Source of the DNA: Eledone cirrhosa
Taxonomy: Eukaryota
Assembly (NCBI GenBank): GCA_964016885.1
Contig: OZ024760.1
Span: 34,348,001 to 34,412,000 of the forward strand
Length of the DNA: 64,000 nucleotides
Direction of reading: 5' to 3'
Part shown: positions 1 to 64,000 of the stretch, piece by piece
How positions within the stretch are numbered: position 1 is the first letter of the stretch
Layout: each line of letters opens with the position of its first letter
Program-made: the position numbers and the translations under genes
The notes under the pieces: generated by a model
What the model was told of the DNA's origin: nothing
Database searches by the model: none
What the model saw: only the letters and a program-made list of their open reading frames with translations

Positions 1-20
1 TATATATGTATATATATATG

Positions 21-72
<52 letters not shown>

Positions 73-298
73 TGTATATATATGTATATATATGTATATA
101 TATTAGGTATAGGATTATCCAAGATGTAGTGATGGTTAATTACTACACTGGATATGGTTGATGTACGGTAAGAGATTACTCTACGAGTTATGGAAGAATT
201 GTTCAAGAAACTAAGTTCCTGATCCTTCAGTATTCCGGAGTGTATATAAAGAATGAATAATAACAGGTAGACATCATAAAAAGGTAGTTTATTCCGTG

Positions 299-410
299 TG
301 CTTACAAGTGTTTCCACGGTGGTGCTGCAGCCTAGTTCCGCTACGTGCAAATTCACAAGTATTTGCCGAACTCGAATATCCAATGCTGTGACCACTGTTT
401 CCTCAGAGCA
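299..410 (-). ncRNA. Type I hammerhead motif, inverted pLTR copy
   Basis: Reverse complement of 2172-2283 with a few substitutions (stem II 3' side CCACCGTG). Confidence 0.7.
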
Positions 411-1100
411 GAATGGTAAATATACAATGTAAAAACCCTTAAGTGGGGTTGTTGGGGAAGATAGAGTGGAACAGGAAGAGAGAAAAGTAGGGAAGAAGGA
501 GAGAGAAGGAAAGATATGTAGGGGTTGGAGAAGTAGGAGAGAGTGGCTTGTAGATATCTTAATCAAAATGTTATGGTAGGGGTTTTATTAGTTACTTTTG
601 GAGAGATGTGTAGATAGTTGAGGTCGGAATTATTTATTGCCCCAGAGGGCAGGTTCATAAATGTTGAGAGGGAGGTAGGTCAAAGGTGAGAGAGCGAGAG
701 TGTAATGGATGTAGAGAGAGATATATAGGTAGAGAGGGGACAGATAAATATGTGTGGTGAGTGAACTTTTGGTTTTGTAGTAGTATTCTAGGAGTTGTAC
801 TGAGTTACCATGTATAGTGATAAGCAGTGTATTGTCTTGTAGTGTGGGGGGAAGAGAGGGTTGTTAGCTAGAAAGTGGTGTTGTGGTTACGGGTTCGAAT
901 GTTAAGTTATTTTATAGTGAGAGAATTTAGCTTTTAGTTTGTGGTTGCAGTATAATGATCGTTCAATTCTATCGTTAAGTAGTTTGTTTTGGGATTTTAG
1001 TATGTAAAATAGCTCAAGGTTACATAACCTGCAGTACTCCACGGCATACTCCACGGCACCAAACCTTGAAGCATACATAAAAAAACTTAACTTAAGGCAA

Positions 1101-1679
1101 TTGAACAACTCTACTAAACAAAACATTTTAGTAACAGATGGGCAGAACGCAATATCTGCCTCCCAACCACTAAATGGGAGACGGGTATTGCACAACCCAC
1201 CTGTACCGCTATCACAACCTATCCATGGTATACCCGATACCTACAACAAAGCATGTAACTGCCATCTACCTGAAAGATGTCCATTGCAGAATGAATGCCT
1301 AAAGTCCAACATTGTTTACCAATGCACGGTTGAATCGGACGACCAGAAATGGTATTATATCGGATCTACCACCACATCGTATAAATCTCGCTGGTACCGT
1401 CATCGATTCTCAATCAAACATCAGAATCACCGTTTTGTGACCACGCTCGCCAACAAGACCTGGCAACTCCGTGAACACAACCAACAGTTCACCTTAAAAT
1501 GGGATATACTTTCCAGCGCAAATGCATATCGGAGTGGTTTGAAGTACTGCAGGTTATGTAACCTTGAGCTATTTTACATACTAAAATCCCAAAACAAACT
1601 ACTTAACGATAGAATTGAACGATCATTATACTGCAACCACAAACTAAAAGCTAAATTCTCTCACTATAAAATAACTTAA
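1101..1679 (+). pseudogene. PLE GIY-YIG endonuclease domain (3' end of truncated ORF)
   Basis: CNC..CPLQNECLKSNIVYQCTV..WYYIGST..KSRWYRH..CRLCNLE: GIY-YIG motif with PLE-type Cys/His residues. No RT upstream. Confidence 0.88.
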
Positions 1680-2171
1680 CATTCGAACCCGTAACTACAA
1701 CACCACTTTCTAGCTAACAACCTTCTCTTCCCCCCCACACTACAAGACAATACACTGCTTATCACTATACATGGTAACTCAGTACAACTCCTAGAATACT
1801 ACTACAAAACCAAAAGTTCACTCACCACACATATTTATCTGTCCCCTCTCTACCTATATATCTCTCTCTACATCCATTACACTCTCGCTCTCTCACCTTT
1901 GACCTACCTCCCTCTCAACATTTATGAACCTGCCCTCTGGGGCAATAAATAATTCCGACCTCAACTATCTACGCATCTCTCCAAAAGTAACTAATAAAAC
2001 CCCTACCATAACATTTTGATTAAGATATCTACAAGCCACTCTCTCCTACTTCTCCAACCCCTGCATATCTTTCCTTCTCTCTCCTTCTTCCCTACTTTTC
2101 TCTCTTCCTGTTCCACTCTATCTTCCCCAACAACCCCACTTAAGGGTTTTTCCATTGTATATTTACCATTC

Positions 2172-2283
2172 TGCTCTGAGGAAACAGTGGTCACAGCATT
2201 GGATATTCGAGTTCTGCAAATACTTGTGAATTTGCACGTAGCGGAACTAGGCTGCAGCACCACAGTGGAAACACTTGTAAGCA
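2172..2283 (+). ncRNA. Type I hammerhead ribozyme motif in PLE pLTR, long stem II
   Basis: TGCT-CTGAGGA(2176-2182)-~85 nt branched stem II-GAAA(2268-2271)-CACTTG-TA-AGCA. Stem I is UGCU/AGCA; stem III is minimal. Confidence 0.72.
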
Positions 2284-2337
2284 CGCGGAATAAACTACCT
2301 TTTTATGATGTCTACCTGTTATTATTCATTCTTTATA

Positions 2338-3311
<974 letters not shown>

Positions 3312-6239
3312 TATACTCTTTTACTCTTTTACCTGTTTCAGCCATCCGGCTGAGGCCATGCTGGGGCACCGCCCTTGTTGCTACACATTTTATCTCCAGC
3401 CTGTATAGGTTGGCTACTGGTGTAGGAGGGAGTTTGTTGCTGCTGCCCTTAGGTTTCCCTCGTGTCTTGCTGTGGGCTCATCCGGGATCCTGGATAACAA
3501 GGTGTCGAGATGTTTCTTAAAGACATCCACCTCCACGTCATGCAAGTCTCGCAGATGCCTCGGCAGCCTGTTGAAGAGTTGAGGGCCCTTGAATCCCAGG
3601 CTATTGCAATACCTGCTCCTTATTCTAGATGTGGAAGACGGGACCTTTGGTACCACACAGTGACGTCCTGTTCGACGGTTGGTCCAGCTCCCAATGCCAA
3701 AGTTTGTTGCTAGTCCCTCCAGGATTTTCCACATGTAGATCACTGCGTATCTCTCCCGTCTTCGCTCCAAGGAGTAGAGGTTCAGTTCCTTCAGCCTCTC
3801 CCAGTAGCTTGTCTCCCTCATCTTGGCAATCCTCTTGGTGTAGCTTCGCTGGATTGCCTCAAGCTCCGTGGTTAGTTTGACACTATGGGGTGACCACAGC
3901 TGGGAGCAGTAGTCCAGGCGGCTTAGGACAAAAGTCTTCCACAGTGTCAACATGGTGTCTCGATCTCTTGTAAGGAAAGTCCTCAAGATCCAGCCAGCGA
4001 ATCGTCTACATGCTGTCGCCACCTTCATGATGTGTGAAGAAAAAGATGCATCATCGCTCATGTCTATGCCCAGGTCTCGTATCGATTTTGACACGGGAAT
4101 ATCGGTCTCTCCTGGTCTTGTGTAGCTGTGTTCCGCTATATTTGTGTTTGCAGGTTTGTATTGCCTGTGCTACCTTAGTGTCATCAGCATAGCTAGTGAG
4201 GGATGTTGTTGCATGCACCACAGAGGGCATGTCCGAGAGAGCCACCAAAAACAGTAGTGGTCCCAGGACTGTCCCCTGAGGCACCCCACTTGTTATCGGT
4301 GTTTCCCTCGAGTGGGCCCCATTTGCTGCGACTGCCTGGCTTCTGTCCCTTAGGAAGCCATGCAGCCACTCACCTACTTTTCCAGTTATGCCGAGTCCGT
4401 GTAGTTTGTGACATATCATTCCGTGGTCGACCTTGTCAAAGGCCTTCGCAAAGTCAAGATATATCACGTCTACATGTGAGCTGTCTAGTAGTTGTCTCAG
4501 TACCCAGTCGTAGTGATGTAGCAGCTGTGTAAGGCAGCTTCTTCCTGGGCGGAAGCCATGTTGCGTGCTAGTCAGGCGGTCATTTTCTTCGAGGAAAGTG
4601 ATTAGTTTCTTTCTGATGACTCGCTCCATGACCTTACTGATATGCGACGTCAGGGAGACTGGCCTATAGTTCTTGACCTCCGCTCTACTACCTCCTTTAT
4701 GGATAGGGCATATTGTGCCTTCTTTCAGCTCCCTGGGTAGTACACCGCTAGCCAAGGAGCTTCTGAAGAGCATCTTCAGTGGAGTTGCTAAGGCCCGCTT
4801 ACATATTTTTAGGAGAACTGCTGGGAATCCATCAGGTCCAGCAGCCGAGTCTGTTCTAATTTCATCAATGGCGTACACCACATCCTCCTCCGTTATGTCT
4901 ATGTGGTTGATGGTTGCCATTTCTTGATGTAGTGTTGTGGCATCAAAGAACTCCTCTGGCTTCGTTATTTGCATGTGCCTCAGTGGACATGTGAAGACAC
5001 TTTTGTACTGTTCGTTCAGTATTTCACATATCTCTTGGGGATTTTCGGTTAATGAACCGTCCGTGTGGAAGAGTGGTCCAATCTTGCAGTGTACTGAGGC
5101 AGTTTCTTTTGCAAATTTAAAGAAGGCCTTAGGGTTTGTTTTAATGTTTTCTATGGCCCTGTTCTCTTTCCTTGCCCTCTCATTCTCATGTGAAAGCTTG
5201 AGTGCAATCTCGGTGTCAAGTAGTGCACGTTTCAAATAGGATTTCTTCTTGTTTTGGTTTTGTTGGTTTGAGAGTTTAGTTCTACGTCTCATAAGGATTT
5301 TCCTATCTCTGGGAATAAGATTTTTGTGTCTGTTTGCCTCTTTCTCCGGGACACACTTTTTGCATATGGTGTGTATCGTTGTCATGAAGTGTTGAAAATG
5401 TGTGTTAGTGTCTTGTTTGGCGATGTTTGCACTCCATGTTTGCTTCCGGATTTCACTCTTAATCTTCTTCCAGTCAGCCCCGTAGAAGTTAAGGCTGGAT
5501 AGCGTCCCGGAGCTTCTTGGTGGTTTTGTCTCTGTTGGTTCTCTTGGACCACATATCATTAGCTCTACCAAGTTATGATCCGAGAGAATTGTTGGTGTCA
5601 CCTTTACATTGTGGATGAGCACTTCGTTGTTTGTAAAACAGAGGTCCAGGACATTTTCGCCTCTTGTTGGGAGGAGTATTGCTTGCTCCATGAACAGCCT
5701 GTGTGTGAGGGCCAGCAGGGATTCCGTCTGTCTCTGTTCTATTGACGTCATTCCAGGGAGGAGGTGGCCCTCAGGCCATTTGACCTTTGGTAGGTTGAAG
5801 TCTCCCAGCAGTAGGATGTTGAGACCCTGGTCCAGTTTGTCAAGGACCTCTTCTATCCTACTTAGGCTATCCTCAAATTTACCCTCATGACTGGGGGCAT
5901 CGGGTGGCCGATATGTGACACATATTACCGTCTGTAGTTGCTTCATATGTATTATCAGTGTGTCACAGACTGAGTTTGAATGTGTCAACAGTACAATTGG
6001 TGTGACATCTTCACGGATATACAGAGCAACCCCACCATGAGTTCTCTCCTTCCTGTCCGAACGAAATACAGTATATTTCGGTATATGTATTTCTGCATCT
6101 GCTATACTGCTTGTCAGGTGCGTTTCGGTTAGTGCCATGCATAGTGCTTGATTGCTTATGGCTAAGTCTCCCAGGTAGGAAATTTTACTCATGTTGCTGA
6201 GTTTCACCAGGCAGGCCCCTGACATTCAGCAGCAGCACT
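3312..6239 (-). mobile_element. CR1-group LINE (APE endonuclease + RT), truncated near ORF2 start, (GTAAAAGA)n tail
   Basis: ORF 4051-6225 has ALTETHL, GDFN, SDH (APE) and [42 protein letters not shown] (RT). ORF 3414-4094 is the RT C-terminus (SRLDYCSQLWSP, SLERRRERY). Tail repeat at 3312-3331. Confidence 0.92.
3414..6225 (-). pseudogene. LINE ORF2 (EN-RT) with internal deletion/frameshift just after YADD (~4150)
   Basis: YADDTKVAQAIQT runs straight into unrelated-frame sequence. The ~45 aa present at this position in the 42450 ORF (LQSDL..WAEKNNM..KF) are missing. Confidence 0.85.
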
Positions 6240-6284
6240 GTATATATATATATATGTATGTATATATATATATATATATGTATG

Positions 6285-6317
<33 letters not shown>

Positions 6318-6434
6318 GTATGTATATATATATATATATGTATTTATATATATATATATGTATGTATATATATGTATATGTATGTATATATATATATGTA
6401 TGTATATATATATATGTATGTATATATATGTATT

Positions 6435-6465
<31 letters not shown>

Positions 6466-6497
6466 GTATATATATATATGTATGTATATATATATAT

Positions 6498-6722
6498 GCA
6501 CAGGCATTGCTTTATATCTGGAGATCTCTCTGCACTTGTCATCACATGGTACCATGGGCCCTGCACTATGTGTCAATAATGGTCACAGGTGTAGTCTTTG
6601 TACCAGAGTTTTCAAGTCGCTGGCTGGACTAAAAAGTCACATTCTTTCAGCGCATCGGTAGGGGTTCTCCTACATGGATATAAAGCAGTGGCCGTACTCG
6701 AAAACGAGTTGGCAGCCACCAT
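6498..6722 (+). mobile_element. 5'-truncated copy of the ~610-bp non-autonomous RTE derivative
   Basis: Matches 13159-13383. Encodes a C2H2 finger remnant [23 protein letters not shown]. Confidence 0.85.
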
Positions 6723-7898
<1,176 letters not shown>

Positions 7899-10800
7899 AT
7901 CATCATCATCATCAGGTTTAGCGTCCGTGTTCCACGTTTGCATGGGTTTGGACGTGGGTTTTCCCAAGAGTGGTCGTCTTGCTCGCATAGGACTGTCTGG
8001 CGGGTTTTCTACAGCTGGATGCCCTTCCTGACACCAACCACATTTACAGTGTAGGGCTGGGAGGTTTTTACCGTGTTGCCTACACGGCCACATTTAGAGC
8101 GTGGACTGTATGTTTTTTTGTCGTGACACCTACATGATCTCATTTGTTTCGGCCTGGATGTTGTGGGACCAACATAACTTTACATTGAAAGGGGTGGTGT
8201 GGATGGGGTGGAGGTGGTGGGACGGGGGTGTGTTTTGATAGAGATGCCTACTGACTGTAGTAGGTTTTTACTTTGTATTTAGGTAAGGCGGGTCTTCTCT
8301 ATTACTGAGTACCGCCAAAGGTCTCGGTCCAGTGACATTGTCTTGGAGAGGTGTAAGCGTGTGAGGTCGGAATTTATCATTTCGTCCCAGGTTTTTCTGG
8401 GTCTGCCTACTCCGTGGCTACCGTCTATCTTTATTGCCCTGCACTTTGTTATACAGCTGTCGTCTTTCATGCGCATCACGTGACCGTACCAACGTAGCCT
8501 TCTCTCGAGTAAACATCTGATCCCTCTTATTTCTAATTTTTTCCTTAGTTCGTTTATGCTTAGCCGTTCACGTATATTACTATTGCACATCCAGCGGAGC
8601 ATGCAAGCTTCGTTCCTCTCTAGTCTGCGTATATCCTCTGCACACAATGCCCAGGTCTCACTGCCATGCAGCATTGCTGTTCGTATGCAGGCATCGTATA
8701 ACCTGCCTTTCATTTTTAGGGAGAACCCTCTAGCGGCTAATAGTGGTATAAGCTCTCTGAACTTTTTCCATCCAGTTCTGACTCTAGCTACTGTACTTTC
8801 AGAGCACCCTCCCCCACTGCTGATTTTGTCACCCAGGTAACGGAAGCTGTCCACTATTTCTATAGAACCCTCTGCACAATTGAAAGAGCTAGTATTTATG
8901 GGCACTTGCTGCTACTTATTGCACCAGAGCACCGGCCACATGTAAAATCTATGTTCTTAGTTAGCTTACCTGTGATCCCACTACATCTTTTATGCACCCA
9001 TACTTTGCATTGGGGACATAAAATGGAGTTTCTACCTACGCCTTTCCTACACACTGAGCATGGCCATTTCCCGGAAGGGACCGCCGCCTTATTTTCTTTC
9101 CTACAAACTAGAACTTTAGTCTTAGCCAGGTTAATTTTAAGGCCTTTTGATTCTAGGCCGTGCTTCCATGTTTGGAATTTCTTCTCTAGTTCGGTCATTG
9201 ATTCAGCTATGAGCGTTAGATCATCTGCGTATAGGAGTTCCTATGGGCAGCCGGTCTTGAACCCCTCTGTTATAGCCTGAAGGGCAATAATAAATAGTAG
9301 GGGGCTAAGAACAGAGCCCTGATGGACACCAACTTTTACGCTAAACTCTTCACTATATTCGTTGTTAATTCTAACCTTACTGACTGTTTCTTTATACATG
9401 GCTTGTATAGCTCTCACAAGCCATTCGTCAACACCTAGTTTTCTAAGAGCCCACCAGATAATGGAACGGGGGACTCTGTCGAAGGCTTTCTCCAAGTCGA
9501 CAAAAGCTAAGTATAGGGGTTTACTTTTAGCTAGGTACTCCTCCTGTAGTTGTCGTACAATGAAAAGAGCGCCTGTGGTACTTTTGCCTGACACAATCCC
9601 GAACTGCATTTCATCTAGATCAATTCTCTCTCTGATTAGTTGCGCTATTACTTTTTCCGTGACCTTCATGGCCTGGTCGATTAATTTAATGCCTCTATAG
9701 TTACTCCTATCTAGGGCATCTCCTTTTCCCTTATAGTAGTTAACGATGATGCTGCTACGCCAGTCCTTCGGAACAACCCCGTTCTGTACGACTTGGTTAA
9801 CTATCCGGGTGACCATGGTGTGTCCCACCGAACCAGATGCCTTCAGCATCTCAGCAACTATTTCCGAAGCCCCAGCCGCCTTACCCGTCTTCATATCTTT
9901 GATTGCCTTACTTATTATATTACCTTCGACTAACAGTGCTGGTCCCTCTATTGGGTCGATGTTGGGGAGACTGTCTTTCTCCCATTTATTCTCCTCATTT
10001 AGAAGCCTTTCGTAGTGACACTTCCAAGCTACCTTCTTATCAGCGTCGGTGATGGCAAGTATGCTATCATCGTTAAGTACACACTTCTCCCCGACAATAT
10101 CATGGTTTTCCTTGACACATTTGCCTAGCAATCCTGAACACCTCACGTTTTTGGTCCTCACGTTGTAGAACATGCTTGAACTTTCTTTCCTCTGCTTCCC
10201 TTCTTGCGAAGTACACTTGTCTCCTAGCTTCCCTCCTGGCCACTTGATAGTCTTCTCTACTTCCCCCATCCCGCCATACTTTCCAAGCCTGCTTTTTGGC
10301 CTTAATTGACTCCTCCACCTTACTGTTCCACCACCATGTTACTCTCCTCCTACCTACAGGCCTGCTCCAGCCACAGACTTCATATGCCGCCGTCAGCAGG
10401 TTTGCTTTCAGGAATTCCCACTGTTCCTCTATATTATACGACTCTAATTGCTCTTCCTTACTGTCGAAAGCATCAAGTAATATGCTTTGAAATTTATTTC
10501 TGGCTATGGGGTCCTTTAGCTTCCATATTTTTCTCCTGAGGATAGTCCTCTTCCGCTGTCTAGTACGTCTCGTCCTGACTATGAGGTCGCTAATTATCAG
10601 TCTATGTTGGGAGGTGAATTCTTCATGGGGGAGGGATTTAGTGTTAACAACAGACACTCTGTCACGTCTTCTGGTAAGGATATAATCTACCTGGCTTGTG
10701 TGTTCCCCCGATCTATAGGTGATCAAGTGATTGTCTCGTTTTTTGAAGTTAGTGTTACAGATAGGTTATTTGCCTCACAGAATTCCAGGATTCTGGAGCC

Positions 10801-12022
10801 TTCCTCATTTCTAGTACCGAACCCATAGCCTCCATGGATTCCGTCATAGCCGTCACAATGTTGTCCAACGTGACCATTTAGGTCGCCTGCAATAATTATA
10901 TAGTCACTGTCGGTTATTTGGGAGGTAGCGAGCATCAGTGTCTCATAGAATCTTTCTTTTATAGCGCCGGGAAGTCCGGATTGGGGTGCGTACGCAGATA
11001 TTACTGTCACCGTAGTTTTATTGAGGACAAGTCTTATTTTAATTATTCTGTCGTTCATTCTATTTACGTCTATTATCTTATCTGCCCACTTTTCTGCTAC
11101 CATGATTCCTACCCCACCCAGCCCATTGTCATTTCCCACCCAGAAAAGCTTATAGCATCGTTCTTTACCCACGATGAATCCAGCAGACCCTCCCCTCCAC
11201 CTGGTCTCTTGAATACAACAAACATCGACCTCCTTACGTTCAAGCATTTCTACAACCTCGTTAGAGCGACCCTTTAAGGTGCCTACATTCATGGTACCAA
11301 CTCTGAAGTTTTGGATTGCGTTCGGAGGGTGGGAGTGGTGGGGCGTGCGGTTATGTTAGCCATCCTCGGCCGAAACAAGGAGGAGTGCTTGCATTCTCGT
11401 CCACGAGGTGAATTTGTCTTTATCTTTGGCATTGTCGCTGAGCGTCAACATTTTTCTCTCTTCAACTCTCCAGAATTCCGTAGTCCATCCATCATATCAA
11501 AAAGCAACCAGTAAAGCAATAGTATGAGCCTCTGACTTATGATTGGTGGTGCGTGGGGGTGGGTGGGAGGGATGATGGGTTGTTAGCGAGAATGTAAGGT
11601 TTAAGATAAGATCGCCGTATTTTGGGCATAATTTAACAATAAACGAAAATACAAGATTTGTTTTGTTTAAGAAAATACGATAGAGAAAATGCGGTGATAG
11701 GGAAAATATGATTTTAGAGAAAAAATATGATATAGAATGGTGAAAATATGATATAGTGTGAAAATATGACATAGAATAGTGATTGAATGAAAGACTAATG
11801 GATTAGAATGTAGAGAAGAATCGAGAAAAATATTTGAATGTTACTTTATACCGATGGAACAGCCATCCCAGAAATAGCGAGTTGGCGATTTTGATTAATT
11901 TTGGTAGGGTTTATCTTATATGTATAGAGTGGTAGGGGGTGGGGCAGGAACCAGCATGATGTATGGGTAGGGGGTAGAAGATGGGATGGAGCATACAGGT
12001 TAAGAGTTTAAATAGGCACTCG
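7899..12022 (-). mobile_element. Near full-length RTE-clade LINE, frameshifted, (GAT)n tail
   Basis: Successive minus ORFs: 10723-11292 (NVGT, CIQETRW, SAYAPQ, GDLNGH: APE), 10100-10726 (QVDY, SQHRL), 9241-10269 ([31 protein letters not shown]), 8896-9198, 8279-8905 ([21 protein letters not shown]). (CAT)n at 7899. 5' boundary approximate. Confidence 0.93.
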
Positions 12023-12266
12023 ATATGTATGTATATATGTATATGTATATGTATCTATATGTATAAATATATATATATGTATATATATATGTATATGTAT
12101 ATATATATGTATATGTATATATATGCATATGTATATGTATATATATGCATATGTATATGTATATTTATATGTATATGTATATATATATGTACGTGTGTGT
12201 GTGTGTGTATGTATATATATATATATATGTGTATGTATATATATGTGTATATATATATATGTATAT

Positions 12267-12365
12267 GCAGACAGAACCTGGGGGCAGCGATGGGGGACAG
12301 GGGATTCTGCAGCAAGAGAGTGAGATCCATCATCTCGACAGTAGTCGACGAGTGATGATGATGAT
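12267..12365 (+). mobile_element. ~100-bp RTE-type 3' end with (GAT)n tail, copy 1
   Basis: Encodes ..[21 protein letters not shown] followed by GATGATGAT. Near-identical to 16088 and 36823. Confidence 0.8.
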
Positions 12366-12662
12366 ATATGTGTATATATATATATATATGTATGTATATA
12401 TATATGATTATGTATATGGTTAATTATGCTGATGGTTAATTATGTATATGGTTAATTATGCTGGAAGAAATAGTATATATTTTAATATCTGATTGATTCT
12501 ATAGACGTGTTTTATGATATAATGCTCTGATTTTTTGATTTTAACTTATTAATTCTTCATTGAGCTTAAAAGTGAACAGTTGCAACACATATATGTATCC
12601 TTGATTTAATTTAATTTAATTCTATGTATGTGATAACCTCTATATATATATATGTATTTATG

Positions 12663-12693
<31 letters not shown>

Positions 12694-12730
12694 ATGTATA
12701 TATATATATATATATATACATACATACATG

Positions 12731-12764
<34 letters not shown>

Positions 12765-12773
12765 TGTATGTAT

Positions 12774-13383
12774 GTCAGGTCACCAGTTGGTGCTACTGGT
12801 AACATGTATCCCAGTACAACCTGTCCCATGGTCGGGTCGTTGGCGACTAAACTGGCAACCCCACCAAGGTTTCTTGGTGAGGAGGGTGACTTTGGACATC
12901 CTGCAGGACTAAAAACAAAACCTGTCAAAGGGCAAAGGAGCTCTTAAGAGTCAATGGCCATCCAAAATCACCGGGAGAGATGACCCCTTAGCCATTGTCA
13001 AGGCAGAATTCTAGGAGAAGGAAAACTCTGATATAACACCTGCAACCCTGATGGTATCCAATGATGTTGACTTGTTCTTCTTTTTGGTAAATATCATCTT
13101 GGTTAAGAGAGTGGGACTGGCTTTGTGCAGTGCCTTTGCTCACTATAAAAGCTTCACGGCACAGGCATTGCTTTATATCTGGAGATCTCTCTGCACTTGT
13201 CGTCACATGGTACCATGGGCCCAGCACTATGTGTCAGTAATTGTCACAAGTGTAGTGTTTGTACCAGAGTTTTCAAGTCGCTGGCTGGACTAAAAAGTCA
13301 CACTCGTTCAGCGCATCGGTAGGGGTTCTCCTACATGGATATAAAGTAGTGGCCGTACTCGAAAACGAGTTGGCAGCCACCAT
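12774..13383 (+). mobile_element. ~610-bp non-autonomous bipartite RTE-derived element, full copy
   Basis: Four copies in the window. The 5' part has CTAGGAGAAGGAAAACTCTGA, which resembles RTE 5'UTR motifs. The 3' part encodes a C2H2 finger ([23 protein letters not shown]) plus a CTCGAAAACGAG stem-loop. No RT. Confidence 0.82.
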
Positions 13384-13446
13384 GTATGTATGTATGCATG
13401 CATATACATATATATATGTATGTATATATATGTAAGTATATGTATG

Positions 13447-13481
<35 letters not shown>

Positions 13482-13557
13482 GTATATATATATGTATGTA
13501 TATATATATATGTATGTATATATATATATGTATGTATATATATATATATGTATGTAT

Positions 13558-13593
<36 letters not shown>

Positions 13594-13598
13594 GTATG

Positions 13599-13629
<31 letters not shown>

Positions 13630-13802
13630 GTATGTATATATATGTATGTTTATATATATGTATATATGTATTTATATATATGTATGTTTATATATATGTT
13701 TATATATATGTATATATGTATTTATATATATGTATGTTTATATATATGTATATATGTATATATATATATGTATATATGTATATATATATATGTATATATG
13801 TA

Positions 13803-13833
<31 letters not shown>

Positions 13834-14068
13834 ATATATGTATATATATATATATATATGTATGTATATATATATATGTATATATATATATGTATGTATA
13901 TGTATATATATATATGTATATATATATATGTATGTATATATATATGTATATATATATATGTATGTATATATATATATGTATATATATATATGTATGTTTA
14001 TATATATGTATGTTTATATATATGTATATATATATATATGTATGTATATGTATGTATATATATGTATG

Positions 14069-14102
<34 letters not shown>

Positions 14103-14178
14103 TGTATATATATATGTATATATATATGTATATATATATATGTATATACATATGTATATATATATGTATATATATATG

Positions 14179-14209
<31 letters not shown>

Positions 14210-14217
14210 GTATGTAT

Positions 14218-14251
<34 letters not shown>

Positions 14252-14274
14252 GTTTATATATATATGTATATATG

Positions 14275-14321
<47 letters not shown>

Positions 14322-14398
14322 ATATATATGTATATATATATATATATGTATATATGTATATATATATGTATATATATATGTATATGTATATGTATATA

Positions 14399-14431
<33 letters not shown>

Positions 14432-14520
14432 ATATATATGTATATATGTATATATATATATATATGTATATATGTATATATATATGTATATATGTATATA
14501 TATGTATATATATATATACG

Positions 14521-14554
<34 letters not shown>

Positions 14555-14612
14555 TGTATATATATGTATATATATATATGTATATATATATATGTATATA
14601 TATATATATGTG

Positions 14613-14645
<33 letters not shown>

Positions 14646-14676
14646 GTATATATGTATATATATGCATATATATATG

Positions 14677-14747
<71 letters not shown>

Positions 14748-14748
14748 G

Positions 14749-14779
<31 letters not shown>

Positions 14780-15404
14780 GTATATATGTATATATATATG
14801 TATATATGTATATATATGTATATATATATATGTATATGTATGTATATATGTATATATATATATGTATATGTATGTATATATGTATATATATATATATGTA
14901 TATATGTATATGTATGTATATGGATGTATATGGATGTATATGTATGTATATATATGTATATGGATGTATATGTATGTATATGTATGTATATATATGTATA
15001 TATATATATATATATATTTATATATGTATATATATATGTATATATATATGTATATGTATATATGTATATGTATATATGTATATATATATATTTATATGTA
15101 TATACGTATATGTATATATGTATATATATATATGTATATATATATATCTATATATATATATGTATATATGTATATATATATATGTATATATATATGTATA
15201 TATATATGTATTTGTATGTATATGTATATATATATGTAATTTATATGTATATATATATGTATGTATATGTATAAATATATGTATGTATATGTATATATAT
15301 ATGTATATATATGTATGTATATGTATGTATATGTATATATATGTATGTATATGTATATATATGTATGTATATATATATATATATATGTATATGTATATAT
15401 ATGT

Positions 15405-15435
<31 letters not shown>

Positions 15436-15466
15436 TATGTATATATATGTATATGTATGTATATAT
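13384..15466. repeat. TG-interrupted (TA)n array
   Basis: Direct reading. Confidence 0.97.
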
Positions 15467-15522
15467 AGTCCAGAATTAGCCGTTGAAACGGCTTCAGCTC
15501 AGCCGTCGGGGCCCTAGTCGTT

Positions 15523-15575
<53 letters not shown>

Positions 15576-15638
15576 ATATGTATATGTATATATATATATG
15601 TATATGTATGTGTATATGTATATATGTATGTGTATATG

Positions 15639-15669
<31 letters not shown>

Positions 15670-15728
15670 GTATATGTATATATATATATGTATGTGTATA
15701 TGTATATATATATATGTATGTGTATATG

Positions 15729-15775
<47 letters not shown>

Positions 15776-16029
15776 GTATATGTATATATATATGTATATA
15801 TGTATGTATATGTATATATATATGTATATATGTATGTGTATATATATATATATGTATATATGTATGTGTATATATGTATGTGTATATATATATATGTATA
15901 TGTATATGTATATGTGTATATATATGTGTATATGTATATGTATATATATATAGCGGCGATGAATTAGTTTTGCGAGGTTTTTTATATGAAATCGTGTGTC
16001 GAAACAGATATTGTTATATTTGGGGAGGG

Positions 16030-16087
<58 letters not shown>

Positions 16088-16090
<3 letters not shown>

Positions 16091-16186
16091 GACAGGACCT
16101 GGGGGTAGCGATGGGGGACAGGGGATCCTGGGGCATGGGAGTGAGATCCATCGTCTCGACAGTAGTCGACGAGTGATGATGATGAT
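16088..16186 (+). mobile_element. ~100-bp RTE-type 3' end, copy 2
   Basis: GCAGACAGGACCTGGGGG...GTCGACGAGTGATGATGATGAT. Confidence 0.8.
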
Positions 16187-16279
16187 ATATGTATATATAT
16201 ATATGTATGTATATATATATATATGTATGTATATATATATATGTGTATATATATATATGTGTATATATATATATACGTG

Positions 16280-16312
<33 letters not shown>

Positions 16313-16331
16313 GTGTATATATATATATGTG

Positions 16332-16364
<33 letters not shown>

Positions 16365-16370
16365 TTATAT

Positions 16371-16418
16371 ATGATGATTTCTAAAGAATGAAACAGTTCT
16401 AGTCCTGTAGAATCTCAT
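16371..16418 (+). ncRNA. Degenerate hammerhead relic (stem II collapsed, core G>A)
   Basis: GATTT-CTAAAGA-AT-GAAA-CAG ttctagtc CTG-TA-GAATC. Stems I and III pair. Confidence 0.45.
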
Positions 16419-16498
16419 CTATATTAAAACTTTTATACTCTGCTATGTATTGAGTACCTTACTTACTGTGGTTACCTCCGATTCAACCCGGAATAACG

Positions 16499-16531
<33 letters not shown>

Positions 16532-16550
16532 GTATATATATGTATGTATG

Positions 16551-16583
<33 letters not shown>

Positions 16584-16598
16584 GTATATGTATGTATG

Positions 16599-16629
<31 letters not shown>

Positions 16630-16841
16630 GTATATGTATGTGTATATATATGTATATGTATGTATATATATATGTATATGTATGTATATATATATATATA
16701 TATGTATATGTATGTATATATATATGTATATGTATGTATATATATATGTATATGTATGTATATATATATGTATATGTATATATATATGTGTATGTATATA
16801 TATAAGTATATGTATGTATATATATATGTATATATATCTAT

Positions 16842-17449
16842 GTCAGGTCACCAGTTGGTGCTACTGGTAACATGTATCCCAGTACAACCTGTCTCATGGT
16901 CGGGTCGTTGGCGACTAAACTGGCAACCCCACCAAGGTTTCTTGGTGAGGAGGGTGACTTTGGACATCCTGCAGGACTAAAAACAAAACCTGTCAAAGGG
17001 CAAAGGAGCTCTTAAGAGTCAATGGCCATCCAAAATCACCGGGAGAGATGACCCCTTTAGCCTTAGTCAAGGCAGAATTCTAGGAGAAGGAAAACTCTGA
17101 TATAACACCTGCAACCCTGATGGTATCCAATGATGTTGACTTGTTCTTCTTTTTGGTAAATAGCATCTTGGTTAAGAGAGTGGGACTGGCTTTGTGCAGT
17201 GCCTTTGCTCACTATAAAAGCTTCATGGCACAGGCATTGCTTTATATCTGGAGATCTCTCTGCACTTGTCACATGGTACCATGGGCCCAGCACTATGTGT
17301 CAATAATTGTCACAAGTGTAGTGTTTGTACCAGAGTTTTCAAGTCGCTGGCTGGACTCAAAAGTCACACTCGTTCAGCGCATCGGTAGGGGTTCTCCTAC
17401 ATGGATATAAAGTAGTGGCCGTACTCGAAAACGAGTTGGCAGCCACCAT
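16842..17449 (+). mobile_element. ~610-bp non-autonomous RTE derivative, full copy
   Basis: Colinear and nearly identical to 12774-13383. Confidence 0.85.
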
Positions 17450-18156
17450 ATATATGTATATGTATGTATATATGTATATGTATATATATGTATAGTATAT
17501 ATATGTATATATATATATATGTATATGTATATTATATGTATATGTATATATATGTATATGTATATATATATATATGTATATGTATATATATGTATATATA
17601 TATGTATATGTATATGTTTATATATGTATATATATGTATGTATATGTATATGTATATATATGTATGTATATATATATATATGTTTTTGTATATATGTATA
17701 TATATATATGTATATGTATATATATGTATATATATATATACATGTTGTATATATGTATATATATATATGTATATGTATATATGTGTATATATGTATATGT
17801 ATATATGTGTATATGTATATATGTGTATATGTATATATGTATATGTATATATATATATGTGTATGTGTATATATATGTATGTATGTATATATATGTATAT
17901 ATATGTATATGTATGTATATATATGTATATGTGTATATGTATATATGTATATGTATATATATATATGTATATATATATGTGTATATATGTGTGTATATAT
18001 ATATGTGTGTATATATATATATGTATATATATGTATATATATATGTATGTATATGTATATATGTATATATATATATGTATGTATGTATATATATGTATGT
18101 ATGTATGTATATATATGTATATATTTATATAATATATGTATGTATGTATGTATATG

Positions 18157-18188
<32 letters not shown>

Positions 18189-18211
18189 TGTATGTATGTA
18201 TATGTATGTAT

Positions 18212-18242
<31 letters not shown>

Positions 18243-18529
18243 TATATATGTATATATATATGTATATATATATATATGTATATATAATATATATATATAT
18301 GTATATATGCATGTATGTGTATATATGTATGTATATACATATATATATATATGTATATACATATATATATATATGCAAATATATATATATGTATATACAT
18401 ATATATATATGTAAATATATATATATGTAGATATATGTATATATGTATGTATATACATATATATATATGTATATACATATATACATATATGTAAATATAT
18501 ATATATGTAGATATATATATATATGAATG

Positions 18530-18560
<31 letters not shown>

Positions 18561-18730
18561 GTATATATGTATATACATATATATATATATATACATAATA
18601 TATATATACATATATATATATATGTATATACATATATATATATAGGTATATACATATATATATATGTATACATATATATATGTGTATATATATATGTATG
18701 TATATATATATATATATGTATATATGTATT

Positions 18731-18761
<31 letters not shown>

Positions 18762-18762
18762 T

Positions 18763-18793
<31 letters not shown>

Positions 18794-18808
18794 GTATATA
18801 TATATATT

Positions 18809-18841
<33 letters not shown>

Positions 18842-19303
18842 GTATATATATATATTTATATATATATATACATGTATATATATATATGTATATATATATA
18901 TATTTGTATATATATATATGTATATATATATATATTTGTATATATATATATGTATATATATATATGTATATATATATATTTGTATATATATATATATGTA
19001 TATATATATATTTATATATATATATACATGTATATATATATATTTATATATATATATATTTATATATTTATATGTATATATGTATATATATATATGTATA
19101 TATATATATTTATATATATATATATTTATATATTTATATGTATATATATATATATATGTATTTATATATATATATGTATATATATATATATAAGTATTTA
19201 TATATATTTATATATATATATATATATATATTATATATGTATATATATATATATATATGTATTTATATATATATATATATATATATGTGTATTTATATAT
19301 ATT

Positions 19304-19356
<53 letters not shown>

Positions 19357-19371
19357 GTATATATATATATT

Positions 19372-19402
<31 letters not shown>

Positions 19403-19569
19403 GTATGTATATATATATATATGTATATGTATATGCATGTATATATATATATTTATATATATATATATATGTATATATATATTTATGTATATATATATAT
19501 CTATGTATATATATATGTATTTATGTATATATATATATCTATGTATATATATATGTATATATGTATATG
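17450..19569. repeat. (TA)n array with TG, CA and TT interrupted sub-blocks
   Basis: Direct reading. CA-rich at ~18340-18670; TT-rich at ~18720-19500. Confidence 0.95.
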
Positions 19570-19919
19570 CATCATCATCATCATCATCATTTCATTTTAC
19601 GTCCGCTTTTTCCCTGCTTGCAAGGGTGGGACAGGAACTGATTCTGGCTTGATTTCTACAGCTGGATGCCCTTCCTAACACCAACCTCATTTACAGTGAG
19701 TGCTGGGTGCTTTTTGGCCGTGGCACCTCCACGACCACTTTGTAGTGGAATGATAGGGACCCCAGTCCTTATCATCTCATTTCTACAGCTGAGTAAACTG
19801 GAGCAATGTGAAATAAAGTGTCTTGCTCAAGGAAACAACACATCACCTGGTCTGAGAATTGAACTCACAACCTTTCGATTGCAAGGCCAATGCTCTAACC
19901 ACTAAGCCATGTGCCTCCA
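19570..19919 (-). mobile_element. tRNA-derived SINE head plus central domain joined to an RTE-type 3' module and (GAT)n tail
   Basis: Minus strand: TGGCTTAGTGG (A box), GAGTTCAATTC (B box), CCTTGAGCAAGACACTTTATTTCAC (CORE-like), then GGAAGGGCATCCAGCTGTAGAAA and tail CCCACCCTTGCAAGCAGGGAAAAAGCGGACGTAAAATG. Confidence 0.78.
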
Positions 19920-20346
19920 TTATATATGTATATGTGTATATATGTATATATGTATGTGTATATATGTATATATGTATATGTATGTGTGTATATGTACATA
20001 TATGTATATATGTATATGTATATATGTATATGTATATATGTATATGTATATATATGTATATATGTATATGTATATATATATGTATATATGTATATATATA
20101 TGTATATATATATGTATATATATATGTATATATATATATATGTATATATGTATATATATATGTATATATATATGTATATATATATATATATGTATATATA
20201 TGTTTATATGTATATATATATGTATGTATATATATATGTATGTATATATATGTACATGTGTATATATGTATATATATATATGTATGTATATATGTATATA
20301 TATATATATGTATATATATATGTATATATATATGTATATATATATG

Positions 20347-20382
<36 letters not shown>

Positions 20383-20424
20383 TGTATATGTATATATATA
20401 TGTATATATATATATATGTATATG

Positions 20425-20479
<55 letters not shown>

Positions 20480-20664
20480 GTATGTATATATGTATATATA
20501 TATATGTATATATATATGTGTATATGTGTATGTATATATGTATATATATATGTATATATATATATGTATATGTGTATGTATATATGTATATATATATATA
20601 TGTATATGTGTATGTATATATGTATATATATATGTATATATATATATATGTATATATATATATG

Positions 20665-20695
<31 letters not shown>

Positions 20696-21056
20696 GCATA
20701 TATATATGTGTGTGTATGTATGTATATGTATATGTATATATATATGTATATGTGTATGTATGTATATGTATATATATATATGTATATATATATGTGTATG
20801 TATGTATATGTATATATATATATGTATATATGTATATGTATATATATGTATATGTATATATGTATTTATATATATGTATATGTATATATATATGTATATA
20901 TATATATGTATATGTATATATGTATATACATATGTATATATATATGTATATATATGTATATATATTTGTATATATATATATGTATATGTATATATGTATA
21001 TACATATGTATATATATATGTATATATATGTATATATATATGTATATATATATATG
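19920..21056. repeat. TG-interrupted (TA)n array
   Basis: Direct reading. Confidence 0.97.
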
Positions 21057-21640
21057 TCATCATCATCATCATCACCGTTTTACGTCCGTTCTTCCACGCT
21101 AGCATGGGTTAGACGGGTTGTCCTGTTGTGGGCAGTGTCTGGTCGGCTGACCATGCCTTGCTCATACAGGAACTGATCTGGCTTGATTTCTACAGCTGGA
21201 TGCCCTTCCTAACACCAACCTCATTTACAGTGAGTGCTGGGTGCTTTTTCGTGGCGCCTACACGTCCACTTTACAGTGTGGGCTGGGTGCTTTTTTGCCG
21301 TGGCACCTCCACGACCACCTTGCGGTGGGGGGGGGGGGGGCATATTGTTTATATGCTTCAGCATGTACCCATGGGAGGTCGGGTACCCTGTATTACTGCG
21401 TGACGCCAGAAGTCACGGTCGTGTGTCATTGACTTTGAGAGGTGTAGTTGGGTAAGGTCGGCTTTTATCACCTCATCCCAAGTCATCTTGGGTCTCCCCA
21501 CTCCGCGGTTTCCATCAACTTCTAGTGCTCTGCACCTTTTTATGCAGCTGTCATCCTTCATACGCATCACATGTCCATACCAGCGTAACCGCCTCTCCTG
21601 CACGCAGCATTTGATTCCTCTTATGCTCAGTCTCTCTCTC
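21057..21640 (-). mobile_element. 5'-truncated RTE LINE (ORF C-terminus, 3'UTR, (GAT)n tail)
   Basis: [43 protein letters not shown] is similar to 7899-8278. Confidence 0.88.
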
Positions 21641-21941
21641 ATGTATATGTATATATATATGTATATATGTATATATATATGTATATATATATATATGTAT
21701 ATATGTATATATATATGTATATATATATGTATATATATATGTATATGTATATATATGTTTATATGTATATATATATGTATGTATATATATATGTATGTAT
21801 ATATATGTACATGTGTATATATATATATGTATATATATACATATATATATATGTATATATATATATGTATATATATGTATATATATATATGTATATGTAT
21901 ATATATGTATATATATATATGTATATATATGTATATATATA

Positions 21942-22139
21942 TTGGGTTCACAATCGTGAGGTTATGAGTTCGATTCCCGGATCGGGTGATGCGTTATGTC
22001 CTTGAGCAAGACACTTTATTTCACAGTGCTCCTTCTACCTGGAGTTGCGACCGATAGATAGTATCAGCAATTGGAAAGACCAATGGAAACATTGTTTCCT
22101 TGGTCCGATTTGACGAAAGTCGATCGAAAAAAAAAAAAT
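21942..22139 (+). mobile_element. 5'-truncated tRNA-derived CORE-like SINE with poly(A) tail
   Basis: B box GAGTTCGATTCC. CCTTGAGCAAGACACTTTATTTCAC is shared with ~19805-19835 (minus). Two terminal hairpins precede an A-run. Confidence 0.75.
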
Positions 22140-22206
22140 ATATATGTATATGTATATATATGTATATGTATATATATGTATATGTATATATATGTATATA
22201 TATATG

Positions 22207-22253
<47 letters not shown>

Positions 22254-22568
22254 ATATATGTATATGTATATATGTATATATATGTATATGTATATATGTA
22301 TATATATGTATATGTATATATGTATGTATATGTATATATATATATATGTATATGTATATATATATATATGTGTATATGTATATGTATATATATATATGTG
22401 TATATATATATGTATATGTGTATATATATATGTATATATGTATATGTGTATATATATATGTATATATGTATATGTGTATATATATATGTATATATGTATA
22501 TGTTTATATATATGTATATGTGTATGTGTATATATGTATATGTTTATATATATGTATATGTGTATATA

Positions 22569-22599
<31 letters not shown>

Positions 22600-23038
22600 G
22601 TATATGTATATATATATATGTGTATATATATATGTATATGTGTATATATATATGTATATATGTATATGTGTATATATATATGTATATATGTATATGTTTA
22701 TATATATGTATATGTGTATATATGTATATGTTTATATATATGTATATGTGTATATATGTATGTGTATATATGTATATGTATATATATATATGTATATATA
22801 TATATGTATATGTATATGTTTATGTATATATATGTATATATATGTATATATATATATGTTTATGTATATATATGTATATATATGTATATATATATATATG
22901 TGTATATATATATATGTATATATATAAATGTATATGTGTATGTATGTATATATGTGTATGTATGTATATATGTGTATGTATATGTATATATATGTGTATA
23001 TGTATATATATATGTATATATATATGTGTATATATATA
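22140..23038. repeat. TG-interrupted (TA)n array with internal block duplication
   Basis: Direct reading. ~22390-22480 recurs at ~22620-22700. Confidence 0.95.
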
Positions 23039-23250
23039 CCAAAAATAGGACAAAATACATAACGACCAAAAGTTCATCAAGCGAACACCAACAGGAATAT
23101 AAAACCTGAACAGAGAAAAATTCATTTTTTAACGTCAGGACAACAAAAACCGGAAAAAGAAAAACTCCAGGAGGAAACATACCCAAAACAGCTGTACGCG
23201 TAGATCCTAAAATAATTAATTCATCTAAAAGAGATCTTCACAATGATGAA

Positions 23251-25436
23251 ATGCAAATTCTGTCAAAAGGACTGAAATTCACACCGACTCCAACAGTCAA
23301 CCACCAAGAACTGAAGGAGGATATCCAAGAATTCTGTCGAAAATTACGTCTTGTAGAATTCTTCGCTGATAAAAATAATGAGAGTGATGAATCACTAGTA
23401 AAGAATAAATCAAATTTCACTCCGCCAAAAGGAAGAAATATCTATCTCGACCAATACATTGACATCCTGTCTAAATTTCCTCTTAGACATAATACTAATG
23501 TTAGGCCAAACATTAACAAATCAGAAATGTCTGCACTTAAACGTATACAAAATGATAAAACAATAATAATTAAACAAGCAGATAAAGGGGGTGCAGTTGT
23601 TATAATGGATACTGAATACTACAAGGATTTGGTTGAGGAACAACTGAAAGACACAACATTCTATCATGAAATACCGTCAAATATAGACCACAACATCATG
23701 AAGAAGATCAACAACCTGGCTTCAAAATCCACAACTCATTTACTGATAAGGAAAGAGACTACATCACCAATTTTGAGCCAAAACCCAGCAACCTGTATGG
23801 CCTACCGAAAGTTCACAAGTCAAAAGAAATACAACCGGCAGTAAGAGAACAAAACAGTGAGTACATTAAATTATTACACCCAAAAGACTTAAAACTTAGA
23901 CCTATTATAGCTGGTCCAACATGCCCCACTCACCGTCTAAGCAATTTTGTTGACATTATTTTGAAACCACTATGTATTCACATACCCAGTTTCATCCGGG
24001 ATGATATCGACTTCCTGTCCCATCTTCCCAAAACCACGGAAACGAATTCACTTCTACTCAGTTTTGATGTGGTAAGCCTTTACACCAACATTACACATGA
24101 TTTAGGAATAAAGGCGGTTAAATACTGGGTGGAAAAACATAGAGAAGTGATTCCCATTAGATTCACAGCGCCATTTATATTAGACGCAGTTAAACTTATT
24201 CTGGAAAACAACACTTTCTTCTTCAATGGAAAGAATTATATCCAAATTAGAGGCACAGCGATGGGAACGAAGTTTGCTCCCGTTTACGCGAACTCTGTAA
24301 TGGGATACTTAGAACAACAACTCTACCAAGAAATAGAGGAAAAATATAGTACTGACTTTAGAAAGTACATTGAAAAATCTTGGAAGAGATACCTTGACGA
24401 CTGTTTCATCATCTGGTCAGAATCTCTAGATACTCTGGATGAGTTCAATATCCTCCTGAATAACCTACACCCATCTCTCCAATTCACAAAAGAGATGAGT
24501 AGGACCAAATTACCATTCCTAGATATAATGATAATCAAAAACGACACCACCATTACTACGGATATATATTATAAACACACAGACACCCATCAATATCTGA
24601 ATTTTAAGTCGTGCCATCCACCTCATACAAAACGCAACATCCCATACTGCCTAGCCAGAAGAATTTGTACCATTGTAGAAGATACGAATACCAGGTACAA
24701 ACGCCTAACAGAACTAAGAGAATTTTTGCTCAAACAAAAATACCCATCTCTACTTATAGAAAATGGCATACAGCGGGCTATAAAAATACCTATACAACAA
24801 CTTAGAACAACCCAAGGAAGAAGAAACCAAGAACTGGTCATACCATTTATAATGACACACAACCCATGTCACCAGAATATCTTCAACACTGCCAAAGCAA
24901 ACCTACCGATCATTGCTCAAAGTAATGAATTAAAAGGCTTAATCACAGATCGATCTTTGACTCTTAGTAAAAGACAGCCAAAAAATTTGAAGCAATTGCT
25001 AACAAAAGCAAAGTTTGACCTTAACAACAAAGACCAATCATTCACTGTATCTAAATGCAATGATAATCGATGCGGTACATGTCAATCCATACACGCCGGT
25101 CAATATATGAAAACAAAAACTGGAAAAATATTGCCAAATGCAAATATGAACTGCAAAAGCAGAAATCTAATTTACTGCATTAAATGCCCGAATTGTGAAG
25201 AACTATATGTCGGTCAAACTGGAAATGCACTATCGGAACGTGCACGGGTACACCGTCAACAAATCAGAGACCCAAATGTCCGTCAGATACCCCTAAGCGG
25301 CCACCTGGCAACATGTGGTCAGGGAATATTTATAATATTCCCATTCTACAAATTACACAGCCCAAGTGAAATCAAGAGAAAAATCAAAGAAAAGAATTTT
25401 ATTGATAAATTCAAACCCAAGCTAAATGAACAATAA
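23251..25436 (+). pseudogene. PLE RT-GIY-YIG polyprotein, frameshift near 23730-23750
   Basis: ORFs 23251-23844 and 23961-25436 join through the alternative frame (..FTDKERDYITNF..LYGLPKVHK..LRPIIAG). Confidence 0.88.
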
Positions 25437-25812
25437 TAACGCCTAGGGGTATTACTTCTACTACCACTATGACCACGACCACTAACAACAACAACAACAA
25501 CAATAATAATAATAATAAAAGTGATGTTGATGGTGATGATTAATAGAAAACGCTATTTTCATCATTTCAAAAAAAGCAAAACAATTGATAAGTTGGATAT
25601 GACTATTGGTCGTTAGCATGCTCAACCAGCCGTGACGCTTAAACCAATCAGCTGTAGTAATCCAGTGAAACTACACACTGATTGGTCGAAATACAGTTTA
25701 CAGGGCTTTGCATTCTGGAGCCACTTTTCTCTGTATAAAATGTATAAAAGGTAGGAAATTTACCCATCTCATTACAGTTGAAAATTGCAAACTCGACTGT
25801 CACCACATATCA

Positions 25813-25851
25813 TGAACCTGAAGATTGCGAAAGCATGAAAGTACTTGTTCA
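25813..25851 (+). ncRNA. Minimal type I hammerhead ribozyme
   Basis: TGAAC-CTGAAGA-TTGC GAAA GCAT-GAAA-GTAC-TT-GTTCA. Palindromic stem III as in PLE minimal hammerheads. Confidence 0.8.
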
Positions 25852-26093
25852 ATTAACACTTAGAATTTAATATTCTATCATACTATTTCATTATAATACC
25901 ATTATATATATTTTAAAGGATTGTAAATAAAACGAGTAAATCAGACAAAGTTGGAATTTCTCTTATTAATATAATCTTCTATACACAATCATACACACCC
26001 GTGTATATTTACCTATCTATATCTATATATATATGTGTATATATGTATGTATATGTATGTATGTATATGTATGTATGTATATATATATGTGTA

Positions 26094-26136
<43 letters not shown>

Positions 26137-26155
26137 ATATATATATGTATATATG

Positions 26156-27617
26156 TAACTTTGAATAACTTTGAAATGTTTTGGCCAGTATTGGCCCAGG
26201 CCATGTCTAACTTAATAGCACCACCTGGCGAAGTCTTTCAATTCAGGATTTGGGCACCATGGCCCATTCGAGAAGAGAATTACTGTTTGCGGAGACATAT
26301 CCGGGTGTGGGTGGTTTGTCCGGGATTACTTGGAAGAATTTGTCCAAAGACTTCTTGAATTTTGTGTGGTCAGTTTCTGTTTTGACGTGTCCTGGTGTGA
26401 TGTTGAAGAGAGCAGGGCCGATTGAGGTGAAATAATTGTGCCGTATTGTTGTTATGAGTTGCGATTTAGATTTTTGAATGGGACGGATAGCACGGGGCCC
26501 AAGCCTTGGGTGTATCTTGAAGGCGATGCCAACATCATTTGGGCAGTGATGATGGAACATTTTCCACATCATGCAGATAATATAACGCTCACGGCGACGT
26601 TGGAGTGAGTAAAGTTTCAGGTTTTCTAATCGACCCCAGTAGTCAAGGTCTGACATGCCATCTATCTTTTTCGTGATTGCCCTTTGAGGAGCTTCAAGTT
26701 TCATGATACTTTGTTTCGTGTGGGGAGACCACAGTGGACAACAGTATTCAAGGTGTGGTCGGGCGAAGGTAGAGAAGAGAAGGATAATGGTGCGGGAATC
26801 TCTCGACTGGAAGGTTCTGAGGATCCAGGAACACATTCTGCGGGCCATGTCAACTTTGCTGCTTATATGCGTGGTCCAGCTTATGTTGCTGTCCACGGTT
26901 ACTCCCAAGTCTCTGATGTTGTTAGATGCCACGAGAGTTTCCCCCGGAGGGAAGGAGTACGGGAGTTTCAGAGCATCCTCTTTTCCAAAGTGGATCAGTT
27001 CGAATTTGTCTTCGTTCAGTAACATGTTGTTCTTTTCTGCCCATTGGGTAACAGCCAGTAGGTCTGACTGAAGGCTTATCCGGTCATCCACGCCATTGAT
27101 GACCTTTTGGAGCTTGGAATCATCAGCGAAAATTTTAATGTTGCTGTGTTTGATGATGTCAGTGATGTCATTAATATAGATGATGAAGAGAGTGGGCCCA
27201 ACACAGTGCCTTGTGGACCCCACTACTGACTTTGGCTGGGCTTGATTTGACTCCCTCAACTACAACATGTTGGGTTCTGTTTGACAGGAAGCTCTTGATC
27301 CACTGCAGCAGCTTTCCAGAGACACCAATATTGGACAGCTTTCTCAGTAGAATGTTATGATCAACCCTGTCAAAGGCCTTGCTGAAATCAAGGTAGATAA
27401 CATCAGTGTTGGAACCCTCTCCCAAGGCTCTCAAAATGTCATCAAAGTGATGCAGTAGCTGCGTCAGGCAATCCCTTCCATTACGGAATCCATGCTGGTT
27501 GGAGTTCAGCATATTGTTACTCTCAAGGAAGTGGGTCATTCGCGATCTCACCACTCGCTCAAATACCTTAATGATATGAGAGGTGAGTGAGATTGGACGG
27601 TAATTCACGGCAAGGGA
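26156..27617 (-). mobile_element. 5'-truncated copy of the CR1-group LINE at 40117-44359
   Basis: Protein nearly identical to the 42450 ORF ([14 protein letters not shown]...[12 protein letters not shown]). One frameshift at GVPQG. TTCAAAGTTA tail. Confidence 0.93.
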
Positions 27618-27687
27618 TATGTATATGTATGTATATATATATATGTATATATGTATATGTATATATATGTATGTATATATGTATGTG

Positions 27688-27754
<67 letters not shown>

Positions 27755-27887
27755 GTGTATGTATATATGTATATATATACATGTGTATATATATATATGT
27801 ATATGTATATATGTATATATATATATGTATATATATGTATGTGTATATATGTATGTATGTATATATATGTATATATATGTATGTATG

Positions 27888-27920
<33 letters not shown>

Positions 27921-27982
27921 ATATATGTATATATATATATATAATATATATATGTATGTATGTATATATATGTATGTATATG

Positions 27983-28037
<55 letters not shown>

Positions 28038-28103
28038 GTATGTATATATATGTATATATATATATAATATATATATGTATGTATGTATATATATGTATGT
28101 ATG

Positions 28104-28142
<39 letters not shown>

Positions 28143-28202
28143 GTATATATATGTATGTATGTATATGTATGTATATATATATGTATATATATGTATATAT
28201 AT
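27618..28202. repeat. TG-interrupted (TA)n array
   Basis: Direct reading. Confidence 0.95.
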
Positions 28203-28216
28203 AACTGTTTATATTG

Positions 28217-28282
28217 TATTTTGTCTGATGAAGGCATAGCATATTGTTAATATGATATCCCCGAAATATATATAATGAAATA
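28217..28282 (+). ncRNA. Solo type I hammerhead in ~210-bp island (28203-28415)
   Basis: TATTTTGT-CTGATGA-AGGCATAGCATATT gtt AATATGATATCCCC-GAAA-TATATA-TA-ATGAAATA. 8-bp stem I; palindromic stem III. Confidence 0.72.
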
Positions 28283-28415
28283 AATATGGTTTTATAAATA
28301 TAGTTTTCCATTTATTTAATATTGTAAATATACTCCAAATATTAGTCGTGCTTTTATATCAGTTATAAATATTTACTAGTTGTAACCCAACAATTTTAAA
28401 TATAACTTTCCATAT

Positions 28416-28512
28416 ATTTATATATATATATTTATATATATATATATGTTTATATATGTATATGTATATACATGTATATATATATATTTATATATATATA
28501 TATATTTATATG

Positions 28513-28543
<31 letters not shown>

Positions 28544-28746
28544 GTATATGTATGTATATATGTATATATATATGTATATATATATGTATATATGTATATA
28601 TGTATATGTGTATATGTATATGTGTATATGTATATATGTATATGTATATATATGTATATATATGTGTATATGTATATATATGTATATGTATATATGTATA
28701 TATATATGTATATGTATATATGTATATGTATATGTATATATATATG

Positions 28747-28779
<33 letters not shown>

Positions 28780-29356
28780 GTATGCGTATATGTATATATA
28801 TGTGTATATATATATATGTATATGTATATATATGTGTATATATATATATGTATATGTATGTGTATATATGTGTATATGTATGTATGCGTATATGTATATG
28901 TATGTATATGTGTATATATATATATGTATATGTATGTGTATATATGTGTATATGTATGTATATGTATGTGTATATATGTGTATATGTATGTATATGTATA
29001 TGTATGTATGTGTATATATATGTATATGTATATATATATATGTATATATATATATATGTATATGTGTATATATATGTATATGTGTATATATATGTATACG
29101 TGTATATGTATATATATATGTATATGTATGTATATGTATGTATATATGTATATATATATGTATATGTGTATATGTGTATGTGTATATGTATATGTATGTA
29201 TATGTATATATATATATGTATATATATGTATATGTATATATATATATGTATATATATGTATATGTATATGTATATATATATATGTATATGCATATATATA
29301 TATGTATATGTATGTATATATATATATATGTATATATATATACATATATATATATA
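28416..29356. repeat. TG-interrupted (TA)n array
   Basis: Direct reading. Confidence 0.95.
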
Positions 29357-29556
29357 CGGCGGTGGATTGGCAGTATCGGTAGAAGATCGGACACTATGCT
29401 TTGACGTATAGAGTTACGACCCTTGCCATTCTGAGTTCAAATCCAGTCGAGGTTAACTTTGCCTTTCATCCTTACGGGGTCGATAAAATAAAGTACCAGT
29501 AATGTCCTGGGATAATTGCTGCCCTTGTGCCAAAAGTAGAAACAATTATTATCATT
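29357..29556 (+). mobile_element. tRNA-derived SINE
   Basis: TGGCAGTATCGG (A-box-like), GAGTTCAAATCC (B box), central GCCTTTCATCCTTACGGGGTCGATAAAATAAAGTACCAGT (recalled as a conserved SINE central domain), (ATT)n tail. Confidence 0.75.
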
Positions 29557-29558
29557 TT

Positions 29559-29623
29559 AAAGGGCTGTGCCCCAGCATGGCCTCAGCCAGATGGCTGAAA
29601 CAGGTAAAAGAGTAAAAGAGTAT
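29559..29623 (+). mobile_element. 65-bp 3' terminus of the CR1-group LINE family at 3312
   Basis: Matches the reverse complement of 3312-3376 with two substitutions, including the GTAAAAGA tail. Confidence 0.85.
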
Positions 29624-29628
29624 AAGAG

Positions 29629-29777
29629 ATATGTATATATATATATATGTATATGTATATACGTATATATATATATATGTATGTATATATATATATGTAT
29701 ATATGTGTATGTATATATGTGTATGTATGTATATGTATATATGTATATATATGTGTATATATATGTATATGTATGTG

Positions 29778-29810
<33 letters not shown>

Positions 29811-29831
29811 GTATATATGTATATGTATATA

Positions 29832-29890
<59 letters not shown>

Positions 29891-30289
29891 GTATATGTAT
29901 ATATATATATATGTATATGTATATATATATATATGTATGTGTATATATATATGTATGTATGTGTATATATGTATATATATGTATGTGTGTATATATATAT
30001 ATATGTATGTGTATATATATATGTATATATATATATATGTATATGTACATATATATGTATATGTGTATATATATGTATATATATATATATATGTGTATAT
30101 AAGTATGTATATATAAATATGTATATGTGTATATATAAATATGTATATATATATATATATGTGTTTATATGTATATATATGTATATATGTGTTTATATGT
30201 GTATATATATATATGTATATGTGTGTATATATGTATATATGTATATATGTATGTATATATATGTATATGTGTGTATTTATGTATATATG

Positions 30290-30324
<35 letters not shown>

Positions 30325-30644
30325 GTATATATGTGTATATATGTATATATGTGTATATATGTATATATGTGTATATATGTATATATGTATATATATATAT
30401 ATATGTGTGTATATATGTATATATGTATATATATATGTATATATATATATATATGTGTATATATATGTGTATATATATATATGTATATATATATGTATAT
30501 ATGTATATATATATGTATATATATATATGTATGTATGTATGTATATATATATATGTATATATATATATGTATGTATATATATATATGTATGTGTATATAT
30601 ATATGTATATATATATATATGTATGTATATATATATATGTATGT

Positions 30645-30675
<31 letters not shown>

Positions 30676-30697
30676 TGTGTATATATGTATATGTATG

Positions 30698-30753
<56 letters not shown>

Positions 30754-30897
30754 AATGTATATATATATATATGTATATATATATATGTGTATATATATAT
30801 ATGTATATATATATATATGTATATATATATATGTATATGTATATATATGTGTATATATATGTGTATATATATGTATATATATATGTATCTATATATT

Positions 30898-30928
<31 letters not shown>

Positions 30929-30930
30929 GT
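29629..30930. repeat. TG-interrupted (TA)n array
   Basis: Direct reading. Confidence 0.97.
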
Positions 30931-33492
30931 ATCATCATCATCATCATCATCAGCGTTTAACGTCCGTGTTCCACGCTTGCATGGGTTTGGACGGGGGTAG
31001 TCCCACTTGAGGCAAGAGTGATTGTCTTGCTCGCATAGGACTGTCTGGCAGGTTTTCTACAGTTGGATGCCCTTCCTAACACCAACCACATTTACAGTGT
31101 GGGTCTGGGAGGTTTTTACCGTGTTGCCTACACGGCCACATTACAGCGTGGACTGTGTGTTTTTTTGTCGTGACACCTACACGATCTCATTTGTTTCGGC
31201 CTCGATGGCGCGGCAACAACATAACTTTACATAGAACGGGGTGGTGTGGATGGGGTGGGGGTGGTGGTGGTGGGACGGGGTGTATTTTGTTAGAGATGCC
31301 TACTGGCTGGAGTAGGTTTTACTATATATTTAGGTAAGGCGGGTCTTCTCTGTTACGGAGTACCGCCAAAGGTCTCGGTCCAGTGACATTGTCTTGGAGA
31401 GGTGTAAGTGTGTGATGTCGGAGTTTATCAGCTCGTCCCAGGTTTTTCTAGGTCTGCCTATTCCGTGACTACCGTCTATCTTTATTGCCCTGCACTATGT
31501 TATACAGCTATCGACTTTCATGCGCATCACGTGTCCATACCAACGTAGCCTTCTCTCGAGTAAACAACATCTGATCCCTCTTATCTCTAATTTTTTCCTT
31601 AGTTCGTTTATGCTTTGCCGTTCACGTATATTACTGTTACACATCCAGCGGAGCATGCAAGCTTCGTTCCTCTCTAGTCTGCGTATATCCTCTGCACACA
31701 ATGCCCAGGTCTCACTGCCATGCAGCATTGCTGTTCGTATGCAGGCATCGTACAACCTGCCTTTCATTTTTAGTGAGAACCCTTTAGCAGCTAATAGTGG
31801 TATAAGCTCTCTGAACTTTTTCCAACCAGTTCTGACTCTAGCTACAGTACTTTCAGAGCACCCTCCCCCACTGCTGATTTTATCGCCCAGGTAACGGAAG
31901 CTGTCCACTATTTCTATAGAACCCTCTGCGCAATTGAAAGAGCTAGTATTTTGTGGGCACTTGCTGCTACTTATTGCACCAGAGCACCGGCCACATGTAA
32001 AATCTATGTTCTTAGTTAGCTTACCTGTGATCCCACTACATCTTTTATGCACCCATACTTTGCATTTAGGACATAAAATGGAGTTTCTACCTACGCATTT
32101 CCTACACACCGAGCACGACCATTTCCCAGAAGGGACCGCCACCTTGTTTTCTTTCCTACAAACTAGTACTTTGGTCTTAGCCAGGTTAATTTTAAGTCCT
32201 TTTGACTCTAGGCCGTGCTTCCATGTTTGGAATTTCTTCTCTAGCTCGGCCATTGATTCCGCTATGAGTGTCAGGTCGTCTGCGTATAGGAGTTCCCATG
32301 GGCAGCCTGTCTTGAACTCCTCTGTTATAGCCTGAAGGGCAATAATAAATAGTAGTGGGCTGAGAACAGAGCCCTGATGGACGCCAACTTTTACGCTAAA
32401 CTCTTCACTATATTCGTTGTTAATTCTAACCTTGCTGACTGTTTCTTTATACATGGCTTGTATAGCCCTCACAAGCCATTCGTCAACACCTAGTTTTCTA
32501 AGAGCCCACCAGATAATGGAGCGGGGGACTCTGTCGAAGGCTTTCTCCAAGTCGACAAAAGCTAAGTAGAGGGGTTTACCTTTAGCTAGGTACTTCTCCT
32601 GTAGTTGTCGTACTATGAAAAGAGCGTCTGTGGTACTTTTGCCTGACACAAACCCGAACTGCATTTCATCTAGGTCAATTCTCTCTCTGATTAGTTGCGC
32701 TATTACTTTTTCCGTGACCTTCATGACCTGGTCGATTAATTTAATGCCTCTATAGTTACTCCTATCTAGGGCGTCTCCTTTACCCTTATAACAGTTAACG
32801 ATGATGCTGCTATGCCAGTCCTTCGGAACAACCCCATTCTGTACGACTTGGTTAACTATGCGGGTGACCATGGTGTGTCCCACCGTGCCAGATGCCTTCA
32901 GCATCTCAGCAACTATTTCCGAAGGCCCAGCCGCCTTACCCGTCTTCATATCCTTGATTGCCTTACTTATTATACTCCCCTCGACTAACACTGCTGGTCC
33001 CTCTATTGGGTCGATATGGGGGAGACTGTCTTTCTCCCATTTATTCTCCTCATTTAGTAGCCTTTCATAGTGACACTTCCAAGCTACCTTCTTATCAGCG
33101 TCGGTGATGGCAAGTGTGCCATCGTCGTTTAGTACACACTTCTCCCCGACAATATCACGGTTTTCCTTGACGCATTGCCTAGCAATCCTGAACACCTCAC
33201 GTTTTTGGTCATCGCGTTGTAGAACATGCTTGAACTTTCTTTCCTCAGCTTCCCTTCTTGCTAAGTACACTTGTCTCCTAGCTTCCCTCCTGGCCACTTG
33301 ATAGTCCTCTCTACTTCCCCCATCCCGCCATACTTTCCAAGCCTGCTTTTTGGCCTTAATTGACCCCTCCACCTTACTGTTCCACCACCATGTTACTCTC
33401 CTCCTGCCTACAGGCCTGCTCCAGCCACAGACTCCGTCTGTCGCCAACAGCAGGTTTGCTTTCAGAAATTCCCACTCTCCCTCTATATTGTC
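30931..33492 (-). mobile_element. 5'-truncated RTE LINE, same family as 7899-12022
   Basis: Open frame ~33490-31495 with full RT (LYADD) and a PHD-like finger. Premature stop at CIT*. Same 3'UTR and (GAT)n tail. Confidence 0.94.
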
Positions 33493-33798
33493 TATATATA
33501 TATATGTATATGTATATATATGTGTATATATATGTATATATATATATGTGTATATATATGTATATATATATATGTATATATATATGTATGTATATATGTA
33601 TGTATATATATGTATATGTATATGTATGTATATGTATATATGTATATATATGTATGTATATGTATGTATATGTATATATGTATATATATGTATGTATGTA
33701 TATGTATATATATATGTATATATATATATATGTATATGTATGTATATGTATATATGTATATATATGTATGTATGTATATGTATATATATATGTATGTA

Positions 33799-33859
<61 letters not shown>

Positions 33860-34212
33860 ATGTATATATATATATGTATATATGTATATATGTGTATGTA
33901 TGTATATGTATATATACATATATATGTATATATATATGTATATATGTATATATATATATGTATATATGTATATATATATATGTATGTATATGTATATATA
34001 CATATATATGTATATATATATGTATATATGTATATATATATATGTATATATATGTATATATACATATATATGTATATATATATATATGTATATATATATA
34101 TGTATATATATGTATATATATAAGTATATATGTATATATATATGTGTATATATATATATGTATATATATGTATATATATATATGTATATATATATATGTA
34201 TATATATATATG

Positions 34213-34243
<31 letters not shown>

Positions 34244-34408
34244 GTATATATATATATGTATATATATATATATGTATGTATATATATGTATATATATATA
34301 TGTATGTATATATATGTATATATATATATGTATATATATGTATATATATATATGTATATATATGTATATATATATATGTATATGTATATATGTATGTATA
34401 TATATATG

Positions 34409-34444
<36 letters not shown>

Positions 34445-34516
34445 TATATGTATATATATATGTATATATATATATATGTATTATATGTATGTATTATATA
34501 TATATATGTATATATA
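33493..34516. repeat. TG-interrupted (TA)n array
   Basis: Direct reading. Confidence 0.95.
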
Positions 34517-34583
34517 AAAGGGTCCCACCCTTGCAAGCAGGGAAAAGCGGACGTAAAATGATGATGATGATGATGATGATGAT
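34517..34583 (+). mobile_element. ~65-bp RTE-type 3' tail
   Basis: GTCCCACCCTTGCAAGCAGGGAAAAGCGGACGTAAAATGATGATG. Same tail as 19570 and similar to 61964. Confidence 0.8.
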
Positions 34584-35469
34584 ATCTATATATATATGTA
34601 TATTTATATATGTATTATATGTATGTATTATATATATATATGTATATGTATATATATGTATATATATATATGTATATGTTTATGTATATATATGTATATG
34701 TATGTATATATATATGTATATGTATATATATATGTATATATATATGTATATGTATATATATATGTATGTATATATATGTATATATATATGTATATATATA
34801 TATGTATATATATATATGTATATATATATGTATGTATATGTATGTATATGTATATATATATATGTATATATATATATGTATATATGTATATATATGTATG
34901 TATATATATGTATTTATGTGTATATATATATATGTATGTGTATGTATATATGTATATGTGTATATGTATGTATATATATGTGTGTATATATATATGTATA
35001 TATATATATATATATATATGTATACATATATATATATACATATATATATATACATATATATATATACATATATTCATATATATATACATATATTCATATA
35101 CATATACATATGTATACATATATACATATATATATACATATATATATATATATACATATATGTGCATATATATATATATGTATATATGTGTATATGTATA
35201 TATATGCTTATATGTATATGTATGTATATATGTATATGTATATGTATGTGTATATGTGTATATGTATGTGTATATGTGTATATGTATGTGTATATGTATA
35301 TATGTATATGTATGTATATGTATATATGTATATGTATGTATATGTATATATGTATGTATATGTATATGTATATATGTATATATGTATGTATATATGTATA
35401 TATATATGTATATGTATATCTATGTGTATATATATATATATATATGTGTATATATATATGTATATATAT

Positions 35470-36018
35470 GAGTCAGGTTGTACTGGTAACATGTATCCCA
35501 GTACAACCTGACTCATGGTCGGGTCGTTGGTGACTAAACTGGCAACCCCACCAAGGTTTCTTGGTGAGGAGGGTGACTTTGGACATCCTGCAGGAATAAA
35601 AACAAAACCTGTCAAAACGGCAAAGGAGCTCTTAAGAGTCAATGGCCATCCAAAATCACCGGGAGAGATGACCCCTTAGCCATTGTCAAGGCAGAATTCT
35701 AGGAGAAGGAAAACTCCGATACAACACCTGCAACCCTGATGGTATCCAATGATGTTGACTTGTTCTTCTTTTTGGTAAATATCATTTTGTTTAAGAGAGT
35801 GTGACTGGCTTTGTGCAGTGCCTTTGCTCACTATAAAAGCTTCACAGCACAGGCATTGCTTTATATCTGGAGATCTCTCTGCACTTGTAGTGTTTGTACT
35901 AGAGTTTTCAAGTCGCTGGCTGGACTGAAAAGTCACACTCATTCAGCGCATCGGTAGGAGTTCTCCTACATGGATATAAAGTAGTGGCCGTACTCGAAAA
36001 TGAGTTGGCAGCCACCAT
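35470..36018 (+). mobile_element. ~610-bp RTE derivative with variant 5' hairpin and ~50-bp internal deletion
   Basis: Colinear with 12774-13383. Deletion after CACTTGT (~35887) at a TGT microhomology. Confidence 0.85.
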
Positions 36019-36174
36019 ATGTATGTATATATATATGTATATATATGTATATGTATGTATATATGTATATGTATATATATGTATATGTATATATATGTAT
36101 ATGTATGTATATATGTATATATATGTATATATATGTATATGTATGTATATATATGTATATGTATGTATATATGT

Positions 36175-36206
<32 letters not shown>

Positions 36207-36234
36207 GTATGTATATATATGTATATGTATATGT

Positions 36235-36266
<32 letters not shown>

Positions 36267-36433
36267 GTATGTATATATATGTATATATATGTATATATAT
36301 ATATATGTATATGTATATGTATATATATATATGTATATGTATATATATGTATATATGTATATGTATATATGTATATGTATATATATATATGTATATATGT
36401 ATATGTATATATATATGTATATGTATATATATA

Positions 36434-36466
<33 letters not shown>

Positions 36467-36787
36467 ATGTATATATATATGTATATATATATGTATATGT
36501 ATATATATATGTATATATATGTATATATGTATATATATATATATATGTATATATATGTATATATATGTATATGTATATATATGTATATGTATATATATGT
36601 ATATGTATATATATGTATATATATGTATATGTATGTATATGTATATATATGTATATGTATATATATGTATATGTATGTATATGTATATGTATGTATATGT
36701 ATATATATGTATATGTATATATATGCATATGTATATGTATATATATATGTATATGTACGTGTATGTGTGTGTGTGTGTATATATATA

Positions 36788-36822
<35 letters not shown>

Positions 36823-36919
36823 GCAGACAGGACCTGGGGGCAGCGATGGGGGACGGGATTCTGCAGCAATAGAGTGAGATCCATCATCTCGACAGTTGTC
36901 GACGAGTGATGATGATGAT
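36823..36919 (+). mobile_element. ~100-bp RTE-type 3' end, copy 3
   Basis: Same start (ATGCAGACAG) and tail as 12267 and 16088. Confidence 0.8.
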
Positions 36920-36988
36920 ATATGTATATATATATATGTATATATATATATGTATATATATATACATATATATATATATACATACATG

Positions 36989-37137
36989 ATTATTTCTGAA
37001 GACGGCGTATATATGAGTTAGGTATGTATATTTAATCTTGATAATTTGTATAATTTTGTATAATCTTGTACATAGATCTGTTAAATATGCATACCAATTA
37101 TAGCACATATATGCCCTAGAAACGATCGTTAAATAGT
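36989..37137 (+). ncRNA. Solo type I hammerhead with ~115-nt stem II
   Basis: ATTATTT-CTGAAGA(36996-37002)-GGCGTATAT..GGTATGTATATTTAA..TTAAATATGCATACC..ATATATGCC-GAAA(37119-37122)-CGATCG-TT-AAATAGT. Confidence 0.78.
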
Positions 37138-37192
37138 GAACCTTTTTTTGTTTAATATAAGGAATTGTTTGTTCATTATTTGTTTAATATTT

Positions 37193-40116
<2,924 letters not shown>

Positions 40117-41264
40117 ATGATAATGAAATCGACATTCTAATAAACACATGGTATTGCCTTACCCAAACAGAAGACATAGATGCTTCATGTCTGAACGACA
40201 TTGCTAAACGTACAGTTCAACTTTTGGAAACCCGATCTGAACAACAGATTCAAAATAAATTAAAGCAAATCGAAGTTGCTTTTAAATTAATCAATAAACA
40301 TTTGGATAAACTACGGTGTTTTTTTTCTTCGGATGCAGTCCAGCAGCAGCAACAACAACAACAGCAGCTACAACGGCAACAACAACAACAGCTACAACAA
40401 CAGCAACAACATCAACAACAACAGCAACAACGACAACAACAGCAACAACAACAACGACAACAACAACAACAGTGTGAACCACTCCTTGATTCATCAACAA
40501 TGGCCGATCTACTAAATGAAACTATTGACCTCCCAGTAGCCTCTGTCTCACAGCAGGAAACGCCACTTCCTTTCTCTGGCCCAGCAGTCCAATCATTACC
40601 ACTGCCAACATCTTCTCTGCCTACTACTACAACTACTACAACATGTTTGCCTACTGCTATCTCAAGGAATTTACCTTCTAATATCAGTACAAGAACTCTC
40701 CCTCCCACAGTCCACAAAGGTCGTCAAATCCTACTCAAACCATCATCTACACCTCTCACAACACACACACCCACATACCCACCCACTCGAAACCCCATCA
40801 TTTGCCGCTACTCTCTACGCTATAGAATATGTACGGATAGTGGCTGCAAATTCACCCATTTACCTAGGACAAAACGGTCTATCCCCACAAACAGCCACCA
40901 CCATAATACATACTCTAATTTAACACCAACACAACCACCAATAACTCAAACAAGGAATCCACAAATCTGCCGCTTTTCCCTGCGAGACAGATTGTGTTTA
41001 GACCGGGATTGTCCCTTTACCCATCTCCCGGGGACCCGTCGGACAAATGAAAATAAAATTAAAAATAAAAGCAAAAACAAAAACCATAACCTACATAAAA
41101 ATAACCACTACCACAGTCACCAACAGTCTTCTAAACAGGAAACTTCTTCCTCTTTTTTAGCCATAATGAATCTGGCAAAAGAACTGGAAAAAAACATTCG
41201 AGCTATCACCCAGCACCACCCTCCACTATCACCCCGCTGCACAAACTCCCATTGCTGCCATTAA
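40117..41264 (+). pseudogene. LINE ORF1 C-terminal part: poly-Q tract and two CCCH zinc fingers
   Basis: (CAA/CAG)n at 40341-40472. [19 protein letters not shown] and [19 protein letters not shown] (C-x8-C-x4-C-x3-H). Confidence 0.75.
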
Positions 41265-44200
41265 CAAACAAACAAATTAACAACACACCAAAACAATTAA
41301 AACCATCCACTCTCGCCTCTACATTTTTGCTTAACGCCCAAGGCATCAGCCCTTCCACCAATACTCAAAAATGGAAGATCAAATTCCTGGAGGACTGGAT
41401 TGATGTCCATCCAAACCACACCCCTTTCTTCGTCCTCACTGAAACCCATCTCAGTAACCTCCACTTGGAAGCCGAGGTGAAAGTGAAAAATTTCAAAGCC
41501 ATCCGTGCTGATCGCGCTGGCAGAAGAAAGGGCGGGACTGCCATTTATGTCCATAATTCTTTCTCAACAGAGGCTATGAACATATTTATTAATGCATACT
41601 GCGAAGCAGTCACTGTATTCAGTCAAACCAACAACCTAATAGTAGTTGGGCTCTATAGGCCATCCCAAACGCCTGTACCATGCTTCAAGGAATGCCTCAA
41701 CAGCATAAAGTGTTTCATCCAAGAGTGTCACCCTGACAACATCTTAATGATGGGGGACTTCAACCTCCCCGGACTTGACTGGTCCACAAACAGCCTGCCA
41801 CCAGGTTCTTCTGCCTCAACCTCTGACAGGGAAGCAGTGGAATCGCTTCTTGACTTCATGGATGATTTCTTCCTATCCCAACTGGTGCTCGAACCAACGA
41901 GGTGCCACAATAACGTCCTAGACTTAATTTTCAGCAATCACACTGACAATATCCACAATATTGCAGTGGAGAAAACTCTACTCTCTGATCATGACATGGT
42001 TCTCTGTGATCTGAGATTCCACCGTCCAATATACAAACCCAATGTCATCTCTCCTGTCCATCCGTTTGACGCTATGGATTTCCACAATGCAAACTGGGAA
42101 GCGATCAGTCATGATCTTGCACATGTCGACTGGTCCTTCACGCACACTCATACACCCACTAACATCAAAAAGTCCTGGCAGACATTTGTGGACACTGTTA
42201 CAAACATATGTGCAAAACACACCCCATTAAGAACTATAAACAAATCTAAGAGCAGAATCCCTAGAAATAGAAAGACGCTCATCAGAAAAATTAAGAGAAC
42301 GAACAAAAAAATCAACAAGCTGAAATACTGTCAGCAGCAACACATCAACTTGACTGCCATTTCATCACTAGAGATTAAAAAACATAACCTTCAAAACAAC
42401 ATAATGTCCCTCATCAACAATCAGAGAAGAGCTGAAGAGGCCTGGGCCATTGAGAAGATCAAACTCAATCCCAAAGTGTTCTTTTCATTTGCAAAAAAAC
42501 ACAAAATCACTGGCTCTACTGTTGGCCAGTGATGGAAATGGCACTCTTCAAGACAATGCTAAATCCATGGGTGAGATACTGCAGAAACAATACTGCTCTG
42601 TTTCCAGCAATCCTGATATGGCCGATCTGGGCTGTATCGGCGATGTTACTCCCCATTACACCTTATCGGACATAACGTTTGGCGCCCCTGATGTCTTAGC
42701 GCCAATAAAGGAAATCAAGCATAATTCAGCAGTAAGTCCCGATAGGTTCCCTGCTTGTGTCTTGAAGGCGTGTCAACACCAACTTGCATCTCCTCTTGCC
42801 AATCTGTGGCGGAACTCACTGGATGCTGGATATGTGCCAGAAAACCTTCTATCCCAGTCTGTTGTCCCAGTCTTCAAAAAAGGAAACAAATCCCTTGCCG
42901 TGAATTACCGTCCAATCTCACTCACCTCTCATATCATTAAGGTATTTGAGAGAGTGGTGAGATCGCGAATGACCCACTTCCTTGAGAGTAACAATATGCT
43001 GAATTCCAACCAGCATGGATTCCGTAATGGAAGGGATTGCCTGACGCAGCTACTGCATCACTTTGATGACATTTTGAGAGCCTTGAGAGAGGGTTCCAAC
43101 ACTGATGTTATCTACCTTGATTTCAGCAAGGCCTTTGACAGCGTTGATCATAACATTTTACTGAGAAAACTGTCCAATATTGGTGTCACTGGAAAGCTGC
43201 TGCAGTGGATCAAGAGCTTCCTGTCAAACAGAACCCAACATGTTGTAGTCGAAGGAGTCAAATCCAGCCCAGCCAAAGTCAGTAGTGGGGTCCCACAAGG
43301 CACTGTGTTGGGCCCACTTCTCTTCATCATCTATATTAATGACATCACTGACATCATCAAACACAGCAACATTAAAATTTTCGCTGATGATTCCAAGCTC
43401 CAAAAGGTCATCAATGGCGTGGATGACCGGATAAGCCTTCAGTCAGACCTACTGGCTGTTACCCAATGGGCGGAAAAGAACAACATGTTACTGAACGAAG
43501 ACAAATTCGAACTGATCCACTTTGGAAAAGAGGATGCTCTGAAACTCCCGTACTCCCTTCCCTCCGGGGAAACTCTCGTGGCATCTAACAACATCAGAGA
43601 CTTGGGAGTAAGCGTGGACAGCAACATAAGCTGGGCCACGCATATAAGCAGCAAAGTTGACATGGCCCGCAGAATGTGTTCCTGGATCCTCAGAACCTTC
43701 CAGTCGAGAGATTCCCACACCATTATCCTTCTCTTCTCTACTTTTACCCGACCACACCTTGAATACTGTTGTCCACTGTGGTCTCCCCACGCGAAACAAA
43801 GTATCATGAAACTTGAAGCTCCTCAAAGACCAATCACGAAAAAGATAGATGGCATGTCAGACCTTGACTACTGGGGTCGACTAGAAAAGCTGAAACTTTA
43901 CTCACTCCAACGTCGCCGTGAGCGTTATATTATCTGCATGATGTGGAAAATGTTCCATCATCACTGCCCAAATGATGTTGGCATTGCCTTCAAGATACAC
44001 CCAAGGCTTGGGCCCCGTGCTATCCGTCCTATACAAAAATCTAAATCGCAACTCATAACAACAATACGGCACAATTATTTCACCTCAATTGGCCCTGCTC
44101 CCTTCAACATCACACTAGGACACGTCAAAACAGAAACTGACCACACAAATTTCAAGAAGTCTTTGGACAAAATCCTCCAAGTAATCCCGGACAAACCACC

Positions 44201-44267
44201 CACACCCGGATATGTCTCCGCAAACAGTAATTCTCTTCTCGAATGGGCCATGGTGCCCAAATCCTGA
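41153..44267 (+). pseudogene. LINE ORF2 (APE-RT), single frameshift near 42525
   Basis: GSTVG| continues as DGNGTLQD in another frame; otherwise open. Confidence 0.88.
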
Positions 44268-44359
44268 ATTGAAAGACTTCGCCAGGTGGTGCTATTAAGT
44301 TAGACATGGCCTAGGCGAATACTGGCCAAAACATTTCAAAGTTAAGTTATTCAAAGTTA

Positions 44360-45476
<1,117 letters not shown>

Positions 45477-48375
45477 GTACAATAAAGCAATGCAGATATC
45501 GGATAAGAAGCACTCTACAGTTTGTAGGACTGGAGTATACATAATATATAAGATCAAAAGATGGTTAAAGGAGTTCCATGTATTTTATTATGCGCATTTC
45601 AAAAACAAACATCATCATGCAATAATATTTGTGTTTTCATCAGATAAAACAGGAGGACATGATGTGTGATATTAGGAAACATATTTTATTTAGAGAGGGG
45701 GGGTGGAAAGGATGAAAAAAAGGGGGGGGGATGAGGGTGAAGGCGGAGAGGGAGAGATGGGTGATAGAGAGAGAGAGATAGTTTTTATAACTGAGAAAGA
45801 TATATTGTTTTACATAGAGAGGTTGAAAACCGTTGGAAGATAATGTATAAATTAAAAGAATTTGAAAATTAACGAAGGGAAAAATATGTACGAAGAAGGA
45901 GAGGGAGTTAATATGTATTGAGATTAAAAAGTTTGATGATAGAGAGAATAGAATAATGAATTGCGGATGAATATTCTAACGTCAAAAAAATGTGTGTATG
46001 TTTACAAGTATTATGGAAATTTGAAAATCAACGAAGAGAAAAAATTATTAAGGTTTGTGTATTGAAGGATTTGAGAAAAATAATATGAAGTTAAGGTTTG
46101 TATATTGAAGGAATTGATAATATGTGCGAAGAAAGAGTTAATATGTATTAAGAATGAGTTAGATGATGGGGAGAAAAAAATGAATTAAGGATGAATAATC
46201 AAGCGTCAAAACAAATGTATATGTTACGAAGGATTTTACAAGGTGAAAATAGAGTAAGGGTAATGAGTAAACAAGTATTATAGAGTGTATAATACCCTTT
46301 GAAATAAGGTAGGAAGATGGGTATATTTTAAAAGAGGTGTATGTATATGTGCCTTTGAGAAAAGATTCTAAATTGATAAAGAATTGAATATTAGCTGTAT
46401 ACTTTGTGAAATGTCTTATGGAATTTATGCAAGCAGATAGAAAACAAATCTGTTCGTCTATTTATTATAGAATCTAGATTAGAGATAATGGTAAATTTTT
46501 CATTTAGGCAGAGATTGCAGATTTTAGATAGAGAGCTGTTCAAGTATGAAGACGCAGAAGAAACCTTCTTCCAAAAGATGGTATATTTAATGTTTTTGTC
46601 TTTCAAGGACCATATGAGTTCTGAGAGAGCCGTGTTGGTTCTTTTAAGTTTGTATTTAAAAGAGGTGGAAGTGGAGCCAAAATAGGTGAAGGAATTGGTG
46701 TTAGTTATAACTTTACATTCATAAATTAAGTTTTTATCAAGGCAATGGTTGTTGAGAGGACATTTATTTTTAATAGGGCAATTGTAATTGCAATTAGAGA
46801 GATTATTAATGAGTGACCTAGTGTTATCTATAGAAGGAATTGGATTGGAGAAGTTGTTTGCGATAGGAATAATAGTTTCTTGATTTAGAGTTGGATTATG
46901 AACATTTAGCGAAGTTGTGTTTGACGTTGTATTTGGGTTTACAGAAATTAGCCTAGGGTTTACAATGACGTCGGGAGTACTATTACTGTTATTATGAAAT
47001 TCAGTGTTGGAAGGAAGAGATTTAGTATTTAGTATTTTATTGTTGTGTTTAGAGATAATGTTGGAAATATTGGAGGATGTAGAATAAGAAAATTTGATGG
47101 TGTGTTTGTTAAATATTTTACTATAGATATGTGAGGTAGGGAAGCATTTATTTAAGGCACTAAAGAATAATTTAGGAATATTGTTATTAATAGAGATGGA
47201 GAAAGGAGCATTATACCAGATTATGTTTTTGTATCTAGGTCTTTTATTAAAGTTATTGGAATGATCATGATTAATTATTCTACTGTAAGTTCTTCTAGAA
47301 TTTGTTTCTTTACTATATTTGATTTTATCAGGATAGCCGGCTTTAGAAAGTGCGTTATTATAGTAATTGGCGTTAGCATCAAAGATGTTTTTATTAGAAG
47401 ATATGTTAGATATTCTTTTTCCAATACTACTAACTATAGCATTCTTGATATTAGTAGGATGGTTAGATTTAAAGTTAACATAATTTAGGTTCTCATTGTT
47501 TTTATGGTAAGGGTAATATAGGCCAGTGTCAAGATTAAGAGATACATCCAAGAAATTAGCTAGTTTGATACTGTTATCAAATTCAATTTTTAGCTTATGT
47601 TGGTTAAAGAGATTACGTATATTGTTCTTAATAATATTAAGGTTAACTATATTGCAATTTAAGATAGTAAAGAGTCCATCGTCACGATAAATTCCACCGC
47701 GAAGTTGAGGAATTTTCCGACTCAAAGAGTTCAAAATAAAGATACCAATTAAATCAGTCAATTGGGATGAATCGGATGCTCCCATTGTGATGTCGAAGTT
47801 GTTAGAGGTATCGGCTCTGGTCCAATATTCGTTGTTGAACTCTAAGGATGGTTTTACGTGCGGTGAGGATGATGTGAAGTTCATCTGTGGTGATGTCAGA
47901 ATATTTAAGTGCGAAAGATAGAGCATTATTGAGTAGTGAAGGCGAAATGGAGGAATAGTAGCTGGCAATATCAAATTGAATAAATTTTAGTTTGTTTTTA
48001 TTATCCAATTTGTTGAACCAGCCAATCACTTCAGAAGTACCAAACCATAAATTTAGGTTCAAAGAAGAGCAATTAGAACGAACCTGTGGGATAATTCTAC
48101 CCAAGATGGCTTTACTAACAACCCCCAGATCAGATTTAGAGGGGGCGATTAATCTAACAGGTAGTTCAGTGCGAAAATTGTTTTTGTGAACCTTGAGATT
48201 TATCCTCGGAGTTCTTGGGAGGAATGGTTCGGTCTTTTTTTCAATGCCAAGTTTTGACATAATCTCAGAGGCTTCAAGGTTTATGTATTCTAAATTTTCA
48301 CGGTTGGTTTTACGATATTTTTTCCTAAGTTCCTTTAGGATAAGGTTGTTATAATTATCCTTGGAAATATGTTAT
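45477..48375 (-). mobile_element. Penelope-like element, 5'-truncated, frameshifted
   Basis: LKVHK..PVRLIAP, FIQFDIASYYSSI, TMGAS, GIYRDDG, FLDV, IIWYNAPFS, CPLNNHCLDKNLIYEC..TYFGST, CNLCLNEK. Long 3' region with hammerhead. Confidence 0.92.
45583..45649 (-). ncRNA. Type I hammerhead in PLE 3' region
   Basis: Minus strand: TTTTAT-CTGATGA-AAACACAAATATTATTGC ATGATGATGTTTGTTTTT-GAAA-TGCGCA-TA-ATAAAA. Palindromic stem III. Confidence 0.8.
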
Positions 48376-49928
48376 ATACATATATGTATACATATATGTA
48401 TATATGTTATATACATATGTATATATATGTTATATACATATGTATATATATATGTATATATGTTATATACATATATGTATATATATATATGTATATATGT
48501 TATATACATATATGTATATATATATGTTATATATATATATGTATATATGTTATATACATATGTATATATATATGTATATATATTATATACATATATGTAT
48601 ATATATATATGTATATATATTATATACATATATGTATATATATATGTATATATGTTATATACATATATGTATATATATATGTTATATACATATATCTATA
48701 TATATGTATATATGTTATATATGTATATATATATGTATATATCTTATATACATATATGTATATATATATGTATATATATTATATACATATATGTATATAT
48801 ATATGTATATATATTATATACATATATGTATATATATATATGTATATATATATATGTATATATATTATATATGTATATATATATGTATATATATTATATA
48901 CATATATGTATATATATATATATGTATATATATTATATACATATATGTATATATATGTATATATATTATATACATATATGTATATATATATGTATATATT
49001 ATATACATATATGTATATATATATATATGTATATATGTATATATATTATATACATATATGTATATATATATATATGTATATATATTATATACATATACGT
49101 ATATATATGTATATATATTATATATATATGTATATATTATATATATATACATATATATATATTATATATATATGTATATATATGTATATATATTATATAT
49201 ATATATGTATATATATATGTATATATATGTATATATATTATATATATATATGTATATATATTGTATATATATGTATATATATTATATATATATATGTATA
49301 TATATTATATATATATGTATATATATTATATATATATATGTATATATATTATATATATATATATGTATATATATTATATATATATATGTATATATATTAT
49401 ATATATATGTATATATATTATATATATATGTATATATATGTATATATATTATATATATATGTATATATATGTATATATATTATATATATATATATATGTA
49501 TATATATGTATATATATTATATATATATATATGTATATATATGTATATATATTATATATATATATATGTATATATATTATATATATATATGTATATATAT
49601 TATATACATATATGTATATATATTATATACATATATGTATATATATATATGTATATATATTATATACATATATGTATATATATATATGTATATATATTAT
49701 ATACATATATGTATATATATGTATATATATTATATACATATATGTATATGTATATATGTATATATATTATATACATATATGTATATATATATATGTATAT
49801 ATATTATATACATATATGTATATATATATATATGTATATATATTATATACATATATGTATATATATTATATACATATATGTATATATATTATATACATAT
49901 ATGTATATATATTTGTATATATATATAT
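48370..49928. repeat. AT-rich minisatellite-like array, unit ~AT(G/A)TTATATACATATATGTAT
   Basis: Direct reading. Differs from other arrays by recurrent TTA and CA/TG palindromic units. Confidence 0.93.
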
Positions 49929-50020
49929 GCAGAGGTTATATTTAATTTGTTGGGATTCAACAAGCTTAAACATTTTTATAACTGATATAAAGCACTCAAC
50001 AGTTTGGTGGAGTAAATCTA

Positions 50021-50278
50021 CAATATATTAATAAATGGAAACTATATTTATAAAACCATATTTATTTTATTATACATATTTCAAGGGCCACCAATCCAGG
50101 AAGCTCCAACCATTAAGGTTGTCTTTTTTGAAGGTATGTCAATATTTATTTATAAAACATATCTGTATTGTATTTTATCTGATGAAAGCGCACCATAATT
50201 TGCCTTGGTGGCCCTTAAAATATGTATAGTAAAATAAATATGGTTTCATAAATATAGTTTCCATTTATTAATATATTG
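50021..50278. mobile_element. Small inverted-repeat pLTR-like island (arms 50021-50094 and 50205-50278)
   Basis: Arms are reverse complements with ~3 mismatches. Homologous to the island at 28210-28325. Confidence 0.75.
50171..50236 (+). ncRNA. Hammerhead motif with GAAA>AAAA (inverted arm retains GAAA)
   Basis: TATTTTAT-CTGATGA-AAGCGCACCA..TGGTGGCCCTT-AAAA-TATGTA-TA-GTAAAATA. Confidence 0.62.
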
Positions 50279-50349
50279 TATATATAATGCCAGGTTTACC
50301 AGACCATGGCAGATTAATTCCTGGTCATGGAGTCTTCCACATCAGTTTT

Positions 50350-50870
50350 CTCAGCAGCAGTAATGTTATTATTATTGTTATGAATATTATTATTGTTGTT
50401 ATTACTAGTAGTAGCAGCAGTAGTAGTAATAGCGGTAGTAATAGTAACTATGATGGTGTGGTGGTGATTATAGTAGTGGTAGTAGTAATGGTAGTATTAA
50501 TAGTAGTGATGGTAGTGGTGGTGGTAGTAGTAGTATTATTATAGCAGTATATGACATATTGGTTATGCCATAACTTGGCACACAATCTTTACATTGAAAC
50601 ACTGAGAAAAGCTGACTGTATTAAGTCTTCAATAACATACACTCTCTCTTTCTCACCCACTCTTTCTCTCTCTCACTCTCTCTATCTACCTCTCTCTCTC
50701 TTTATCTCTCTCTCTATCACACACACTAATTCTCTATCTATCTCTATCTCTAACAAACAAACACACGCTCACACACAACACCCTCTCTCTCTCTCACACA
50801 CACTCTCTCTATCTCGCACACACACGCCCTCTCTCTATCTCTCACACAAACAGACTCTCTCTCTCTAATA
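50350..50870. repeat. Low-complexity (TAG/GTG)n then (CT/CA)n tracts
   Basis: Direct reading. Confidence 0.8.
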
Positions 50871-50943
50871 TATCCAATCCATAATTCTGAAGACAAACTC
50901 CACGACACCTTCGTTAACTCAACATCCTGCGATGATTCAGCCG

Positions 50944-53900
50944 AAATGTTTGTAGTGTCTTGACCGGTGGACAGATTATTGTGTTGTTACTCCAAATGTT
51001 TGTAGTGTCTTGACCGGTGGACAGATTATTGTGTTGTTACTCCAAATGTTTGTAGTGTCTTGACCGGTGGACAGATTATTGTGTTGTTACTCCAAATGTT
51101 TGTAGTGTCTTGACCGGTGGACAGATTATTGTGTTACTGCAAATGTTTGTAGTGTCTGGACCAGTGGACAGATTATTGTGTTACTCCAAATGTTTGTAGT
51201 GTCTTGACCGGTGGACAGATTATTGTGTTACTGCAAATGTTTGTAGTGTCTGGACCAGTGGACAGATTATTGTGTTACTCCAAATGTTTGTAGTGTCTTG
51301 ACCAGTGGACAGATTATTGTGTTACTGCAAATGTTTGTAGTGTGTTGACCGGTTGACAGATTATTGTTACTCCAAATGTTTGTAGTGTCTTGACCAGTGG
51401 ACAGATTATTGTTACTCCAAATGTTTGTAGTATCTTGACCAGTGGACAGATTATTGTTACTCCAAATGTTTGTAGTGTCTTGACCAGTGGACAGATTATT
51501 GTGTTACTCCAAATGTTTGTAGTGTCTTGACCGGTGGACAGATAATTGTTACTCCAAATGTTTGTAGTGTCTTGATCGGTGGACAGATTATTGTTACTCC
51601 AAATGTTTGTAGTGTGTTGACCGGTGGACAGATTATTGTTACTCCAAATGTTTGTAGTGGCTTGACCAGTGGACAGATTATTGTGTTACTCCAAATGTTT
51701 GTAGTGTCTTGACCAGTGGACAGATTATTGTTAGTCCAAATGTTTGTAGTGTCTTGACCGGTGGACAGATTATTGTGTTACTACAAATGTTTGTAGTGTC
51801 TTGATCAGTGGACAGATTATTGTTACTCCAAATGTTTGTAGTGTCTTGACCAGTGGACAGATTGTGTTAATCCAAATGTTTGTAGTGTGTTGACCGGTGG
51901 ACAGATTATTGTGTTACTCCAAATGTTTGTAGTGTCTTGACCAGTGGACAGATTATTGTTTTACTCCAAATGTTTGTAGTGTGTTGACCGGTGGACAGAT
52001 TATTGTGTTACTCCAAATGTTTGTAGTGTCTTGACCGGTGGACAGATTATTGTGTTACTCCAAATGTTTGTATTGTGTTGACCGGTGGACAGATTATTGT
52101 TACTGCAAATGTTTGTAGTGTCTTGACCGGTGGACAGATTATTGTTACTCCAAATGTTTGTAGTGTCTTGACCGGTGGAGAGATTATTGTTACTCCAAAT
52201 GTTTGTAGTGTCTTGACCAGTGGACAGATTATTGTTACTCCAAATGTTTGTAGTGTCTTGACCGGTGGACAGATTATTGGGTTACTCCAAATGTTTGTAG
52301 TGTCTTGACCAGTGGACAGATTATTGTTACTCCAAATGTTTGTAGTGTCTTGACCAGTGGACAGATTATTGTTACTCCAAATGTTTGTAGTGCCTTGACC
52401 AGTGGACAGATTGTGTTACTCCAAATGTTTGTAGTGTGTTGACCGGTGGACAGATTATTGTGTTACTTCAAATGTTTGTAGTGTCTTGACTGGTGGACAG
52501 ATTATTGTTACTCCAAATGCTTGTAGTGTTGACCGGTGGACAGATTATCGTTACTCCAAATGTTTGTAGTGTGTTGACCGGTGGACAGATTATTATGTTA
52601 CTCCAAATGTTTGTAGTGTGTTGACCGGTGGACAGATTATTGTTACTCCAAATGTTTGTAGTGTCTTGACTGGTGTCAAGATTATTGTTACTCCAAATGT
52701 TTGTAGTGTCTTGACCGGTGGACAGATTATTGTGTTACTCCAAATGTTTGTATTGTGTTGACCGGTGGACAGATTATTGTTACTGCAAATGTTTGTAGTG
52801 TCTTGACCGGTGGACAGATTATTGTGTTACTCCAAATGTTTGTAGTGTCTTGACCGGTGGAGAGATTATTGTTACTCCAAATGTTTGTAGTGTCTTGACC
52901 AGTGGACAGATTATTGTTACTCCAAATGTTTGTAGTGTCTTGACCGGTGGACAGATTATTGTGTTACTCCAAATGTTTGTAGTGTCTTGACCAGTGGACA
53001 GATTATTGTGTTACTCCAAATGTTTGTAGTGTCTTGACCGGTGGACAGATTATTGTTACTGCAAATGTTTGTAGTGTCTTGACCAGTGGACAGATTATTG
53101 TTACTCCAAATGTTTGTAGTGTCTTGACCGGTGGACAGATTATTGTGTTACTCCAAATGTTTGTAGTGTCTTGACCGGTGGACAGATTATTGTTACTGCA
53201 AATGTTTGTAGTGTCTTGACCAGTGGACAGATTATTGTTACTCCAAATGTTTGTAGTGTCTTGATCGGTGGATAGATTATTCTGTTAATCCAAATGTTTT
53301 TAGTGTCTTGACTGGTGGACAGATTATTGTTACTCCAAATGTTTGTAGTGTTGACGGGTGGACAGATTATTGTTACTCCAAATGTTTGTAGTGTCTTGAC
53401 CAGTGGACAGATTGTGTTACTCCAAATGTTTGTAGTGTGTTGACCGGTGGACAGATTATTGTTACTCCAAATGTTTGTAGTGTGTTGACTGGTGGACAGA
53501 TTATTGTGTTACTCCAAATGTTTGCAGTGTCTTAACCAGTGGACAGATTATTGTTACTCCAAATGTTTGTAGTCTCTTGACCGATGGACAGATTATTGTT
53601 ACTGCAAATGTTTGTAGTGTCTTGACCAGTGGACAGATTATTGTTACTCCAAATGCTTGTGTCTTGACCAGTGGACAGATTATTCTGTTAATCCAAATGT
53701 TTGTAGTGTCTTGACTGGTGGACAGATTATTGTTACTCCAAATGTTTGTAGTGTCTTGACCATTGGACATATTATTGTTACTTCAAATGTTTGTAGTGTC
53801 TTGACCGGTGGACAGATTATTGTGTTGTTACTCCAAATGTTTGTAGTGTCTTGACCATTGGACAGATTATTGTGTTACTCTAAATGTTTGTAGCGTCTTG

Positions 53901-53965
53901 ACCGGTGGACAGATTTTTGTGTTATTCGAAATGCTTGTAGTGTCTTGACCGGTGGAGAGATTGTG
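50944..53965 (+). repeat. Tandem satellite, ~65 units of 45/47/50 bp
   Basis: Unit AAATGTTTGTAGTGTCTTGACC(G/A)GTGGACAGATTATT(GT)(GTT)GTTACTCC, head-to-tail with no spacers. Confidence 0.97.
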
Positions 53966-54069
53966 AAAATATTTAGATTTAGAGGAAAAACCTGAACATT
54001 GAATGTGTTGTTCAGTAACCAACACCATTTTATAGACAGATACAGCTTACAGGTATTGATATATGTATA

Positions 54070-54790
54070 TAGCAACAACACCTTTAAGAAAAGTAAGCGC
54101 AATAATAGACAAACTATCTGGTTCTCTCCTCCCTTCTCACTCAACGTAAAAACCAATGTAGGAAAAAAATTTCTAGCCCTCTTAGATAGACACTTTCCCA
54201 TAGGTCATAAATACTGCTCCATCTTTAACACAAAGTTAAACTAGGATACTCCTGCGCTAAGAACATGAAGGCCCACATCACCAGCACCCCTAGGAGCAAC
54301 ACCCCACCAGGGTGCTCTTGCCGTAAGCCTGAAGCTTGCTGGAGGTCAAATCCTATGTGGGCATGGCGGAGGGCCGATTCAAGGAACGTTTCCTGAACCA
54401 CCAGTCTACCTTCAAATACCCGGACATATGTTCATCCACGAAACTCGCGAGCCACGTATGGTCCCTCAAGGACTCAAGTACAGACTATTCCATCCAATGG
54501 AAAGCCATCACTAAGTCAAAACCATACGCAAGGGGAAATCCGACGTGTGGCTTATGTATTGACGAACGAATAACTATTCTAAAGAGATTACGCAATAGTG
54601 ATTGCCTAAACATGAGAAGCGAATTTTCTATATGTTGTCCACACATCGCCAAACACCTATTACATAACTATAAGGCTCCGGACTGATTCTTTGTATTTTT
54701 ATTTTATTTTCAACCTAAAAACTTTTCGGACTTTCGCAGTTATCTCCCTTACACCTCTCGCACACAGTCTAGTATTGCCTGTGTGAAGTT
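54070..54790 (+). mobile_element. Decayed 3' part of a Penelope-like element (GIY-YIG)
   Basis: TIWFSPPFSLNVKTNVGKKFL..HFP (homologous to IIWYNAPFS in the 46391 ORF) and KSYVGMAEGRFKERFLNH..CGLCIDE..CPH. Confidence 0.85.
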
Positions 54791-54899
54791 ACCGGGTTTC
54801 TGCACATGCGCGTTCGTATGGTTGTCCTTCCTGTTCCTATAACCATGCTAATATTTATTTGAATGCTCAGCCTTTCCCCAAAATAAAATGATCTACAGA

Positions 54900-55003
54900 C
54901 ATAATTCAATTGTATTTAAACATAATTTAAATAATGCATATTAAACAATCAATTTTAATGGAATTTTTGCTGTTGAAATTTGTATACATTTTTTAGGACA
55001 CCT

Positions 55004-55005
<2 letters not shown>
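54900..55005. mobile_element. Possible single end of a Tc1/mariner-type MITE
   Basis: Ends ..TTTTTTAGGACACCTTG next to a TA run, resembling CAGGGTGTCC-type TIRs. Partner TIR not found. Confidence 0.35.
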
Positions 55006-55034
<29 letters not shown>

Positions 55035-55035
55035 C

Positions 55036-55903
55036 CAGAGTGCGGACGATATTTGTTCGCAATTTTCAACTGCTAATTTTATGCAAATTGTTTTTACTTC
55101 CGCTGTCACTCTTGTCTTCATAAAAACAGTGACTATATTTCCATTATTTATTTTCAGAATAATTGATTATGAATAATTTTGAACCTCCAAATTTGTGGAA
55201 GAGACACGGAGTTCTTCTTGGAATCAGCGCCGGGAGGACAAATAATACCAGAAGATCAACTCCCAGAACAACAGGTGGCTCGCTGTCTCATCCAAAGACG
55301 TGCCCAGAGTCATGCAGACAAAGTTTCCAATGACAACATTGGTCTTAGGTGCCGTCAGCAGTCAAGGTGACGTCCTGCCACCTCACTTCTTCCCTGAGAG
55401 CCTCAAGCTGAACACCGATGGCTACATCCGCATTCTGAGCGAGGTAGTAAAGCCCTGGATCGACCAGGTAGCTGCAGGTAGGCTGTACATGTGGCAGCAA
55501 GACTCAGCGCCCTGCCATACCAGCTGAAAGACCCAAGCCTGGCTGTCAGAGAACATCGTCGACCACACCTGACATCTGGCCTCCCAGCTCGCCTGACTGC
55601 AACCCTCTCGACTTCTTTGTGTGGGGCACAGTGGAATGAGACACCAACAGATCTAACTGCAATACGAAAGACGATCTGAAGGCCAGGATCACAAGTGTTG
55701 GGGGACAGTGACGAAGGCTTGTAGCTGGTTCCAAGGCCGACTTGAGACCGTCATCAAAGCCAATGGCGGGTTTATCGAATGAGATCGAAAGAACAAGTCG
55801 TGAAGACAAACTGACCCAAGTTTGATAAATATATCTTAAAAAATAAAACTACTGTCTTATATTTTCCTAGACAGTAATCTTGCGAACAAATATCGTCCGC
55901 ACC

Positions 55904-55906
<3 letters not shown>
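55036..55906 (+). mobile_element. Internally deleted Tc1/mariner (maT/DD37D-like) DNA transposon
   Basis: 27-bp TIRs CAGAGTGCGGACGATATTTGTTCGCAA / TTGCGAACAAATATCGTCCGCACCCTG (1 mismatch) in TA runs. Transposase relic WQQDSAPCH..TQAWL..SPDCNPLDFFVWG. Confidence 0.9.
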
Positions 55907-55951
<45 letters not shown>

Positions 55952-55989
55952 GGGAGGGGGGGGGGGTGCACTTCAATGCAGTGTCAAAT

Positions 55990-56470
55990 AAACAAACACA
56001 GGTGCCGGTCAGTTCAGATTGAGGAGGTCGATGACTTCTTGTATCTTGGCAGTTTTATTAGCACGACGTGGACAGCAAGATGGGCATGGTGTCTCCAAGA
56101 TGGGCAAGGTGTTGGTGTCTCCAATCAAGAAAATCCACAAACATGAGGCTACTCAAAGCAGCAGTTGAGTCCATTCTCCTCTAGGGATGTGAGTTATGGA
56201 CAATGACAAAAACATTTGCAAAGAGGATTAATGGCACATTCCCCCGGATGCTGAGAAAAGTCCAGAACATATCCTGGAGAACACATATAACAACTAAATC
56301 TACAATTCACCTTCCTGACATCATAAGGACATATGAAATGTCACAATGAACCTGATGTCAGAGTTCATTTCTGGAAACTTGATGTGTGTAGACAAGTTTG
56401 GAGACAAACCATCAGTGTGAGAGATGTTCTTAAAGATGACAACAGGTTGGACCTGGAGGAAGAACTGTCT
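55990..56470 (+). mobile_element. Decayed RTE-type RT C-terminal fragment
   Basis: IEEVDDFLYLGS; AAVESILL*GCELWTMTK..RMLRKVQNISWR. Confidence 0.7.
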
Positions 56471-56608
56471 CATAGCACCGGTATTGGATATAGAGAAGAT
56501 ATATATATGTGTGTGTGTGTGTGAGACTGGTATTGACAAAAAAATTACATAGGAAAAATAGAGAGAGTGAAAGGGAAAAAAATAAGAGTGATAAAAGAGA
56601 ACATGGGT

Positions 56609-56710
56609 GAGAGAGAGAGTGTGTGAGATGAAAGTGAACATTGGTGAGAGAGAGTGTGTGAGATGAAAGTGAACATTGGTGAGAGAGAGTGTGTTGATGA
56701 AAGTGAACAT
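56609..56710. repeat. ~35-bp tandem repeat x3
   Basis: GAGAGAGTGTGTGAGATGAAAGTGAACATTGGT repeated. Confidence 0.8.
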
Positions 56711-57131
56711 GAATGAGGGAGGGAAAGTGAGAGAAAGATGAAAAAAATGTTTAACAGATTTGTGTTGAGATAATTAAAGAGTGTTGTTTAATTGTTATTT
56801 AATATAATATCTGTTTGAGTTTTAATGATTTAAATTGTTAAATTGATGGCTTCCAATAGCCGAGAGGGATATCATTATTATCATTTTTAACTTCCTTTGA
56901 ATTCTGCTTCTTTCCCAAATCATGCCGTGTGTCAACCTGATTATTATTATTATTATTATGAAATTAAAAAAACTACTTAATGAATGAGATTTGGTTAAAT
57001 TAACAAATAACAAATTTATAAAGAATTTTTAAATCATTATTTCCACTTACAGCAGAATATTGAAATAAATGTCATGAAGATAATTGAATTGGTATTTAAA
57101 ATATTGATGATCATGATAGATTTCTTTAGGT

Positions 57132-57310
57132 CAAATACTTCCCATGAGAGGCCAACTGTCTGGGGATGAGGTATACTATATGTGGGTCTTTTAAACCAAA
57201 TACTTAACATAAGAGGCCAGCAGTCTGGGAAAGAGGTATACTATCTGTGGGTCTTTTAAACCAAATACTTAACATAAGAGGCCAGCTGTCTGGGGAAGAG
57301 CTATACTATG
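57132..57310. repeat. 65-bp tandem repeat x2.7
   Basis: CAAATACTT..GAGGCCA..GTCTGGG..TATACTAT starts at 57132, 57197 and 57262. Confidence 0.9.
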
Positions 57311-57369
57311 TATATAATAATATGCAGTTTCTCTTCTCACCCATTATATAGGTATATAATGGGTGAGAA

Positions 57370-57630
57370 GAGAAATGGGATGAGATGGCTGGGTTATGTG
57401 TTGATGAAGGATGAAAGTGACTGGGTTAGAAGAGAGATGGAAATGAATGTGGAAGGAAGTAGAGGAAGTGGAAGACCAAGAAAAACTTGGCTGGAGATGA
57501 TGGAGGAAATGAAAGACAAGTGATTGGTGAATGGGGGCTATCTATATATTAGGGGAAAAAAGGGAGAAGCTTTCCGTGGGACTACTCAAGGTTAACCCCT
57601 GATTTAGCAGAGAAGATGACCTTAAAATGC
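57370..57630 (+). mobile_element. Old RTE 3' fragment
   Basis: MRWLGYVLMKDESDWVRR..VEGSRGSGRPRKTW. Confidence 0.7.
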
Positions 57631-57983
57631 TCATTGTTGTTTTGTGAGTCGGGTTTAAAAAAAAACTATCATTTGCTATTGTAATGAAATATTTTAATTT
57701 TTGGTGCATCACATGGCTGCTGTTATGAAATCTATTTTGTACTGAGATAAAGTTAATATTTTACACAAATTCTTCCCTGTCAAATCCTAACCCATTTAAT
57801 CTTTTCAGTTTTATTGTTTGTTTTTTAACTTTTCAATGGAATATCTTTACATAAAACAAAGCTATTGTTTCATGCAAAAAATAGTGGGTGGCTCAACTGA
57901 TAATGATTTGTTTTGAGCTTCTTAATGAAGCAAATATTTTGTCTGCTAAATAATCTAAACTGATGATTGCAATAACATTGGAC

Positions 57984-58320
57984 ATCACAACCATCACCAC
58001 CACCATCACCATCACCATCACCATCATCACCACCATTACCATCACCACCATCACCATCACCACCATCACCACCATCATCACCATCACCATCATCACCACC
58101 ACACCATCATCACCATCACCATCATCACCATCACCATCATCACCATCACCACCATCACCATCATCACCATCACCACCATCATCACCATCACCACCACCAT
58201 CACCACCATCACCATCATCACCATCACCATCATCACCACCATCACCACCATCATCACCACCACCATCACCACCATCATCACCACCACCACCACCACCACC
58301 ACCCTCACCACCATTACTAT
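57984..58320. repeat. (CAC/CAT)n trinucleotide array adjoining a decayed RTE/SINE-type tail (58321-58435, minus)
   Basis: Direct reading. TTTTCCATGCTGGCAT resembles the RTE tails at 7899 and 30931. Confidence 0.9.
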
Positions 58321-58969
58321 CAACACTCATCTTCATCATCGTCTTTAGACCTTCTTTTCCATGCTGGCATTGATAGGACAGTTGTTTTTGAGGCAAAGTT
58401 TTATGGCCAGCTGCTCTTTCTCACACCAACCCTTTTAGTCACTTATGGCACAAACAGATACAGTCTACTTATTCTAAACTAGATACACATAGCCTTGAAT
58501 GTATTTTACTGATGAAGCTGGCTATTATTGCTCCAGCTCAGGCAATTACTGTATTTAATTCTTTCTGTGATATAAGAAATATAAACGAAGGGAATGGTAA
58601 CAATAAAAGAGAGCCAGAAAATGTGAAATCTACATGATTAAAGATGACATATAGTTTTGATTAGTGATAATGGAATCTAATTCCTTATCGTATGTGGTTT
58701 AAGATAGTTTAAGGAGTTTTACGAATTTTATTCTAGGACTCACTCAATATAGAAATACTAAATGACATATTTTTGAAACTTTTAAAATATGAAATCAATA
58801 TATCTGTATCTTCAATTCAATTATTGTAATCAGTGATTTTATTATAAGATATTTATTGATAGAGTGGTGGAGTGGTTGGGTGGTGGGGGTTTAGGGTGGT
58901 GAGGTGGTAGGGTGGTGGATTAGGGGCGTCATTAGAGAATCAGATAAAATGCGTTATAGTATTTAGTTA

Positions 58970-60230
58970 GGTTGTGGTGGTGGTGGAGTGGTTGTGGTAG
59001 TGTTACTGGTGGTGGTGTAGTGGTTGTGGTGGTGGAGTGGTTGTGGTGGTGGTGGAGTGGTTGTGGTGGTGGTGGTGGAGTGGCTGTGGTGGTGGTGGTG
59101 ACGGTGGAGTGATTGTGGTTATGTTGCTGGTCGTGATGGTGGTGGTGGAGTGGTTGTGGTGGCGGTGCTGGTGGAGTGGTTGTGGTGGTGGTGCTGGTGG
59201 AGTGGTTGTGGTGGTAGTGCTGGTGGAGTGGTTGTGGTGGTGTTGCTGGCGGAGTGGTGGTGATGGTGGTGGTTGTGGTGTTGGTGGCAGTGGTGGTCGT
59301 GATGGAGTGATTGTGGTTGTGTTGCTGGTGGTGGTGGTTGTGGTGCTGGTGGAGTGGTTGTGGTAGTGTTGCTGGTGGTGGTGGTGGTGGAGTGGTTGTG
59401 GTAGTGTTGCTGGTGGTGGTGGAGTGGTTGTGGTGGTGGTGGAGTGGTTGTGGTAGTGTTGCTGGTGGTGGTGTAGTGATTGTGGTGGAGTGGTGGTGGT
59501 GGAGTGGTTGTGGTGGTGGTGGTGGTGGTGGTGATTATAGAGTGGTTGTGTTGCTGGTGGTGGTGGTGGTGCTGGTGGAGTGGTCGTGGTGCTGGTGGAG
59601 TGGTTGTGGTGGTGGTGTAGTGGTTTTGGTGGTGTTGCTGGTGGTGGTGGAGTGGTTGTGGTGGTGTTACTGGTGTTGGTGGAGTGGTGGTGGTGGAGTG
59701 ATTGTGGTTGTGTTGCTGGTGTTGGTGGTTGTGGTAGTGGTTGAGTGGTGGTGGTGGTAGTAGCAGTGGTGCTGGTGGAGTGGTTGTGGTGGAGTGATTG
59801 TGGTTGTGTTGCTGGTGGTGGTGCTGGTGTTGCTGGAGTGGTGGTGGTGGTGGTGCTGGTGGTCGTGGTGATAGTGGAGTGATTGTGGTTGTGGCGGTGG
59901 TGCTGGTGGTGGTGGAGTGGTTGTGGTGGTGGCGGTGCTGGTGGAGTGGTTGTGGTGGTGTTGCTGGTGGTGGTGGAGTGGTTGTGGTGGTGTTACTGGT
60001 GTTGGTGGAGTGGTGGTGGTGATGGTGGAGTGATTGTGGTTGTGTTGCTGGTGTTTGTGGTGGTGGTGGTGGTAGTAGCAGTGGTGCTGGTGGAGTGGTT
60101 GTGGTGGTGGTGGCAGTGGTGGTGGTGATGGTGGAGTGATTGTGGTTGTGTTGCTGGTGGTGTTGGAGTGGTGGTGGTAGTGGTGCTGGTGGAGTGGTTG
60201 TGGTGGTGGTGCTGGTGGTGGTAGAGGGGT
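58970..60230. repeat. (GGT)n-based compound repeat with recurrent GGTGGAGTGGTTGT
   Basis: Direct reading. Confidence 0.93.
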
Positions 60231-61963
60231 GGAAGAAGTAGAAGAAGAATATATTTTCACCACTGAACCAGATAACTGCTTTGTTTTAAACCAAACTGGA
60301 CAATTGTTCTAATGACCACTTCAGTTTACTGAATAATAGGTACATTGTATTTAAGTTGATAGAAACAGCACTATACTCCATTGAGAATAACAGCTAGAAT
60401 GAAGCAGTTCTCTTTCTAACTTTGCTGGAGTTAAGGTTAAAACATAAATAACAGCTAAAGTGTCACATTATAGTAGCTTGGAAAACACCAACACCTTTTG
60501 AACGATTTCTACCAGAACATATGATCAATATTTGCAAGGAGCCAATTGTGTAGGCAATAGTTAACAATACCTGTAGGATTTTAAAATTCAACATAGAAAG
60601 AAAGCAGGAGGCATTAAAAGCTATTCAGTGGAGTGCTTTACAAATGGTTAACTCTCTCATTATAATATTCCTAATGAAAGATACTGTCTGTGGCATTCAA
60701 ATAAATATAAACACTTTAACCCTTTCATTACCATATTTCTATGACACTACCTATGTCATTAACCCTTTCATTACCATATGTTTAATGAAAGACAGTCTAT
60801 GATTTTCACATACTTTTGAAAATAATCAAGAATTTGGAAGGATTTAGTAATATAACTAATTTTTTCATTATTAAGCGGTTGTTTGGAGCATAACTTAACA
60901 CAGGTTCTTACATAATATCATGAGGAAAATTTTTTAGATAGATATAATTACTCTCCCTATCATTAAAACACTCAGAAACTGCCTGAGATGCAGCATTATA
61001 AGAGGCCAGCTAAACTTACATAGAGGTGAGCTGAGACTGAACTGCGACCCCCTATCATTAAAACATCTTGGAAATCTCCTATAAAATACAACCTCATAGG
61101 AGGCCAGCTAAACTTACTATATATACTCATATATAAGCTGAGAAATGTGTGACAGAAAATCAATGGCCAGCTTATATTCAAAGTCAATATTCCATGTAAA
61201 TAAGATGCTAAAATATTTTTGCTTTGGAAGTGAATATTACACCAGTTACACTTTGGAGGGGAAATTTGTTTTTCCTGTTGTTGTTTTTTATGTATTTTGA
61301 AAAAATTTGGCCTTCAAAATGGTCAGAAAATCATTATGTAAAAGAATTGTGAAACATTAACTATACTCTAACTGGTACTTAAAACATTTTGAATATCAAA
61401 ATATTAGAACTTCGTAAATATATTCTCCTCTCATAAGAATTTCAAAACTGTATTGTCTAAATATAATGTGTTGATTAGCTGCCCCGGCTTATAAATGAGG
61501 TTTGGATATTTGCCTGTTTCTCAGACATAAAATAGGGACTGGGCTTATATTTGATTATATACTGTACATATGTCTGAGCTGTAACAACATGATATCCACA
61601 CACACACACACACACACACGCACACACACACATATATATATATATGTGATAGAACTGGGGCCTCTATCATTAAAAGACACCAGAAATCTTCTTTGAGATG
61701 CAAGCTTGTAACAGGCCAGTTAAACTAAATTAAATCTGAGCTCTAACAACAACAAATTCATATGAACATACCCCTCCCCCCCATTCCCAAATCATATATA
61801 TGTGTGTATAAATCTATGTATGTGTGTGTGTATGTATATATATATATATATATATATATCCAGAATCAGACAGATCCACACAATGATCGCGTCTCGAGCT
61901 GTCTGCCGGCGAAACAATTGTAACACACAATAAATTGAGTTCAGATGCATTTTTTGTTATATA

Positions 61964-64000
61964 TCATCATCATCATCATCATTTTACATCCGCTCTTCCC
62001 TGCTTGCAAAGGTGGGACGGGTCTTATTCAGCACAGCATCTCTCCACTTGTCACGGTCCTTCGTCATCTCCACCGTGAGCTTCAGCGATCTGAGGTCTGT
62101 TCTCACCACCTGCGCCCATGTTTTTCGTGGTCTACCTCTACCACGTCTTCCTTCAACTGGCATTTCCTGGCACTTCTTCACCCATCGGTCATCCTCCATG
62201 TGCATCACATGTCCATACCACCTCAGCCTCCTCTCTCGCACACTACATTCTATCCCTCTCAGACAGTTTCTCTCTCAACACATTCATGCTGGGTCGTTCA
62301 CGCACATTGACATTGCACATCCAACGGAGCATGCTTGCCTCATTTCTCTCCAGCCGTCGCATATCCTCTGCAGTTGCTGCCCATGTCTCACTACCATGCA
62401 GCATCGCGCTCCTCACACAGGCATCATATAACCGGCCTTTCGTACGGAGGGAGAAACTCTTCTTCGTCAGCAGAGGAAGCAGCTCCCTAAACTTCTTCCA
62501 ACCCGTCGTTATTCTAGATACTATAGCCTCGGAACACCCCCTCCCATGCTAATCTGATCTCCTAGGTACCGGAAGCTATCCACCACTTCTATAGCACCCG
62601 CCTGTATTTGAAAAATGTGTCTATCAATGCGACTTCTACTGTCTAATTTCCCTGTACATTTACTGCATATGTATTTCTCCCTACCTGTTAGTTTGCCTGC
62701 TATCCCGCTACATCTCTTGTGTACCCAGGATCTGCATTGTGTGCATTTTATAGAATTTATGCCAGTTCCTTTTCTGCATATCGAACATGGCCATTTCCCT
62801 GACGGAATCAGAGTTTTGTCCTCTTTTCTACTCATCAACACTTTCGTCTTAGCTAGGTTCACTCTCAGTCCTCTTGCTTCGAACTGCTGTCTCCATAGCC
62901 AGAATTTATTCTCTAGCCCCTCTACTGATTCTGCTATAAGAATCAGATCGTCAGCTTGGAGGACTATAATGAACAAGAGCGGGCTGAGGACCGAACCTTG
63001 ATGTACTCCTACTTGTATCTGGAATTCCTCACTAAACTCCATTTCTACGCTGACTTTACTGACAGTACTTCTGTACAAAGTTTGCACTGTCCTTACCAGC
63101 CATTCCTCAACACCTGGTTTCCTTAGGGACCACCAGATGACAGATCGGGGTACCCTATCAAAGGCTAAGTATAGTGGCATATTTTTCTCTAAGAACCTCT
63201 CTTCTAATTGTCTCACCAAGAAGAGGGCATCTGTTGTACTTTTCCCAGGCACAAAACCAAACTGCATCTCATCTAGTTTGACCCTTTCTCTAATTAGTGC
63301 TAATATCCTTTCTGCCACTTTCATCAGTTTTATACCCCTATAATTACTCCTCTCCAGAGCATCCCCTTTACCTTTGTAGCAATTTATGAGAATACTGCTG
63401 CACCAGTCTTTGGGCATGGCACCACCATATATAGCCTGATTGATGATGCGTGCAACCAGTTTAGTGCCTACGTCCCCTGATGCCTTCAGCATCTCAGCAA
63501 CTATCCCCGATGGTCCAGCAGCCTTACCATTTTTCATTTCCTTAATCGCCTCTTGGACCCTATATTCTCTCTCCCATTCATTCGCCACATTCATCAGTCT
63601 CTCATAATGACATTTCCAGGCCTCCTTTTTCTGATCATTCATGACACTAAGTACACCGGCATCATTCCGGACACATTTATCTCCAACAACATGCTGATTT
63701 GCATTGACACACTGCCTTGCAATGTGGAACACCGCACGCCTCTGATCTTCCCGTCGCAGAACATTAGCAAACCTCCTACTCTCAGCCTCCCTGCGTGCTA
63801 AGTACACCTGACGTCTAACTTCTCTCTTAGCGGTTGTATATCCTTCCCTACTTCCACCCTTTTTCCAAGCCTTCCATGCTAGTCTTTTGTCTCTAATGGC
63901 CTTATCTACTGTGCTGTTCCACCACCAGGTCACTATCTGTCTGGTTGGAGCTCTGCTCCAGCCACAAGTTTCATCAGTAGCCTGCAGTAAGTTGTCATGT
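61964..64000 (-). mobile_element. RTE LINE, divergent subfamily, decayed, continues beyond window
   Basis: ORF 62521-63933 ([28 protein letters not shown]-like finger) and ORF 61984-62241 ending directly at the (GAT)n tail. Several small in-frame deletions. Confidence 0.92.

Follow-up and report, generated by a model that had tools for sequence, protein, structure and literature searches.

The window analysed here, a stretch of 64,000 nucleotides from Eledone cirrhosa, is a transposon nest in which alternating TA/TG array makes up one third of the sequence. From 1 to 50 kb almost all inserts, whatever their type, have array on both flanks, and this two-sided arrangement is seen for LINEs, SINE-like elements, Penelope-like elements (one of them, at 23670-25433, with RT plus GIY-YIG) and small fragments. 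The arrays are strongly polarised: in 29 of 30 the plus strand is the one that carries the G (2242 G against 184 C), independently of the direction of the neighbouring element, with patches of C-type array at about 35090-35150 and 36954-37410. This polarity could come from one ancestral array or from a strand-biased mutation process, and the simplest reading would be a single polarised array that has been split again and again by insertions. In such an array, the mere capping of an array by a tail, or the presence of three copies on the same strand, weighs little.

The nest holds a variety of other residents. An RTE fragment on the minus strand (21057-21643) is flanked by a ~190-bp block with rare variants, at 20084-20270 and 21644-21830, and several hundred bases of extra array separate the tail of the fragment from the block; this could possibly be a very long target-site duplication (TSD) with a transduced 3' array. 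Short Penelope-type fragments resembling hammerhead ribozymes lie at 36986-37195, 16370-16503, 28209-28417 and 45454-45689, and the one at 36986 contains a long hairpin insert and has a 32-bp duplicated array word on either side. Two SINE-like elements headed by tRNA sequence, with Pol III box pairs, end in the tails of LINEs found elsewhere in the window: for the one at 19567-19924 this tail is that of the RTE at 61963, and for the one at 29356-29631 it is that of the LINE at 3314. An RTE-like ORF (31498-33480) has a match to a PHD finger after its RT domain, below the Pfam cut-off. We also observed a 794-bp inverted repeat with 98.7% identity (249-1041 / 1540-2333), an element with short terminal inverted repeats sitting in TA arrays (55037-55907) and about 66 tandem copies of a ~45-bp unit, arranged with a higher-order period of 137 bp (50944-53962).

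Our main subject is a ~100-bp core for which a BLAST search of the window with positions 12266-12368 returned exactly three copies, each of full length and on the plus strand: copy 1 at 12267..12365, copy 2 at 16088..16186 and copy 3 at 36823..36919. Every copy count given below for this tail covers the window alone. The first-pass annotation had claimed that three plus-strand tails share their exact first base, and this is borne out, as all three open with GCAGACAG directly after ATAT (at 12267, 16088 and 36823). Copy 1 contains the last ~29 codons of an RTE-type ORF, with its stop at 12353-12355, a stem-loop at ~12329-12359 and (GAT)4; copies 2 and 3 also end in (GAT)4, and copy 3 has a 2-bp deletion. 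Identity is 94.8% between copies 1 and 3, 91.7% between copies 1 and 2, and 88.5% between copies 2 and 3. The three lie within 25 kb on one strand, and among the small inserts of the nest (roughly ten of at most 250 bp) the core alone is present in three copies. Exact patterns taken from the core had no matches in metagenome, viral and prokaryote contigs, a result that does not imply absence.

The reading frame of the core comprises 30 residues followed by a stop. Protein searches with the core in this frame, and in another open frame, produced no match. A profile built from copies 1 and 2 and searched against 1.84 billion proteins gave four hits, two of them real C-terminal matches (P0004 and P0006), which led to 10 relatives. 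Four of these 10 are single ORFs of 1025-1051 aa with endonuclease and RT domains (Pfam), and the C-termini of these four align with the core; the single ORF with AP endonuclease plus RT is thus seen in the relatives only, not in the parent itself. There is no longer copy of the core's LINE inside the window, and as the LINEs that it does contain reach no more than about 24-37% identity with four of the relatives, the parent of the core is absent from it. DNA for the relatives was supplied by two metagenome loci (L001 and L002), in which the TCGAC/GTCGA hairpin is found again and the stop is immediately followed by GAT repeats. In all three copies of the core (GAT)4 overlaps the stop, leaving a very short simple-repeat 3' UTR, as in RTE elements, and the 5-bp terminal stem is intact. 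The stem is unchanged in all five sequences when L001 and L002 are included, with no compensatory change, which is consistent with, and not proof of, a recognition structure. The hairpin is located in coding sequence. From its sequence, we identify the core as the 3' end of an RTE-type LINE, i.e. the last ~29 codons plus the tail. The RTE clade label is one that we assign from architecture and from C-terminal motifs presumed to be typical of the clade, not from an RT phylogeny. The architecture of the core agrees with the definition of RTE in the available portion of PMC2887409.

Substitutions within the core order the three copies. Copies 1 and 3 have in common a TGG-to-TGC change, and the Trp affected is retained by copy 2 and present in all 12 homologous C-termini listed. 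Since copies 1 and 3 both lost this Trp, their shared source was likely already non-coding; the branch of copy 2 predates the change. Copy 2 has six private substitutions, every one of them amino-acid changing, which would read as neutral decay in what is presumably an older copy. An RNA stage might have left traces of RNA editing, but the A-to-G changes among the six private ones of copy 2 number three, which is too few to count.

Upstream of the core, copies 1 and 3 share far more than a first base. The TA/TG array before copy 1 (12100..12266, plus strand) carries a GC interruption, which is duplicated, followed by TACGT plus a GT run, and it is homologous over ~125-170 bp to the array before copy 3 (36700..36822, plus strand), with a 47-bp exact match that includes a rare variant joining 12100 and 36700. 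Read outward from the junction, both arrays present the same barcode, namely a long AT run, a GT run, TACGT, 12-6 spacings and TGC, the last of which is duplicated in copy 1. The ordered motif TGCAT..TACGT..(GT)4 occurs at two places in the 64 kb, those of copies 1 and 3 only. In three comparisons, of 300, 231 and 210 array-end pairs, the pair formed by copies 1 and 3 takes first place each time once composition is corrected for, but by raw score it ranks only 41st (of 300), 52nd (of 231) and 16th (of 210). Sliding array windows score at least as high as this pair in 0.05% to 1.7% of cases (tail probabilities 0.0005-0.017), and an estimate based on motif rates gives 0.001. The individual markers proposed at first fared less well than their order: ATGTGTATAT is commonplace, with 114 hits, and GTACGTGT also occurs at 40037, where there is no tail. 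Copy 2 lacks the barcode and is preceded by pure (AT)n of ~56 bp only (16032..16087, plus strand). The common barcode and the common Trp change together mean that array and tail were inherited together, and we take copies 1 and 3, on their shared variants, to be descendants of one array-plus-tail block. Co-copying of a microsatellite with a LINE tail is therefore real and statistically supported, in two copies, with a third that is compatible.

The downstream side differs from the upstream side. The array following copy 1 is short (12366..12406, plus strand) and its counterpart at copy 3 aligns no better than background, since 9-97% of null windows score as high. The downstream arrays of copies 2 and 3 are, over their first 30 bp, more alike than 99% of null windows. 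The non-array flanks of the three copies share no homology. The unrelatedness of the downstream flanks, as first proposed, accordingly holds for all the non-array flanks and for the arrays of copies 1 and 3, and it does not hold for the first 30 bp after copies 2 and 3. To the right of copy 1, at 12445-12560, an overlay of four read runs revealed an AT-rich repeat of very high copy number, some other copies of which run into TA array near 12520; over the core itself the overlay had no depth. A larger segmental duplication, which the first-pass annotation named as the outcome that would count against a mobile unit, does not fit flanks that are unshared on both sides and a homology of copies 1 and 3 that is one-sided. 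TA/TG arrays are hard to assemble, and arrays constitute a third of the window, so some concern about assembly is natural; nevertheless, the copies differ by 5-12% in a tree-like pattern and each has its own non-array neighbours to left and right, and we regard segmental duplication or an assembly artefact as highly improbable.

A candidate extension of the unit on this side was rejected. An end in ATGAT past the downstream array was seen at all three copies and at one of 27 other array ends; at copy 3, it marks the border of another insert, which is hammerhead-like and has a 32-bp duplication of its own, and at copy 1 the motif belongs to a flank duplication. Hammerhead-like motifs beside copies 2 and 3 differ between the copies and have no Rfam support, and were set aside as independent inserts.

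The end of the core is as uniform as its beginning. The tail reads (GAT)4 and then ATATGT in all three copies, so that the predicted variation in (GAT)n length was not observed in this small sample. The window contains six further GAT tails, of 5-8 units each, and related sequences of the same lineage also carry short GAT tails, which softens the force of a constant (GAT)4. A search for a TSD with a rare variant around the three copies found none, short TSDs being invisible in arrays; duplicated array words of 32 and 43 bp flank two other inserts. No Pol III box pair was found in or beside the three copies, and pairs are present in two of three SINE-like controls; around copy 3, Rfam gave no match at gathering level. 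The core copies hence lack the small-RNA head with Pol III A and B boxes that defines a SINE. They also lack the LINE 5' end joined to a 3' end that defines a bipartite RTE, as only array lies upstream and the non-array sequence beyond it differs.

A 65-bp tail at 34517 had been cited as a further array cap in support of the unit. This tail (34518..34583, plus strand, (GAT)8) has no similarity to the three core copies and is ~95% identical to the SINE-like element at 19570-19632 and to the LINE end at 61963-62018; it belongs to a different family and falls outside the unit. With a 43-bp duplicated array word at 34471/34605, it has the appearance of a normal truncated insertion that duplicated its target.

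How was the block copied? The reading we prefer, to which we give about an even chance, is that the proteins of an active RTE re-inserted a read-through RNA made up of array and tail, with a variable 5' cut hidden in the array. As a first step, an ordinary 5'-truncated insertion into a TA/TG array would have set the junction. Read-through transcription from a neighbouring element or a host gene would then have crossed the array, yielding an RNA that starts with array and finishes with the RTE stem-loop and (GAT)4. Finally, RTE reverse transcriptase would have put this array-plus-tail RNA into other arrays. Later truncations would fall at variable, invisible points within the array, leaving the LINE-derived part constant in its first base. 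Copy 2 would represent an older event, cut inside the proximal (AT)n, and copies 1 and 3 would derive from a later source and retain its barcode. An upstream-only homology between copies 1 and 3 that ends at the tail is what is expected if the template ends at the tail. We favour RNA because the piece that multiplied is the recognition end of a LINE with an intact stem, the other small inserts being single. In the accessible text of PMC9115989, an Octopus RTE transcript has a ~600-nt 3' UTR that is mostly microsatellite, indicating that RTE RNAs can contain long arrays. Against an RNA route stand the lack of a TSD at copies 1-3, the lack of Pol III boxes, the constant (GAT)4 ATATGT, the local clustering and the number of copies, three only; the 30-bp likeness downstream of copies 2 and 3 also hints that copying ran past the tail.

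Most of these same observations suit copying at the DNA level, by which breaks in the fragile AT arrays would be repaired from a nearby array through gene conversion or template switching, with the tail as a passive passenger and reverse transcription playing no part. Arrays on both sides offer the homology, and the same strand, equal tail length, local clustering, absence of TSD or promoter and above-chance match of the first 30 bp downstream of copies 2 and 3 all agree with it. Local duplication of array is also seen in the window, where ~190 bp at 20084-20270 recur at 21644-21830, although this may itself be an insertion scar. What argues against DNA-level copying is that none of the remaining small inserts has been duplicated along with array, that in a comparison of 27 arrays the two longest rare-variant words in common, copies 1 and 3 excluded, each flank one insert, and that the homology of copies 1 and 3 ends at the tail. 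On balance, we consider this route possible though rather unlikely.

A candidate for the source of read-through transcription is a ~600-bp non-coding repeat present on the plus strand in four copies (6499-6720, 12776-13381, 16844-17447 and 35471-36016), which ends in an (ATGT)-type array. It alternates with the three cores, each of which has one copy upstream on the same strand; in the case of copy 3, ~800 bp of array lie between the repeat at 35471..36016 and the core. Co-descent with the cores found no support, as the copies of the repeat before copies 1 and 3 share no derived change, and the arrays between repeat and barcode differ between the two. The repeat has no Rfam hit and resembles a bipartite non-autonomous RTE.

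A further explanation concerns the constant first base itself. The first-pass annotation reasoned that independent 5' truncations must differ in length, and this premise is weakened, since L002 has Gly-Ile-Cys at the junction and the parent may thus supply TA/TG-like microhomology of its own, and since other truncated copies in the window are broken at words of this kind. Ordinary RTE insertions into TA arrays might time and again have their 5' end fixed where the ORF first offers a TA/TG-like word, ~100 bp before the LINE end, in which case copy 2 would be independent and copies 1 and 3 would result from one later duplication. At the junction L002 reads G-I-C-K-L-D-L and the window ATA TGC AGA CAG (I-C-R-Q), and the parent may contain ATATG. 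The longest array-like word in the core is of 3 bases, whereas each kb of LINE ORF holds 9-12 such words of at least 5 bases; in the RTE at 33489, which is truncated, the break falls in a TATAATATAG word of its longer sister copy. For L1, truncated 5' junctions are known to show microhomology, according to the available part of PMC10760644, and copy 2 did split off before the Trp change of copies 1 and 3. However, the Ile codon of the parent is only putative, and any alternating array would encode Ile or Val in this frame; two other truncated copies have just 1-2 bases of microhomology; a second independent event at the same base has, by our own rough estimate, a chance of a few percent; and the barcode is left unexplained. 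We judge such a hotspot with one duplication improbable and, again by our own estimate, common descent of all three copies to be likelier than an independent copy 2.

Taken as a proposal, then, a mobile unit of TA/TG body plus RTE tail stands in so far as the block was copied at least once (copies 1 and 3) and ends in an RTE-type 3' end with an intact stem-loop; spread via RNA, a genome-wide family and the spreading of microsatellites on any scale are conjectures that go further. As a broader and more doubtful suggestion, there could be a genome-wide family of promoterless retroposons with a TA/TG microsatellite body and the 100-bp RTE recognition tail as sole conserved part, which would be transcribed by read-through, would insert in register into arrays via base-pairing at both ends and would help to build the kilobase TA/TG arrays that occupy a third of the window.

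The comparisons with known systems that follow are drawn from the portions of the cited papers available to us. The three copies behave like 3'-partial RTEs re-mobilised with flanking sequence (PMC2887409, PMC10760644, PMC3812793). In the RTE 3'-end microsatellite families of Lepidoptera (Tay et al. 2010, PMC2887409), the repeat is a short 3' tail between TSDs; here, in contrast, the microsatellite is 5' of the LINE piece, exceeds 100 bp, is unrelated to (GAT)n and has no TSD that we could see. The CR1-L3 and Rex LINEs of squamates likewise raise microsatellite content through LINE activity (PMC6050309), but seeding there proceeds from 3' tails, whereas the candidate here carries a 5' array. 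RTE tails have been proposed to pair with their targets (PMC6007223). L1 3' and orphan transductions (PMC10760644, PMC3812793) show that read-through RNA moves flanks and that truncation can remove the driver; the difference is that the RNA proposed here is of RTE type and would end in the recognition tail of a second LINE and not at a poly(A) site. A 2013 review presents the mobilisation of microsatellites by transduction as conceivable but unreported (PMC10760644/PMC3812793).

Bipartite non-autonomous RTEs and RTE-tailed SINEs (Kojima 2018, PMC5786205) are, like our copies, non-coding with a retained RTE 3' end, yet our copies are without LINE 5' part, small-RNA head and Pol III boxes and have microsatellite only upstream. 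Waldo, Mino, Kibi, Koshi, Dong and Micron (PMC3812793) and MuTAnT (PMC4486113) reside inside pre-existing simple repeats, as do the copies described here. Elements that target microsatellites insert into the repeat without carrying any (PMC3812793), and targeting alone cannot yield a shared upstream barcode. Among titles and abstract openings, with Repbase, Dfam and subscription papers outside the scope, none describes an RTE-tail element with a 5' microsatellite body, and nothing comparable is described in the available parts of PMC13282606, PMC4758252 and bioRxiv 10.64898/2026.07.22.740005. Six short motifs were absent from the paper text searched, and the part of the supplements of PMC9115989 that was covered gave no hits.

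Another composite family offers a partial parallel, as SVA has a (CCCTCT)n head, and LINE machinery thus carries simple repeat of variable length at its 5' side, as proposed here; it differs in that L1 moves it, as a poly(A)-tailed composite of 2 kb, where our copies consist of ~100 bp of LINE tail plus array. That LINE tails seed short microsatellites is already known. If the copies described here arose through local DNA copying instead, they are merely an example of array instability. The rare interruptions of an array serve as a lineage barcode. If the reading that we prefer is true, an array carried before the tail would let LINE enzymes export ready-made arrays to new sites, which could help to explain genomes much of whose sequence is TA/TG array and the tendency of their markers to amplify many loci.

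Follow-up and report, generated by a model that had tools for sequence, protein, structure and literature searches.

The two hammerhead-bearing islands in the window, a stretch of 64,000 nucleotides from Eledone cirrhosa, are, on the evidence of their sequences, the 3′ ends of a coding Penelope-like element (PLE) of the Hydra clade, each from one of two sister subfamilies. We consider it quite likely that they are pseudo-LTRs (pLTRs) of these subfamilies whose stem II has drifted by compensatory substitution, and that the many short copies found elsewhere in the genome mostly arise by reverse transcription that runs to the start of the transcript. Dispersed solo hammerheads derived from truncated PLEs are already known; the start-anchored class of solo copies described below is the one addition.

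The islands and their coding relatives

Island A (28201..28415, forward strand) is a 5′-truncated 3′ end (pLTR) of the A subfamily of the Hydra-clade PLE and lies within (TA)n. It begins about 24–27 nt before the hammerhead core, has neither the GGTATGT motif nor the start motif CACT, and carries the long 3′ end of the family. Its hammerhead comprises the 5′ strand of stem I (28211–28224), an intact CUGAUGA core (28225–28231), a stem II of 31 nt (28232–28262) in which a C-C mismatch is conserved and two others, A-C and G-A, are peculiar to the A subfamily, a segment (28263–28274) of GAAA and the palindromic stem III AUAUAUAU (28266–28273), judged from sequence and the duplex energy of the palindrome, and the 3′ strand of stem I (28275–28287); by hammerhead numbering, cleavage would be expected after A28274. 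The optional tail of about 90 nt by which the family's long 3′ end exceeds the short one occupies 28327–28415.

Island B+ (50094..50283, forward strand; locus L031) is a pLTR of the B subfamily whose 5′ junction, at −85, is 3 nt past the likely transcription start and which stops at the short 3′ end. It contains a conserved motif, GGTATGTC (50132–50141), which resembles a splice donor and may also pair with the motif on the CACT side, and a hammerhead (50165–50241) made up of stem I (50165–50178), core (50179–50185), stem II (50186–50216), AAAA (50217–50220) with G12 replaced by A, stem III AUAUGUAU and the 3′ strand of stem I (50229–50241), which its sequence suggests is likely inactive. Joined head to head to B+ is a third copy, C (49929..50094, reverse strand), an inverted partner cut off within the stem II loop, which has no CUGAUGA but an intact GAAA and the long 3′ end, and which is 82% identical to the tail of A over 170 nt. 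Copy C and the loss of core G12 (AAAA for GAAA) in the hammerhead at 50171 had been overlooked in the sequence-only reading, whose description of a shared scaffold (28211–28320 and 50165–50270) and of two islands unattached to any ORF is nevertheless accurate: A and B+ align with 78% identity over 145 nt (E 2e-21), and no coding ORF adjoins either of them within the window.

Elsewhere in the genome, near relatives of A continue upstream, across a UTR of about 1.35 kb, into an ORF, and both stem types stand 1.25–1.45 kb downstream of a Hydra-clade ORF, the A-type stems 1.3–1.45 kb after the ORF end and the B-type stems 1.25–1.43 kb after that of the sister ORF; the exact stem II of A recurs at L189, 1,383 nt after the ORF end. 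At L061 the order pLTR–ORF–3′UTR–pLTR is preserved in a unit of 3,841 nt, accompanied by an inverted truncated copy. Ten of the first 100 genome matches are ORF-linked (63 had at least 1.9 kb of upstream sequence, and two false links, L137 and the second match at L064, were left out of the count), and 12 of 30 loci selected by their ORF have a hammerhead within the 1.5 kb examined downstream. The identity of the ORF to that of L062 falls with stem II distance, from 98–100% in A through 78–98% in intermediates to 59–82% in B, these values being taken over segments of unequal length. The postulated link to PLEs and mobilization by a PLE reverse transcriptase are upheld, whereas a separate non-coding family is contradicted, both stem types ending coding PLEs and short and long copies interleaving on a tree of pLTRs.

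The placement of these elements in the Hydra clade follows from the motifs of the ORF, which match the clade as defined in PMC8557442 (Craig et al. 2021) by a C-terminal EN, RW[K/R], DKT, a CxCX5C linker, and CxxC with CxH. The single ORF upstream of the pLTR in L061 and L062 contains the RT motif YRDD and YVGST...FKLRY of a C-terminal GIY-YIG-like EN; the RWK motif appears as RIRWR (K to R) and DKG has become DKT in SDKTN, while the B-type ORF of L205 has RLRWR and DKTN. The linker CNCRDRSKC (CxCX5C), CDLC (CxxC) and CKH (CxH) are present in the ORF, in which no match to CX2-5CxxC or CCHH was found, and a Pfam search with the Hydra ORFs returned nothing at E≤1. With a threshold of E≤1e-20, a homologue search gave 574 proteins, of about 700 aa; of the 120 listed, none is labelled Hydra, and no species is named other than Argonauta hians (a cephalopod) and Oculina patagonica (a coral). 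The Naiad clade was ruled out, as the EN is C-terminal with Hydra motifs.

In comparison with the Hydra-clade elements described in the available parts of PMC8557442, the present ones share the C-terminal EN, RW[K/R], DKT, the CxCX5C linker, the absence of CCHH, CxxC and CxH flanking E and N, the hammerhead and (TA)n targets, as well as partial tandems, inverted 5′-truncated partners and a tail at one end only. They differ in carrying RWR instead of RWK, in having a tail of about 90 nt rather than 30–40 nt, and in their very high copy number (at least 41,579 scaffold matches). The L061 unit of 3.84 kb exceeds the size of "generally <3 kb" given for Hydra elements in the same source, a tendency rather than a strict criterion, because of its 3′UTR of about 1.35 kb.

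Hammerhead structure and the divergence of stem II

As RNA, the scaffold fits a model of a type I hammerhead, with stem I, CUGAUGA, a stem II of 31 nt, GAAA and a palindromic stem III of 8 nt, and the cut is predicted after AUA; the hammerhead architecture originally proposed is borne out. The exact scaffold pattern with an intact core occurs 41,579 times (20,887 + 20,692) in the 3.0-Gb genome, and its reversed control not at all. In 23 distinct aligned variants, scored for pairing on the hammerhead structure, 94.5% of cells are paired, as against 38–50% in slid controls, the rows being related so that shuffle values are not probabilities. Seven of the nine pairs of stem II show compensatory double-sided changes (e.g., G-C in 11 and A-U in 10 variants), and RNAalifold recovers stem II independently (covariation term −2.25), but it favours an alternative over stem I. 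Variation in stem I is confined to A-U/G-U exchange and stem III is invariant, so that no double-sided change was seen in either stem among the 23 variants, which makes them no more than compatible with the hammerhead.

The structural case rests on this comparison, since Rfam reports no hammerhead at either island (E≤10) and single-sequence folds of the islands, no better than shuffles (z 0.01–0.65), do not yield an active hammerhead; a hand-drawn active-like fold of A, whose stem II is weakened by two mismatches, has +1.9 kcal/mol, against −8.7 for the MFE structure. In an Rfam scan of the whole window, (TA)n matches to miRNA models swamp the result (best 150 of 600 rows). The models of Rfam 15 miss this whole hammerhead family despite its more than 41,000 copies in one genome. 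The CUGANGA...GAAA...UH core with stems I–III is present in A and in 2,604 B-type genome copies, whereas B+ lacks G12 and C lacks CUGAUGA. Because G12A is sporadic, occurring in 33 B-type copies versus 2,604 intact ones, B+ is a decayed copy, and an amplified ribozyme-dead lineage was ruled out by the same numbers; the apparent frequency of G12A among the B matches of one similarity search is an effect of the query.

The stem II hairpins of the two islands had been read as sharing no sequence and, accordingly, as a variable cassette within a conserved scaffold. Both are 31 nt long, however, and agree at 18 of 32 aligned columns (56%), a value reached by 71 of 2,000 pairwise shuffles and therefore weak when taken alone. 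A chain of natural variants connects A with B in steps of at most four edits over a total edit distance of 15, and three pairs of stem II differ between the two by compensatory change. Distances between stems II rise with those between the upstream flanks (Mantel rho 0.76, 0 of 2,000 permutations, 43 distinct stems), which argues against cassette exchange, and no clean-breakpoint join of an A flank with a B stem II occurs among these stems. The identity of stem II between A and B is in line with that of the initial 43 nt of the pLTR (59%) and of the 3′UTR (52%); the unusual part is the stretch just after GAAA, which is 94% identical. On these sequence comparisons, the stems II of A and B diverged step by step through compensatory substitution, and the cassette idea is refuted.

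Most PLE hammerheads are dispersed, single and variable, and sometimes occur in opposite-strand pairs, as reported in the accessible text of PMC4209133. The present motifs resemble known PLE hammerheads in being of type I with a long helix II and a small palindromic helix III, in occurring as single motifs "probably related to truncated PLEs" and as opposite-strand pairs, and in their high variability within a genome with compensatory changes. They are unlike these in the conserved C-C mismatch of stem II, in a stem I of up to 13 bp with a bulge, and at position 10.1–11.1, which is mostly A-U here (19 of 23) and G-C in the known examples. The more than 41,000 copies constitute a graded, covarying series of stems II with which to test which features PLE hammerheads need.

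Junctions at the CACT motif and the origin of the short copies

A CACT(A/G)(C/T)C motif, kept in all subfamilies, lies about 88 nt before the core and is followed 39–46 nt downstream by a GGTA(T/C)GTC motif, the intervening sequence being variable (38 reference copies); the A of CACT is 88–90 nt before the core in the A and B types and 64 nt in a distant subfamily. Among the first 100 matches, of which 18 without usable upstream alignment were left out of the count, 24 5′ junctions lie around the A of CACT, at most 10 nt to its downstream side and 1 nt to its upstream side, and only one true junction is seen over a further 35 nt in the upstream direction (binomial p ~1e-12, inverted pairs being counted once). 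In a set of 163 non-targeted copies, 57 junctions lie at −10 to +4, 6 at +5 to +59 (plus denoting upstream) and 54 copies are longer; 14 copies begin exactly at the A of CACT. In the genome, there are 1,380 occurrences of the B-type 25-mer immediately inside the motif and 182 of the adjacent 25-mer on the outside, a drop partly confounded by upstream subfamily variation. The class of solo pLTRs proposed at the outset therefore exists, with a discrete 5′ end at CACT and fixed 3′ ends, and by its sequence B+ belongs to this start-anchored class, A being cut deeper. The statement named as refuting an independent element, namely that all homologues are ordinary 3′ ends of coding PLEs with random truncation points and no independent amplification, is true in its first part, false for the truncation points in view of the pile-up at CACT, and true in its last part as far as sampled by a tree of 131 pLTRs.

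The promoter of D. virilis Penelope lies wholly inside the 3′ pLTR, with a start-to-intron spacing of 46 nt, according to the accessible portion of PMC2377424. By analogy with this arrangement, in which the start is likewise inside the pLTR and a donor-like motif lies about 43–46 nt downstream, the A of CACT is likely the transcription start of the pLTR, although the start is located here from genomic junctions; that an intron begins at GTATGT is a guess. The available parts of PMC8557442 describe no Hydra transcription start site, and the pile-up thus offers a base-precise prediction of transcription start in the Hydra clade. The distant subfamily has the same motif with its own pile-up at −64 and a TATA box near −31 in all six copies with native upstream sequence, whereas none of 66 A/B-type copies has a TATA box, and a cap-derived G was not seen at the exact junctions (3 of 14). 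Spliced retrocopies joining at GTATGT were sought: the A pattern gave no match, and the B pattern gave 11, whose letters look like small donor changes and not a splice junction. PLEs retain introns, and the search is uninformative for this reason. Contigs of three runs of unknown kind contain neither a skip-type joint nor a pile-up of ends, and their depth is no copy number. The upstream pLTRs of the ORF-bearing L061, L174 and L205, where three pLTR–ORF junctions were seen, extend beyond the motif (to −365 in L061), showing that longer-than-unit or read-through templates also exist.

At the opposite side, copies of the family stop at either of two fixed positions separated by about 90 nt, and both of these 3′ ends continue into (TA)n, as do the 3′ ends of nearly all listed copies. 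Each of the 17 inverted pairs of one family found in the first 100 matches, read by eye, combines one long and one short 3′ end, and the B+/C pair does likewise. In the anole Poseidon element PAc, two internal RT start sites and an optional tail were demonstrated in vitro with matching genomic ends, the template being uncleaved RNA and the hammerhead requiring protein, as given in the accessible part of PMC11167929. The two 3′ ends found here are, by analogy, compatible with Poseidon-like internal RT start sites and share with PAc the apparent use of an uncleaved template, both being read from junctions; a difference is that the ORF starts after the tail here and inside the hammerhead in PAc (PMC11167929). 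Penelope and Poseidon represent PLE clades other than Hydra, and the start, intron and RT sites are here deduced from genomic junctions only. Internal RT initiation has been shown in vitro with matching genomic ends for one Poseidon element (PMC11167929, as far as available), and the pile-up at CACT would provide a genomic test of it. Inverted pairs with identical spacing recur far apart on C1 (31 nt at 7.2 and 172.3 Mb, and 70 nt four times at 212–213 Mb), through either segmental duplication or fold-back that took place repeatedly at one point. At L130–L133 (C4:316.578–316.593 Mb), four B-type ORF-fragment copies with a period of about 4 kb probably arose when an inverted insertion was duplicated locally in tandem.

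In the mechanism we favour, transcription would begin at the A of CACT within the pLTR, the protein would nick (TA)n, and reverse transcription would begin at an internal position of the RNA, namely either of two tail sites, in a Poseidon-like manner. Initiation at the distal tail would give randomly truncated long copies, whereas initiation at the tail nearest the 5′ end would copy the first 190–280 nt of the transcript back to the transcription start and run off, leaving start-to-tail solos such as B+; earlier fall-off of the RT would account for island A. As copies span the cleavage site, the template RNA is presumed to be uncleaved or religated, and the ribozyme, whose palindromic stem III is unstable, may cut only as a dimer or with the help of protein. 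Selection on the ribozyme would then act in master elements, and inserted copies would decay.

The descent of the short copies was followed on a pLTR tree of 131 rows of about 150 nt (72 long and 59 start-anchored, four "mid" rows being left out), which has limited power. The labels change 32 times, against a shuffled mean of 42.6, and are thus somewhat clustered, which may come from inverted pairs and ORF-targeted sampling; supported branches require at least 17 of these changes, both classes are represented in two sets of identical rows, and no solo-only group of more than three rows is found on this tree. A GCTAGCG variant considered as solo-only was ruled out because it is also present in the long copies L025 and L152. 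Head-to-tail arrays of short units are absent from the first 100 matches (17.8 Mb), where 18 of the 26 neighbour pairs within 4.5 kb are inverted, seven same-strand and one tail-to-tail; three same-strand pairs less than 1 kb apart are of different variants. From the interleaving of solo and long copies and the lack of short tandem arrays, it appears that each coding subfamily gives rise to solos repeatedly as a by-product. No description of start-anchored solo pLTRs of Hydra elements was found in the open-access literature searched.

Three other explanations bear on these observations. The start-anchored solos might propagate themselves like SINEs, being transcribed at their own loci from an internal promoter and copied in trans, as their discrete 5′ end at CACT and a Penelope promoter entirely within the 3′ pLTR (PMC2377424, as far as available) would allow; in addition, all 24 start-anchored copies among the first 100 matches continue into (TA)n or flank and never into an ORF, and the exact upstream 25-mer occurs in only four of the first 100 copies of one B subfamily. 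We regard this as unlikely, because the tree is interleaved with mixed sets of identical rows and because only 6 of 24 solos are exact at the start, a minority that suggests erosion of the 5′ end under repeated copying. Of the features of a SINE-like derivative, discrete 5′ and 3′ ends were found, but not, on the 131-row tree, a lineage apart from coding copies. The fuller claim, that thousands of start-to-tail solos (about 190–280 nt, with promoter, hammerhead and RT start) are self-propagating, map the first Hydra promoter and reveal internal RT initiation at the 5′-proximal tail in vivo, appears improbable as well. Were the solos transcribed, host transcripts could be affected by small units of promoter plus ribozyme numbering in the tens of thousands.

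Alternatively, the pile-up at CACT could be a structural stop, caused by fold-back of the RT or cDNA at a conserved hairpin of about 45 nt or by a cut of the RNA there. In most sampled subfamilies, single-sequence folding places a hairpin with URCC/GGUA closure 2 nt past the motif, many junctions are fold-backs, and the upstream pLTRs of ORF-bearing units pass the motif, all of which would suit such a stop. For the RT, however, the expected stalling point is the hairpin's 3′ base (−41) and not its 5′ edge, where the junctions lie; moreover, a consensus fold of the upstream hairpin recovers 0 pairs, and the distant subfamily's TATA box at −31 speaks against a stop, leaving this explanation a modest chance. 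Least probable by far, and scarcely tenable, is a separate, non-coding, retrozyme-like ribozyme family with an exchangeable stem II. The copies without an ORF in the window, and the contrast between the scaffold after GAAA and stem II, had made it attractive, but the first 43 nt and the 3′UTR are as diverged as stem II, intermediate stems exist and track their flanks, both stem types are ORF-linked, and there are no tandem short units among the first 100 matches, most close pairs (18 of 26) being inverted. Non-LTR retrozymes, as described in the accessible part of bioRxiv 10.64898/2026.07.22.740005, share the type I hammerhead, non-coding copies and a kinship with pLTRs, yet form head-to-tail tandem units, of which there are none among 100 matches here, and the present copies are collinear with coding elements.

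Further elements in the window

A more distant Hydra-type element (45574–48371, reverse strand), broken in two frames, is 41% identical to the L062 ORF. Its hammerhead at 45643, which lies 766 nt after the ORF end, has a stem II of 36 nt and a different stem III palindrome, AUGCGCAU, so that palindromy of stem III is kept relative to A and B although the letters change. At 243–2339, an inverted pair (800 nt, 98.8%) surrounds a Hydra-type EN fragment (1254–1664, forward strand); within the pair, CUGAGGA at 2176 (forward) and 406 (reverse) is followed about 85 nt later by GAAACACUUGUA, and a stem I-like closure is recovered by folding. These two, read by eye, are possibly hammerheads with an unusually long stem II (fold z −0.7). 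With a further Hydra-type ORF fragment at 54077–54644 (forward strand), the window contains at least four Hydra-type families.

A canonical PLE at 23110–25436 (forward strand), with RT and GIY-YIG Pfam matches and a CX4CxxC linker, is Neptune-like by the scheme in the available parts of PMC8557442, and is accompanied at 25818 by a minimal hammerhead, the stem II of which has 3 bp. A minisatellite of 45 nt (50943–53961; about 66 copies, 91% matches) has no hammerhead core inside. Remains of non-LTR retrotransposons, recognized by RT and/or AP-endonuclease, lie at 3414–6225, 7899–11355, 26141–27622, 30937–33489 and 62115–63974 on the reverse strand and at 41135–44374 on the forward strand; near-identical pairs among them are 7899–10435 with 30937–33489 and, inverted, 26141–27622 with 42886–44374.

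Follow-up and report, generated by a model that had tools for sequence, protein, structure and literature searches.

The main finding of this work was the identification of a real type I hammerhead ribozyme motif at position 36996 of the window, the whole 64-kb stretch of DNA that was analysed. The solo hammerhead spans 36989-37137 on the plus strand and, as judged from its sequence, is a family of its own. A first-pass annotation had reported an intact CUGAAGA/GAAA core, and both halves were found: C3-A9 (CUGAAGA) at 36996-37002 and GAAA at 37119-37122, with G12, A13 and A14 at 37119-37121. The A15.1-U16.1 pair is present, H17 is not G, and three helices surround the core with stem I open, as in type I motifs. 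Stem I joins 36989-36995 (ATTATTT) to 37131-37137, part of a 3' strand AAATAGTGAAC at 37131-37141, by the seven pairs claimed before, one of them G.U, with a predicted duplex energy of -1.1 kcal/mol; the same seven letters recur at 37175-37181. The palindromic CGAUCG annotated as stem III is also there and, with A15.1 and U16.1 added, becomes a perfect 8-nt palindrome, ACGAUCGU, at 37122-37129. The base at 37130 is U17 (the H17 of a GUU triplet), and the hammerhead consensus predicts cleavage 3' of it, in agreement with the proposed cut after 37130. The suggestion that this is a distinct family held as well, since no sequence similarity was found to the other hammerheads or islands of the window (best z 2.4 in 18 pairwise tests), and the island has no hammerhead on its minus strand. 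The numbering used for hammerheads and what the loop 1-loop 2 contact generally does belong to established knowledge.

Folding predictions indicate how the motif would act. As a monomer, stem III forms 2 bp and a tetraloop at a predicted +2.4 kcal/mol, whereas between two copies it forms an 8-bp duplex at -10.0 kcal/mol, and the palindrome therefore favours dimers. In the linear RNA the minimum free energy (MFE) fold pairs the core away and so differs from the catalytic conformer. Efficient self-cleavage would likely require pairing with a second copy. A short palindromic stem III that needs a dimer, as found here, is characteristic of the pseudo-LTR hammerheads of Penelope-like elements (PLEs), and the dimer preference accords with the portions of PMC4209133 and PMC6765202 that were available; the other statements on published systems made below likewise refer to the available portions of the sources cited.

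The most unusual part of the motif is stem II. The annotated rod-like stem of ~115 nt corresponds to a domain of 116 nt (37003-37118, plus strand), for which folding predicts a rod without branches and with 43 pairs. Its predicted energy is -37.9 kcal/mol (z -5.5 to -5.7), a value that none of 200 shuffles equalled. Raw folding energy by itself proves nothing, since microsatellite pieces from the flanks are lower still (mean -56.5 kcal/mol per 116 nt over 23 pieces). The 15-bp internal helix described before (37021-37035/37081-37095) consists of 14 Watson-Crick pairs and one G.U, and it extends to 16 bp, with a 5' arm at 37021-37036 and its partner at 37080-37095. A 10-bp tandem repeat in four copies (37033-37070, 38 nt) makes up the tip of the stem; it had been missed, as had a downstream 11-bp complement and the shared geometry of the stem II base, both discussed below. 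Of 40 registered positions, 34 are Watson-Crick pairs, five are G.U, one is A.A and none is A.C. Folded as RNA, the plus strand is the more stable (-37.9 vs. -24.5), a preference that the DNA fold does not share (-13.0 vs. -11.8). These pair types and the strand preference of the RNA may be taken as mild evidence of selection on RNA, tempered by the G/T skew of the plus strand.

The window is animal DNA, with a repeat landscape that may resemble that of octopus. Low-complexity sequence, mostly (TA)n, makes up 39% of it, and it holds LINE-type ORFs with endonuclease and RT domains and also four PLE ORFs or remnants, here called A to D, whose clades were assigned by motif and not by tree. The GIY-YIG ORF of PLE-A (1101-1679) lies within an inverted block (243-1041 vs. 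1540-2339), and the whole (243-2339) shows the classic inverted structure of a PLE, with blocks 98-99% identical around a Hydra-type GIY-YIG ORF. PLE-B (23110-25436) encodes RT and GIY-YIG domains with DKG, GxKF and a CX2-5CxxC linker; the element at 23048-26003 is frameshifted and ~65% identical to its best protein matches, and its named relatives are mostly bivalve proteins. PLE-C (48371-46391, minus strand) matches the PLE-A protein at E 1e-19 and gave no Pfam hit, within a Hydra-type region at 45464-48373 (minus). PLE-D is a broken relative at about 53960-54700, and the region 53960-54900, directly after a satellite, is a broken Hydra-type PLE in whose 3' part no CUGANGA core was found. 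The motif CxxC..E..N..CxH occurs in PLE-A and PLE-C and the CxCX5C linker in PLE-A, both of which Craig 2021 (PMC8557442) gives for the Hydra clade; PLE-C has no strict CxCX5C match.

PLEs A, B and C each carry a hammerhead in their 3' part. Those of PLE-A, at 2176 (plus) and 406 (minus), have a stem I of 4 bp, a stem III that is not a palindrome and an 85-nt stem II whose z is no better than -1.4 to -1.5. That of PLE-B, at 25818, is minimal, with U.U at the first stem II position, and that of PLE-C, at 45643, has a 36-nt stem II (z -3.7) and the palindrome AUGCGCAU. A further ~200-bp solo hammerhead in (TA)n, at 28225, has a second family copy at 50179 with a PLE-type inverted 5' piece (49935-50094). 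These two copies (28203-28412 and 49935-50300) share conserved flanks around a diverged 31-nt stem II, and the 3' region of PLE-C resembles them (z 4-9). In the copy at 50179, A replaces G12, and an adjacent inverted partial copy keeps GAAA.

The annotation had taken the slightly mispaired base of stem II as a hint of inactivity, and this part of it did not stand. In a symmetric register, 37003-37008 faces 37113-37118 as CxA, G.U, G-C, CxC, G-C and U.G, so that CxA, G.U, G-C and CxC precede a 9-bp helix. Pairs at positions 2, 3, 5 and 6 with a mismatch at position 4 were seen in all six copies with a stem II of at least 31 nt (36996, 28225, 50179, 45643, 2176 and 406), which belong to four unrelated or distantly related families; the stem II of 25818, with 12 nt, is too short for the comparison. 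The register thus recurs in five other copies of the window, those behind two Hydra-clade-like PLE ORFs included, and position 1 is mismatched in four of the six. The first stem II position is mismatched likewise in 15 of 26 published Hydra-clade rows, counted by eye (PMC8557442, File S2). The register arises in 3730 of 200000 shuffles of this stem II. By nearest-neighbour energy the MFE register, which has a G-C and two unpaired bases at the core, is favoured by 2.3 kcal/mol, and the symmetric register is therefore deduced from the shared pattern and not from energy. The canonical G10.1-C11.1 closing pair was not found at this core, where CxA and then G.U occur in the symmetric register; as far as the available literature goes, this pair is common without being required, mismatches have been seen in nature, and U.U at the first stem II position has been reported for active hammerheads. 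Since the geometry is common to all long-stem copies, the mismatch is no sign of decay, and an earlier explanation, by damage to the stem II base through a single substitution or an insertion of 2 nt, was dropped once the shared register was found.

The same register makes the motif structurally akin to the PLE-linked hammerheads despite the lack of sequence similarity. In the sister pair 28225/50179 the flanks were kept while the 31-nt stem II diverged, which suggests that stem II sequence turns over fast, and such turnover can explain why the motif at 36996 resembles no other hammerhead. The mismatch at position 4 may carry a contact with stem I, since it sits near the point at which loop 2 would begin if stem II had 4 bp. 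The predicted penalty for folding as a monomer, 7.9 and 14.9 kcal/mol with short and long flanks, is the highest of the six copies tested, although the others are close (4.9-7.5 and 6.7-13.4 kcal/mol); all six are predicted to be poor monomers, and the one at 36996 the poorest by a small margin.

The first-pass annotation named no origin, and the context points to PLEs, whose solo hammerheads are a known class. The annotated ~210-bp island without an ORF is an insert of 206 bp (36988-37193, plus strand) in a (TA)n/(TACA)n tract, and the listed ORFs that touch it are microsatellite read-throughs only. We infer, at about even confidence, that the insert is a 5'-truncated PLE 3' end (a solo pseudo-LTR) inserted into (TA)n, and its parent was likely a PLE of the Hydra-clade kind that inserts into (TA)n. 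Several observations support this: the four PLE ORFs or remnants in the window, three of them with 3' hammerheads; the PLE-type inverted 5' piece in the family of the (TA)n solo hammerhead at 28225; the register found in six of six long-stem copies; the 85-nt stem II inside a real PLE end in PLE-A; and the distance from cut to end, 63 nt in this insert and about 55 in PLE-A. The insert also lies in (TA)n with its hammerhead near the 3' end, as in Hydra/Neptune-type insertions, and Hydra-clade PLEs are described as inserting into (TA)n (PMC8557442). Most PLE hammerheads are described as single motifs with a palindromic stem III and U-rich/AU-rich flanks, their activity being low and dimer-dependent (PMC4209133). 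On the other side, the island has no sequence link to any PLE or hammerhead of the window, no ORF lies upstream of the motif and no second copy occurs in the 64 kb. The published Hydra-clade stem III has a central loop of 1-3 nt and is not a perfect palindrome (PMC8557442), although the hammerhead at 45643, behind PLE-C, has a perfect one. PLE-C itself has neither a strict CxCX5C match nor a Pfam hit. The 11-bp downstream complement and the ATTATTT at both ends fit a circle better.

If the insert is such a truncated PLE end, the GIY-YIG endonuclease of the element would have nicked the microsatellite, and its reverse transcriptase would have started ~60 nt past the ribozyme cut site, copied uncleaved RNA and stopped just beyond stem I. 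A PLE has been reported to nick its target in AT-rich DNA and to start reverse transcription internally, with uncleaved RNA as the main insertion template and with cleavage that needs protein (PMC11167929). Cleavage after GUU in the parent transcript would come mainly from hammerhead dimers joined by their paired ACGAUCGU palindromes, perhaps with help from the protein of the element, and the outcome would be release or processing of the element RNA. The position-4 mismatch likely does the job that terminal loop 2 has in ordinary hammerheads; the remainder of stem II could then lengthen freely, in this copy partly through the 10-bp tandem duplication. The present copy, having neither an ORF nor an adjacent partner, is likely a mostly silent passenger. 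Around the insert, an 8-bp sequence, ACATACAT, at 36980-36987 and 37194-37201 is a candidate target-site duplication, a weak one since it is microsatellite sequence (one occurrence in ~1 kb upstream, four in ~1 kb downstream). A 97-bp element end with a (GAT)n tail is present in copies 89-95% identical at 12267-12363, 16088-16184 and 36823-36917, the last of which lies 70 bp upstream of the insert and seems a separate insertion.

A close rival of the truncated PLE end, likewise dependent on PLE enzymes, holds that the insert represents a single unit of a non-autonomous retrozyme circle of ~186 nt together with 7 nt of overlap, a possibility that we rate at rather less than even. Cleavage of a multimer would free a monomer whose 5' end pairs with 37171-37181, so that its ends meet for ligation. 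In one round of copying, a PLE reverse transcriptase would have placed this circle, nearly all hammerhead, in (TA)n. The complement GTTCATTATTT at 37171-37181, which could form a competing hairpin or serve as the stem I strand of the circle, pairs in register over 11 bp with 37131-37141 beginning exactly at the cut, at -9.2 kcal/mol compared with -1.1 kcal/mol for the upstream strand, and ATTATTT stands at both ends of the stretch 36989-37181. As a circle, 36996-37181 folds at -41.6 kcal/mol with 70% of bases paired (z -4.4), which none of 200 shuffles equalled; for the minus strand the values are -22.7 kcal/mol and 54%. Its catalytic conformer lies 1.2 kcal/mol above the MFE of the circle and 2.9 kcal/mol above its ensemble, compared with 7.9-14.2 kcal/mol in linear forms. 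The unit of 186 nt, non-coding and self-paired, has a size within the 170-400 nt given for circles of animal retrozymes (PMC7229834), even if its end points were chosen by the analyst, and a 2026 preprint (10.64898/2026.07.22.740005) reports monomers and argues that retrozymes derive from PLE ends.

Other observations speak against the circle. The insert is a single copy in the window and not a head-to-tail tandem; 37181 is followed by a 12-nt tail instead of CUGAAGA; the circle would call for C at base 36988, which is G; some other closure points are lower in energy (-47.6 at 37185); and the other hammerhead families of the window look PLE-linked. The 11-bp complement was found post hoc, and it sits in a T-rich 11-bp array (37164-37192, 2.6 copies) that also gives in-register matches of 7, 6 and 5 bp, for which reason the dinucleotide shuffles, which matched it in 20 of 5000 and 19 of 2000 cases, overstate its rarity. 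The 3' tail (37176-37193) repeats 37144-37158 in its first part (37176-37190, 14/15). At seven other cut sites tested, the best downstream complement was 7 bp and none reached 11 bp. A downstream hairpin on the cut end was also considered as a general trait of the elements and rejected, the other six sites being matched by 676-1771 of 2000 shuffles.

A broader reading joins both lines and is put forward only tentatively: the long-stem hammerheads would form an undescribed PLE-family class, in which the position-4 mismatch replaces loop 2 and stem II spans 31-116 nt, and the motif at 36996 would be the trace of a self-ligating, viroid-like circle of 186 nt. As tentatively, such a class would escape length-limited descriptors and Rfam, and the circle would be one hammerhead with two rod arms, spread by a PLE RT.

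It is very unlikely that the host has co-opted this copy, whether as a switch acting by cleavage of a read-through transcript or as a source of long hairpin for Dicer/Drosha. The stem II pair types and the plus-strand preference confined to RNA are the sign of selection that co-option would predict, but selection in the parent element accounts for the same signal, no host gene was found nearby, where the neighbours are microsatellite and LINE pieces, and the Rfam matches of the island reach only 13-17 bits against gathering scores of 62-119. There were five such weak matches (E up to 10), none a hammerhead. In the whole window no match reached the gathering score, and of 896 matches in an E-value scan, 150 were inspected, all of them microRNA models on microsatellite below threshold. 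Since the PLE-linked hammerhead copies were missed too, the lack of an Rfam match is a test with little power here. Homologues of the island were found neither in the window nor in GTDB, phages or plasmids.

A descriptor written post hoc, after the motif had been seen, and specifying the core, a perfect palindromic stem III, a stem I of at least 5 bp and a stem II of at most 200 nt, matched the window four times (25818, 28225, 36996 and 45643). That the core is a coincidence in an AT-rich inverted repeat or a MITE-like foldback grown from microsatellite is scarcely credible: the stem II arms do look like TA/TG microsatellite, which also supplies the best local matches in the window, the linear MFE does pair the core away, and the only GTDB match to the core pattern, in Dokdonia pacifica, was discarded as a chance one whose stem II region folds no rod, but the descriptor matched none of 20000 island shuffles and only once across all 300 block-shuffled windows against the four real matches, asymmetry in the stem II mispairs is limited to G.U, the register of the stem II base is common to other copies, and terminal inverted repeats at the island ends are absent among the 19 pairs listed.

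Compared with known systems, the motif would work like a type I hammerhead of the PLE family. It shares with the PLE pseudo-LTR hammerheads (Cervera and de la Pena 2014, PMC4209133) the type I fold, the CUGANGA/GAAA core, the short palindromic stem III, solo dispersed copies, U-rich and AU-rich flanks and the dimer logic, and its start, CUGAAGAC-GG, is also found in Drosophila and Aedes rows of their Fig. S3. Stem II differs, with 116 nt here against a maximum of about 23 nt in 56 rows of that figure, read by eye and coming from length-limited searches. With the Hydra-clade hammerheads (Craig et al. 2021, PMC8557442, File S2) it shares (TA)n targets, a position near the 3' end and the first-position mismatch, while their stem III has a small loop instead of a perfect palindrome and their stem II reaches ~26 nt (26 Hydra rows) or ~54 nt (34 rows), again by eye and length-limited. 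Three short motifs of the island gave no match in the available part of that supplement. Animal non-LTR retrozymes (Cervera and de la Pena 2020, PMC7229834; 10.64898/2026.07.22.740005) are similarly non-coding, low in GC, type I and PLE-dependent, with a unit of 170-400 nt and a highly self-paired circle, but no tandem array is seen here and the putative circle is mostly stem II; the canonical coral retrozyme hammerheads, unlike this one, show helices of typical size and a contact of loop 1 with loop 2. Within the window, 28225 and 45643 also have an 8-nt palindromic stem III, both with an AU-rich 8-bp stem I, and the register is common to the long-stem copies, whereas the other hammerheads (2176/406, 28225/50179, 45643 and 25818) lack sequence similarity to 36996 and an 11-bp downstream complement and have a stem II of 12-85 nt. 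Nothing comparable was found in the part of the literature on hammerheads with a long stem II that was covered, and work on PLE hammerhead dimers (Lunse 2017) may contain long-stem cases; in one hammerhead paper, in the part checked for a "long" stem or helix II, long meant 6-8 bp. For octopus hammerheads, the literature searched gave nothing beyond Craig 2021.

Solo PLE hammerheads are common and known, so that the kind of this motif is ordinary and its size is not, its stem II being ~5 times as long as any listed for an animal PLE in the two published tables (PMC4209133, PMC8557442). One stem II base geometry occurs in four unrelated or distantly related families; if this is so throughout the genome, standard searches find too few animal ribozymes, and some of the PLE families recorded as having no hammerhead deserve a re-check with long spacers, Craig 2021 (PMC8557442) already listing "half-core" cases. 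The natural series of stem II lengths (12, 31, 36, 85 and 116 nt) makes the function of PLE hammerheads testable, as well as folding without loop 1-loop 2 contacts, and the circle, if real, would be a compact link between PLE ends and retrozymes.

Other features of the window deserve mention. CUGANGA cores with hammerhead-like U-rich 5' flanks, without a matching palindromic second half, are present at 58509 and 50887 and, by their sequence, are possibly decayed or truncated hammerheads. The broken ORF at 55046-55895 looks like what we take to be a Tc1/mariner DDE transposase. A minisatellite with a 45-47-bp unit extends over 50944-53962 in about 66 copies (91% matches), and a long LINE with endonuclease and RT domains lies at 40119-44359, a 97% identical inverted copy of its 3' part being found at 26156-27616.
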